DNA of 64,000 nucleotides from Zancudomyces culisetae HAW-14-8 (taxonomy: Eukaryota > Fungi > Kickxellomycota): the NCBI GenBank assembly GCA_052426225.1, contig JBNJNM010000012.1:434001-498000 (forward strand), read 5' to 3'. The notes under the pieces are model-generated. The model was not told the origin of the DNA. It did no database searches and was given only the letters and a program-made list of their open reading frames with translations. Position numbers and translations under genes: made by a program. Below are positions 1 through 64,000 of this stretch, one piece after another (within the stretch, counting starts at the first letter, position 1; each line of letters begins with the position of its first letter).

Positions 1-1580
1 CTTTTTCTACACAAGTTTTTTGTTTTGGTTTTTTTTATGGTGAAAATCCCTTTGAAATTATATCAATAGTCAACTTATTTCCACGCTCTTACATATTCTT
101 GCTCTTTTTTTTTATCCATAGACTATGATCCTCCTCCTATTCCTCCCCCCCCTACTTTGTTTACTAATTTATATCGCTATTTTTATTTCATATTCAAGTT
201 CATGGCTTTAGATGTTCGAATAATTTAATTTTTTTTATTTTGAGAATTTTTACCTCAATGTTTGGTAATCAATGTGTAAAACTGGGTGTACCATATCAAA
301 ACGATACTTTTTTATATTAAATTTGAAGTACGCTATTTTTATTTTAGTTGGTCGAAATATACAAAAGAATTAATTATACTATAATATACACATAAGAATG
401 TATTTTGTGCTTGTGTTTGTGATTGATGGTGCTATAGCAATAACAACGTCCAAATTGAAACTAGATAACCAGAACTCAGGAAAAGAATGCGTTTAATTAT
501 AGAACAAAAGAAAGAAAGAAAGAAGCGTTTATTCTGTTACCTTCAGTATAAAAATTGTAAACTGTTTTTCTGTTTGTGTCAATTGCTTAAGTATGACTAC
601 TTTTTGTATTATTTCTAGTAAAAAGTTTGATTAGTTTCAAAAAAAAAAAGCTAGTATGTGACACATTACAATACCATAAATAATAAACAGGATGTAGTCA
701 ATAAAACAAAACAAAATAAAACAAAAAAAAAACGCACAATTTTTGCAATTACTAGCAAGAGTAATAACAGCACAACCACTTCATCACAGTCATTATCACA
801 AGTTTTTCGCTATATTTTTTACTTGTGAACTGAATGATATGATTTTCTTACACTGACTAATTGGTGTTTCTCCTCCTCCTTCTCCCCATTTTGGCTCAAA
901 CATAGCACGAATTTCCAGCCATCTGTATAGCTTACCCTATATACCTAATGCCAATTTTTTGTTTGTTTGCTATTTTCATAAATCACCTTTGACTATGTTT
1001 GCAGTCTAGACTACCAGTAATATTTTCTGTCAGAAAATAGAAATTTGTATTATACAAAAATCCAACTCGCTCTACATTTTGACTTGTTACAGTATACACA
1101 CTAGACTGTAAGCGGTAGCTGACGCAATTCCCAGTATACAAATAGCGAGCAGATACGAGCATTTTATAGCGGATTCATTCTTGCAGTTATATAGGATGCA
1201 CCAATACAGAGCTTGGTCCAAATTAAGCAATTAACAAGGTTCGCATTGTACTTTCAGTGGTCGTAAAAAAAGCAAATGATACATTATATTCATAATAAGG
1301 GTTCTTGAAAAATGTGGGTTGGTAGCGATTAAGCAATTATAAATTATAACACAATAAAAAGGTACGCGAAAATCTAAATTACGCTCAAAAAAAGCGTGGT
1401 ATGGAGACGCTGTCAATACAGGTTTAAAATCAAACCATAGACATAAAAATAAAATAAAAGTCTTGGTTCGGGCTGGTTTTGTCTAGAGGTGTGCTTTGGG
1501 AAGGAAGGGGGAGTAAACCCAAAGAAAGGGCTTATAATACACAGAATCGGAAGGGGTGTATACGCAATAGAATGAGTACG

Positions 1581-4500
1581 CTAGTACGGATTGTAGTCAT
1601 TTCTTGGCATATTATAGTACGAGTAGTTATTGTAAAGATGTTGTGACTGGTAGTTTTTCAGAGGTGGTAGGTGGTTGTCATTAGAAGCATTTGGGGGATA
1701 CGGATTGGATAGGGGACCAAAATTCGAGGATCCAGCAGCATCAATGTTCTGGGGACTGTCCTCGTAATGGCCATGGTGCTCTGAAGAAAAGTACGCACTA
1801 CCATTGGCAGGAGTATTTCCAGTAGGTGGGTGATAATCATAATTCCCATTAAGCCTCTCTACCCCGGCATAATGCTGGTGGTTTTTGGTTTCAAGTTCGA
1901 CTGTAGAATATTGAGTATAGTTGTGTGAATGTTCATAGCCATGAACAGAGCTGGGATACTGATGCATAGAAGGAAGTGGCTCCCGAAAGTTCCAGCTAGG
2001 CCGTTGGGAGTAGAGCGATGGTGAGTGAATGAGGGTATGATTATGATTATGACTGTGGTTTTGATTATGATTTTGGTTTTGATTATGATTATGGTTCTGG
2101 TTGTGATTATGGTTCTGGTTGTGATTGTGATTGTGATTGTGGCCGTGTGTGTGTGGATATGTATGGGCAGTATGTTGAGAATAGTACGGTTGCGAGTGTT
2201 GCGGGGGTGATCTATTGAAGGGTGGACGGCGCTGAGATGCTCCAAAATCCATTGAGCTAATTGGTGGCAAAACTACTTTTTCTTGTACTTTGGGTTTTGC
2301 CTCCATAATTGGATTCAGGAACGAATTGGCACCTGAAATAAACGGTGATTTTTCTGAAACTACATTCCTGTAGGCTTCATACGATGTTGGCTCGTGTGAA
2401 GATGAAACCAAATCCACCGAGTTGTTCTCATAATAGCCACTTCGCCCCTCTACTACGCTCGAGTCCCTCATTTCCCATCTTCTTTCAGTTCCCATAATAT
2501 CTGCTTCGTCCTCACGTCTCTTCTCGAATGGTGTCTCCGTCTCTCTCCCATAATCAAAACCAGCTCTAGGTGACTCAACAGCACTCTTCCTGCTAACAAT
2601 ATCGCTTTTATACTCCGTAACTCTCCCTATGCTTTGTTGATCAATCGCTACCTTCGCTGGATAATCGTACCCGATATGAATTTGCTCCTCGTAGAAACGA
2701 TATTCATCCACATCATTGATGCTTTCTTTGCGTGTAGATGCCTTATTAGTACCAATGCTTGCAGCACGGCTAATTGCTGGTTCGGTTGGCGCTTTGCTGT
2801 TTTCCGCCTCCATTGCTCTTTCTATATCAACACTACGCTTCTCCACCTTGGGCACTATCGATTCTCCCATACCACTACCATCCGAATGATCTGACGTGCT
2901 GCATTTCTCAGACTGTGATATCATTGGATCCTCATCATACACATATGGTGTGATTACCCTCATATCAGCCTCTATTTCATCACTTTCCAGCCCGCTGAGC
3001 TCCAACAACCCTCGTGGTTCATCCCCATCTCTCTCCACTCTTTCTTCCGCACCCCTTGCTTTTTTGCTTCCCCTTTGTGCCAGCCCCTTCGCTTTCCGCT
3101 TCTTTGCTCTTCCCTCAACGTCTATTATTTACACATTATTTATTACATATTTTCCTGCCCATTATTTGTCCCATTGAAAAAAAAAATCGAATGGAAAAAT
3201 AATAGTCCGCTTTTGGTTCCAATCAACGCTGTTGGTTAGCTTTATCGGTAATTCACGGGAATTAACAAAAAAAGGAAAAATAACTTACCTGTTCCATAAA
3301 ATCCTGCAACATTGTCTTTTGAGAACAACTCCTTTGGTGCCATTCGTGATTTAAATTCATTTTCCAGTTTACATAATTTCTCTATACAAAGCGAAATCAG
3401 TGATTGACGCACATTGGCCCTTGTTGCCTAAAATTATTTTTATTAGTTAATTCCGTTCGATTATAAATTGAATTTTTCATTAAGCATTTGACAATGGTTG
3501 CACGCAATCAAGAATGCTGGATTTTTATTAATCCAAAAAGAAATAGCGCTATTTTTCCTCACTCGTTTTCTTTAATTAATACCGCAAACCCATTCGATGC
3601 AGCACACTTTTCTGATTTTGTTTACACAATTTCTTTTAACTCCCCCCCCTCTCAATTTACACAACTCTGCAATTTATTTTTTACAATCTCAGAAATTATT
3701 CCTCGGTTACCCAGTTACCCTGTAAAAAAAAAAGAAAATAGGGGGTGATAACTACAGATTTCAACTTGTAACTGCCCGAAATGCAAATCTGGTTGGTTTT
3801 AAAGCTCAAATTAGGTTCCAAAGCTGACTCTCAAAGACAGCCACTAAAATTATATCGCCTTCATAATCCTGTGTTACCAAACATCTTTTCATTTACATCT
3901 TGAAATCAGTCAATTTTTTTCCTCATGATAAAAGGATACTTGCTTTTTGAGTTGGGTTATTACCCGTGCTGCTCACTCACTTAAAATTACTAATTCTGCT
4001 TCTCTCATGTTCCTTTTGTTACCATTTCAACAATAAAAATAACGCAAACTTCCCCAAAACGTACACTTGTTTGACCATCACCCTTTTTCTAATCGAACTA
4101 CCTTAGGTTCACGTCATTTTTTTTAGGCCAAATTAAACCCAACCTTTATAGGAAAATTTTTTTTTGTCAGACCAAGGTATGCTTCAGCAAAATGATGGAA
4201 ATGACTGAAAATCCTATTCACTCGAAAATCAAGCTACCCTTGGCCAAATGCGCAGCCTGTCCAAGCATTCAAATAATAATACCACTCATCCACTTGACGA
4301 ATTATCTATTAACATCATAAATAAACTAAAACCCACCTGTAAGCTGGGAGGGAAAAACTTACCGTAAATGTAGCCATTATGCCATTCTTTGTCGACTCGT
4401 ACAGCCGCTCCTCAAAATCCTTTTTGTAGTTGTAGTGTAACCGATGTTTCTGAATCACCTCGCTCTTTTGCTTCTCCAATTCTTTCGTAAATGAAATAAT

Positions 4501-4856
4501 TGTGGGGTGTGTCAAATCATGTATTTGTTTTATCTCTGCATCGAGTTGCTCGCTCTTGACCTCAAAAAGCCTATAGAAAGTTCCATTGATACGCACATTA
4601 TTTAGTATTATCATAATCACCCCCTTGTCAATATCAAAAGATGGTTTGGTTCCCTCCAGAAAAAAAAAAAGTGCAGCCAAGTTATAAAGTTAATATAAAA
4701 CACTACTCGGTCTCTTTTCCTACCTTTTTTTTGCTAATTCGAATTTTTCCTTGATGCCTAGAAGCTTATCTTTTCCGTACCGGAGCTTTTTTTTCTTTTC
4801 AATGATTTCTGGTGTCTCTTCGCCTTCACCAGCGTCGTCTAATTCTAGCCAGTACT
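1581..4856 (-). CDS. Sds3-like (Sin3/Rpd3L HDAC complex subunit) protein with long low-complexity His/Asn-rich C-terminus; spliced, start codon upstream and unresolved
   Basis: Exons 4856-4724, 4570-4363, 3427-3289 and 3121-1581 join in frame via GT..AG. Coiled-coil ..KEKFELAKKRLFEVKSEQLDAEIKQIHDLTHP..RQSLISLCIEKLCKLENE.. and later LSGLESDEIEADMRVI resemble the Sds3/BRMS1 pattern. Confidence 0.65.
2030..2140 (-). repeat. Coding (His-Asn/Gln-Asn)n hexanucleotide-type microsatellite
   Basis: gattat/gattgt/ggttct repeats on + strand encode HNHNHNQNHNHNQN on - strand. Confidence 0.9.
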
Positions 4857-7800
4857 CTAAAAAGAAAAAAATACAGGTGTTAGTTTTATTCTATGCAAAA
4901 TCAAACAGATATATGTAACAGATACACATATAATAAGAGAAACATGGTCTTGTTGGTTGGTTTTTATATTGTAAAAAAAATCCCATTGTATCTCCCCTTC
5001 CATTCGTTCTATATATCACATCCATCTAAACTCCCCCTTTTTAACACACTCTCTTACCCCTACCCCTACCCCTACCACTATACCCCTTCTTCTTTGTACT
5101 CTCTACCTCACTTTACTCACTTGTGCTAGCATAGCTATACACCACAAGTTCCAATATTTCAAGACTTCAACCAAGTATTAAACGACACCATATATCACAA
5201 AGTCAAACATAAAAAAAGGTTCAACTTTGAATTTTTCAGCAGCACTACGTTTACCCTCCTGCTCGTGTTTGGTAGGATATATACAATGATGTTTATATAA
5301 ACCTGCTCTTTTGCTTGAGAGCAAAGTCTCGAAAAACAGTAGAGTTACCTTTATCCTCACTCTCAGAATCGTTATAGAACACCTCTGTTTTGAAGTATTC
5401 TTCATATGAATCCTGTTGTATAGACATTTTTATCGTATTCCAATGTTAATACATATAATATATAATTCTAACTCTTAGTGGAAAATGAAAAGCAAAAAAA
5501 ATAGGCCTTATTTTTATATTATGCACTTCACAGACAAAATTTTCCAAAAACATTTTATTGTTTGCCTAAAGTTGAGCATTACCTAATTAAAGGTAATAAA
5601 TTGTAAATTAGCTAAAATCTGAATATTTTTAAATGCATTTTTCACTTGACTTCTCACTCCTCTCCTGTTTTTCGTTTATTTTTTACCAATTTTTTGTAAC
5701 TAAATTTTTGGCTTTTTCCATGCTCATTTCTAAGTATGGCTATGGGCTGAAATTAAACATGAAAAACTGCTTTAATATACAAGTGTCACTGTTTATTTCT
5801 TCTACTCAAAAATATACTACTAGTATGGTCGTGTCACCAGAGTGTTTAATTTATCTATATTCTCTATATCTGTTTATCTTACTTTCTTCAAAAGAGTTTG
5901 ATATTTCCTTATAACCCTTGTGAAGTAATTTAACTGTAAAAAAAAAAGATTGCGGAAAAACTCTTCAAAGATGTAGTAGAGCACAATCAAATTCTTTCCT
6001 TATTTGAATCTTTATTTTTCACAGAAAATCAAGTTAAACCATCACTGTTTTTTCCAGTAACAATGGTTTAAATTGATTGTCTTTACTGTATTCACACATA
6101 ACTTGATCAGTATTTACAACTGTGGATTCTGTGCATGTTTAGCCACCGTTTTATAGATAAATGTAAGTAGAGAAAAAACATATACTAACGCTACTCTTTA
6201 CTTTTTACTAATACTAACCTTTCTCTGAAAAAATCAAGCTCCCACATCTATTTTGGGCATTTTAATAAGTCAGCCTTCTCTTATTTGCGTGGCAAAAATT
6301 AAATACAAAAAATAAAAACAAATTTTTTATTTGGTTTTATTAGTTTGATATTTTTTCATCTCAAATCTGCTGATTGATAAGTTAGTAAATGGTGATAAAA
6401 TTAGGCAAATCCAATTTTGTCAGCAGGAATTAGAATCTACACTTACGAAATGGCTAACCTTAATTATTTTAGACCGCTTTTTTTGTATTTTTTTGTACAT
6501 CATTTCCAATAAGAAATAAACGTAAAATTAAAAATAAGAAATCTAAAGGAGTTTTTTTTGGAGGGGTAAGGAAAAGAAGGGAACTTGTACTATATGCTTG
6601 GTCGCTTATTTCTTTTCTTAAATTCGAACATAGAAGACAGTTCGTTTGATATATTGAAACTATACTTTTTTTTTTGACCTGCTTTCATGGAAAAATATTA
6701 ATCCAATTAACCAACACATTCTGAAACTGCTTTATGCGGGTCGAATTGGGCGTAAACAAGGAAAACCGATTACTTGTGTATTTCGTTTATTTGTTTTTTG
6801 TACATTTTTTAAAATAAAAAAAAACATTGTCTATTTCAGATTTTTCATGGACAGAGTAAAGCGCTCTATCAGAAAAATATAAAGGAAAAAACGACTGAGC
6901 TTTTAATGCTATAATCAATCAAACATTCCACACCAAAAAGTTGAAAAGTTACTTTATTTTTTATTCGATGAGCAATGTAATAAAATGTGTTAAAAATAAA
7001 TTGCTGAATATTTAATTTTTGGAAATGGTTTATAAACTCTAGCGCTTTTTCCATTTACTTTGACAACAAATACCTTGGTTTTATGGAACACAAATCATGA
7101 CTTGGTTATAAAAATCATTGAGGTTGTGGTTAAAAATTACCGTGATTTTTTCGGGGAGTTTGCGAGAAAATGTTTATTTTGAAACGATCATCACAAACCA
7201 GCCTTGCCGTTTTAAGCTTCCTCACTTTAAATAACGATGCACTACTAATTAATTTCGTGGAAATTGACATTTATAACCCTTTTTTCGAATCCAAAAATCA
7301 ATTCACTAGATTTTAATTCTGGGAATATTTTTTTTTGCAACTTTGAAAATGGACACATCAAGTGAAAAAACAATATAATCCTAACAGTTAAATGCGAATG
7401 AGTATCAGTGTATGCAAACATGGGCGTTAACGTGTGCATATACCAACATCATATAGTTTTTAGGACAAGTACGTGCTTACATAACGGTATATACACTAAA
7501 CGTTTGCCATTCAATGGTTAACTCCCCTCCCCCACACTCACACATTCAAATGCGATTTTGTATGGGATTATTCAACACATTTCCAGTGAATCCAATTGGT
7601 ACAGTATCAACCTATCATGTTCCCAAAACCATGCTACTTGTATCACTTATCTACAAATAACACTTCTTTGCAGTCAGGAATCCATTTTTTTTTTGTATTG
7701 GTATTTTCTCATATTGTTTAGCTAATCGATGGAACAGAAAAGCTTATATAATCGAATTATTTTCACAATCAAACGAGTACAAAACACTCCTGCCTCATTC

Positions 7801-8754
7801 CTTCCCATATAACCATGACAGCCATTAGAGTAGTATTTCTAAGAGATATTGTACTATTTTAATTAGATCATGGGGTGAGAATCAATCAACTAGTAAGCTG
7901 TTTGCATGAATAAAAGTTGCAGATGTTTTCTATTTTGAAACCACGAGTCTTGTATGGAGAAAAAAAACACATAATCCTCTCCCCACACCCCCTCACTTTT
8001 CTCCTTGATTGACCTAAGGAAAATCTTGATCGCTATTAAGCAGGGTTGGTAACCTGTGATATAGCAAAATAAAATCTTTTTCACGTATTGATAAATACCT
8101 TTTAACCTTAAGCATAAAATAAGGTCAGAAACAGGTTTCTGTGTTGATGGTATATCCAGGTACACAAACAACAACACCTTCAGTCACCAAGTCTTTCTTA
8201 ACCTTGTTGGTTTTTCTTTGTTATTCTCACTTTCTTCATTTCCATTGTGTTGTATTGTTTTTCATACTATTATCCTAGTACAATCGTCTGGGTTTTACTA
8301 AATACAAGATGCTTATTATTTAGCAAATATGGTACAATTAATATACCAGACCAAGCGCAAATATAAATAAAATTGGTATCGAGAGTCCGGCAAGAGTCGT
8401 TTAAAGGGTATCGATGCACACGTTTTGATAGTATGTTACGCCTGACTGGTATCTTACACTAATCACTAGCTCGTTTACCAGACATTACCTCCTCTCTCTT
8501 TATCTCCCCTTTTTTCAATATTAGGCATTGAATAATGAGCAGAATTTTCACTGTAGAACCAAAATTTCGGCTCTTGAGTTTATCTTGCGAATGTACAAAC
8601 ACAAAACCACAATATCACTTCCTTTTTTTATCAGAGAATTTAGTGTATATAAACAAATTACTACTAAAAAAATGTGCAAATGAATATCTAGTGAACGAAA
8701 CAATATTTAATTCACCTAAAATGCGTAAAAAGAATGTATATGGGCCAAGGCTTC

Positions 8755-9795
8755 TTATTTCCCATACAAAACTTCAATTTGTGTCATCCTTCTCGATACC
8801 TTGTGAATATTAGGCCGTTTAATAAAATTTACATGTAGCATCTGAGTCACCAACCTAAAAAACTCTGTTGAAATGTTAAATGTTTTTCTAAGTGTCGTGT
8901 GATTTAGAAAGTATTCCTTAAATTCGGTGTTGTTGAGGCTTGCACATGACCAAGGATATGTTCTAAATGCAATAACAGTAAAAAGAATACCAAGTGACCA
9001 GATATCCGCACACCTAGTGTTGTATACTTGATGTTCCCCGATTATAAAAACTTTTTGAAAATTCTCTTTGTAAAAGCTTTGTGATATCGATTCGGGACAT
9101 GTAAAACGCGTGGTTCCACACCCAAACGATGTAGACCACAGGTTCGATGTTGACAAACCAAAATCTGCAAGTTTTAGACGTCCATCATCACCAACCAGTA
9201 TGTTTCGTGGTTTTATATCCCGATGGTAAATCCCAAAACTATGACACACAGTTACAGCACTAAGTATTTCAAATATCGCTCTTCTTATCTCTCTCTGATC
9301 ACATTTGATGTTTTTCCAAGGATTCTCAGGTAAGAGCTCTGAAAACAATAAATCGTTCAGCGTTCCATAGCGACAATACTCCATCGTCAATATATATTCT
9401 TTTTTTGTTTCTCCAAAGTATAGATATTTAATAATGTTGGTGCATATACTACTTAGCTTGAGACTCAATAGCTCATTCAAAAAAAAGTGTGTGTCTGTGT
9501 TTTTCCTATTCAATACTCTCTCTTTTAGAATAGATTTGACAACAAAGTGGCTCGCAGGTTTTTTTATTGTAGTTGCTCTGTACACACTACCAGAGACTCC
9601 CTTTCCCAATTCTGTTGAAAGTCTAAACATCTGCTCAATATTTTGTAGCCTAGCCATGTTGCGCCTGGTGCTTTTTACTTGAAAAGAGATTTCGTTTTGC
9701 GGACGTGGATTATATACTATCTTGACTTGAGTGACACGGTTATTGGGCGGCTGGTTCGTAACTCCAAATCGAGTATCCATTTCTTGACACAACAT
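8755..9795 (-). CDS. Ser/Thr protein kinase, Ran1/Pat1/Sks1-like, intronless
   Basis: GKGVSGSV loop, VVK, HRDIKPRN, DFG, activation segment STSFGCGTTRFTCPE (FGCG typical of the Ran1/Pat1 group), ADIWSLG, YPW. Confidence 0.85.
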   Translation of the reverse strand: MLCQEMDTRFGVTNQPPNNRVTQVKIVYNPRPQNEISFQVKSTRRNMARLQNIEQMFRLSTELGKGVSGSVYRATTIKKPASHFVVKSILKERVLNRKNTDTHFFLNELLSLKLSSICTNIIKYLYFGETKKEYILTMEYCRYGTLNDLLFSELLPENPWKNIKCDQREIRRAIFEILSAVTVCHSFGIYHRDIKPRNILVGDDGRLKLADFGLSTSNLWSTSFGCGTTRFTCPESISQSFYKENFQKVFIIGEHQVYNTRCADIWSLGILFTVIAFRTYPWSCASLNNTEFKEYFLNHTTLRKTFNISTEFFRLVTQMLHVNFIKRPNIHKVSRRMTQIEVLYGK

Positions 9796-10907
9796 AAAAT
9801 AAAGCCTATGACCTTTCTGTATATGATAATATCTACTATGTTTACGTTGTAGTATATTGTTATATCAAAAAAGCAGACACTAAAGTATACGGTACATTGA
9901 CACAGTCTGTATTAACCTGTAAACTTAAGTTAGTTAGAATAAGTTAATAATTGCTGGGCTATGTTTGTCGCACCAGTAATCTGTCTCTATAAAGTTGGTA
10001 ATTGCCAAAACGATCAAGTTATATACCCGTACCACTATACAAATATTGGTGTGCTCAAACAAAAATCTGCACAAAGTCAAACCACTTTATAGAAACAGCT
10101 CTAGATTTTTGCATTTAAATAGTATAACATTGTTTTGGTTATTAAGTTGGGTAGGCATTTGTTTAAAAACAAAGAGTATAAATGTACTTATTGTGCTGAA
10201 ATATATCAATTTTAGTAAACAAATAAAATACAATCAATGGATTGATGCTCACAAGGTTTAAAAATAAAGTTTACCAATTAGTATATTACATGTTCTTTAT
10301 TCCAACACCGCTATGCATAAAACAAAAACATCTACCCTCTAGCTAGTATATCGATATGCATTAGATTGTGCCCTACTATATGCTACACGCGGTTTTTACT
10401 CTAAATATGAGGGGGAATCAACATTTCAATAGGGGTCAGCTACACTGTTTATATACGGAAAGACATAGAAGAAAAAAAAACTTTTTTTTGTATTTTTCTG
10501 TGCAGTGCATAAAGCATAATATATCCAGTATTGATGTTTCTTGTGGTAAGCATGGCGATATAAAAAATTAAAATTTCATTCATAACAGTTTAAATGGATA
10601 ATAGTTCTAAATCAGTACAAAAGCAATTCATTCAAAAAACAAAATGGTTGGTTGGATTTCAATGGCTTAAGCTCAGCCGATTCGCTGATCTTACTTTTAT
10701 CTTTTTTTTATTGCTTTTGCCAGTTTGGTGGAAAAAAAGGATCAGAATACTCAGATAAGCTGAGAAAATACCAGATACTACTATTATTCAAATCACGCTG
10801 CTTATATTATCTAGTTTGTAGAGCCAGAAAAAAAAAAGTTTATTTTCACTGTTATACTTTCAAAATCAATCAAATCAATCAAATAAATCAACAACTGCCA
10901 TACGAGA

Positions 10908-13900
10908 ATGAGTGCTCTCCTAAAAAATGTCTCAGCATTTGGAGTTAGGGGCACAGTAAATCAGGGGGCAAGGAGGCTTCAAGCACAAGTACAGTGCAAA
11001 TCGCGACATAAAATTACGAGCTTTCATTCCTTGCAGCAAGGTTCGATCCATGCAGGTAGAATTTTGAACATTTCTACGAATTACTACAGCACTAAAAATG
11101 CAGTGAAAGAAAAGAAAGATAAAGGGGAGAATGACTATTCCAAAACAATGTTTTTACCAAAGACTGCGTTTGCTTTGCGAGCAAATGCAGCAGTAAGAGA
11201 GGCCGAGTTCAGAAAAGCTTGTGCAGAAGATTTATACTTTTGGCAATTAAAAAAAAATCCAGGAGATTACTTTGTACTTAATGACGGACCACCATATGCC
11301 AATGGAGATCTTCATTTTGGACATTTCACCAACAAGGTCCTTAAAGATATCGTGAATAGGTATCACATAGTAAAAGGGCGAAAGGTATTGTACATCCCAG
11401 GGTGGGATTGTCATGGGCTTCCGATTGAACACAAGGTTGTGAGCATGCTCAAAGCAAAAAAGGAGTCGTACAACATAGATCGGGTGCGAAAAGAGGCTAA
11501 AAAGTTAGCGTTGAATACAGTCAAACAGCACAAAAAAGAGTTTAAAAACTGGGGCATAGTTGGTGATTGGGACAATAGTTATAAAACATTGGATGTAGAC
11601 TATGAGATACGGGAGTTGAAGGTATTTAGAGAAATGGTTCGCCAAGGACTAATAAAAAGAGAGAATAGTCCAGTGTACTGGTCACCCTCATCAAATACAG
11701 CCCTGGCAGAGTCTGAACTAGAGTATAATGATAAATATGAAAGTAAAAGCGCATATATTAGATTTGAAGCAAACAATGCAAACGGCGAGCTAGACAGAGT
11801 ATTTGGCAAGAACCTGCGTGGAAAAAAGGTGAGCTATCTGGTGTGGACAACTACACCGTGGACATATGTGGCGAATAAAGCAGTTGCAGTCAGCGAAAGT
11901 AGTGAATACGTTCTTGCTCAACCAAGAGACAAGGATGAATACTTTGTAGTGGCAGCAGAACTTGTGGAAAAGCTAAATATGGTACTACACTCAGAGCTAA
12001 ATGTGATATCAGACCAAATAATGGGTCAAAGACTGGTAGGGTTAAGCTATCTACATGGATTTACAGGAGAAATGCATCCAATAATAGCAAGTAAGTATGT
12101 GGTAATGGAAAAGGGTACTGGGCTTGTTCATACAGCGCCAGGACACGGGAAAGAGGACTTTGAGGTATGTAAAGAGCATGGGATAGGTCCATATTCACCA
12201 GTCGATGGAGAAGGCAGATTCACAGAAGACGTAGGTGCCGAATATGCGGGAAAGTTTGTTCTAGGTGAAGGAAACGAAATGTTGCTGGATTATTTAAAAA
12301 CGAATGATCTGTTGGTACAAACAATGAAAATAGTTCATAGTTACCCAATCGATTGGAGAACAAAGCAACCGATAGTTATTCGCGCGACACCACAGTGGTT
12401 TGTAGATATCAGTGAGCTCAAGCTTAAAGCGGCGGATTTGCTCGACAAAGAAGTAGGAATAATCGTTCCTGAGAGCGGGAAGACCAGGTTAACGAACTTT
12501 GTTAAAAGCCGAAATAATTGGTGTATCTCAAGACAAAGACCGTGGGGTACGCCGATACCGGTGTTATATGAAGAGGGGACAGACGAGCCATTAATGACGC
12601 TCGAGTCAATTGATCACATTATTGATGTGTTGTCAAAAAACGGGGGTAGTGAAGCATGGTTCAGTATAAAAGACGAGAATGCTTTTATAGCACCTATGTA
12701 TCGAGAGAGTCTCAAAGAAAGCGGCAAGAAATATTATAGAAAAAATGATACGTTGGATGTATGGTTTGACAGCGGAACTTCGTGGACAATGTTACAAGAA
12801 AGACTGAGAGCGGTAGCCGGGGACAACGAAAAGGTGGTGGATAGGGTAGCAGATGTGTACTTGGAAGGAAGTGATCAGCATCGTGGATGGTTCCAATCCT
12901 CATTGGTTTTGAGTACAGCAGTTGAGGGAAGATCGCCATTCAAAGTACTGTATACACATGGATTTTTGCTTGACGAAAAGGGAGAAAAGATGTCAAAATC
13001 CATTGGTAATGTAATTTCACCAATGGAATATATTAATGGAAAAGTCATAAAACAGCTATCAAGCGAAGAAAAAAAGGGCGGAAACATAGTGATACCAGCA
13101 TACGGCGTGGATGTTCTCAGGTTGTGGGTAGGACTGCACGATACTACAACAGATGTAATGATAGGTCCACAAATAATATCTATAGTATCTCAACAAATGC
13201 GCAAGCTGCGTGGTGCTATCAGGTTTATACTTGGTAATCTGCACAAATTCGATGTTAACACACACAAGGTAAAATATGAAGATTTATCAAACCCATTGGA
13301 TAGATACATGCTAGACAGGTTGCAAGTGGTTATGAGCGAGATCGTTGGAAATTACAATGGGTATATGTTTTACAAGGGGATGCAATCGCTATTTAGGTTT
13401 TTGAACACTACATGTTCGGCACTGTATTTCGATGTGGTTAAGGATCGATTGTATGCCGACACCTTTGACAGTGCAAGTAGACTTTCCGCGGTCACTGTGC
13501 TTTACCATATACTGAACCATATCTTGTTTGTAATATCACCAATTACACCACATTTTGCACAGGAGGTCTACCAAAGCTGCTCGAAAGTTTACCAAGATGA
13601 AATTAACCACGAAAATGAGAGTGTGTTTGGGCAATTTGACTTTTTCAAAAATAATTTGGCCGTGAATATAACAGATGATGCCTCGATAGGCCCAACGAAC
13701 AATTGGATCAATAACGAACTTGAGAACGAGTTTAATAATCTGCTGCATATCCGATCCCTGGCAAATGCATCCATCGAAACGCTTAGGACGAGCAAGTAAG
13801 TATATTTACTCTTTTTCTTTGATATATATTTTTAAATTTTTGGCTGTGTTTTTTTCTTGCGTATCCCGCTTGGGTTTGGCGAAAAAAGTGAGTATGTTAT

Positions 13901-14344
13901 GACCAACATTCGCTTATTACACCCGTGTTGAAAACTATAATTCATTAGGGTGATCGGAAGCTCTCTAGAGGCAGAGATTGAAATAAATATTAACGATGAC
14001 CCGAACAACCAGGAAATGTTGGATGTATTGAGAAAATATGGTAAGTGTGTTGTGTTGTGTCGTGTTGTGTTGTTTATCGATATTGTGTTGTACCTTGGCT
14101 AGCAAATCCTGATAAATTAAAATACAAAAATACATTAAAACTATGTTAAAACTTAGAAACGGAACTTCCAGGCCTCTTTCTGGTATCCAAGGTAAACATA
14201 AATCCGCGTGCAAGCGGTGCGAATTTTGGAATTGTAGTTCATGCCAAAAAGACACAGTTAGGAAAGTGTGCTAGGTGTTGGAGATATAGTATCAAAAATG
14301 GCGCAGACACTCTCTGTCAGAGATGCATTGAAGCCATTAATTAG
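10908..14344 (+). CDS. ISM1: Mitochondrial isoleucyl-tRNA synthetase
   Basis: N-terminal presequence-like region; DGPPYANGDLHFGH, PGWDCHGLPIE, WCISRQR, DVWFDSG, EGSDQHRGWFQ, KMSKS. Exons 10908-13795, 13949-14040 (IGSSLEA) and 14157-14344 (C-terminal Zn finger CARC..CQRC, TAG). Confidence 0.95.
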
Positions 14345-14811
14345 ATATACTTTTTATATTTATAATCAAAATTACATTTGTTAACTGAATTTGACCTATA
14401 CAAAGTTTGCTATTATTGTCTATATACATAATTATCTTGCGCATACCCTAAAAGAAAAAAGCATTTAATGAATGTAGCAAGAGTAAAGAAAAGGTTTATT
14501 AGTACATTGGTCGTAATTCTTATAAACACAACTTCTAAGACATGCTATACGCGTGGTTTGTTTGTATGATATAACTAAGAGTTGGCATCTCGCTCCCTCC
14601 AAAAAAAAAAGTGAGGATGTTTAGAAAAAACAAAGAAAAAGAGAAGGGAGGGAGGGAAGAACAAAAATCTAAATACAAGAGAGGTATTGGAAGGAAGTTG
14701 TACCAATAACAACAAATTTAATATACTATGACGCGAAAAGCCAATGATTATACATTCAACCGATCGACAGGGGGTTGATAAAAAACCAACAGAGTTCAGG
14801 TGTGGGTCTCT

Positions 14812-17800
14812 CTAACATATACTAACCTGGTCAGAAATGCTTTTGGAGTCAGCTGCTCCTGAGGATGGGTTGGTAGGTAATTTGCCTGCAAGAGAAGAGC
14901 CGTTGTGCGTCTGATTGGAGTTGGTTCCAAAATTGCTGGGACGCTTGGGCCTGCTTTTCAGTAGAGCTTTGTTCGGGATAGGGGGCTTGGAGGTATGGTT
15001 GAATAATCTGGAGTCTAACAAGTCAGTGTTTGAGTTATAAAGACTCTGGTTATTAGTATTAGTATCGTTATTAGTATTGTTATCATTGTTATCATTGTTA
15101 TCATTGTTGTTCTTGCTGTTATCGTCAAGACTGGTCGTTTGTGTCGTACCATGGAGATTTTCAAGTTCGGTTGTGTTTGTGGCTTCCAAATCGACCTTAA
15201 AAGTGGTCGCATCAACCATTCTCTCCTTGGCCTGCGTTAAAGATCCAGTAATTTTTTCGTAAATGAGGGCGAGCCTAGCATCAAGATCTAAATAGTCATC
15301 GTTATCAGTACTGTTATCACTATTGCCAACACGGCCATTCTCATCACTTGCCACACCGTTATCCTTATCTGCATTACTAGCACTACCACTGGATGACTCT
15401 TTTTCGGGACCCTTGTTGGACTCTTTGTTGGTATCAACATTATTATCATTTACAAGCCTCGAGGCAACATACAGCTGATCCTCCAATGTTTTGGTCTTTT
15501 CAATCAAAATCTTGTTGCTATTGTTAGATTCGTCTAGCAGGTTTTTGAGTCTTGTAACATCGGTAAAGTATTTGGTTTTCAACTCACCAAATTGGTGGTG
15601 TAAGGTCACCAACATTGTATACAACTGTTTATTGGCTTTTTCTGCAGTCCGAGCGGTAATCTCATCAGGTCCTTGCTTTTTCGTGTTTACCTGGATTCCT
15701 ACATGTCTTCGTTGCGCTTTACGATATATATTGTTTTCTATGCTTATTGACGACGAAGCGCCACTTGCATTCACGTTATTGTCAAGTGGAAGCATGCTGT
15801 TGGAAAACGGTGACAGCTTATCAATGCTGCTGGTAAACGAAAGACCAAGCACCTCACTAGAGATGTTGGATGATGACGAAAACAATACCTTTCGGGATGT
15901 GTTTGGTGATAATCCATTTATTAGCGCGTTTGCCGACTCAATTCTTGGAGGCACCAAGCTGCGATTAATTGGGGATCCGACTCGTTCCACACTATAGCTG
16001 GAATGGCTTTGTGTTGATACATGACTTGCCAGTGTCTGTAACCGCGGTCGAGCCGATGGTGACGTGATTCTTGCTAGTTGTGACGTCGATAAAACATCGC
16101 TGCCCTCAGCCTCGTTTTGGCTTTCATCTTCGGTTTCATATTCGCTCCCATCTGTGTAATCACCGCTTTCACTTTCGGCGCCGTCTTCGTCATAATCTTG
16201 ATGGTTTTCACCACCCTGTTCGGAAACCATCGAATATGATTCTATTACCTGGAGCCTGCGAAATCCTTGCTTTTGTTTTCCGCCTGAATTATCAGCTTGG
16301 TTATCCTTTTTGGCAGCAATATTTGCCCTCAGCCCTCTTTGGTTCGGTGCGTACTCACTACCAAGTCTTCCAGATTTAGGGTCTGCTATTAGCCCACCAA
16401 GCATATTGGTTGACTTGTGGTCATCGAACACACTTAACTTCTCATCATGTAAATCATGTCGGTCTATACTGTTAACTGAAAACGGATCGTAAAAGTCAAG
16501 TTGGCTATCGTTGGGTAATGTATTGACACCCTTTCCCCCATTGTTTAAAAGAGCCATTTGTTTTATATTTGGGCTGTTTGTACTTTCCCGATAAAAGTCA
16601 ACCGAACTGTTGCCTTTTTGGTTCAAGCCACCCTTTAGTTTGTTTGCAGTAGGCTTTAATTTCTCACCTTCATAAATTTCGTGTTTGTTATGTCGATGGT
16701 GCTTGTTTTCACTGCCTGCTCGGTCTCTCTTGACAAAATCCGAGCTACTGTCACTCTGGTTAGCTCCTACCTCCCCTTTTCCACTATGTATATCCTCAAC
16801 GCTAAAATTACCAAGCTTTTCGAGTAACCTTTCTGAGCCGCTTTGTTTGACTCCGCCGTTATACCTATTGTTTTTTCTTGTAGCTTGTCCATCTTCGGTA
16901 TCACCATTTCCTATATTGAACGTCGAAGACCTAAAATAGTCGCCTTTGCCCCCTCTAGCTGCAAACGTTCTATTTTTCCTGTTCTTGTTCTTATCACTCC
17001 CTGCCCTGTCAGCAACACTACTACTGTTACTACGTCCAACCTGTATCGCTTTTAGTCCGTAATTGCTCAGTCCTATCCCCACACTATTATCCCGTCCATA
17101 TATTTGTACATCATTAACGCTGTTGATGCTTCCGTACCTGTTTAGGGATGGAAAGCTGTCAAACGCATGAATTTGGCTTACTCCTGTCATATCGTCTGTC
17201 GTTGGGTTACTTTCACCACCATATCGATCATCTGTATCGTTTCGAGATTCATCCACAGATATATCTGGCTCACTTCCGTTATCCACATCATCTTGTTCTT
17301 CAGAATCGGTAACTGCAAACCTATTAAGCTGGATCTCCTTGCGCTCTTTACTTTCCTCCCCCATGCTTTCCGCCTCATCACTAAATGGGGTTTTCTTACT
17401 TCTCATCATATTAATAATCCTTTTTGCATTGCTCACCAACGCCTTAATTTTTTCTTCATCCTGAACCACCGCTACACTGTCATCCGGCACCGCATACACT
17501 TCCCGCCCCGTTTTTTGTTCCCCACCATTCTGTTTGCTACCGTTACCGTTTTTGCTATTAGTGGTGCTTTCGCCATTATCCTTTTTTTGAATATTTCTGC
17601 CGTTTATTAACGCCATTTGCTTGTCTATCTGTTCATTCATTGCTTCCATTGCACTTAAAGTGTCCAGCTTGCCCATCTCAACCTCTTTTCCACCGTCATT
17701 CTGGCCTGGAGCAACTACTAAGCTTGTCGACCTGCTTTTTGTTTTTAATCTGCGCCTCTGAACTTCCTCTGGAATCACCTTGGGCCGAAAACTTTCCCGA

Positions 17801-18438
17801 TATTCCTTTTCGAATATTCGTTTCGGAACCACGCGCCTCTTACTGGCACCCGTAACGGTCGCTGCCTTTTCCTTATCCCCATTCGCACTCTCAGCCACAG
17901 GTTCACTTTTAGGTGTCTCCTTCTTTTCAGCCCTCTTGACATTTTTTTCGATTTTAGAAGGTATATGCCTTTCCTTAATTTTGGAGATATCATAGCTGCG
18001 ACTTTCGTCGGTATGCCCACCCCCTCCATCTATATACTTTTGATTTTTGGTTTGATTTGTCATTATTCGCCGAATTATCGCATTATTGTCAAATAATGGA
18101 TCATCCTTCAAACTAAGCCCTAGTTCATCGGCATCGGCATCGCCATCAAATATCTCGCTGCCATACATACTAGTGTTGTCAATGTAACTACTTAGGGCAG
18201 GTCTTGATTCCTGGTTCACTCTCGCTTTATTTTTTCCATTATAGTTGTCTATGCTTTCGTCTAGTTTACTATCCATTATATTATTTGATTTTTTGTTTGT
18301 CCTGGCATAGTTATCATAAAAAAGTTGGTACTCTGCGTCCCGACTTAATGATTTTTCTGATACCAAACCTCTCTCTATAAGTGTGTCTTCCTTGCCTATA
18401 AATTCCTTTCTTAATACTCTGCCCGTATGTACTTCCAT
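14812..18438 (-). CDS. Large intrinsically disordered hypothetical protein (~1200 aa) with C-terminal coiled coil
   Basis: 3.6-kb uninterrupted ORF, first ATG at 18438. S/N/D/K-rich with a heptad-like segment LYTMLVTLHHQFGELKTKYFTDVTRLKNLLDESNNSNKILIEKTKTLEDQL. No family recognised. Confidence 0.8.
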   Translation of the reverse strand: MEVHTGRVLRKEFIGKEDTLIERGLVSEKSLSRDAEYQLFYDNYARTNKKSNNIMDSKLDESIDNYNGKNKARVNQESRPALSSYIDNTSMYGSEIFDGDADADELGLSLKDDPLFDNNAIIRRIMTNQTKNQKYIDGGGGHTDESRSYDISKIKERHIPSKIEKNVKRAEKKETPKSEPVAESANGDKEKAATVTGASKRRVVPKRIFEKEYRESFRPKVIPEEVQRRRLKTKSRSTSLVVAPGQNDGGKEVEMGKLDTLSAMEAMNEQIDKQMALINGRNIQKKDNGESTTNSKNGNGSKQNGGEQKTGREVYAVPDDSVAVVQDEEKIKALVSNAKRIINMMRSKKTPFSDEAESMGEESKERKEIQLNRFAVTDSEEQDDVDNGSEPDISVDESRNDTDDRYGGESNPTTDDMTGVSQIHAFDSFPSLNRYGSINSVNDVQIYGRDNSVGIGLSNYGLKAIQVGRSNSSSVADRAGSDKNKNRKNRTFAARGGKGDYFRSSTFNIGNGDTEDGQATRKNNRYNGGVKQSGSERLLEKLGNFSVEDIHSGKGEVGANQSDSSSDFVKRDRAGSENKHHRHNKHEIYEGEKLKPTANKLKGGLNQKGNSSVDFYRESTNSPNIKQMALLNNGGKGVNTLPNDSQLDFYDPFSVNSIDRHDLHDEKLSVFDDHKSTNMLGGLIADPKSGRLGSEYAPNQRGLRANIAAKKDNQADNSGGKQKQGFRRLQVIESYSMVSEQGGENHQDYDEDGAESESGDYTDGSEYETEDESQNEAEGSDVLSTSQLARITSPSARPRLQTLASHVSTQSHSSYSVERVGSPINRSLVPPRIESANALINGLSPNTSRKVLFSSSSNISSEVLGLSFTSSIDKLSPFSNSMLPLDNNVNASGASSSISIENNIYRKAQRRHVGIQVNTKKQGPDEITARTAEKANKQLYTMLVTLHHQFGELKTKYFTDVTRLKNLLDESNNSNKILIEKTKTLEDQLYVASRLVNDNNVDTNKESNKGPEKESSSGSASNADKDNGVASDENGRVGNSDNSTDNDDYLDLDARLALIYEKITGSLTQAKERMVDATTFKVDLEATNTTELENLHGTTQTTSLDDNSKNNNDNNDNNDNNTNNDTNTNNQSLYNSNTDLLDSRLFNHTSKPPIPNKALLKSRPKRPSNFGTNSNQTHNGSSLAGKLPTNPSSGAADSKSISDQVSIC

Positions 18439-20948
18439 ATTATTCGTTTTTTTTTCTACCAAATAATAAGAAATAGCCTAAAACAAAGAAAGAAGGGGCC
18501 TTTTACATCCTTTTGGTATCGTTTATTTACGATATCCGATTACAGTTCCTTTCCTTGATGCTACTTATCCCTTTTCGTATGCCGCTTATTTCTAGCTGTT
18601 CCTTTTGTCAATAGTCGAATTCGAAAATACAGCACTTTAAACTCGATCCTCTATTCTATCGCACTTATAAATAGGTCGTTGCTATCACACAGCCTAGAAT
18701 GCTTAAATTGTAAATGTTCTCTTATCGATTTATGTTGTTTTTTATTCCTTTCTTGCGAACCAGGCAACAAAATATAATTACTTTTGAATGGCGTAGTTTT
18801 TTTTAGAATCGGATGTATAAATTAAATTTGCACAACAGGTAAATTATGCAGCGAACACGGAACTTGTTCTCTGATCCAACACTGCCTCTGAAAGTTGTAC
18901 TATTTACCTCTTACTTTTATAACCCGATTGCGCCGCTTTTTAGGATTTTTCCTTTAACCTATATCCGATTAGATACAACTGCTCGTGCTCAGTGCTTTTA
19001 CTTTCGCTTTGCCCCAAAATACCTTTTACGTTGCTTTTACAATTGTCCAATGCTCAAAAAAAAATATTGCTTGAATCTAGCATTAGCAGTATACTCAAAA
19101 TTTTTTTTTTGCTAGTTCGTCTTGAGCTTATTCATAATTTTTCATGTGTCTCAGCAACACTCTCATTAACTCTAATTTTCACTAATTTTTTTAATATGGA
19201 AAACAAAACTTCCAAAAATGTTGTGTTTATCCAAACAGTTTGTTTACTATAATTTTTCGCGAGTATTATTGTTATTTTTTTAATTTTTTTTTAGAAATAG
19301 TTAGAAATGTGTACAAATGTTGAAACTGTCCTTTAGCTTCAATGTAAGGCAAGGATCGACAAAAACACTCACTAGACCCATAGTTAAACAAAATATTGCA
19401 GCGCTATTAGGAGTGGTATCGAGGATAATAATTTAATGGCAGATTGGCTGGTTTGGTTCTTTTCTTGATACCTTTGCCCATTGACACCATGCTTATCAAT
19501 TTAGTAGGGCAACATTCCAATTTAAAACCGCTCTCTTTTTTTGTTAAACTGGTTTGAAAATTCAAGCATTGCACGCTTTCCTATAAAAAAAATACCAGAG
19601 TTGGATGTGGATTTGGTCTCCCCCCCCCAAAAAAAAAACTTTGCCCGATTGTTTTCATCCAGATTACTCCACACTACCGTTATTTCAGCTGCTTTCTTCC
19701 AGTTAATTTCAATTTATAGAAAGTTGGATTAATATCCAAAACATTTACTTCAAAAATAATACTTTCCATACCAAACTGCTGCTATACAACGATGAATGCA
19801 CTTCAGTCGATTTGTTTATTTCTTGCTGTGTTGGGAATCAACTACATATGGCTAAATATTTGCGTTGTTTGAAAGAATGCAAGAAAATCTTTACTAATTT
19901 ACAACTAATCATTTAGCGGATATAACTTGGCTTAGTAAACTCCATTTCCATATTTGTTATGTCTGTTTGATTCACCATTTGAGGTATAAGCGAATAAACA
20001 GTAGCTCATAAAAGTACAACATTTTCTGTCCATAAAAACACACAAGTTGTTCAGAAAAAAATAGGATGTGATCCTGGACAACAACCCATTATCATTATCC
20101 ATACCGCACGCTCACACTTTTACCTACTCACTAGCATACTGCTATGCTGTGCTTAATCTCGCTATTACAAACAAACATTCATTCCTGTCAGTTTCCCGTC
20201 AGCATTGCTTTCATTTTTTTCAAGCTTCGGCAAACCCAGCCAAGTCCAGCGAAATCTAGTGAAACCTAGGGGAATTTAGCTTAGCTTTCTCATATTAATT
20301 CAATTGAAAATTCTCGAGTTTTATTTGTTTGAAGACGCAAATTAGATACAAAGAACTTTGTGCTATTTTAGTTTTATCCAATTTAGGAAGTGGACATAAA
20401 TTAAAATATATTAATAAACTCTGTTGTACAAACAATCATCAAACACGAAAACTGTTAATTCAAACAAAACTGGCAAATGAAAAAACGAAAGAATATTTGT
20501 GCGTTTTCAATTACGAAAATGCATTTTTTTTCATATAAACCAAACCATTACCAAAGAAGGGTCAAAACAATTTCTAGCAAACCCTGAATATTGACTTTTG
20601 TAGGAACAGATTTTATGTTAGATTTCAGATTTCAGATTTCAGGTTTCCTTGGCTCCAAGCCTCGAGCAATCATATTTAATTTTCGGACCCAAGTGAACAG
20701 GCGTGTTTGTGGCAAATATACTAATAGTTGGCCAACAATTGGAACATATCGCAATTTTCACACTACTGCATGCCTCTTTATTTAGAGATAGAATAGCCTT
20801 GAGCGCCCCCCCTTCTCACCCTCCTACGACTACAAAGGTATCAACAACCCCCTCAAAAAAAACCATAAAAAGGAATGATAAATAAAACAGCAAAAAACTA
20901 AAAATCGCTAGGTGGGTTACGACTGGATTGCAGTCAGGTTGGGTGTTT

Positions 20949-22327
20949 CTATGCGTTGTAGTTTCTGCGACCAAATATTTTGGATCCAACCCGAATATTG
21001 TTGCTGCCCAGCTCCAGCGCATGTACAAAGTCATCTGACATTCCCATACTGACTTCTAAACTAACACCAAGCTCGGATTGGTATTTATCCCTCAAGGCAC
21101 CCAATTTGATAAAGTCTGGGTTGGGAATGGTGTTAGAGTTTTCTACTGATCCGATAGTCATCAATCCTAGTAGATTAAGGCCTGAACACTCTTTTACGAT
21201 AGATCCTAAAGTGGTGCTTAAGTCGTCAGCCTCGAGTCCTCCTTTGTCTATTTCATTTTTTTTTCCAGAAAACAAAGCTCGTTTAAATATTGGTTTAAGT
21301 TCAGCAATTATTATTTGGGTAAACAGATGTCAAGTAACAGTTTTTTTTTGTTGGAAAGATATATAAAAATAAATTGAAGGAACTTACTTGGTTCCTCGCT
21401 TGTATTTACTTGTACATAAATGTTAAGCTTAGTTGAAGGGTTTTGAGCAATCCAGGCAGCGTTCAACTTTTTGGCCTTTTCCAAAGAATCAATTGTTTCA
21501 ACAGCCCACAGATTTGAAATAGCTAGTTAGTCCAAGTACGTGGAATAATCAAATTTTTGTTACTTTTAAGTGCTATTGAGACTTTGAAAGGATATTCATT
21601 GATAGTACACCCGTACAGTTGAATATGCTGTTATTAAGGACGTACCTGCCAACGACTTGATCTTGTTGCTTTGAAGACGCCCAATAAAATGCCACTTTAT
21701 CTCTTTAGGTAACTATATTGATTGCATAGATCATATAAGGAATAAATTTATCCAGTAGAGCGTAGATAGTTAGAACTTACGTTTTTTGCTTTTCTTTCCA
21801 ACTCTTGAAGCTATCATTTTCACAATAAGAAATTACAATCAATACATTAAACATACACATCAAACCAAAGTGGATAATTCACTGCCTCACCCACACCAAT
21901 AAACGTATTGTTTCCTCTTGAATAGGCCTGATAAGGACATTGTGAGTGAGTGTGTTGTACTATACTTTTTTTAAAAGTGATATATTTAAAGTAGAAGTTA
22001 AAAGAAACATACATAGTTTTCACCGAAATGAGAATATCCCCTGTTGAAGGCGGAATATATGTCGCTTTCCGGTTTAGTTTTAGATACGCAGACTAACCTG
22101 CAATTCTATTTTTTATTTTTGAAATGATTTATCTTGTGCTATCAATCATCACTCTATCTTTATAATTGTTCCTATCCTTTATTTTTACTTTTTTTAAAAA
22201 ATAGTCTTACCGGCGTGGTCTTGTGCTTCTCCAAGAGTTCAGTCACCTCCTTGAGGTTATGTTCAATTTCGACATCCCTTTCCTCATTGTTGTGAAGTTC
22301 AACAGGTTGCTCAGTAATTTCGCTCAT
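20949..22327 (-). CDS. PLPBP: Pyridoxal phosphate homeostasis protein (PROSC/YggS/YBL036C family), multi-exon
   Basis: Spliced exons give RLVCVSKTKP (PLP Lys), HFGENY, WHFIGRLQSNK, VQVNTSEEP.KGG, GLMTIG, SMGMSDDF, IRVGSKIFG. Confidence 0.93.
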
Positions 22328-22854
22328 CTTCTTTAAAGTTGTAACACTATTAAATATATATCGCTTATCTTTACCTAAAAATTTAGTGTATGTAAATAGA
22401 CTTTTTCCCTGTCTGTATGAAATCATTCAGCTTACAAAGTAAACTAGTCTTGTGTATCTTTAATCGCTTTAATTTTGTTTGAGAGTGGCGGCTGCTTTAA
22501 GGACAAACGATCAATTTTATTCCCATAAAACCACGCCAACCTCATGTAAATTAGTCGCTGTATTTGCCAATCATTTTTAGTTTAAGTACAAATATAATCA
22601 TTCACATTCTAAAACCCAAAATAAGTTGATGATTTATCCAACTTTACCCAATACTAATCTTTTTTAGCTAGTTTTTTCACATCAAGTTCGAGTATTATTC
22701 ATATCCCTCTACCCGGCTAGGTTAGGATCTACGAGCCGCAGTTACATGCACAAACATACCAGATTGCAAATATAGTGGATTCTCTTTTAATATCGATTTT
22801 ATTCATCTAGGATCTCGATTTGCTCCGTCATATTTGTTTTCCCTTAGATTTAAT

Positions 22855-23857
22855 ATGGCCGATGGAATCAATAACCTGAACAATGTTCTCACTTTTCTCG
22901 AAAAAATAAACAACAAGCCTTCGAATATCAGGTTGCAACAGCGTTCCGGGGTAAGCTTTCAGTTAATAATGCCGTTCTCAACATACTACACTTTAGCGTT
23001 CCATATTTGTAGAGCCAGTTTAAATACTTAATCCTCGACTTTTTCAATTTGTTTTCTAGGAGGAGAATCAAAGAAAATGTGAATCACACAATGAAAGTGA
23101 ATTTCGGGGCAACCAGATGCAAATAAATCTTGAAAGTGTAAATGTGGCACATATGCAACCTGCCGAACAACTCGAATTTTCCTATACTCGTGCTGATCCT
23201 CCTTCACAAGGTTCTGAAGAATATTATGGAAACGATAGGAAAAAGAGAAAAGTTCTAGAAGATACAACGGCACTGGAAGACTCTCACGAGCCCGATTGGA
23301 CTAAACTCAACGATATAACGCCTGAAGCCTTAATAAAGCTGGCCTGTATTATGCGAAACCCACGTTTGGTCAGAGAAATTCGCCAGCTTGCACAACAACA
23401 GGTAATCTTCGACTAAAACATTTTTTTCTTAAGAGTTCAAAGTCTCCGTGTGGATCTACATGCTTTTTTTGTATGGTTTTATCAGAACGAATTTATAATT
23501 CTCAAAAATAGGCTGATTTCGAACATAAAGCTTTTCTTTCCCGGTCAGTGAGAATAAAAAACATGACAGTATCATCAAGCAAGGGCACTGGATGGAAAAA
23601 CAATGAAAAAAGCGCGCTTGATGTGGATCTTGAACTTGGAAACAAATTCCAGCAAATAATCACGCATCAGCAACAATCTCTTGAAAAGGTAAGCATTTTT
23701 AATACCCATTGATATTGTTCCACTTTGCTGCGGCTAAACATGAAACTTATACTTTAAAAAATAGCTAGGAATTCCTTTATTTCGAGTTACAAGCGATAAG
23801 GAGTTGATGATGAAGCAAAAGAAGATTCTCTCTATTTTAGTGGAGATGCTTCCTTAG
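22855..23857 (+). CDS. Hypothetical protein, probably DUF2458-like, 4 exons
   Basis: In-frame GT..AG splicing gives ..EALIKLACIMRNPRLVREIRQLAQQQ|ADFEHKAF..DLELGNKFQQIITHQQQSLEK|LGIPLFRV..KKILSILVEMLP*. The LGIPLF tail recalls fungal DUF2458 (from memory). Confidence 0.6.
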
Positions 23858-24363
23858 ATATACTTGGATCTTTATACCCAGCTTTTAGGAGCACCAACTA
23901 AAACGCATCATTTAATCCGTGTTTTTTTACAATCACTCACCTGTTAATAGATAGACTCACCCATAGATGAAATTATTGAGTTGTATAAGTACTTATACTT
24001 TAATGATACTCCTTTTTTTTGACTGTACTGTCATTACATCTGCTTTTCATAGGATGTTTATTGCCACCAGAATATATATAGTAGCTACTGCTATTGTTTA
24101 ATCCTGAAAAACAGAAAACTAGCAAATAGATGAGCAATAAACAAAAATTTTTTGAAGTAGAATGGCTCATACTCTGCTCATATTGACCAAAACCCCCCAG
24201 GGTTCAATGATCATATTACCTGTTGTACCCACCAATCCTCTATTATTTGTTTTCGTTTTTGTTTTCATTTTCTTTATTGAATTTGCGGTTTTCAAGGCCA
24301 CTAGTTGTTAAATAATCTCAAAACCAGAAAATGATAGGCTAAAAAAGTGAAATATCAGCTATA

Positions 24364-25406
24364 TTATGCTCTCTTCTTCTTATCAGAGCCCTTTTTACCG
24401 GATGCGGTCTTTTCTTGGCCAGATTTGGAAATTTTTCCAAGCGCCTTTCCTCTTTGTTTGATCATATGTGTATAAAGAGCAGCAAGACCTATTGTACAAT
24501 ATGCGTGTGTTTATATATTTATCAAACGTTGATTATGAGCATACCATTTCCCATTAGCAATCTAAATAAATATGATACGACCGTTTCTATTAAGTGATTC
24601 AGTTTTTAGGTATAGAAAAAAACTCACCTGGAATGTATAGTGGAAGCGAAGCAACCAAGAAATAGTAGTATATTGGCGAGAGTTTATATGCTTCTGCTAG
24701 CGATGCATATATGAGTGTCATTTCACCAGATACACCGAGTGGGTAAAGGGCATAGAATAGACTGTACCTAGCCCATACAATTGGGTATATCTCGAGCTTC
24801 AGAATCGCTGCTGCGTAGAAGGCATACCGTACAACCTCTGTTATACCCCATGCAACGATAACAATGGTCAATCCAACACTTTCAACAACATCACTCTCTT
24901 TGAACAAATATAGAATGCCCCAAACAATCAGTTCGCGCGAGAATACTTGTGGAACAGTGGTTGCTAGGCCACTTCTTACGATACCTAATTATTAACAACA
25001 GTTTACTTTTTTTATAGCGATTTACTGTTACTAATCCATAGTTTATTAGCGGGTTACAAAGTATAGCCATAATAAAAAACAAACTCAATAGGGAAAAATA
25101 ACCCATTTGAATGGAATTTTACCTGTAAATGCATGTACAATCTATTTATTTTCCGCAAAGGAGGTTAGTTGGCTAGTTTATATCAAGATTGAACACACAA
25201 ATGCAAGTATGATGCTTTACCTCTAGCATTGCCATGGTTTGCACAGCAATCAGATTTGCTCCAACTGTTTCGAAAAGGGTATCTTTACCATTTCCGCTTA
25301 TATAATGTTTTATCGTTTCCTGCAAAATATATGCCCAGGCCAAACTCGAGATTACGTTGTAAGCAATCAGGTAGCTCTTTACCATTCCATTTGACTCTCT
25401 TGCCAT
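24364..25406 (-). CDS. PHS1: Very-long-chain 3-hydroxyacyl-CoA dehydratase (PTPLA family)
   Basis: YLIAYN, VQTMAMLE|IVHAFTG, QVFSR, AWGITEVVRYAFY, WARYSLFYALYPLGVSGE (catalytic Y/E), LYTHMIKQR and C-terminal KKKRA ER-retrieval motif. Includes a 19-nt exon at 25123-25141. Confidence 0.93.
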
Positions 25407-26202
25407 TTTCCAAAACTCAAAATTCCAACAGATACTTGAATGTGTAAAATGTAGTTGTTGGCGAATAAAAAAATTTTTGTTGTAAAGTTTGGCACTTTAC
25501 AGTTATATAGTTCAGGTTAGAGCTCAGAAACGCCAAAATTCAATGATTTAATAGAGTATTTCAATTTGCGATTTGATAATAGTCGCATATGCTTAGAATG
25601 AAGAATTCCACCAATTCTATTTGTCCAGCAGTTAAACTTGATCATTTTAAATACCATTAAATCGCAAATTGGTAAAAAAAAAAACTTGTGGAATAATTTG
25701 GACAGCCTTTCCACCTGCTAACATTTGGTTAATGAACTAAGCAGTTTATGCATGGTAAATGGCTGATATATTTCGTATCCATTAAAGGTGCCTATTAACT
25801 AATAAAAAATAACAAATGAGAAGAGCTAAAATGCTCTATTTCAGCAATCTGGCGATTCAATACTGCATAAAAAGTGCGAATAAAATGATTTGGCTTCAAA
25901 ATTCTTAAACCGCTTTAAGTAAGGCCAAATATGGCTGATTCTAGCCAGAACAGGTGCTTGAGTTTTCATTTTCAATTGAAGTGGTGTTGTACATCTATAG
26001 CCACCAAGCGGCACATTCACAGAGATCAGAGGGTTTTAAAATGAACTTTCTATGAGATACTCTAGCATCGCTGATTTTACGCAAAATACCGGTGGCCGAT
26101 CCTTCTTTGAGGAAGGAAGAATCCCATGTGTTATAACGAATTTATTTTTAGGGCTTAGAATCGCTCAAAAGATAATCGAATGTTTAACGAGAACAATAAA
26201 CA

Positions 26203-26758
26203 TCAACAGTATGTACAAACTGATTCATCAAAAGAAATTACAGTGTCTACTGATTTCTTTACTAGGTTTTCGCGGTTTCTGTACATACTACCATTAATGG
26301 AAGTGCCTTCATAGTTACCTCCGATTACACTGGTGTTGACTCCACTTTCAGCCATTGCAATCTCGACGTTTCGTTTTACCTTATACGTCTTATACGCCTA
26401 TGTAATTATGCTCAATTAGTACTTTTTACCCTGGTATCACATCAACCTACTTTCAACTCAATCTTACCTTAAATGAAACGATCAAAATAATCAAAAATAA
26501 CAGTAATAATACTGATGATAGCACTATTCCGACTGGTGCTCCTCGTTTTTCCACGGGTTCTCCTGAATACGAGCAAATTGTGTACACAAACAGTGAAAAC
26601 ACCAATGCGATCAGCACTATATTTACCACAAGTAATATAAAGCTCTTACATGTGTAAATACGCCCTACGTTTCTCTCAGCCCTGTATCTACTACTCAACC
26701 CATCCTCCCTGTGCTGGGTATTAAGAAACTTTAGTTTATTTTTCAGATCTGGTTCCAT
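26203..26758 (-). CDS. Small two-TM orphan membrane protein, 2 exons
   Basis: ATG at 26758, two hydrophobic helices, phase-0 intron 26467-26398 (GTAAGA..TAG); second exon open to TGA, ending ..SVCTYC. Confidence 0.6.
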
Positions 26759-28708
26759 AGCCTCTTGCTTTTTGTTAACCAACAATTTATATTGTATAGT
26801 ACTCAGAATAAAAAATATATATATAGTAAAGAATGACAACTACTTGCAATTAAGGGGTTATCAACTTACTCCTTATATAGCCATGCTGAGAATAAATTAT
26901 ATATTGAACGGTACAGTTTTTAAACGTATTTTTTATCACCACTTATATGTTATCCATGATACATATGTGTTTTATTTGCGTCTAAGCTCTGATTACCAAA
27001 AGTAAATATATAGCGGTGTTTAGCGAATCGTTTGGGGAGGTGTTGTTGGAACTTGCTCAGAGTCGCGCTTTAATATTTCGGCTAATAGTTCATTTTATGA
27101 AATTGTTTAGTACATATATAAAAAATTGAGCAAAAGATGCATTTAAAAAACATGGAGTTCTAGGAAATGATCACGACTTGATAAACATTACAATGTTAAA
27201 CTATCCTAGAAGATTCATAGTATGAAACTCTTGTGTGTTTTTCGCGAGCTATAAAAAAATGTCAACTTTATAATATCTTGTATAAAATGTGTTTAAAATA
27301 CCAGGATACCACTATCTTTCAAACTGGGCTTTACACTCATCGATAGATAGTCTGTTCACTTCCACCCCAGGAAGCTGCATCTCTTTTTTTTTTCGCTTTT
27401 TACAAAGCACAAGTTGAACTCAGCAGCAGTGAGAAAACCATAATAAAGGGAGTTTAGTAACTATTAGAATACCCTAATTTATTATAAATGGTTACAGATA
27501 TATATGTACTATACCCCCCCCCCAACATTATAAGAGCGAGCTGACCTAGAACGTGATGTCCCAACTAGAGTTCAGCTACTAACATTTATCCAATAGAAAA
27601 AATTTTGGGCATAGAATGGGAAGAAGCTAAGAGCGAAGGGTAATAGTGGGGGAGAGACTCTAAAATTGGAAATGTATGGCATAATTGCCTTATTAGGTTT
27701 TATGCCCAGACACAAAAAAACAATCTGCTCTCGAGCCTTCTAAATAAAATTTAATAGTTATTCTAGCTAGTTTTATACCTTTTCCTAAACAGTGGCTAAT
27801 AAATAATTTGTTCCGAAACAGGGCTGTATTCAGCATAGCAAACTTTTTTTTCACCCGCGGATACTGATGCGGGTTACTCAGCTAATAGTTTGAATTGGTT
27901 GCTTATAATTGCACTCACCTTTTTTATGTAGCCTGATGTTGTTTTGTAAGCAATACCCTCGTAATTTTTGCATTTCATTCTTTATTTTGTGTGGGTAAAT
28001 TGTCTGTTTTTCCCTTTCTATCATATTAACAGCATCCTAGAATTTTCAGGTTTTGTTTTAGATTTCTCAGTGTGTATGTATTCCATTTTCACTTGCCTTT
28101 TATGCTACAATATCACACTCAAGCCATTAACAAACTGCGTTTTTATTTATTTCAAAGAGCACCTAGAATTCTAATGTGAGAATTAACTGACCTAATGGTG
28201 TAAGTGTTCATAGTATAAAACACAGGCAAAACAGGAAAAACAGGAAAAAAAAATACTATTCGTGTTTCTCATACCAAAATACTCGTTCTTTTTTTGGGTC
28301 TGTACTAAAGGAATATTTATACAAGTGTTAATATTGAGCTGTAAAGGGTAAAACTGAAAATCACCTTCTTAAAAAAATACATGTTTCTTCAATATCATTT
28401 CCAATATAGTATTAATGGGTGAATAAATCAAGTGTTTTAGCCGACTTAGCTTTGTTTTTTAAAAAAACGAACTTACTTTCCATACAGCGACATTGAAAGA
28501 TACAGAGAGCAACGGTGGTGCAGTGGAATATAAGGCAACCTGCACAAACAAGAAAAAAGATTTTCTTAGAGCTGGACATCTTGCTATTTCGTTTTTCTAA
28601 TGGATGGTTATTCCTTCATTGTAAAGTATTGTAGAATGAGAATATTGTAATAAGACGAAAACACAGAACGACAGCAATTAAATACACAAGAAATATATTT
28701 TTACCGAA

Positions 28709-29225
28709 ATGATATCATTGCTTCGCAAATTAAAGTGGAATAATGGATACCTCCATTGCTCGGTGTATCTTGTTGGTGTGATAGTTTCACTAGGACTATT
28801 CATATACGACTTTGTAACACTATTAGGAGCCGATGATGGTGATATCTATTCCAAAGGTTATATGGAACTCATTCTATCAATGATACTGTTTATATCGTTT
28901 TCCTTGCTTTTGTTAGTGAAAATACAGGTAATTATTTGCAAAGATGTCAGATTATTTATTTATTTATACACATCTTCAATGTTTAATATACTAATAATAC
29001 AAGCATACACTTAAATAGGATATACGAACACAATTTAAAAGAGTGTCTACACAAAATATGGATCAATACAGTATCAATGCAGAAAATGCTCTGGTCAACA
29101 TTGATGGGTATAGCCCAACACTTTCCCCGGCATATAGTGTAGAAACACTAAACTATGATGCGTACATAAATCCACCAAAATACCACGAAGCTATCACCTT
29201 TCCGCCACAGTATTTTGTGAGATAA
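28709..29225 (+). CDS. Small two-TM orphan membrane protein with cytosolic PPxY motifs, 2 exons
   Basis: Two hydrophobic helices, phase-0 intron 28928-29018 (GTAATT..ctaat..TAG); tail contains PPKY and PPQY. Confidence 0.65.
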
Positions 29226-29726
29226 AACACACATTGATAATCTGGGATGTACAGGCAAAGCAAGAATTCAACATATACTCTGTACCATGGGACTGAAAAG
29301 GCATTTACACATGCTTCTAAATACTAACATATCCAGATCAAGCCCGCACCGTGAATTCTCAACTACTCAGAGCTCTAGCAAATGTTGTTGAATCTATACT
29401 GGCCCTCCACAAGATTACAAATAAGCTCAATAGCTTAGATATTTTTAGAGTGGATGGATCCTTTTTGAAATAAGCAAGATTTAAGCCCAAGCTCTAAACC
29501 ATAAACACACAAGATACATAGACTTGCTGAACCAAGAAATATAAAAGTACCCCCCACAGAGGATACTGTATAATCAAAATAGTTATTTATTTATCAATAC
29601 CTCTCGCCAAAGGTAATAGTATGGTAAAAATGCACAGGCAAAAGTTTTAGCAGCATTTTTGTAGAATATACTTAACGAATAAAACAGAAAAAAATCAAAA
29701 AAGAAACATTATCACAAATTAAAAGC

Positions 29727-30473
29727 TTATTTTGCGTGTTTGAAAGGAACGGTAGTTGGTGGAAGCACTTCAGGCTGTTTTGTTCGCTCATTCAAAACTA
29801 TAAATTTTGATCTAACTGGTAATTTATACTTACACAGCCGGAAGGCTTCTTTCGCCACCTCCACGCCGATGCTGTCGTTCTCACCACCACTTAGTTCAAT
29901 AAGAATCTTGTTCTTAGGCACTCTACATGCGTAGTAGTCAAAGTTGCCTTTACCTTTACCCATTCTTGCTTCACTGCCCTTGGAAGAAACAGGGATATCT
30001 GGGAAAACGCGAAGAAAAATCTTTGCACCTTTAAAAGATTTGGTGGCTTTACGAAGTGTGGCATAAATACTAACTAGCAGTTTTGCGTGAATTCTACATC
30101 CTTCCAATATACGCAAGCCGTATTTTCCAAATGCCAAATAATTTCCTTTTGTACTTCCTCCTACACGAACTGGGACCCTTCCCTTTTGTGCCTTTTTGTG
30201 CTTTCGAAATCTGGGTTGCAGGGTATTGAATGCTCTAGTAGATTGGCGCTGATATGTGTTATTTTTTGTTGTTTTTAATGAAAAAAGGCTGGATACCACA
30301 CCTTTTGAATGTGTGTGTATTGATTTTTGAAGAATTGAGGTGGATTGGATTTTAGATTGCACAATCGAACTGAGATTTATACTGTTTTTAGATGCAGTCG
30401 ATTTTAGCAGTTGTACGTTTGTATTTAGTCCACTGCGGACAACCTTTGCCGCTCCCCAGATCCTCCCGAACAT
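29727..30473 (-). CDS. MRPL16: Mitochondrial ribosomal protein uL16m
   Basis: Long S/T/K/R presequence, then PRFRKHKKAQKGRV, FGKYGL, RVFPDIPVSSKGSEARMGKGKG. Confidence 0.93.
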   Translation of the reverse strand: MFGRIWGAAKVVRSGLNTNVQLLKSTASKNSINLSSIVQSKIQSTSILQKSIHTHSKGVVSSLFSLKTTKNNTYQRQSTRAFNTLQPRFRKHKKAQKGRVPVRVGGSTKGNYLAFGKYGLRILEGCRIHAKLLVSIYATLRKATKSFKGAKIFLRVFPDIPVSSKGSEARMGKGKGNFDYYACRVPKNKILIELSGGENDSIGVEVAKEAFRLCKYKLPVRSKFIVLNERTKQPEVLPPTTVPFKHAK

Positions 30474-31368
30474 TTTTTTCGTATTTTCTATATACTACTA
30501 TTGTGAATCTATTAAAGAGTATTGAAATCTAATCGAGTAAATAAAAAATAAACTAGAAAACAAATTGATTGATTTTGCACAAATATTTTTCTTTATCAAC
30601 TGCAAACATCAGAAAAGCAATAATTGTTCCAACAGCTGGAGTTGATTAATCTTTTTTTTCGACTACTCAGACAAAGTTTCTTTCATATTTTTTAAATTAT
30701 GAATGTCCCAGCATTTTCAGGTTAAATAAAAAAATAGTGTAAATACTGGGCCAGGTTGGATCAAAAAAATTTTTTTTGCTGAAAAAATGAGCATAAATAG
30801 CGTGAAGAAATATCAAAAAGTATCCAGGCAAAAATAACAATAATAGGATGCCCAAACCTTTGAGGAATCGCCACCAGAGAGTGAGTCGATCCAAAAAAAA
30901 AAGTCGAGGTATTGAGAGTGAGGGGGGGAGATTAGAGCCTGAGCAATAATCTAGTGAGTGTTCCAAATGGTACTGTTTCTTTTAATAAAGATGTAGTCGG
31001 AGATAAGAATCCTTTAGTAATGGCGTGTAGATATGTACAGTTACATCAGGTATACCAACTCAAAATATTTTCCTAGTGGTTTATAAAGGCAATGTTTGAA
31101 CAGAGAGGTATTATTTTTTCATTGGATTTTTTTCTCAGGTATTTTCGCGAAAACAGCGCAATTATTCAAAAAAATATTTTTTTTTGTTGCGAATTGCTTG
31201 AAAAAAAATAAGCAAGTGGAAATAAAAATAATGAAATTAGTGTATTTCTAGAGAATAACAACCTGTGGAGGAATAGAATAAAAACAGAAGAGGGATAAAA
31301 AGTGGATTATAAAGACCTGTTTAAAATCGGAACACCTACCTAATAGCAATACAGAAAATAAGGCGAAG

Positions 31369-34300
31369 ATGAATTCGCGGAGCCCAATAAATGCGGGGTC
31401 TGAAAGTGATGACTCGGATAGGGGTACAAGTGAGAAAAGGTCAGGTAAAAAAGAAATGAAAGATGATGCGAGTATTAGTAGAGAACCAGGTGAGGATAGA
31501 CGAATGAAGGGAGAACGAAATGAGAGAACAAGGGAACGTAGTAGAGATGAAGAAAGAAGCGAGAAAAAGGCTTTACGAGATGAAGATCGCAGCAAGTATA
31601 GAAAACAAGACAGGAGTAGAGATAGGCGCAGAGGGAAAAGCAGAGATAGAGACAGGGGTAGAGACAGAGATAGAGACAGGGATAGGAGCAGGGACAGAGA
31701 ATACACCCGACGAAAAAGCACTGAACGAAGGTATGGGCGCGATGAAAGTGACAAACGACACAAGTACAGCGCACCAGAAAGAGTACAAGGAAATGGAGAG
31801 CTCCAAAATAGAAATGTCGAAACTAAAAGAGTAGTTAGCACAGTTGGGAATTATATTCCACCTGCAAAGCTTAGAGAGTTGCAAGCACAGCAAGAGAAGG
31901 ATCAAACGGAAGGTGACAAGGAAATGAGCGTTAAAAGACAGAAAGAAGAGTGGGAGAAACTGAAAAAGAAAGTTCAAGGCCTAATAAATAAAGTAAACAA
32001 GACGAATATCCGAGATGTTGTTGGTGAGTTGTTCGGCTTAAATCTGATTAGGGGTAGAGGTCTATTTTGCAGAATAATTATCAGGGCACAGTCCTTGTCA
32101 CCCACATATACGCCAGTATATGCATCCCTTGTGGCTATAATAAACACCAGACTACCAACAGTGGGTGATCTACTGGTGTCAAGATTGGTGGTACAATTCA
32201 GAAAGGCATTTCAACGAGATGACAAAGCGCGGTGTTTGGCAGCGACACAGTTTTTGGCACATTTAACAAACCAAAGAGTAGTGCATGAGATATTGGCATT
32301 CCAAATTCTAGAATTGCTGCTAGTTAGGCCAACAGATGATAGTGTAGAAATAGCTATTGGATTTCTAAAGGAAGTGGGTGCGTTTTTAAACGAACTTGCA
32401 CCAAAAGTACTTGGGGCGGTAATGGAAACATTCCGCTCGATTTTACACGAGGCAGAAATAGATAAACGGGTGCAGTACATGATCGAGGTTCTGTTTCAGA
32501 TACGACGAGACGGCTTTAAAGACAACGTGTCAGTTCCAGAGGGGCTTGATTTGGTAGAGGAGCAGGATCAGATAGTTCACGAGGTGAGTTTGGATGATGA
32601 GGAAATCGACGTTCAAAATGAACTCGATGTCTTTAAATTTGACGAGGAGTATATGGTCAACGAAGAAAAGTATAACTCCATTAAGAGAGAGATTCTTGGA
32701 GAGAGTGATGAAAGTGATCAGGAGGGTGAGGAGGGGGCAGAAGGTAGCAGTGAAGAGGAAGAAAACAGCGATGATGAGGAAGAAGGGGAGGGTGAGGCAG
32801 GAAAGGGTAAGGAGGAGGAAAATGTTATCAAAGACCTTACAGAAACCGAACTTCTCAACCTTCGAAGAACAGTATACTTGACTTTAATGTCGAGTTTGGG
32901 ATTTGAGGAGGCAACCCACAAGCTTTTGAAATTACAAATACCTGACAACGACCTCGGTGAACTGTGCAAAATGGTTATTGAATGTTGTTCTCAAGAAAGA
33001 GCATACAAATCCTTCTATGGGTTGACAGGTGAAAGACTGTGTAAAGTTAATAGGAAAATAAGAGATGCCTTCTGCCGTTCATTTGTACAATGTTATGTAA
33101 ATATTCACCAGTACGAAACCAACCATCTACGCCATATTGCGAGATTTTTCGGACATTTGTTGTCACGTGATGCCGTTCCATTCAACATCCTGACCTGTGT
33201 TGAATTAACAGAAGAGGCCACAACACCATCATCAAGAATTTTTGTAAAGATTCTTTTGCAGGATTTAGCTGAAAATATGGGCCTTGAAAATTTGTACTTG
33301 CGGTTACATGATCCTGAGGTGTTTGATTTGGTATCTTCAGGGATGTTTCCCAAGGATAGTCTTAAAAACTGTAGATTTGCTATCAATTACTATACAAGTA
33401 TTGGCTTGGGTGCCTTAACTGAAAATTTAAGAGAGTGGCTAAGCGAGAATGCCACAAAAAAAACATCTGATTCTGATTCTAGTAGCGATTCTGACTCTAG
33501 TTCTAGTGATGGATCTACGTCAGAATCCAGCTCTGCATCCGAATCTGAGTCAGATTCTGAATCCGAGTCCGAGTCTGAGTCCGAGTCTGACTCTGATTCA
33601 GATTCTAAATATAAAAGTAAAACACGATCTAAACTTGGGCGCTCGTCTATTAAAGACAGAGAATCAACTTCAAAATCAAAACCAGAACAAAAACCAAAAC
33701 CAAAACCAAAACGAAGGCATAGCTATTCTTCTGATGAAAGAACTCGATCTAGATCTCCTTCCTCTCGATATAAAAAATATCAAGCACGATCACCCTCTTC
33801 ATCATCTTCATCAAGATCCTCACCACACCCACGTTATCAGCCCAAGAAAAACGACAAATCCACTCGTGACCGTAGCAACCCTCGCAGAAGCACCTCTTCA
33901 GGTAGACGAGGCTCGTCAGCTGGAAGGGGATCTCGACCGCACAGAACCATCGCATCTCGACCAATTTCCACGATCTCAGCATCCACTCTTTTCCCTCAGT
34001 CATCACCAGCACCTACTCGGCAAACCTTAGTTGCTGCAGATGAAAAATCTGGTCCATCTGTTGAGAAGCTGCATGTAAATGTTCGATCGCCCAGCCATTC
34101 GGCTGATTCTCGAGATGACAATGAAAAATCCCCAGAACGAAAGGCTCGCCACCACAGCCCTTCTAGACCTAGCAATCACAAGGCCAAGCATTCAACCAAT
34201 TCTGCCGATTCCCGCTCGCGTTCACATTCACGTTCTGGCCTGAAGTCTTCCAGAAATACGAGATATCGTGATACGTCACCATACTCATCTACCCGCAGAA

Positions 34301-34533
34301 CTTCCTACAAACGCCATCAAGACAACCGTCGCGATCGCAGTTATGCTCGTAAACGAAGAAACAGCCCTAGTCGCAGTAACAGTCGCAGTAATAGCCGCGA
34401 CTACGATCGTCGTCGTAGCAACTATAGCCGTAGTCGCAGCCGTAGCCGCGGCCGCTACAGAGATGACTATTCACATAAACGTCGGAAGCAAAGCACGGAT
34501 AGTCAAAGAGATAGTATTAAAAGGCGTAGATAA
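31369..34533 (+). CDS. CWC22: Pre-mRNA splicing factor CWC22
   Basis: YIPPAKLR; MIF4G domain (WEKLKKKVQGLINKVN..NLIRGRGL); MA3 domain (LRRTVYLTLMSSLGFEEATHKLLK..RFAINYYTSIGLGALT); RD/RS-rich termini. Confidence 0.95.
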   Translation: MNSRSPINAGSESDDSDRGTSEKRSGKKEMKDDASISREPGEDRRMKGERNERTRERSRDEERSEKKALRDEDRSKYRKQDRSRDRRRGKSRDRDRGRDRDRDRDRSRDREYTRRKSTERRYGRDESDKRHKYSAPERVQGNGELQNRNVETKRVVSTVGNYIPPAKLRELQAQQEKDQTEGDKEMSVKRQKEEWEKLKKKVQGLINKVNKTNIRDVVGELFGLNLIRGRGLFCRIIIRAQSLSPTYTPVYASLVAIINTRLPTVGDLLVSRLVVQFRKAFQRDDKARCLAATQFLAHLTNQRVVHEILAFQILELLLVRPTDDSVEIAIGFLKEVGAFLNELAPKVLGAVMETFRSILHEAEIDKRVQYMIEVLFQIRRDGFKDNVSVPEGLDLVEEQDQIVHEVSLDDEEIDVQNELDVFKFDEEYMVNEEKYNSIKREILGESDESDQEGEEGAEGSSEEEENSDDEEEGEGEAGKGKEEENVIKDLTETELLNLRRTVYLTLMSSLGFEEATHKLLKLQIPDNDLGELCKMVIECCSQERAYKSFYGLTGERLCKVNRKIRDAFCRSFVQCYVNIHQYETNHLRHIARFFGHLLSRDAVPFNILTCVELTEEATTPSSRIFVKILLQDLAENMGLENLYLRLHDPEVFDLVSSGMFPKDSLKNCRFAINYYTSIGLGALTENLREWLSENATKKTSDSDSSSDSDSSSSDGSTSESSSASESESDSESESESESESDSDSDSKYKSKTRSKLGRSSIKDRESTSKSKPEQKPKPKPKRRHSYSSDERTRSRSPSSRYKKYQARSPSSSSSSRSSPHPRYQPKKNDKSTRDRSNPRRSTSSGRRGSSAGRGSRPHRTIASRPISTISASTLFPQSSPAPTRQTLVAADEKSGPSVEKLHVNVRSPSHSADSRDDNEKSPERKARHHSPSRPSNHKAKHSTNSADSRSRSHSRSGLKSSRNTRYRDTSPYSSTRRTSYKRHQDNRRDRSYARKRRNSPSRSNSRSNSRDYDRRRSNYSRSRSRSRGRYRDDYSHKRRKQSTDSQRDSIKRRR
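33465..33607 (+). repeat. Coding (Ser-Asp/Ser-Glu)n repeat in CWC22
   Basis: tctgattctgattct / gagtccgagtct iterations encode SDSDSSSDS..SESESESESDSDSDS. Confidence 0.85.
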
Positions 34534-34954
34534 TAGTTATTTACTTTTTTTTTTGCCGCTGAAAACTGCATTTGCTTTTAGTATAGCTTGGGTAATGTGA
34601 ATTAAAATGTCTTAAGGGCTTTATGGTGTATGATTGTATGTTAAAAATACTAGGAATCGATCCAAGCTCATCACTCTTTCTTATTATGAGCGCTGTTTAT
34701 TACAATGCTTAAATCCATATCTTAAATACTACTCACAATTAAATATCAAAAAAGACCATTTTGAGGATAAACAGAAAAATGGAAAACCAAGCTAAGCAAA
34801 TAAAATATAATAAGTATTCTTTCAAGCATAGCAACATTCATTGGAACGCAGATACTTCCCTGTTCCATTTCTCAAAGAGCTGAAAATTTCGTATATAAAG
34901 AAAAAGGTAGCCCGCAAATGACTTGGGGATTGACAAACGCATGGATTTAGTAAC

Positions 34955-35992
34955 CTATACAGGGCATGTGTTAGCAACAACTGAGTGGGTCCAATTTAAT
35001 GCTTTAAGTACACCTATATAATGATACCCAACAGCGACCAGGACAAAACAATGAAAAATCGAATGCGAATGCATCCATATATCAAATTTTCCTGGAAACC
35101 AGCGCTCGGGAATTCGAGATCCATATATTGCTGCACCAGAAATATAAAAGAATGCCATTTTTAGTAAACACTCCAGCTGCAAGGACTGAATCGAGTGGGT
35201 ATACCCAAATTCCCACAACGAGTGAACTGTAGGCACTACTCCAAATACTCCCATTGCGACATATGTAGTGGCACGAAAGACCCGCCATTCTGGAAGTGCA
35301 AACTTTGGGCTAATCGAACAATATCCCACAATAATACCCAGTACTGATATTATGCCTATGTATATAATTTTGTAAATCTCGTGACAGTAGAACGCATAAA
35401 AAGATACAGGCACAAATGACCCAGTAATGAGTAACGTTATCCCAATGTAGTCGCATTTGTTTAATGCCTTGGAAACTCCATGAGAATGGCATGAGAACAG
35501 GTGGTAAGTAGAGGATAGTAGCAAACAACCGGCTGCACCCACCAAAAATATGTATGTTACCACTACATCGCTCCAAGTTACGGTTTCTAGCTTTGGGAAA
35601 CCCCAAATAGCTGTAGTAAACATCAGCACAATAAAGCCTAAAAAGCCCAAAAAATGCGTCCATACATTCACAAACTCATTGTGTAGATACAACAATGATG
35701 CAATACACTTCTTATATGACCCTGTTGGGGCTCTGTATCCTGATAGAATATAGATGTTATCCTTCATCCAAGCCGGGAGCTGGTCCCATTTTATCACGCG
35801 TTCAGCATACTTGTGCTCGATTATCGCCTCATGTTCCTTTTTAGCCTTTCTTTCGAATTTGTTATAACTCCTCCGCTTTCTCACAGCGTTTTTTCCGTTA
35901 GAATTTAAATTTCCGTGCTTATCCCCTCTGAAGCCCTTGTGTTGCTCAGAATTTGTTCGGACTTCCCGGTCAGTCGATGTTTTGTTTGCCAT
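34955..35992 (-). CDS. PAQR / adiponectin-receptor-like (IZH, HlyIII family) 7-TM protein
   Basis: LPAWMKDNIYILSGYR, HNEFVNVWTH, SSTYHLFSCHS, DYIGI, RIPERWFPGKFDIWMHSHSIFH. Confidence 0.93.
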   Translation of the reverse strand: MANKTSTDREVRTNSEQHKGFRGDKHGNLNSNGKNAVRKRRSYNKFERKAKKEHEAIIEHKYAERVIKWDQLPAWMKDNIYILSGYRAPTGSYKKCIASLLYLHNEFVNVWTHFLGFLGFIVLMFTTAIWGFPKLETVTWSDVVVTYIFLVGAAGCLLLSSTYHLFSCHSHGVSKALNKCDYIGITLLITGSFVPVSFYAFYCHEIYKIIYIGIISVLGIIVGYCSISPKFALPEWRVFRATTYVAMGVFGVVPTVHSLWEFGYTHSIQSLQLECLLKMAFFYISGAAIYGSRIPERWFPGKFDIWMHSHSIFHCFVLVAVGYHYIGVLKALNWTHSVVANTCPV

Positions 35993-37513
35993 TTATTTTT
36001 ATTTTTATTGTTTTACTTTTATTACTCTTATTATTGTTTTGTAGTTTGTAGCTAAATAGGGGCTAGTATATTGAATTTAATTACGCATTCAAATGAAATG
36101 AGTTTTCAAATTATTAAACCCACTTATGGACTACAATATGGAGAATCTAAGAAATCTGCTAATTGAGCAAATTACGGCTAAGCTAATTGAAATTGTTTAA
36201 TACCCACAAAGTACAGTGCAAGGATTAAAGGGATTATCTAGGTCATTTTTATCACATTCCCGTTATATTGCTCAAAAAAATAAAATAAACAGCCGAGCTC
36301 ACCAAATCGACATGTAACTGGTCCAATAAATTACTTGTAAAATATTCAGTGTCTTTTCTCCTTGTTTATTTGCTATTTTCCAGTAATCCAATATTGGGCC
36401 ACGTGCCTGTGAGATCAAAGTATGTTCTTTGCATTATCACTTACACATATATGACAAACAAGACTCCAGCAGAGAAAATCAAGTGTCAAACACCAAATCA
36501 TCAAACGAAGTTTCTACAAGGAGGAACTACTTTCTCTGAAGTAATTGCTCTCATAGTCCTCAACCACCAAACACATACATTCCAGCTGCTAATGACGATT
36601 GTACCATCGTATCTAGATTGTATAATCCATAAAAACCTTTTATCCCTTACTTCTTATCTGTAGTTATAATAATATAATGATGGTATGCCTATAGATTTTG
36701 TCTTTATACACCATACGTTATACCCAATTATCAACTTGATGAACACGACTATAGGGAAGCAACTGTAGTTTCCATCACACCTTTCTTCCTTTATCTATTT
36801 CCTACCTCTGCTAATCTTGGAGTTAAAAAGTTGTGTATTTTCTCACATACTCATACAGGATAAAGAGACAAGAGAAACCTAAACTCTATATAAAATATTT
36901 TTTGCGAACCTAAAAGTAGCATCACAACTAATTACTGTTGAAGATGCTATGAAAAATATTGGATAAAGAAAATATGATCCGGTATCATAACCAAACCTTC
37001 ACAAGCAAAATATCTTAGTACACTTATCATATCAATGTTTCTATTGCAGTGTAAAAGCAGCAATCGTCATTTATTCCTACTACCGAGGAGTGTAAACTCG
37101 ATTTATTGGTTATGTGCAAATAGAAAATAACCTTGATCTGTGGTTCGCATACAGTTATCCATCGGTATTGGTAGTGTAGCATACTGTGAAACATCAATAT
37201 ATTGGGCTAGTATGTGTTATTATGTACCAATATTCACACCTGCCTAGCCCTCCTCCCCTAAGAACACGGCTTGTATAAACCCTGTGCAATTTAAGTCATC
37301 GATTAATTATTACTGATGCTACTAGCGACCAGCCAATTTGTATGTGTAATTGTAAATAAACCCCGCCAATAAAAATAGCTCTTCAACAATTTTTTTTGTT
37401 TATTTAAAGAAATTCAGTATTTTTAATCTGCAGATTTACTTTGCACACTTTTGTTGTTATAGAGTATTAATAAAGAATCAGTCCAGCACACACATTTGGT
37501 CTATGGGATAAAA

Positions 37514-40500
37514 ATGAAATCACAGAATCTTAAAAGTATTAACGACTCACAGGCATTTATCCGCGAAATTTATGGTAAATAGCGATTAAAAGGATTGAAA
37601 TCTGAAATATCGATATTTAACTCAAGAAAAATATTTCTCAACTTCGAATACATATAGCTGAACAAATCGAACTGCATAATGACGGGATCGAGGCAATAGA
37701 AAAAACTAGTGAGCGTGTAAAAGAGTACTATAAAAGCATTTTTTCGGAGCCTGAGCTATATGAAAAGGTATAAAACTGCTTTGCAATTTCCTATATTAAC
37801 ACCTAATTTTGTTATATGAGGGGTGGAGTAAGAGAACTGTAAAAATGATTTGTAAACTTTTATTATATTTTGGGTTATGTCAACAACTGATTCTAGGAAC
37901 AGTATGAAAATATTTATACTTGTCTCATTATAAATTGGATCGAAATAACAAGCAGCATCTAATTTAATAGGTTTTTAATTATGATGGAGCAGACCTTAAA
38001 AAAATAAAACCAGGAACACTTGTAAGATTTGAATGCATGGTCCAGGATCCAAATCTTGCAAAAGAAATGCAACTAATGGGTGTTGAACTTGAAAATGAAG
38101 AATCGAATGAAAAGGTACCTTATTTGCTGGTTTTATATTAATAGTATCTCCCTTTTTCTCAATTAACAACCGAATATAATAAATAGAAATATGAGTTTAT
38201 TCAGTATACGATCGATAATAAGGTAAACCTTACCTGCCATATGTACTACACTAATATAAAAGTTTGCGATAATAAATCTTGGATTGATATTACAAAAAGC
38301 TTGAAGAGTAGATAAGCCTTGCGACAAGAAATACAAGATTTTATTTGTATTATTATAGAAGTTGGACAATGGATGGAAGGAAAGTGCGAATTTCAACTTG
38401 AGATTGGCGTTGGATACAGAGGCAATGTTCTGTACGAGTATTCCGGGTAGATCTGAATGGCTAGTGTATGTGTTAAAATTCACCTGTTGCTATTATTTTT
38501 ATTTACACAAAACTTTCAAAATGAAAAGTGTTTGAAATGCCAATAACATTAACAACTAAAATAAAATAAAGTAGGAACGATGTTAGCTGCGATCATGAAG
38601 AACATGTTGATGACAAAGTATACCAGGAGTTTATGGTCGAGACTAGATCTCGATTCCCGCTACCTCAAATAGAGTTTTCATCAGCTATCTTGAAGGTAAC
38701 AAGTTGAAATATTTATAAACAGCCATTTGCGTCATTTATGAAGATGAATTCTGAATACCAACAGAAACAAACCTCATCCCGTTTTTACGATATGAGATGT
38801 TGTAGCTTACGTTTGGAGTTGCAGAATTAAACATTTTCTATTTTCCTTTCAAATCCAACCATTTGAGCATTCGTTCAAACAATCAAGATGTCAATACACA
38901 ACTAGTACAAACATGTAACAAACATAAAAAAAATAGTTTTATGGGGATAATATTGACTATAAAGCCAACCAAGCAATCCAGGTTATTGGAATTTTTGACT
39001 GGAGTCAGTACTGTGATGAAAACTCAAAAGTACTCGAATACCCGTGTATAAAAGTCCTGTGTTCTGCACCACTTCCCTTACTTTTTCCATACCAGCCACC
39101 CAAATGTTCTGAAAGTAAGTACCCAAATAGACTGAATTTATACCCTAAGCTTATATTCCTACTATGACTTTATAGAAGATGAGCACATTAGAGAAGAACT
39201 AACCGAGTACATAGCCAAGTCAGTCGGTGGGGACAGTCTGGTAGCAAAATATTTGCTGTTACTTCTTTTATCCAGGGCGTATGTTGATTTTGTAAAGTAA
39301 TCTCATTTGCGTTCCATTTGAAATTTTCTAAAAGAAATTATACCATATACCGACTATAGGAACACAAGAGCCGAAAACGCAGGAAAGCTGACCATAAATC
39401 TGACAGGACTACCACTTGATCCCAATGCAAACAGGATCCAAGCCCCTGCTGCGGCACCGTCTTCATTTGGAGTAGGCTCGCTCGACAGCCATAGTGTTGC
39501 AATCCAAAACATACTAACTACTTTGAAGTCTTTGTTGCCGGCTGTTGTAACTATTCCTCTTTCTATCTCTCTACTAAGCAGACACCCGTGCACCCCCAGC
39601 AATGAAGTGTGTGGTTTGCGTTCAGGGCTCTTGCAAGTATGCCCCCTAACACTTTTGGCTATTGATGAAACCACAATGGATGAAGGAGAGCTTAAAGAAC
39701 AAGGTTCGTGGTGTCCTATTTATTAGCCATTTCTCAAATACCCACTTATTCAGTGCCATCAGTAATGGTCTCTTTTTAAATTCGTGCATGAAAAATAGGT
39801 TTAAAAAATCTTGATGCTATGCAGCGCCTGATCAAGGAGCAAAAATTGGATTTTATTTACCCGTTCCAGAGTATTGAAATAGACCTGGATACGCGTATCT
39901 TGGTTCTTTCACATGCAAAATCGCTACTGAAGGTAATTAGACGACTTTTCGCTTATTAAGCCTTTTTCTTTATGCAATAATTTACTATACTATACGCTAA
40001 ACTCGACTTGTAGTACTGACAATGTATAAATCGTAATAGACCGATATTATCTTGCCTTTATCTCCGCAGGCAAGTAGTGCTATGAAGATGGCAGGTTTAA
40101 ATCGCAAAGATAGCCTGCTAATCAACAGGTTCAGAGAATATGTCACAGCTTCATCCTCGTACGCCTTTACGATTCCCCAAGACGTTTCAGATGTAATTCT
40201 AATTTCACATTTCTCACCATCTTTAGGACTATCCCATTTGGTGCCTGTATAACTCGGATATGTTTATCCCAAATATAAACAAGAAACTTAAATATATACA
40301 TAAAACAACATTGTGCAGAGTGCTGATTTAGGGAATATATTTACCTTTACATAGATGATCTCCGAAAGCTTTGCCAGCGCAAGAAAATCAGCCAAAGCTT
40401 CGGGAAGCCCACTACCAACTCAGGACGATTTGTTTGCGACGCTGACGGTTGCTAGGTAAGATGCTATTCACTTTGCACATGCTTGTTGCTTTGTTGACAA

Positions 40501-40665
40501 TGTATGGTGTTTGGAGTATATTCGATTGAAGGTGTACTTAAACTGTATTGGTTTAATTGAATACTCAATAGACTGTTGTCATTGGCAAAACTTGAACCTA
40601 GCCTGTCAAAAAACACGTGGAACGAGGCAGTTTCTCTTGAGGCGGAACGAAAAGCAAGACTCTAG
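37514..40665 (+). CDS. MCMBP: Mini-chromosome maintenance complex-binding protein, about 10 exons
   Basis: Spliced segments VRFECMVQD, GGDSLVAKYLLLLLLSR, LTINLTGLP, LRSGLLQV...IDETTMDEGELKEQG, LKNL..LIKEQKLDFIYPFQSIEIDLDTRILVLSHAKSLL, TQDDLFATLTVARLLSL..TWNEAVSLEAERKARL*. Confidence 0.85.
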
Positions 40666-43162
40666 TTTGATAGAATGCTCCAAGAACCCGTCTGCACTAA
40701 AAGAAAAATAATAATAGGCGGGGCGTAGCTCCACAATGTGGAAATCGTCAGCAGTTAGGAGGCCTGGAAGGGTCAAACACTGGAGTGTTTAAATGGCTAA
40801 CTGTCTGCTCGGCGATTTTACATTGATCTTGTTTTATTCATTCCTCCCTCCCTCCCTTCCTTCAACGATCTCTGAGACTATCACGGTATTGATTTGTGCT
40901 TTTGTCTATTTGTTTCAGTTCTGTTTCAGTTTGCTTTGTTACATCATGCAAAAGTAAACACATTTAAAAAGAGATCCGTTCCGGTAACAGAGCATCTACT
41001 TAACTGCCTTTATGTCCAATCATTATGCTTTTTATTATCGCTAACATTATTATCGTTTTTTTTTGTTTTCTTTTCATTTTGCATGAACCACATGTGACCT
41101 CTATTTACCTTACTTTTTCTGCATAATTCTCTTACGAAATTGTAAAGGCTGATGTTTTTTCAAAAAAAAACTGGCGTGATTTAGCCAAAATGGCTGTTTA
41201 CGTTTATTATCAAGGTTTAGATAAATTCAAATCGATAAAGTTTTACAATGTTCAGATAATTGATGTAACTCAACTTGTCTTATGCAAAAAACAGCAGCTA
41301 AAAAGAGCCAGAAAATAAATGAATGCATTCATACTGTATATATTTCGCTTTTGACGCTTTTGGAAGCTTTAACCGTGTAAATCTATGTGAATTATGTATC
41401 TGTGGCATATGAAGTTTTGTACTACACCGCGTGGTTTACAAAAAATATATTTTCTGATTTGGAGATGGGTCTCTGACTGATCTAAAATCGATAAGAACAT
41501 CACCGCTTAATACGTTGATAAAAGCTATGACATCCCGGAATTGTGCGAGATTTATGCTTAGCCAAACAGATCTGTTCTCCAATTCTCTAAAAAATAAATG
41601 TATATACGCTTTTCACTAATGTTGCTTTTTCATAGGTTCGTAAAGATGCATTTCCAGGAACCGAGTTTCCGTGCTTGGTTTTAATAGAATGGTACACAAA
41701 TGCAACAAGCTCAATACATAATATCAACCTCAAAAACCAATAGTTAAATATTTACAGTGATATGATCCCCAATTGATAAGAGCATTGATATGTCACCAGC
41801 ATGAACTTGGTTAATAATAGGATAGCATACTAAAAATTATGTAATATACACAATTACGTAATTTTTGAAACCGAGCACCACGAACACGGTTTATATTGCC
41901 ATCCATCTAGCAACTGGTACATTCAAACCATGTTCTCCAGCTGATGAATATGTGTGTAATTTTACTGGTCATGGCGTCGAAAAAAGCAATATGCAAAGCT
42001 CGATTTTCAGATAAACAAAGTTTTATTAAAACACGTAGGACATTCTCATTTTTCCTCCCGCTTCATCCCCCCCATTTTGTCTCTATTTTTTTTCTGTGTG
42101 CTGGTGGCATGAGGGCAGAGTTCAGAACAGAGTGGGGAGAGGTTATGATTTACACCGTTCTTCAGACACAAAATATGGAGCATATTTCCATTACTAGAGA
42201 AAAAAATGTTTAAAGCCGACGAAAAAAAAAACAATGGTTAATCATGGGATTCCCTTTTGCCTTGATTTTGTTGTTTAAAACGTATGTGTGATCAACAAAA
42301 GCGAGATAGCCAGCAATAAAAAAATTAACAATGTTTGGACCTTAGGCGAATCAAAAGGGAATTTTTTTTAACTTTGTTTGGTTCAAACAACTCACTTTTC
42401 TAAATGTGTTAATGGGATATTTAATTTCCTTTCTTGCAAACAAAAAAAATGCATCTTCTTTCTGTTTGAGAGAGAAAAAACCTGGCCTATGAAAATGGCA
42501 GCGATTGTGGTTGGATACTATCTCATATTGAGGCACTACTTGAGTGTAAAAGTCATATCGATCAAAAATGGCACAAAAAACATTTGCTGCATTTTAAGAA
42601 GGCAGTCATAAGACCCAGCGTTTTAAAGGTTTTGTAAAATTGATTTTATCGGGATCTGCAGTGAAAACAGTTGCAAAGCGAATTACGTAAATACATAAAT
42701 GGGAAATCAAGGCAGGATTTTTCGATGTCACTTTAGGAAATGGAAAAAAATGGCTTTTATGATATCAAAAACCTGCTATTGCAGGGCAAATTGTACAGCT
42801 TTATTGTAAACGCAACTAATTTATAATAGTGATTCGGTAGAGCAACAAAACAAAAGCGGGGGAAAAAAAGATAGAAGGTGAGAGAAAAAAAAGAAAAAGA
42901 CGAAAAGAGGATGGAAAGAGAAATAGAGATATAGAAAAGTATATAAGGACAGAAAGTGAACACAAGGATCCATCAAACGTATTCTAACTCCTGAAAATAT
43001 CAGAATAACAGGATATAATTATTGTTGAAAGCAACTAAAATACCTAAAAGAATACCTAAATTGACTTAGGACGTTTGTTTTTGTCTGCTAATCGTTGTGT
43101 AAACAAAGAGCCTTTACTTTATTAATACCGACTATCTTTTAAAAAAGAAAACAAAAGCTGAA

Positions 43163-43468
43163 ATGATTCCTGCAAGAATAATGAGCAAAACTGTCTCGAG
43201 AGCTGCCGCCTCAACCTGTGCTCGAGCATGTGGTGTAAGACGTTTTACTAGTGATGAACACCACAGTGAAATAAAGAACAACGAATATGGTTCGATAGAC
43301 AACATAAACTCTGAAGTTTTAAATCAAATCCTTATTGGAAGCGGCGGCGTCTCCAGAGGCATGACTCCTGGGAACGATACCACAGGCGTCCCGGTTAGAA
43401 GTACCTGGGCAGAGTTCATTGAGAAGGGTGAGTTGGGATCCTTGGATGAGGAGTTTACCCAGAAATGA
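43163..43468 (+). CDS. Small hypothetical protein with mitochondrial presequence-like N-terminus
   Basis: 101-aa ORF, GC-richer than its flanks, AAATG context. The R/S/A-rich, acid-free N-terminus ends RRFTS and is followed by an acidic domain. Confidence 0.6.
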   Translation: MIPARIMSKTVSRAAASTCARACGVRRFTSDEHHSEIKNNEYGSIDNINSEVLNQILIGSGGVSRGMTPGNDTTGVPVRSTWAEFIEKGELGSLDEEFTQK

Positions 43469-45020
43469 GCGAGATTAGCTATTCTCGTGTGAGGGAATCA
43501 AATTTGTGTTTTTAGGGTGTGTGTCACTTTTTGAACATTACTGGTTTATTATACGCCTTTTTGGTGTATCCAAGCAGGAAATTAACTGATTTTTCTCCCG
43601 TTTCTATGTATTATTAGTCACTTATTATTTTAACTTCCGACGACCCCATTTTAATTTTTCTGTATTTTTGGTAATAAATTTTTTTAAAAAGGCATTATTA
43701 ATGTGGCAGTGGATAGCGGTAGGTAATGTTTATAGATCGTTTTTGAGTCATATTTATTGGTCTTATGACTCTCTGTGTCTGCGGTGCTCGTGTCGGGCAG
43801 TGTGGGTGAGCGAGTGAGAATCATATAAGTATGAGCTCCAGGGGAATGGATGTGCTTGTTTTGATGCAATCGCTGTGATCGATCAAATCGAATTGAATTG
43901 GATAGGCTGTTTACATGTGTTTGCAGTAGCCGCGCACTTTGTTCTCTATTTATGCATCTCACGTGTGGGTGTTATTACAATTTATTGCGGTTCTCATGAC
44001 TCTGAGAGGCAGTGTTATGATATTTTCCCCTCTGTTATTTTGAGCTTACTTCTGGGGGTGTGCGGCACCACTTGGATCGCTCCTAAGAGAGTATTACAAT
44101 AGTTTGGACTAGATCCAAGCACCATTTTCTTTAGACTTCGGAACCTGTCTAAATAAAAATTATCTTTTTCCACCTATAGCAAGATGGTGAATACTTTTCT
44201 TGAATATACTTGTACTGCGGTGTAGCTAATACGCTCTAAATTGGTCATTTGTATCATAGAATAAACTGGTGGAAACTACTATCGAATATTTGATTTAAAA
44301 ACTTTAGTTAAATGTATGTTAGCCCTAATAAATTATAATGTACCTAAGTATCTAGATGCCCAATTATTAGGTATTTTCTTTTTGTATACGTTTATTACCA
44401 TTTGAGACCATTTGCACTTTTATTAATCTTTTTTTTTCATCTATTAGGTTTAGATATATTAAACAAGAGGTCACAATGAATTAGGCATTCGGATAAAAAT
44501 ACGTGTATTGGGTGTTTTTATAGTTATAAGTTAAAAAATTGGTTAATATTCTTTTACGGATGCATGAATGTCATATTCCATCAGAATTAAAAGTATGTCT
44601 TTGTCATACTATGAGTAAACTGATGAGTTTATAGCAAGGACATATTATTCCTGTTCTTATACAGCACACTAATATTTCTCCTATCTCAAGATCGTGGTGA
44701 TCCGAGTTATAAATAATCAATCTATCCCGCCATTGGATACTTATGGTAACGATTATCTATTATCATGATAAACTCTAAGATTTTTTGTCTTTGACCACAA
44801 TTAACAAACGATCGGCTTTTATGTGCAATTTCCAATTCGAAACTCCGCATTGGCCAGCAAAAGAAGAATGATTCGCGCGTTTGGTAAATGGAGAATAGCC
44901 CAGAATTGTTTCGTTTATTGGTAGAACAATAAATGTTTAACACTTTATTTCCAGTTTCAATAAGAAAAAAAATAAGTTGTGCAAAAAACGGGAAATTGAG
45001 AATTCGAATTACATTTAATA

Positions 45021-46204
45021 ATGATATTGACTTCGGCTGGAAAATCGAGTGTTCAGTACACCACAAGGTTCGGCAGATGCTCCTACGGGAAAATACTCAC
45101 CATTTCGAGAAGGAATTTGGAAACAAAGGCAGAGAGTATTTTAAAGGAATGCTACTTGGTTCGAAGCGAGGGCACCGACAAAGGTACGTACAAAGTCTAA
45201 TTTTTCATTATAATTTTTTCGATCTTTCTTTTAGTTTTTTTTTGTTTATATATCAACAACTCGTTGTTCAGCAACAATTTTTGTAAATTTGGATCAAATA
45301 ATACCGGTAAAACTAGGAATAATAACACTTTGCATGGACAGACCAAAAGCTAAAAATGCAATTTCAAGGAAATTCTTAAATGAATTCAAAGAAAATTTAA
45401 AAAGTATCCGCAACGACACGTAAGTTGGTGTTTCAAATGAGTATTATCAAAAAGGAAAGCATTAGGATGAACGATAACAAAAACCAAAACCAAAACCAAA
45501 ATTCTGAATGTATTATAAATAGGGAGGCAAGGGTGCTGGTGCTGCAAAGTAAAGTTGATGGAGTGTTCTGCGCTGGTGCGGATCTAAAAGAGCGAGTATC
45601 CATGACCCAACAGGAAGTTTGGGATTTTTTATATACCCTGAAACAGACTTTTAGCGAACTCGAGGAACTACAAATACCAACAATAGCAGCACTCGATGGA
45701 GCCGCTTTCGGTGGGGGATTAGAAATGGCGCTTTCGTGTGATATGAGAGTTGCTGGCAAGAAAGGAATTCTTGGACTCACTGAAACATCGTTAGCTATAA
45801 TACCCGGCGCAGGCGGAACACAAAGACTGACAAAGCTAATAGGTGCATCAAAAGCAAAAGAATTGATATACACGAGTGCTAGAATAAATCCAGAGCTGAG
45901 CTACCAGTACGGAGTTATCAGCGACTATGTGGGTAACAACGAAAAGAGACAGATAGCAGACACCAAGGGAGTGTCAAATTCTGGATATGAATTAGCATTG
46001 GAATGGGCTCGGAGAATAGCTATGCAGGGTCCAGTTGCTGTAAAAATGGCGAAAAAGGCGATTGATATGGGAGCACACACAGACTTGAAAACAGGGTTGG
46101 GCATTGAACATCAGTGCTACACTACGGTTCTTGGTACAGAAGACCGTAATGAGGGTCTTTTGGCCTTTAAAGAAAAGAGAAAACCCATATACAAGGGCAA
46201 ATAG
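45021..46204 (+). CDS. AUH: Mitochondrial methylglutaconyl-CoA hydratase (crotonase family)
   Basis: Exons ~45021-45183, 45317-45419 (MDRPKAKNAIS) and 45522-46204. FCAGADLKER, GAAFGGGLEMALSCD, GLTETSLAIIPGAGGTQRL, EDRNEGLLAFKEKRKP. Confidence 0.88.
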
Positions 46205-46777
46205 GTATCCAATTCTACTTCAAAGTGGTAGTTTTTATTTTTGATGATAATTCATATCATAAATGCATTTGCAATAGTTTATTATTATTCTTGTTTACGT
46301 GATAATGTTACAATAAAACAAGTTGTTGGGTAAAGCACGGCCAAAGAAACGCGTTGGATCAAATTTTCTGGTACAAGCAGCCGTGCCTATCTACAGCTAA
46401 TTAGCAATTGGGTTATGGTTGAAAGGTTTAGAAGGTGGTTTAATTAGAATTTTTACGAAAAATTGAGGTTGAATAATTTTACAGTTTGTAAACAAAAAAA
46501 ATATTGTGCGGATTTTCGTTTTGTTGTATTTATATTTGTTTTGAGTATTTAAACAATATAATTAGGTTACAAGGTTCAACTCGAAAAAAGACTGAGCATC
46601 TAAAAAACGAGATAATTTATAGAAATCAATCCATTTTGTACTGCACCAAGTTTTTCTCTATAGTACCTATTACATGACTTTATAAAAGAAAAATCTTAGT
46701 AATTTTACTTTTTGAATAAAGTATAAGGATCGAACAGAATCAGTAAAACTAGCGGTAAATCAATTCCAAGCAACAAA

Positions 46778-49700
46778 ATGACAAACCACAATGTTTTTGA
46801 GGCGCCTGAATTACCGAAACAGGATAAATATAGAGAGCCTTATACGGACTATTCAAAATTCAGAGACGGTACGGGAATAGTTATTGACTATGGTACGTGT
46901 TGATTTATCTTGAGTAAATGGAAGACTTTCGTGTGTAATTCGCAACAAGTGATATAGTTGAAATAATCCATTTCCAGTAATAAATATAAAATGATTAATA
47001 AATAGGTGTTGATGTGTGCAAGGCAGGATGGAACACCGAAAATGAACCACGGCGTAAGTATCCATGAAATATATTTTTTTATATGTGTGTACATTTCATT
47101 CTCTCCATTCTTTGTACGAAGCATTCCGTATAAACAATTTTTGTAAAAAAAATAATAATAAATCTTTGAAATCTATTGAAAGTGTTATATATTTATATTA
47201 CATTTGTATTTGTGATTGTATAGTTGTATTCGAAAATATGATATCCAAGTTCAGAAACAAGAAAGGAGGTCCAGGAAATACAGTACTGGTGGGGAACGAT
47301 ATATATGTTGATTCGATTGGGTACAGCAACATCAAGACCGCTTTTGACGGGGGCTTGATTAATAACTTTGACGTTGTTGTAAGGTTTCATTCCTAATATC
47401 AGAACTTTAAAAAAGTATTTTTCAACAACCGGAGATAGGTGTATACTTTACAACTAGCTAGACAGTTGAGCAACATTGCTAACCCTGCTTGTTCATCTTT
47501 GTTAGTATTGATTAATTCTTAATATATGTGTGCAATTTAAATATTCTAGGAAAACACACTGGATTATATATTTTTGAATCTGGGAATCGAAGGAGATAAA
47601 GTGGACCATCCGATAGTAATGACAGAGCCAATATCCAACTTAACAAGCTGTAGAAAAGGTAATATGTTATTGAAAAACTGTCCGATAGTGCCCACCCTTT
47701 ATTTGTGAAACGTATTCGTTGGGAAAAGTGTGTGTATTGGAGGAAAATAAGTATGCAAAAGTCCAACAGGCCATTTATACACAAATAGGAATGAGCGAGC
47801 TGCTGTTTGAAGGATACAGAATTCCTAAAGTAGCATATGGAATTGAACCATCCTGGAATTATTGGTATAACAAACGTGCCGCAGACCCTGAAAAAACAGG
47901 ACTAATCATAGACACAGGGAGTGTGTCAACTCATTTAATCCCAGTTGTCGATGGGGTTCCACAATTGAAGGACGCCAAAAGGTACATACAATCATTATAG
48001 TTTTTATTAACTTTTTTTTTTTGGTGTATACCTCGTTATTGCTACAGTTGTTGGATTATACTAACGATCTATCGATTTATTTTTAACAAACGCGGCAAAA
48101 TAGAATAAATGTGGGAGGCAACATGTTGATTGAGACGATGATGAAATTACTACAACTCAAGTACCCAACATTCCCAACAAAGATCAATTTGTATCAGACA
48201 AAGTCACTTTTGTATGAACATGGATATTATGCAAAGGACTATCAGAGAGAAATTCAAGATATACTAAGCAGAGACAAATTGGAGAAGGAAGATCGGATAA
48301 TCCAGTTTTCATACAAGGTAAGTAGGAGTTGTAAAAAGGTTGTATGGCCAGCGACCTGACAGGTTGGAGACGGAGGGGTTGGGGGCTTTGTTTGCGCGTG
48401 GTAATACTTTTTATTAGATAAACATATTCGTACAATTAATTGTTTTTTTGGAATCCTTAGGCTATTGAGGAAAAGTCTGAGCAGGAGAAAGAGGAGCAAG
48501 CAGAGCGACGAAGAGAGAATGCCAAGAAAATGTCAGAAATAGCAGCGAGAGTTCAAAAAGAGAAGTTGCAAAGAAACATAGAGCTACTGGAGTTACTCAG
48601 AGATATCCTGGCAAACGATGACGATGATAGTCCCAGATTCAAGGTATATTATACGTGGTTTCAGCATTTACTTTTATATGCTCTATGATTTTTGTTAGAT
48701 AAAGAGAGTGTTGCAGAGACTTTAGTTTTAAATCAAAAAAACAAAACACACATATAACATTGAAAATATTAAATAGCAAGAATTAAAAAACTATGGGATA
48801 AAAACCAGGGCAGAGCTAGAAGCAGAGGCAAAAAAGGTAGAAATACGGGTAAGAAAAGCCACAGATAAGGATTTTGTAGAAACGAAGGAGCAGCCGGTAT
48901 TTGATTTGGTGGATGTGCCAGATGAACAGCTGGGACCAGAAGAACTCAAAGAAAAGCGAAAACAAAAGCTATTAAAAGCAAACATGGAGGCAAGGGATAA
49001 GTTGAGGGCGGCCAAGGAGGAGGAGAAGAGACTGTTGGAAGAGGATAGACGAAAGGATGAAGAGTTGAGAATAAATAGTTTTGAAGTATGGCTATCGCAA
49101 TTAAAGGATAAGCGGACACAGTTGGTGGATAGAATGAGGCAAAAAAGGGCTATGAAGAAGGAACTGTCGGATAGGAAGAGCGCGGCATCGCAACAGCGGA
49201 TGCGATCGATAGCTGATTTGGCAGGAGGCGAGGGCAGAGGCGATGGAGGTGGGGGTGGAGGTAATAGCGGTGGGGGTGGGGGCGTGGGAAGGGGCGGTAG
49301 CACGCGGAGACGCTACAATGCCGGGAACGGTAGGGGTGATGATGATGATGACAAGTTTGGAGAAAACGATAGTGACTGGGATATTTATTTGGACATTAGT
49401 AAAGAGGAAGGGGTGGGATCCGACGAAGAAGATATCCAGGCAGAGTTGGTACAGCTTAATGAAAAGCTGTGCCAGTACGACGCCGAATACTTGCGAAAGC
49501 TGGACGACAAAGCCAAAGACGAAATCCGATCTAGCCTGATGTACCGATATTACTACGGAAACCTCGAGCCTATACTTGACGACCCAGCACTTCCCGAGAC
49601 AAACAAAAACGGTACAGACAACGATGTTAGCAGCAGCAATGAACTGCTGGCTAGAAGTTTCCAGATGCACCTGAATGTTGAGAGAATCCGTGTTCCTGAA

Positions 49701-50111
49701 ATTATTTTTGATCCATCGATTATCGGAGTTGAACAAATGGGACTTATTGAACTGATTAGCCACATTTATCCCAAAATTGCCAGCAGCGATAGGTCAACAT
49801 CAGGCAACGGAAAAGGCACTAGAAATATATTTATAAATATGAATGGAGGAGCTGGAGTGATGGAGCCAAGTTCAATTAAAGGATTCGAGGAAAGGCTACG
49901 TGCTGAGCTGATCAAAATATGGCCGGTTGGTGACAAAATCAATATTACCACCAGTTCTTCGCCAAATGACGGTTGGAAAGGCGCCAGTTTGTGGAGCAAC
50001 TCCAAGGCTAATTGTAGTACTAGTTTTCTGACCAGAAAGATTTATGATGAGTATGGATCAGATTATTTTGTGACTAATGAGTTTTCCAACCTACGATACA
50101 GTCAGGAATAA
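46778..50111 (+). CDS. ARP5: Actin-related protein 5 (INO80 complex), multi-exon
   Basis: IVIDYG, HPIVMTEP, MSELLFEGY, MKLLQLKYPTF; Arp5-specific insert LVDVPDEQLGPEELKEKRKQKLLKA..DRKSAASQQRMRSIADLA..DDKFGENDSDWDIY; HLNVERIRVPEIIF. Confidence 0.92.
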
Positions 50112-50507
50112 TATTTGGCTCGCTTTTTCTTTTTTTTTACTTTCATTGTGTCTAACATTTGTTTGAATATTTGCATTCTCAATAACAACAAATAACAAAT
50201 AACAAGTAATAGTTTTAGTAATAGCAATAGTAATTGGTGTTGGTGTTGGTATTGGTTTTGGTGTTGTTGGTAACCTATTTCTTAGTTTATTTTACAATTT
50301 GGTAAGATTTTAATTACTAAAAATAGTAGTAGTTATCATCAACCTAGTTCCACATAGAGAATAGTTAATGTATTTGTGTCATACATGATCACAAATAAAT
50401 CGTATATAAAAAGTGAGATATTGATATGTAAAAAAGAAAATAATAATGGGGATATAAAATAAAGCGCGAAAAAAAAAACAAAATAAAACATAATAAAACA
50501 TATTCAG

Positions 50508-53500
50508 TTATTCTTTTTCATCCAACAATTTGGCTATCAGATCTGAAATCTCATCAGTCTTTGGTGCGCTTGAGGCTGACATTCCAGCACCCACACTAGC
50601 ACCAACCATACTAGGCACCAACGCCGCCGCAAAACTGAACCCACCCTGGCTTGCAGAGATACCACCATTGGCCCTCTTTTTGTCTCCCTTAGAACCGAGT
50701 CCAAGCTTGAGCTTAGACAACATGCCAGATGAGCTTCCATTATCAGCGTCTTGACCACCTGGGAGACCTAGGTTTATGTCTTGTTTTGGACGATACTTGA
50801 GTAGCTTGTTGTAGTAATACTCAGTATCTTTACTACTCTCAACAGCTCTAGCAGTTAGTTTTTGTTGGAGAGCCGAAGGCGAACCAGCAACAGCTCCACC
50901 AGATAAGGTTTTTACCAGCTGATTCGCTTTAATATCCTCAGGACTGTCCTTTGGTAGCTCGGCCACTACACGTAAAATAGCCTCCCGCTGTTTTTGTTGA
51001 TGACCACTGGGTGACATACCCTTCTTAGCCATATCACCGTGGTATGCGCTTCCATTTTGCTTGTCAGAAGCACGACCACCACCTTCTTTTGAGGCTTTTC
51101 TAGACCGGAGAGACAGAATATTTGTGGATCGGAGTCTTCCACCTCTAACCATAGATAAGAATGCCAGTTGTCGTTGAACAGTTTGAGCTGGTGGCTCCCA
51201 ATACATTTGATCCTGTTCTCGGTAAACATCTTGTGACACAATTGGAAGCATCCACCACAACCATCTGTTAGGAAGGACGCGCAAAACCAAACCAACAGGC
51301 AAAGTGATTGCTGCAACACCTATACAGTACAACCACATTATGGGAGTAATCTTTGTAGTACGGAAGACTACACCACCATAGGTAACTATAATGGCCTGTA
51401 TAATTGCACTACTGACTACAACCGCAATGAAAATGTTGTTTTTGAGAATACCACGGAAACAATTAATCTGAGATCCAAGAACTCTGCTGTTAAACTCGTT
51501 AAATAGTTGCATAAATACAAAGGTGTTATAAGTAATCGTTTTCAACACTTTGATGTCTGTCGGGTTGCTATTATCAAGCCCAAATATATTATCCCCAATA
51601 TAAAAGGTAAAGAAGGTGACTCCAATTTGAAACAGAGCTTGGCCAAATATGTTTTTCCACATATTAAAAGTAATGAGAGGCGCATCTGGCAATTCCGGAA
51701 ACCTATTTAATAGATCAGGTGATGGTGGGTCCGTTGCTAACGCCAATGCTGCAAGTGTGTCCATGATTAGATTCAGCCACAACAGTTGAACTGAGGTAAA
51801 CAGCGACTCTCTGTCTTCACTAGTAACACTTGTAATGAACGCAATAAAGACAGCGGTTATATTGACAGTCAACTGAAATTGAAGGAATTTCTTAACCGAG
51901 TCATTGACACATCTTCCCCATATCAACGCACTCACAATCGAAGTGAAGTTATCGTCCATCAATATAATGTCAGAAGCCTCTTTTGCTATCTCTGTCCCAC
52001 TCATACCCATACTGAATCCTATATTTGCTGCTTTAAGTGCTGGTCCATCGTTAGTTCCATCGCCAGTTGCTGCAACTACATTTCCATTCTCTTTCAACCA
52101 ATTAACCAAAACCCGCTTGTCTTCAGGACTTGAGCGTGACAAAACTTGCAATCTCGGTACCACTACTTTCATCTCTTCTGGCGACAGCTTCCTAAAGTGC
52201 CGCCCCTCAAGAATAACTCCACCCAGTTCAGGTGTATATATTCCACATTGCTTGGCTATGGCCTTTGCTGTCAACAAGTTATCTCCGGTAACCATTCTAA
52301 CCATGATTCCAGCACGCTGACAATGATTTACTGCAGCTGTCACACCGTCACGAAGTGGGTCTTCAATTCCAAACACACCTAGCCATGTCATTCCATCGGT
52401 ACTTTTAATTACATCATCACTATCTGTTGAGTCCATGTCGATGTCATGGATGTCTTTGATATCAACATATGCAAGTCCAATTGTTCTCAGCGCCTGCGAC
52501 GCATACCTTTCAATAATTCCTTCGATACGTTCAATCTCTTGATTGTCCATCTGAGTTACTGGTATACTCTCTCGTGTATCCTCAGTACTATCCGCACTCT
52601 CCTGTAAGTACCCACCACTGACATTCAAGATCTTTGTACACCCTTTCAACAATACTTCCGGCGCACCTTTAATGTATAATCTATAGAATTCTGTGTCATC
52701 TTTGGGATCTACTAACTTTACCAACACACTCATTGATTTTTTCAGCGAGCTGAATGGATAAACCGAAACAGTATCGGACTCTTCCCTTCGCTTGATGACG
52801 TCTGTGAATCCCATTCGCTGTGCCCATTGTAAAAGCGCCACCTCTGTACTTGACCCTGTAAATGAATCCACCTTTCTACCAGTTCCGTGGTCATCAGTCG
52901 CAGTTATTTTCAACTCTTCGTCGTTCTTTGCAGTATCCTTCCTCTTTTTTGGAAGTAGCCCCTCAAACACAGATTTTCTTTTTTCACCTTCTGGTTTTGT
53001 CTTGGAGTCCTCTACAGCCATGGTAAATGCTGTGCTGTTTACTGCTATCGCGTTGGTAATCAACTCCAGAGTATGCGCTGGTACTTTTCCTTCAAACTCA
53101 TGAAACCCTACCTCGGTGCTCTCTGATTCTATTCCTTTTAAAGTCGCATTGTCCAGTGACATGCCTGTGTTCTTTTCTCCAGGCATAGCTTTCATGGTAT
53201 CCTTTGGATATACTTTGAACCCAACACCATTTCCTACTGTACCTGCAACTACCGTCATAACATTTTGAGTTAATGTTCCCGTTTTATCTGAACAAATTGT
53301 TGTGGCATTTCCCATTGTTTCACATGCCGCTAGCTGTCGAACCAAACAATTGTCCTTAAGCATACGCACCGTTGCCACTGCTAGCGTAAGTGTAACTGCT
53401 AGTGGTAACCCCTCGGGTATCGCTACTACTATAATGGTCAATGTCTCAATAATAATGGCAATCAATGCACCAATAATGGAGCTCGCATCTCTCGGGACTA

Positions 53501-54728
53501 TGTTTTTTATCAGTTGTAAAACATACTTAAGAAGAAGAATCAAAAGCATAAGAACTGCAGCAACACCACCAATTACTGCTATTACTTCAGCAAGCACATT
53601 TAATTTTTCTTGAAGAGGTGTGGCCTCGTCTTCAGTCCTAAACGACATCATTATTCTTCCATGTGATGAATTTTCTCCAACTGCAACTACCACACATTCT
53701 CCAATACCATTCACAATAAGACTTCCTGAAATCAAAAACGGATCAGTGTGTCTAATAATATCATGCTTTTTCTTTGCCTCCGCACTTTCAAGGATTTCGC
53801 CGTTTTCTTCGGCAACAGCTTTCTTGTACTCTTGTTCTTCAGCCTCCTTGGCCTCCAATTCCTCAAGAGTCAATTTTCTAACTGGATCACTTTCACCTGT
53901 AACCGAACTCTCATCCGCCTCCAAATTCGAACCGCTTATCACAATAGCATCTGCACACAATACATCTCCTGCCTCAACATGTAGAATATCTCCAACCATT
54001 ACACAGTTGACTGAAACTCCTTGTTTTGTTCCATTTCGTGTCACGTACACTGTACGATCTTGTTTTTTGTTGTTAAGTTTTTTGAACTGTTTTTCTTTTT
54101 GAAAATCATTAACGGACGAGACTAAAACTACACCCAACACTGCTACTAGAATTGAGAATCCTTCTATCCAATTCAATCCTGTATCTGGATCATCATCTTT
54201 TCCTGTGACGTCTTGATATATTCCTAGTGCTAGCGATACGGTTGCCGCAATACATAAGAGTATAATCATCTTATCATTCAGTGCTATCAATAATACTTGG
54301 ATAAACGATTTGGGTTTTTCTTGTGGTATATAATTGATACCAAACTCTTTGATTCTAGTCTCGAATGTGGTTTGTAGCTTTTCAAGCTCATCAACCCATT
54401 CAAGCTCGCCCTTCTGGTAGCTTGTCCCTACCTTGACAGCCGCTATCGTACCTCTTGGCCTCTCTTTCGCTATTTCATGTTCGTACTCCTTTGCGAAATC
54501 AATCGGGTTTGTCCACTCCCCACTAGGGATTTGCTCTGGTACTAATGTAGTGAGACCAAATTTCTCGTCAGTTCGCAATCCCTTGACTAATGATTGTGTT
54601 CCTCCAAGAATTTTAAATGTATTAAATTCCTTGTGTGCTACCATTTTAGATAGCACACTCCTATTAATCCTTATCTCTCCATCATCGCCCGTGCTATTCG
54701 AGCCTTTGAAGCCCATGGATACACTCAT
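50508..54728 (-). CDS. PMC1: P2B-type (PMCA-like) vacuolar Ca2+-ATPase, intronless
   Basis: DESSVTGES, VVAIPEGLPLAVT, CSDKTGTLT (phospho-Asp), KGAPE, VTGDN, TGDGTNDGPAL, QFQLTVNITAV, QLLWLNLIMDTLAALALAT. Confidence 0.95.
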   Translation of the reverse strand: MSVSMGFKGSNSTGDDGEIRINRSVLSKMVAHKEFNTFKILGGTQSLVKGLRTDEKFGLTTLVPEQIPSGEWTNPIDFAKEYEHEIAKERPRGTIAAVKVGTSYQKGELEWVDELEKLQTTFETRIKEFGINYIPQEKPKSFIQVLLIALNDKMIILLCIAATVSLALGIYQDVTGKDDDPDTGLNWIEGFSILVAVLGVVLVSSVNDFQKEKQFKKLNNKKQDRTVYVTRNGTKQGVSVNCVMVGDILHVEAGDVLCADAIVISGSNLEADESSVTGESDPVRKLTLEELEAKEAEEQEYKKAVAEENGEILESAEAKKKHDIIRHTDPFLISGSLIVNGIGECVVVAVGENSSHGRIMMSFRTEDEATPLQEKLNVLAEVIAVIGGVAAVLMLLILLLKYVLQLIKNIVPRDASSIIGALIAIIIETLTIIVVAIPEGLPLAVTLTLAVATVRMLKDNCLVRQLAACETMGNATTICSDKTGTLTQNVMTVVAGTVGNGVGFKVYPKDTMKAMPGEKNTGMSLDNATLKGIESESTEVGFHEFEGKVPAHTLELITNAIAVNSTAFTMAVEDSKTKPEGEKRKSVFEGLLPKKRKDTAKNDEELKITATDDHGTGRKVDSFTGSSTEVALLQWAQRMGFTDVIKRREESDTVSVYPFSSLKKSMSVLVKLVDPKDDTEFYRLYIKGAPEVLLKGCTKILNVSGGYLQESADSTEDTRESIPVTQMDNQEIERIEGIIERYASQALRTIGLAYVDIKDIHDIDMDSTDSDDVIKSTDGMTWLGVFGIEDPLRDGVTAAVNHCQRAGIMVRMVTGDNLLTAKAIAKQCGIYTPELGGVILEGRHFRKLSPEEMKVVVPRLQVLSRSSPEDKRVLVNWLKENGNVVAATGDGTNDGPALKAANIGFSMGMSGTEIAKEASDIILMDDNFTSIVSALIWGRCVNDSVKKFLQFQLTVNITAVFIAFITSVTSEDRESLFTSVQLLWLNLIMDTLAALALATDPPSPDLLNRFPELPDAPLITFNMWKNIFGQALFQIGVTFFTFYIGDNIFGLDNSNPTDIKVLKTITYNTFVFMQLFNEFNSRVLGSQINCFRGILKNNIFIAVVVSSAIIQAIIVTYGGVVFRTTKITPIMWLYCIGVAAITLPVGLVLRVLPNRWLWWMLPIVSQDVYREQDQMYWEPPAQTVQRQLAFLSMVRGGRLRSTNILSLRSRKASKEGGGRASDKQNGSAYHGDMAKKGMSPSGHQQKQREAILRVVAELPKDSPEDIKANQLVKTLSGGAVAGSPSALQQKLTARAVESSKDTEYYYNKLLKYRPKQDINLGLPGGQDADNGSSSGMLSKLKLGLGSKGDKKRANGGISASQGGFSFAAALVPSMVGASVGAGMSASSAPKTDEISDLIAKLLDEKE

Positions 54729-57700
54729 TTTCTAAGCTAATACCTGGTGACTTTTTGAAAGTCTTACTATTATGATTTTTGTTCTCTCGAACTAAACTCG
54801 TGAAAAGTCGCTAATTGCAGGGCGTTTGCCTTTTATATAGCAATTATTCAAAAAAAAAATTCCTTGGCAGCGTAAACACCGTTATGGTTGTTTGTCTAGT
54901 ATCAATTGGTTATGATTCAGTAACCGGCTACTACTACAAAGATTTTTTGATATTATTGCCTATTTTAATTTTAAGCTGGTTTAGTAAATTGCCAATAGAT
55001 ATGTTTTGATGGCTAGAAATCATAGGTTTAGAACAAATAGTGTAAAACTATCTGTTGCAAAGGTAAACACGTTACAATATAAGCCAACCAATCCTCAATT
55101 ATCTTTGAAAACTCTTCAAAAATAATACCTTGATTGTCTTTTTCTTTTCTCTCTACATCATTATATTTTGTCTGTTAATTCCCAACGCTTTTGATAATCG
55201 TTCTCTTGTGATTGCGTTGATTTAAGGCAATGGCATCCCGTAATTTTAAAATACATAAATAAAAACATCAGCTCCTCTTGTTTAATTGGTACAAGCTGAG
55301 GTAATTCAAAGCAAGTCTTTTTTCAAAGACGTCATTGGAGGGGGAGAATAAAATTTCCATGTTAATATTGTATGTTATTGTGGAAGGCTTCTTATAGATG
55401 CCCAGCCAGATTGGCTTTGTTTATTCTTTTTGTCACACCAATTTGAGATGTGTCACGATCTCATATCAAATACACGACTTTACAATTATTAGCCTTTTTG
55501 CCAATTAAATAAAACCCATTGGCAATGACGTTTTCTGGAAATGGGTAAATTAAAATAAATCCTTGTGTAGTTTGCAAATTACAGTCAAGTAAAAGACATG
55601 TTTATGACAACTAAAATAAAATCATCACACATTCATAGCATATTTTCAACATATATCCTCCATTTCCCAAAATACTGTTTCAAAGAAACGAAAAAATTAT
55701 GCAACGCCAAGAAAGTATAAAGTAAAATACCATCAAAATGTAGATAAGGCTATAAAGTCAGTTACCTTTCAGTAATCTCTAAAAGCGCTTCTGGGAATAA
55801 CCTTCTGTTTCAATGACTATTGAGAATGTGCTATTCCGTAATCCCTGTTACTCTCTCACAACGAGTGCCGATTTATAATACTTTGATGAAATTATACCCA
55901 GTTTCTTGTAGTTTGAATAATGTTGGGTATAAAGTCGGTAATACTTTTTACTAACTCAATCTCTTTCTATCGATGCGTTTTAGCTTTACTTTGAGTTTTT
56001 TAAGTTCAACTTGGTTTGTTATTTCTATTTTTGTTTTTTATTATTATACTATGTTCATGCTAATTAATTAAATTTGGAACAGAAATAAATTGTCAACACA
56101 CCATTACAATAAAAGTCATATCATCCTTATTAATATTATATTTTCAAACATTTACAATAGTAGTCAAAATAAATTTATGAGTACAGATAAACATAGGTGT
56201 ACTTTGAAAGAGATACTTGTTTACACTTGTGGCATCTGGTATTATATTTCAAATACTTCAAATATTAAGCTAATATTGGGATCATGAAAGTCATTCTGAT
56301 GATAAACAGAACCAATTATTATTATTTTTTGATTTTTACTATTACATTAGAAATACATTGGTATCAACTAGTCGCTACACCCTATGCTTGGCGATCTTTT
56401 TTCCCTAAAGTTAAGAAATAAACGGTGTATAAAAGGTTGGGGTGGGGGAATATTTAATTAACATTTGATTACACTTCCAACAATAAACTGTTCTAATTTC
56501 TAAAAATATAAAAGAGATAAGGATTTTTTTGTAATCAACTATGGATGTAGTAATCGAGATGATCCTGGTATCATGCAATGTTGCTATACGTGCTTTATAA
56601 TTTTAATCACCCAAGCAAGTAGGAACTATTTTTTTTTTGTGCAAAGCCAGCCTCATATACCACAATTGGTTCGTTAGTCTGTTCAACCAATACGAGCTAA
56701 AAATTAGTACATGTGGATTCATTTGAAAGCAGTAAAAAACTTTATTGGCAAAAATCAATTATTGATCTTAGGCAACACGCCTCCTTAAACACATATAATT
56801 TTCTCCTGGCCAGTACATACAAAATGGTTCGTGGATAAAAATGGTATTATGTTCAATAGGCTTCAAGCATCAATGAATTGTGTTTCATAGTTATTGTTGC
56901 AGTACTTTTTTTATTATTACGTATGATTTTGTATGACTAGTGGCTTTAATGTTTTCATAAGGTCGAACACTAAAGTATAATATGAGCTAATCTAATTCAA
57001 AATAAATAATACACAACTCTTGTAAACAAATCTTACAGCATATACTTGGTACTGTAGATGATAAATTGATTTTTTAATATTTTTCTACAATGTACAAATC
57101 AGATATAATATACAGGGAGTAAAAACTGAAAAGTAAATACATAGTCTTTGAACTAATTCCACAGTACGTTTGTATTGGTACTTTAGGGTATAAGCAATCG
57201 CTGAATAGATATTACCTAATTATGTAGGGCTATCAAGTATCTTTTTTGTAACCAAATAGAAATGTTATAGAGGTGTATTATGATTCCCGCATGATATTTC
57301 ATTTATTGTTCAATTTTAGTACTTGATAGTTATGGTATTTAACACGAATAGATTCGAATTAAATAACTGCTGACTGAGGAGTTACAATCTTCGTGAATAC
57401 AAAGTTTTTCTGTAGAAATCACCAGCAGTCCACCATGATGTTGAGTCTATTTACATTTCACATCATCAATTTATTTTTGATTTATATGTATTTGATTGAT
57501 ATATTCTTTTATATCATTTAAACTAGACTAATTCCATGAACAAGGCAAAATGAAAAAGAGTAAATAGCTCAAACTATTGTAAAAAATATACAAGGTGGGG
57601 TATTCTATTCCAGAAAGTTACCATTTTGATGTATATCTATGTTTCTAGATTTTTGCTTAATTCCCCCTTCCCCTTCATTATTCCTCTTCTCCTCCCCCAC

Positions 57701-58144
57701 AAGCAAAGTGGGAGTATGCTTTAACTCCTCATTTAGAGATTCTGTAAATACAATATTGGCACACGCCCTAATAAAAATGATTTGCTGAAAAAGCATAATA
57801 AAAACACATTGGATGATTGTAATCAAGCCAAAACCTATCAATTAGTTGTGTTAATGTGAAAGTTTAATGAGAATTAGCGAAATTATATTTTGTTTACTCA
57901 TTATACAGCTTTTTTTAAAGCTATACACAGGTTTTTAGCTAATTTAATTTGGAATCAACTTGAACAAACCAAATTGAAATATTTTGATTAGTAATATTTT
58001 TAATTTACTGGTCAGTTTTTTAATACAAAACCAAAAATAAAGTAGCGAAAGCGGTTCTTAAAAATAACGGTCTATAATTATATTATTACAAAATATACCT
58101 AGCGAGATCACAAAGGAACAACATATAAAAAGCAGAGTTAAAAG

Positions 58145-59284
58145 ATGCCGTACGTAGATGCCCCAAAAACACAAATTGAAGCTGGAGATTTAAATCCGAA
58201 CATTTTAATCGTTTCGGCGCAAAAGGAAACGATCATTGTAAAAACCCTTGTGGATGGAGTAGTCGATGGTCTCACAAAAGCTGGTGTTGCTAAATCAAAT
58301 ATTCACTTTGAAAATGTAACAGATCCTGCCCTGATTCCTCAAGAGACAAAAAAAATACTTCTGCAAAGCAGAGAATGCGCTGATGGACAGATCAGTGAGT
58401 TGGGAGCCAATAGAGCATATCTAAACGTAGAACATGTTTACAAGTACGATGCAGTGATTTGTGTTGGAATATTTATTGAAGAGGAAGAAAAATCGGGAGA
58501 ATTTGACGCAAAGTGCGAGAAATCATATAATGAGGTTCATGAAATTATTCTCGAAACCAATGTACCATGTATTTTGGGAATTTTGACCTGTATTAACTAC
58601 GAACAAGGATTGGAAAGGGCCGGAATAGGTAGAGTAGAAAAGGGAGCTAATCATGGATACTTTTGGGCTACAGCAGCTCTTTCTGAAATTAAGACAAGAA
58701 AAATGTTTTGTGAAGGTGAATCTGACACTGAAATCACGAAAGCCTTTACAGAAAATGTCACTCAGCACAATATTTCTAAACAACCAAACGTTGCAATTTT
58801 GTGTGCACAATGGAATATGGAAATAAATAGCGAGATCTTATTGGGAATTGCAAATGAAATGATCAACTCAGGTGTGAACCCAGAGAATGTAAAGGTATAT
58901 AGCGCAGCAGGATCCTATGAACTACCAGGTCTTGCAAACTACATTATTGAAGTATCCAGAACAAGAGATTATGAGGCTCATCTTACCAAAATTCAACAGG
59001 GTTCTGGAAAAGCACCATCGCCTGTGGATGCAGTGGTGTGTGTAGGCTCGCTCATAAAAGGTGGAACAAAACACTTCAAGTACATTAAGGATGCCGCCGA
59101 AGTTGCCATAGCAAACATTGTTTACAATAACAAGGCTGTATGCGAATCTGCGATTTTATGTTGCAAAAATATGGACGAAGCAAAGCAATTCGCGGGATTA
59201 GGCAGCGAAAAAGCAGGTGAATCTTCAATGAATATTGGTCCATCTATTGCAAGAGTTGTTTTGAAAAAACTAAATTTAGTTTAA
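58145..59284 (+). CDS. RIB4: Tandem two-domain 6,7-dimethyl-8-ribityllumazine synthase-like protein (RIB4/RibH duplication), intronless
   Basis: Two DMRL-synthase repeats: aa ~18-186 (..YDAVICVG..PCILGILTC..EQGLERAG..NHGYFWA) and aa ~213-379 (VAILCAQWN..GSYELP..VDAVVCVGSLIKGGTKHFKYI). Confidence 0.88.
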   Translation: MPYVDAPKTQIEAGDLNPNILIVSAQKETIIVKTLVDGVVDGLTKAGVAKSNIHFENVTDPALIPQETKKILLQSRECADGQISELGANRAYLNVEHVYKYDAVICVGIFIEEEEKSGEFDAKCEKSYNEVHEIILETNVPCILGILTCINYEQGLERAGIGRVEKGANHGYFWATAALSEIKTRKMFCEGESDTEITKAFTENVTQHNISKQPNVAILCAQWNMEINSEILLGIANEMINSGVNPENVKVYSAAGSYELPGLANYIIEVSRTRDYEAHLTKIQQGSGKAPSPVDAVVCVGSLIKGGTKHFKYIKDAAEVAIANIVYNNKAVCESAILCCKNMDEAKQFAGLGSEKAGESSMNIGPSIARVVLKKLNLV

Positions 59285-62137
59285 TATTTACCTGATTCAG
59301 TTTTACCAAATTTTTATTTTATGGAAAAATATGTCCTAGATAAAATAATTTATTACAACCTATAAACATAGTAAAGTAGGGATTACAATATATCATAATG
59401 GCTGTAATAAAAATATGTTAATAAAAAAGTAAATGGGTTGACTCGAATAATCAAACATCTGATTCTCAGTCTATTTAATAGAGAACCTGTTAAAATGTTA
59501 ATCTCATCATCCATTAAAATTTTTTATCGATTCACTAGTTATTGAGTGGTAATATGTACTATATCGATGCTTTATAATTAGAATATAGTCAGTGTATATA
59601 ACATATCATTTTTTTAAGAATATTTAAAATCTTATAAATCTTATAAATATTACAAGCTATTACACTTGTTAAACAACTAGAATTATACAAAATTCACTAA
59701 ATATTATGAATATCTAACTATTTTAATATTGTATCATTTTCAATCCAGTCACATTCTGATTGAAGTGAAAAAAAAACCCAATATCTAAAAATAGTTTGAA
59801 TAGATACTAAAACAAATGTTAATGTATAGTGAAAAAACAAATTGTTAGTGAGTTAATTATGTGCATGGGTGCATATCCTTTCTTTTGACATGAAAAGAAC
59901 TCCAACTGGAATTAGGGTTGGTAAAGCGAGTTAAGAAAAGTAGATAATAAAGATTGCTTTTAGTAAAAAGAATTGTCAATGTTTGTAAGTAGAGATACAG
60001 TTATATGAATTATTAGGTAGTTACTAATTAATATTATTGAAATAAAATAGAAAGTAGACCATTGGCACTGAATAAAAAACAAAATCATTAGTAAACTGTC
60101 AGATTTCAGATTTGTTTTCAATGGAAATAATTGTTTTCGAGAATATTTTTGTCAGAATAGATTTATTAATATGAATAGTAATAAAGTATAAAAGTCACTA
60201 AGAATAAGCACTAGAAAGTTAAAGGGATCAACTAATATTGTTAATCTGCTTAGCCGTTTCCTTCGAGTAAAAGAGATGTATTTATATCGTCGAGTTGCTT
60301 CTGTTTTCACCGATGAACCCTCTTCGTTTGAAATGGTTCTTTTGACATCAAGGTTCATTGAATTTTGGCGTCAATTTCCTTCTTTTCCTGAAAAGTCTAT
60401 TGAAAGTTTGTGAATAAAACTTGTTGAATGATTTTAGTTCTATTCAAAGATCTTTTCAATAGGAGATGTTAGGGAATCCTAACATAAACGATCATACATC
60501 ATTTTGTACAAAAAATTAAAAGGTAAGATTAAAAATGCGAAAAATTACAAATGTGTAATGTTGATAATAAACTATATATCATAAAATTTCAATCAAAGGA
60601 TAGCTGAGTTTGGTATGGTTTATTTGCAGTTATCAAAGGTTATATTATCTCTAGTTAGTTTAGTATGAAATGTTTAAACTAGTATCGTAACTAGTATAAA
60701 GATAGATAACGAAGTAAATAAAATATATTAATCATTAAAAACAATCAAAGTATAGTTAAAATATGAAATAGACTGGTTTATAATTATAACAGCTAACTAT
60801 TTCTAATTTACTGTGTTATATTAATATTTGGTATTAGACAGTTGATGAAATATACAAGCTAATAAAATATTTAGATAATGTGAGGTGAATTTAAATAACA
60901 CTCATGATCTTTATACGCAGACCTAGGATCACTAAACATTTCCGTTTTGCTGTTTGGAGTAATTATATAAAATGCTAACATTAAGAAGAAAATTACAAAA
61001 AGCTAAAAAGCTAGTATCTAGTAAAATAAATTAATATTTTCACCAATTAATAAGTACTAGTTATCACAATTTCTAACATAATATATAATACAGTTAATTA
61101 CCACCAAAAAATCAGAGACAATAAATCAATCGCCAACACCACAATTTTAACTGAAACAAGTTTGTGATTATCTAAAAAACGGCTCACAACTTAAACCAAG
61201 ACCGCATAATACCATCATGAAATGTATATCACAATTATAAAAATAGGAAAGTAAATATATAAATTGAGGTGAATATAAAACTATGATATAAAAATAAAAA
61301 ACAAACGAAGGATTACAACACACCTACATATATGAGACGCAACACTCATCGAGGGACAGACAATGTTTGGAAATACGGAGGCATCGTCTAGTTTCTTATT
61401 CTCATTATCTTTATTATTCGTAATAAAATATTTAATAGTTTCATCATATTATGATTAGTTTAATAAATAGTACCCACAATAAAAAAATAAACTGAAAACA
61501 TCATTAGAATTAAATACAGAAACAAATACAGAATGGTTGGAATAAATATGGCACTAACCAACCTCGGTTAATTTGATAATGTTAATGTATTATATTGTAG
61601 ATATTATAGTTTATCAAATATAATTTTCAGCTAATGTGATGGCTGAGTTAGATATAAAACTGATTATGTCAGTAATACTCAGGTCGTGGATCACTTCACT
61701 TTTCTGATTGCCATCATACGAATTTTCGAACTTATTTACTATTGAATAATAATAATAAACACCAGGTAAACTAAATCAATTAATAATTACTAGAAGTACT
61801 AGATATTTATATAAAAGTATATGAAAGTATATTCAGTTAAGAAAGAATAAAGATGTTTCTTTTTGTAGTCACATATCTCTATATTCGGTTTTCTATTAAC
61901 TTTATTGTATTCTATCGTTTTAACTATTGATCGTGTTTGCTCGCATTGGTGATTATCATACGTTCAGGAATCGCAATTGATTCGCAGAAAACAAAATCTA
62001 GCTGTTATACTACATTACAATATCAAACTAAATAATAAAAAGTTATTCGTGTATATTTAAATTGCTACTATTGGTAGTAGTTGAAGTTAAGTAAAACTTA
62101 ATTCGCTAAGAAATAGTAATTAAATAATAAAAAGTGT

Positions 62138-62151
62138 AAAAAAATTAAAAA
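62138..62151 (-). terminator. RNA polymerase III oligo-dT terminator of tRNA-Tyr
   Basis: TTTTT then TTTTTTT on the minus strand, starting a few nt after the discriminator. Confidence 0.75.
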
Positions 62152-62154
62152 GTT

Positions 62155-62235
62155 TCCGAGAACCCGGATTTGAACCAGGGACCTAGAGATAAAAGTTAAC
62201 TACAGTCTCCCGCTCTACCGCTGAGCTATTCTCGG
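62155..62235 (-). tRNA. tRNA-Tyr(GTA) with 9-nt intron
   Basis: Minus strand: CCGAGAA TA GCTC AGCGGTA GAGC G GGAGA CT GTA G [TTAACTTTT] A TCTCT AGGTC CCTGG TTCAAAT CCGGG TTCTCGG A. All stems pair; C1-G72 and A73 are eukaryotic Tyr identity elements; A and B boxes are present. Confidence 0.95.
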
Positions 62236-62242
62236 TTATGAT

Positions 62243-62661
62243 TGTTAACTTTCGACCCTTTTCTGCTAGTAGTCGTAGTTATTCGTATTTAGTTGGTTTA
62301 AAATTTAATAGAAAAGTTAATTATCTACTTGTTTTGTTCGAAACTCTAACTAACTATTAAGACTTGCTTATTATTTTGGTTATTATTCTTTATTTTTTAT
62401 TGCTAAAAAGTTGTTATCCTAAAAGTTATTCTTCCAAACTATAAATAAAATTTATATATAAACTATTTTTTTTCCATCTATTTTGTTATCTCAATTTTTT
62501 TGTGTTATCAATTTTTGTTTTGTAATTTCTTGGCTCATTAAAAAAACCCAAATTGTTAGGGAAAAAAGAGTCCAATTTTTCCACTAATTTTAATATAGTA
62601 ATTTATCAGAATTGACTTTGTCAATTCGTATTTTTTATAATATATAATTAATTATGCAACA
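62243..62661 (-). repeat. Putative 3' LTR (~419 bp), TGTT...AACA termini
   Basis: Starts TGTTGCATAA at 62661 (minus), 3 nt after the PPT at 62674-62665. Candidate end ..GTTAACA at 62243. Internal TATATATAAA (~62460-62451) and AATAAA (~62394-62389). The distal boundary is inferred, since other TGTT sites exist. Confidence 0.6.
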
Positions 62662-64000
62662 GAACCCCCATCCCAAATTGGACGTACAGGGTTTTTAAAA
62701 CGCTGCAACTTCGATCTAAGCTGTGTAGTAACTTCAGGAACCATTCGATTACTATGGAAAAAACTTTTCAGTGAATCGCCATTCACAATGTCACGATTTC
62801 CATCCGAATCTGCGATCAGGTAAGCACCTAAATTTAGTTTTTTCAACACTCGGTATGGACCTTCCCATACCTCCTGAAACTTGTCGGTAACGTGTTCAAT
62901 CAGTTTTAAGACCATTTCGTCAACTTTGAAATTTACTAATCTTACTCTTCGGTCATATATTAACTTCATATTTTGCTTTGCTTTGACACTTTTTTGATAG
63001 CCTATGCTTCGTAGTTCGGGTATACTGGTGTTTATGGCTGCAATTCTTTCCTGGATGGCGAGATCTAAATCGCTGATTTCGGCCGGCGGAGACCATAACG
63101 CAGGCGTACTTAACTTTACTCCGTATAGTAGTTCGGCCGGGCTCATGCCTGTGCTTCTGTTTCTCATTGTCCTGATAACCAGTAGCGACTTCCATAAGTA
63201 AGAGTCCCAATTGTTTTTGTCTGCTTTGCATTGTCTTGCTAACGTATTTTTTAGGGTTTGGTTCAGGCGCTCGACCTGACCATTTGACTGCGGGCGATAC
63301 GGTGTGGATGGTGTATGTTTAATTCCGAGGTACTTATAAACTGTGTCTGCTGCTTCGCTGATAAAACCCGAGCCTCTATCAGTGATTATTTGATCGGGGG
63401 TACCGTAGTACTGAACTATGTGAGTTATTATAAAGTTAATTATAGTATCCGATTTTATATTTTCTACGGCCTCAGCTACAGGCCAGCGCGTAAAATAGTC
63501 AATGCCCGTGAGAATGTAACGGTTTCCTTGAGCAGATACTGGACTAATAGGGCCAACTGCATCTAGTCCAAAGATGCCAAAAGGTTTGTGGACGTATATC
63601 GGCTGAAGCTCGTTGTTCCTATTGCGATTTCCAATATATCTCTGACATACTAGACATTCTTTTACTACTTTTTTAACAGTTTTAAATAAATCGTTTCCTG
63701 TATACTTCTCTGCGATTCTCCTCCACGTATTCTCGATTCCTTGATGAGACTCGTCATGAATCTCTTTAACCTTTTCAGTTATGTTATTTCTTAATAAAAC
63801 TTCCTTCCAAACTTCCTTACATAATTTGAATAATTTGTTGTTGATAAGCTTGAATTTTTTAGATAAATAATTAATCTTTTTCTTTGACACTTCGTCGCTT
63901 TGCTCTGGGTACCTATTATTTAGTAAATATTCTAAAATAGTTTCGTTAGATATTTTTGTTACAGAAAATACATCTATAACTTCCTCAACCGATGTAGTAG
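62652..64000 (-). CDS. Retrotransposon Pol, integrase domain (5'-truncated by window edge)
   Basis: HHCC finger (IHDESHQG..KECLVCQ), DDE core (GLDAVGP / TDRGSGF / NGQVERLNQTLK), GPY/F motif (WEGPYRV), no chromodomain. The frame is open without stops up to base 64000. Confidence 0.93.
   Translation of the reverse strand, partial: TTSVEEVIDVFSVTKISNETILEYLLNNRYPEQSDEVSKKKINYLSKKFKLINNKLFKLCKEVWKEVLLRNNITEKVKEIHDESHQGIENTWRRIAEKYTGNDLFKTVKKVVKECLVCQRYIGNRNRNNELQPIYVHKPFGIFGLDAVGPISPVSAQGNRYILTGIDYFTRWPVAEAVENIKSDTIINFIITHIVQYYGTPDQIITDRGSGFISEAADTVYKYLGIKHTPSTPYRPQSNGQVERLNQTLKNTLARQCKADKNNWDSYLWKSLLVIRTMRNRSTGMSPAELLYGVKLSTPALWSPPAEISDLDLAIQERIAAINTSIPELRSIGYQKSVKAKQNMKLIYDRRVRLVNFKVDEMVLKLIEHVTDKFQEVWEGPYRVLKKLNLGAYLIADSDGNRDIVNGDSLKSFFHSNRMVPEVTTQLRSKLQRFKNPVRPIWDGGSVA

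What the first reader, a model, noticed from the sequence alone, without database searches (positions are those of the whole stretch)
58145..59284. Single-chain tandem lumazine synthase with reciprocally split active site
Seen: the 379-aa ORF is two lumazine synthase repeats, each degenerate in the opposite half. Domain 2 keeps the pyrimidine-stacking aromatic (AQW223N), the ribityl-binding G256SYE259LP and the phosphate loop plus catalytic His (IKGGT308KH310F). It lacks the conserved Arg (EAKQF349AG in place of EQA.xRAG) and NHG..W (MNIGPSI). Domain 1 lacks the first set (AQK27E, VTDPALIP, IEEEEKSGEF) but keeps PCILGILTC, EQGLER158AG and NH170GYFW174. Established: lumazine synthase active sites lie between neighbouring subunits; one gives F/W22, GxxE58, T86 and H88 and the other gives R127 and K135/H (B. 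subtilis numbering). Inference: internal duplication followed by face-specific subfunctionalisation, so that only the D2/D1 interface is catalytic and the two outer faces are dead or repurposed. I do not recall this architecture being described.
Basis: partly seen in the sequence, partly recalled or inferred. Interest (0 to 1): 0.92.

Follow-up and report, generated by a model that had tools for sequence, protein, structure and literature searches.

The report
Two-domain lumazine synthase, one shared site
Insect-gut fungi (Harpellales) appear to have replaced the five-subunit ring of a vitamin B2 enzyme with one protein made of two copies, each keeping only its half of a single shared active site, an arrangement I found no description of for this enzyme.

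Summary
Observation confirmed. The 379-aa intronless ORF is two lumazine synthase (LS) repeats, and it is the only LS in a genome that has the other four riboflavin pathway genes searched. The tandem is conserved in five Smittium species and Furculomyces, under purifying selection (dN/dS 0.10 in the one unsaturated pair); sister fungal orders have single-domain LS. The split is family-wide. Of 18 pyrimidine/ribityl/phosphate-loop columns, 15 are invariant in repeat 2 and 1 in repeat 1; of 14 Arg127-side columns, 13 are invariant in repeat 1 and 2 in repeat 2. New here: the ring-contact flanks of helix alpha3 have become polar on each repeat's dead side. This favours a non-ring, single-site pseudo-dimer (about 0.62) over an even-membered ring with the site in trans (about 0.22). 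Activity, expression, oligomeric state and pocket geometry were not tested. An unrelated eukaryote encodes RibB-RibA-(LS)x5 with a similar Arg-donor-only repeat, probably by convergence. No paper describing a tandem LS was found. The scan noted the same gene's second copy on another contig (s1-676022). New variant of a known kind.

The parts
58145..59284 (+). Intronless gene for a 379-aa tandem lumazine synthase (RIB4)
   Evidence: orthologues are single ORFs
58145..58165 (+). N-terminal arm, residues 1-7, invariant in all orthologues; aligns to the N-terminal arm of single-domain fungal LS. Inferred to pack on repeat 2 at the live interface
   Evidence: role from own knowledge; not resolved in the AlphaFold models
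58199..58501 (+). Repeat 1, degenerate half (res 19-119): fold kept, W22/N23, G55/E58 and T86/H88 equivalents lost
   Evidence: dN/dS 0.18
58478..58501 (+). Phosphate loop of repeat 1 replaced by an acidic run (res 112-119); acidic at the R83-equivalent position in all orthologues; this motif occurs in 1 of 262 ordinary LS
58502..58711 (+). Repeat 1, conserved Arg-donor half (res 120-189) with T148, Q154, R158 (=R127), N169-H170-G171 (H=K135) and W174
   Evidence: dN/dS 0.03
58712..58786 (+). Linker, res 190-214, with invariant S193-D194 before a predicted helix 196-202; length conserved (W174 to W223 distance 48-57 aa); the N-terminal-arm motif is not kept
58787..59098 (+). Repeat 2, conserved pyrimidine/ribityl/phosphate-loop half (res 215-318): W223, N224, G256, E259, S302, G306, T308, H310, Y313, I314
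   Evidence: dN/dS 0.07
59099..59281 (+). Repeat 2, degenerate half (res 319-379): R127 replaced by F/Y/H/S/L, F113 by S, H135 by I/V; positions 101 and 105 polar
   Evidence: dN/dS 0.18

Best explanation
This is the Harpellales lumazine synthase (RIB4). An ancestral fungal RIB4 was duplicated inside one reading frame. Both repeats keep the LS fold and pack like two neighbours of the ancestral pentamer. Repeat 2 supplies the pyrimidine-stacking Trp, the ribityl-binding GSxE loop and the phosphate loop with Thr/His; repeat 1 supplies the essential phosphate-binding Arg, the NHG..W segment and probably the N-terminal arm. One site condenses aminoribitylpyrimidinedione with DHBP. The two outer faces lost both their catalytic residues and their hydrophobic ring contacts, so the chain most likely works as a self-contained pseudo-dimer (site in cis, no five-fold ring). 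Shown: two domains, reciprocal conservation, selection, sole LS of the genome, polar outer faces. Inferred: activity, shared pocket, cis geometry, non-ring state.
For: Sole LS in a genome with RIB1, RIB3, RIB5 and a RibD_C match. Reciprocal conservation in six species matches the published subunit split, F21/F59/T79/I81/T85/H87 against R126'/K134'/E137' (PMC2935281). dN/dS is 0.03 and 0.07 on the live halves and 0.18 on each dead half. Helix alpha3 is reciprocally made polar: repeat 1 turned Y91, I92, A95 and G99 equivalents mostly into K/E/D/Q/S, and repeat 2 turned M101, L105 and F113 polar and has K/D/E at 90/94/97. R108, on that same flank, is a published contact within the pentamer (PMC9529111). 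In a five-repeat chain that should still close a ring, positions 95 and 99 stay small in all five repeats, including catalytically degenerate ones. AlphaFold pTM is 0.86 and 0.91 for the single chain. A two-domain chain cannot tile a five-membered ring.
Against: No coordinates were available, so which interface the model forms is unknown, and the arm was not ordered in either model. The assignment of alpha3 flanks to ring contacts is partly inferred from a helical wheel and from the conservation pattern itself. Dead halves are still constrained (dN/dS 0.18) and carry new invariant residues (S335, K312, D316). In the five-repeat protein the motif pairing fits best if the following repeat donates the Arg, the opposite order to this gene, which would make the linked interface the dead one here. 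dN/dS rests on one unsaturated pair.
Confidence: 0.62

Rival explanations
1. Same split site, but the chains assemble into an even-membered pseudo-ring (4 or 6 domains) or a swapped dimer with alternating live and dead interfaces; the live site may form between chains.
For: All known LS are oligomers (PMC7369331). The linker (about 25 aa) is similar in length to the repeat 4-5 linker of the five-repeat protein, where that junction looks like the dead one. The acidic loop of repeat 1 and invariant K312 of repeat 2 could replace the phosphate bridge at a dead interface.
Against: Hydrophobic and small contact residues are replaced by charged ones on both dead faces, mostly acidic on both sides in the C-terminal half of alpha3. 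Repeat 2 has lost the N-terminal arm motif. K312 can be explained by an i,i+4 pair with invariant D316.
Confidence: 0.22
2. One live site as above, but the acidic dead face of repeat 1 has been repurposed as a docking surface, for example for riboflavin synthase (substrate channelling), or as an assembly blocker under positive selection.
For: Repeat 1 has net charge -6 to -16 in all orthologues. The same acidic-loop replacement appears in repeat 4 of the unrelated five-repeat protein and in only 1 of 262 controls. A basic tail of riboflavin synthase mediates LS binding in Aquifex (PMC7369331).
Against: The acidic loop varies in sequence and length between species; no partner evidence was obtained.
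Confidence: 0.1
3. The protein has changed function, for example to an archaeal-type riboflavin synthase or a non-catalytic lumazine or flavin binder.
For: Long stem branches and new invariant substitutions at the live site (D138 to F, R21 to Q, M87 to K). Pentameric riboflavin synthase is an LS paralogue.
Against: The genome has an ordinary RIB5 and no other LS; the DHBP-phosphate residues R158, T308 and G306 are invariant; best fold matches are fungal LS (Z 19.2, against 12.1 for the archaeal riboflavin synthase).
Confidence: 0.04
4. Misassembly or fusion of two pseudogenes.
For: Such artefacts exist: P0009 is a 456-bp, 100% identical repeat on a 1.8-kb contig.
Against: Intact single ORFs in seven other assemblies of six species, two intact copies in this genome, dN/dS 0.10, and repeats only 27% identical.
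Confidence: 0.01

Closest known systems
Pentameric fungal lumazine synthase Rib4 (S. cerevisiae 1EJB, C. glabrata 4KQ6, S. pombe 1KYV), PF00885 / TIGR00114
   Same: Best sequence and fold matches; same fold in both repeats; every site motif is present once across the chain; fungal-type LTC..EQ.L.RAG and NHG..W.
   Different: One domain of 150-225 aa carrying both half-sites and forming a C5 ring with five sites. Here: two repeats per chain, one complete set of site residues, and polar outer faces.
Other LS assembly states: Brucella decamer, T=1 and larger capsids, archaeal pentameric riboflavin synthase
   Same: Same fold; active sites at subunit interfaces (PMC7369331, PMC13151069).
   Different: All are built from homopentamers of single-domain subunits; neither review passage read describes a fused or asymmetric form.
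Tandem-fused 4-oxalocrotonate tautomerases, natural and engineered (PMC9306753)
   Same: Gene duplication plus fusion lets neighbouring subunits diverge independently and changes the oligomer's symmetry.
   Different: Different fold; the parent is even-membered (hexamer to trimer), so fusion keeps the assembly. LS is odd-membered, so a two-repeat chain must abandon or resize the ring.
RibB-RibA-(LS)x5 gene of an unnamed eukaryote (L012, ENA ERZ25333236), found here, undescribed as far as searched
   Same: Tandem LS repeats with partitioned site residues; repeat 4 is Arg-donor-only with an acidic phosphate loop; repeat 5 lacks the Arg.
   Different: Five repeats, which could close a pseudo-pentamer; repeat 3 is complete; small contact residues are kept; the repeats score lower on Harpellales profiles than ordinary LS do, so probably convergent.

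Membership tests
Lumazine synthase (PF00885, TIGR00114) | DMRL_synthase profile match above cut-off | tested here: met
   Pfam 137.6 bits whole, 71.6 and 75.4 per half. TIGR00114 117.4 whole against cut-off 84.6, but each half alone is below it, 55 and 69.
Lumazine synthase (PF00885, TIGR00114) | Flavodoxin-like alpha/beta/alpha LS fold | tested here: met
   Model pLDDT 83-89 with four strands per repeat; repeat 1 matches 4KQ6 at Z 19.2, rmsd 2.3 over 158 residues.
Lumazine synthase (PF00885, TIGR00114) | Full set of site residues (F/W22, G55/E58, T86, H88, R127', K/H135') available to one interface | tested here: inconclusive
   All present once per chain and invariant; spatial meeting could not be measured because no coordinates are returned.
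Lumazine synthase (PF00885, TIGR00114) | Catalytic formation of 6,7-dimethyl-8-ribityllumazine | not testable with these tools
   Indirect only: sole LS in a genome with the other pathway genes searched.
Canonical homopentameric fungal Rib4 | Single domain carrying both half-sites | tested here: not met
   Two repeats, each lacking one half-site.
Canonical homopentameric fungal Rib4 | C5 ring with conserved alpha3 contacts on both flanks | tested here: inconclusive
   Sequence argues against it, and a two-repeat chain cannot tile five positions; oligomeric state not measurable here.
Archaeal pentameric riboflavin synthase | Closest structure is RibC-type and no alpha-type riboflavin synthase is present | tested here: not met
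   2B98 Z 12.1 and 13% identity against Z 19.2 for LS; RIB5 is present.

The most novel reading that the evidence does not exclude
The first natural monomeric, single-site lumazine synthase: the minimal catalytic unit of a pentameric enzyme captured in one chain by duplication and reciprocal loss, with a second, independent eukaryotic lineage having fused five repeats and partitioned the site residues in a similar way.
Probability: 0.55. Interest if true: 0.82.

Novelty: new variant of a known kind. Interest (0 to 1): 0.72.

Why it matters
Every lumazine synthase in the reviews I could read is a pentamer or is built from pentamers, and its catalysis is attributed to proximity and activation-entropy control at the subunit interface (PMC2935281). 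A natural chain with one interface would test directly whether the ring is needed. It gives one addressable site where the two half-sites can be mutated separately, and a natural case of duplication, fusion and reciprocal degeneration in an odd-membered oligomer. It also marks a family-wide trait of insect-gut fungi that standard annotation hides, since the databases simply name these proteins lumazine synthase. LS is a widely used protein-cage scaffold, so a symmetry-broken natural variant is of engineering interest.

Tried and rejected
2) A word-index search with repeat 2 alone found nothing, which reflects low sensitivity. 3) A JGI metagenome scan found no further orthologues. 4) Trees could not place either repeat (stems of 2.3-3.9 substitutions per site). 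One clade of both repeats, and of both with fungi, is not rejected (p-AU 0.63 and 0.57) but not shown; repeat 2 grouping with NKG-motif (mostly non-fungal) LS is unsupported, 60. Scoring the halves against fungal and NKG-type profiles was mixed. 5) A second AlphaFold run with half-domain fragments added raised pTM to 0.91, but the arm strand I hoped to read from the secondary structure did not appear. 6) An idea that E112/K312 is a charge reversal of an inter-subunit R83-D90 pair found no support in the papers I could read; D121 is more simply part of the live Arg face, so the idea is kept only inside rival 1. 7) Shared ancestry with repeats 4-5 of L012 was considered and not supported. 8) P0009 was rejected as an exact-repeat artefact. 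9) Most between-species dS values are saturated; only the S. culicis pair is usable. 10) Four literature searches found no tandem LS; most subscription papers are not searchable and Persson 1999 was not held.

Full report
Observation. The window holds a 379-aa ORF at 58145-59284 (+), alone in an AT-rich stretch. Pfam finds two DMRL_synthase stretches and each half passes the cut-off alone; TIGR00114 passes only for the whole chain. Alignments to solved fungal LS show the split directly: the N-terminal two thirds of yeast Rib4 match repeat 2 best and its C-terminal third matches repeat 1 best.

Organism and distribution. The only full-length relatives are from Harpellales: Smittium angustum, S. 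megazygosporum, S. culicis (two assemblies), S. simulii, S. mucronatum and Furculomyces boomerangus, 45-56% identical. The six whose loci I fetched are single intronless ORFs. The genome (27.09 Mb, 25 contigs) fits the Zancudomyces culisetae HiFi assembly (27.2 Mb, 26 contigs; PMC12611240); this is an inference. Kickxellales, Dimargaritales, Spiromyces, Ramicandelaber and other early-diverging fungi have ordinary single-domain LS of 165-227 aa, so the tandem is specific to Harpellales as far as sampled. A profile search of 1.84 billion representatives found no other relative of this tandem among its 150 best hits.

It is the only LS of this genome. Both the Pfam model and a fungal single-domain query find just four stretches, the two repeats of two gene copies. 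The second copy, on contig C6, lies in a block of at least 17.7 kb that is 99.4% identical and differs by one amino acid. GTP cyclohydrolase II, DHBP synthase, an intron-containing riboflavin synthase and a RibD_C match are present. The pathway therefore needs this protein. Between the two S. culicis assemblies dN/dS is 0.10 overall, 0.03 and 0.07 in the two halves predicted to be live, and 0.18 in each of the other two; all other pairs are at or near synonymous saturation with far lower non-synonymous change.

The reciprocal split. PMC2935281 states that F21, F59, T79, I81, T85 and H87 come from one subunit and R126, K134 and E137 from the adjacent one (B. anthracis numbering, one less than B. 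subtilis). It also states that only the Arg is essential, an uncharged replacement being inactive. I aligned both repeats of all orthologues to 120 single-domain fungal LS. Over 18 pyrimidine/ribityl/phosphate-loop positions, repeat 2 is invariant at 15 and repeat 1 at 1; over 14 Arg-side positions, repeat 1 is invariant at 13 and repeat 2 at 2. Repeat 2 has F, Y, H, S or L at the R127 position, so it cannot donate the Arg. Repeat 1 has no W22, G55, T86 or H88, and its phosphate loop is an acidic run. Only one pairing, repeat 2 with repeat 1, has a full set. The residue sets were chosen from structural knowledge; an unselected N-half/C-half split gives p=0.05.

Helix alpha3 lines the five-fold channel and contacts both neighbours (PMC9529111). 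In repeat 1 the positions equivalent to Y91, I92, A95 and G99, which are 94-100% conserved in single-domain LS, are now mostly K, E, D, Q or S, while the opposite flank (94, 97, 101, 104, 105) is as hydrophobic as in the ancestor or more so. Repeat 2 is the mirror image: 91, 92, 96 and 98 are hydrophobic, while 90, 94, 97, 101 and 105 are charged or polar and F113 is Ser. R108, on the flank kept by repeat 1, is a published contact to E65 of the neighbour in the pentamer, which ties that flank to the Arg-donor role. The N-terminal arm is invariant in repeat 1 and lost in repeat 2. So the dead faces lost not only catalytic residues but, by inference, their packing surfaces. AlphaFold gives a confident two-domain model (pTM 0.86 and 0.91) whose best structural matches are fungal LS. 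Coordinates are not returned, so I could not see which interface it forms.

An independent natural comparison. The second-best hit of the representative search, P0007 on a 522-kb contig of an unnamed eukaryote (L012), is RibB-RibA followed by LS repeats. Read exon by exon (8001-11388, a candidate middle exon 12845-12915, and 13032-13676), it has five repeats. Repeat 3 is complete. Repeat 4 lacks W22 and GxxE, has an acidic phosphate loop and a canonical Arg half. Repeat 5 keeps W-N and GSxE but has no Arg. The acidic motif occurs in 1 of 262 ordinary LS. These repeats score lower on Harpellales profiles than ordinary LS do, so convergence is likelier than shared origin. In this chain, which can close a five-membered ring, positions 95 and 99 stay small in all repeats, unlike Harpellales repeat 1; this supports loss of the ring here. 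It also raises a caution: its motifs pair best if the following repeat donates the Arg, the opposite order to this gene, which keeps a trans site open as a rival.

Origin. Each repeat forms a well-supported group on a very long stem. The nearest non-Harpellales rows are fungal, and a tree holding both repeats together has a higher likelihood than the free quick tree and is not rejected (p-AU 0.63), but long branches prevent proof. Internal duplication of RIB4 is the simplest account.

Mechanism and odds. A working lumazine synthase with one complete site shared by the two repeats is likely at about 0.9. Within that, I favour a cis site in a non-ring chain (0.62 overall) over an alternating even-membered ring or swapped oligomer (0.22). 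A repurposed acidic face (0.10) is compatible with either. Changed function (0.04) and artefact (0.01) are unlikely.

Novelty. Reviews list pentamers, decamers and capsids only (PMC7369331, PMC13151069), and four searches found no tandem, fused or monomeric natural LS and no paper joining Smittium or Harpellales with this enzyme; subscription literature is largely unsearchable here. Duplication and fusion with asymmetric subunits is a known principle (fused 4-OT, PMC9306753), so this is a new variant of a known kind, made unusual by the odd-membered parent ring. One unresolved lead is a 269-aa bacterial Atlas cluster that aligns over 193 residues spanning the whole model and might be a further tandem. 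Interest 0.72.

Noticed in passing
L012:8001-13676 (ENA ERZ25333236, ctg591, 522 kb; P0007 and P0294): An unnamed eukaryote encodes RibB-RibA fused to five lumazine synthase repeats (two apparent introns in repeat 4): a candidate single-chain pseudo-pentamer in which only repeat 3 has all site residues. It deserves its own follow-up.
   Followed up: partly
window 44531-62243 against G000:C6 (about 2367680-2385000, reverse strand): A block of at least 17.7 kb is duplicated at 99.4% identity (segmental duplication or uncollapsed haplotype), while RIB3 and RIB5 each match a single locus. The two RIB4 copies differ by 2 nt, one of them changing E77 to K.
   Followed up: partly
window 62243: Similarity to C6 ends exactly where an LTR-like sequence begins with TG, 7 bp upstream of tRNA-Tyr (62155-62235, minus strand). 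C6 therefore looks like the empty pre-insertion site of the neighbouring integrase-encoding retroelement, which fits tRNA-targeted insertion.
   Followed up: partly
ESM Atlas cluster, row 1: A 269-aa bacterial PF00885 cluster (95 members) aligns over 193 residues spanning model residues 2-379; it may be another tandem or an extended LS. The sequence was not retrievable.
   Followed up: no
L021 (P0009): An apparent bacterial tandem LS is an exact 456-bp repeat on a 1.8-kb metagenome contig, most likely an assembly artefact.
   Followed up: yes
window 58652-58666 and 58808-58828: New invariant residues near the predicted live site (F173 in place of the fungal Asp; Q222, M225, E226 and N228; G262 opposite Y128) suggest co-evolved tightening of the one remaining interface; untested.
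   Followed up: no
G000:C21:470625-471056: A second, weaker GTP cyclohydrolase II domain match (52 bits) in a 443-aa frame, besides the strong one on C13.
   Followed up: no
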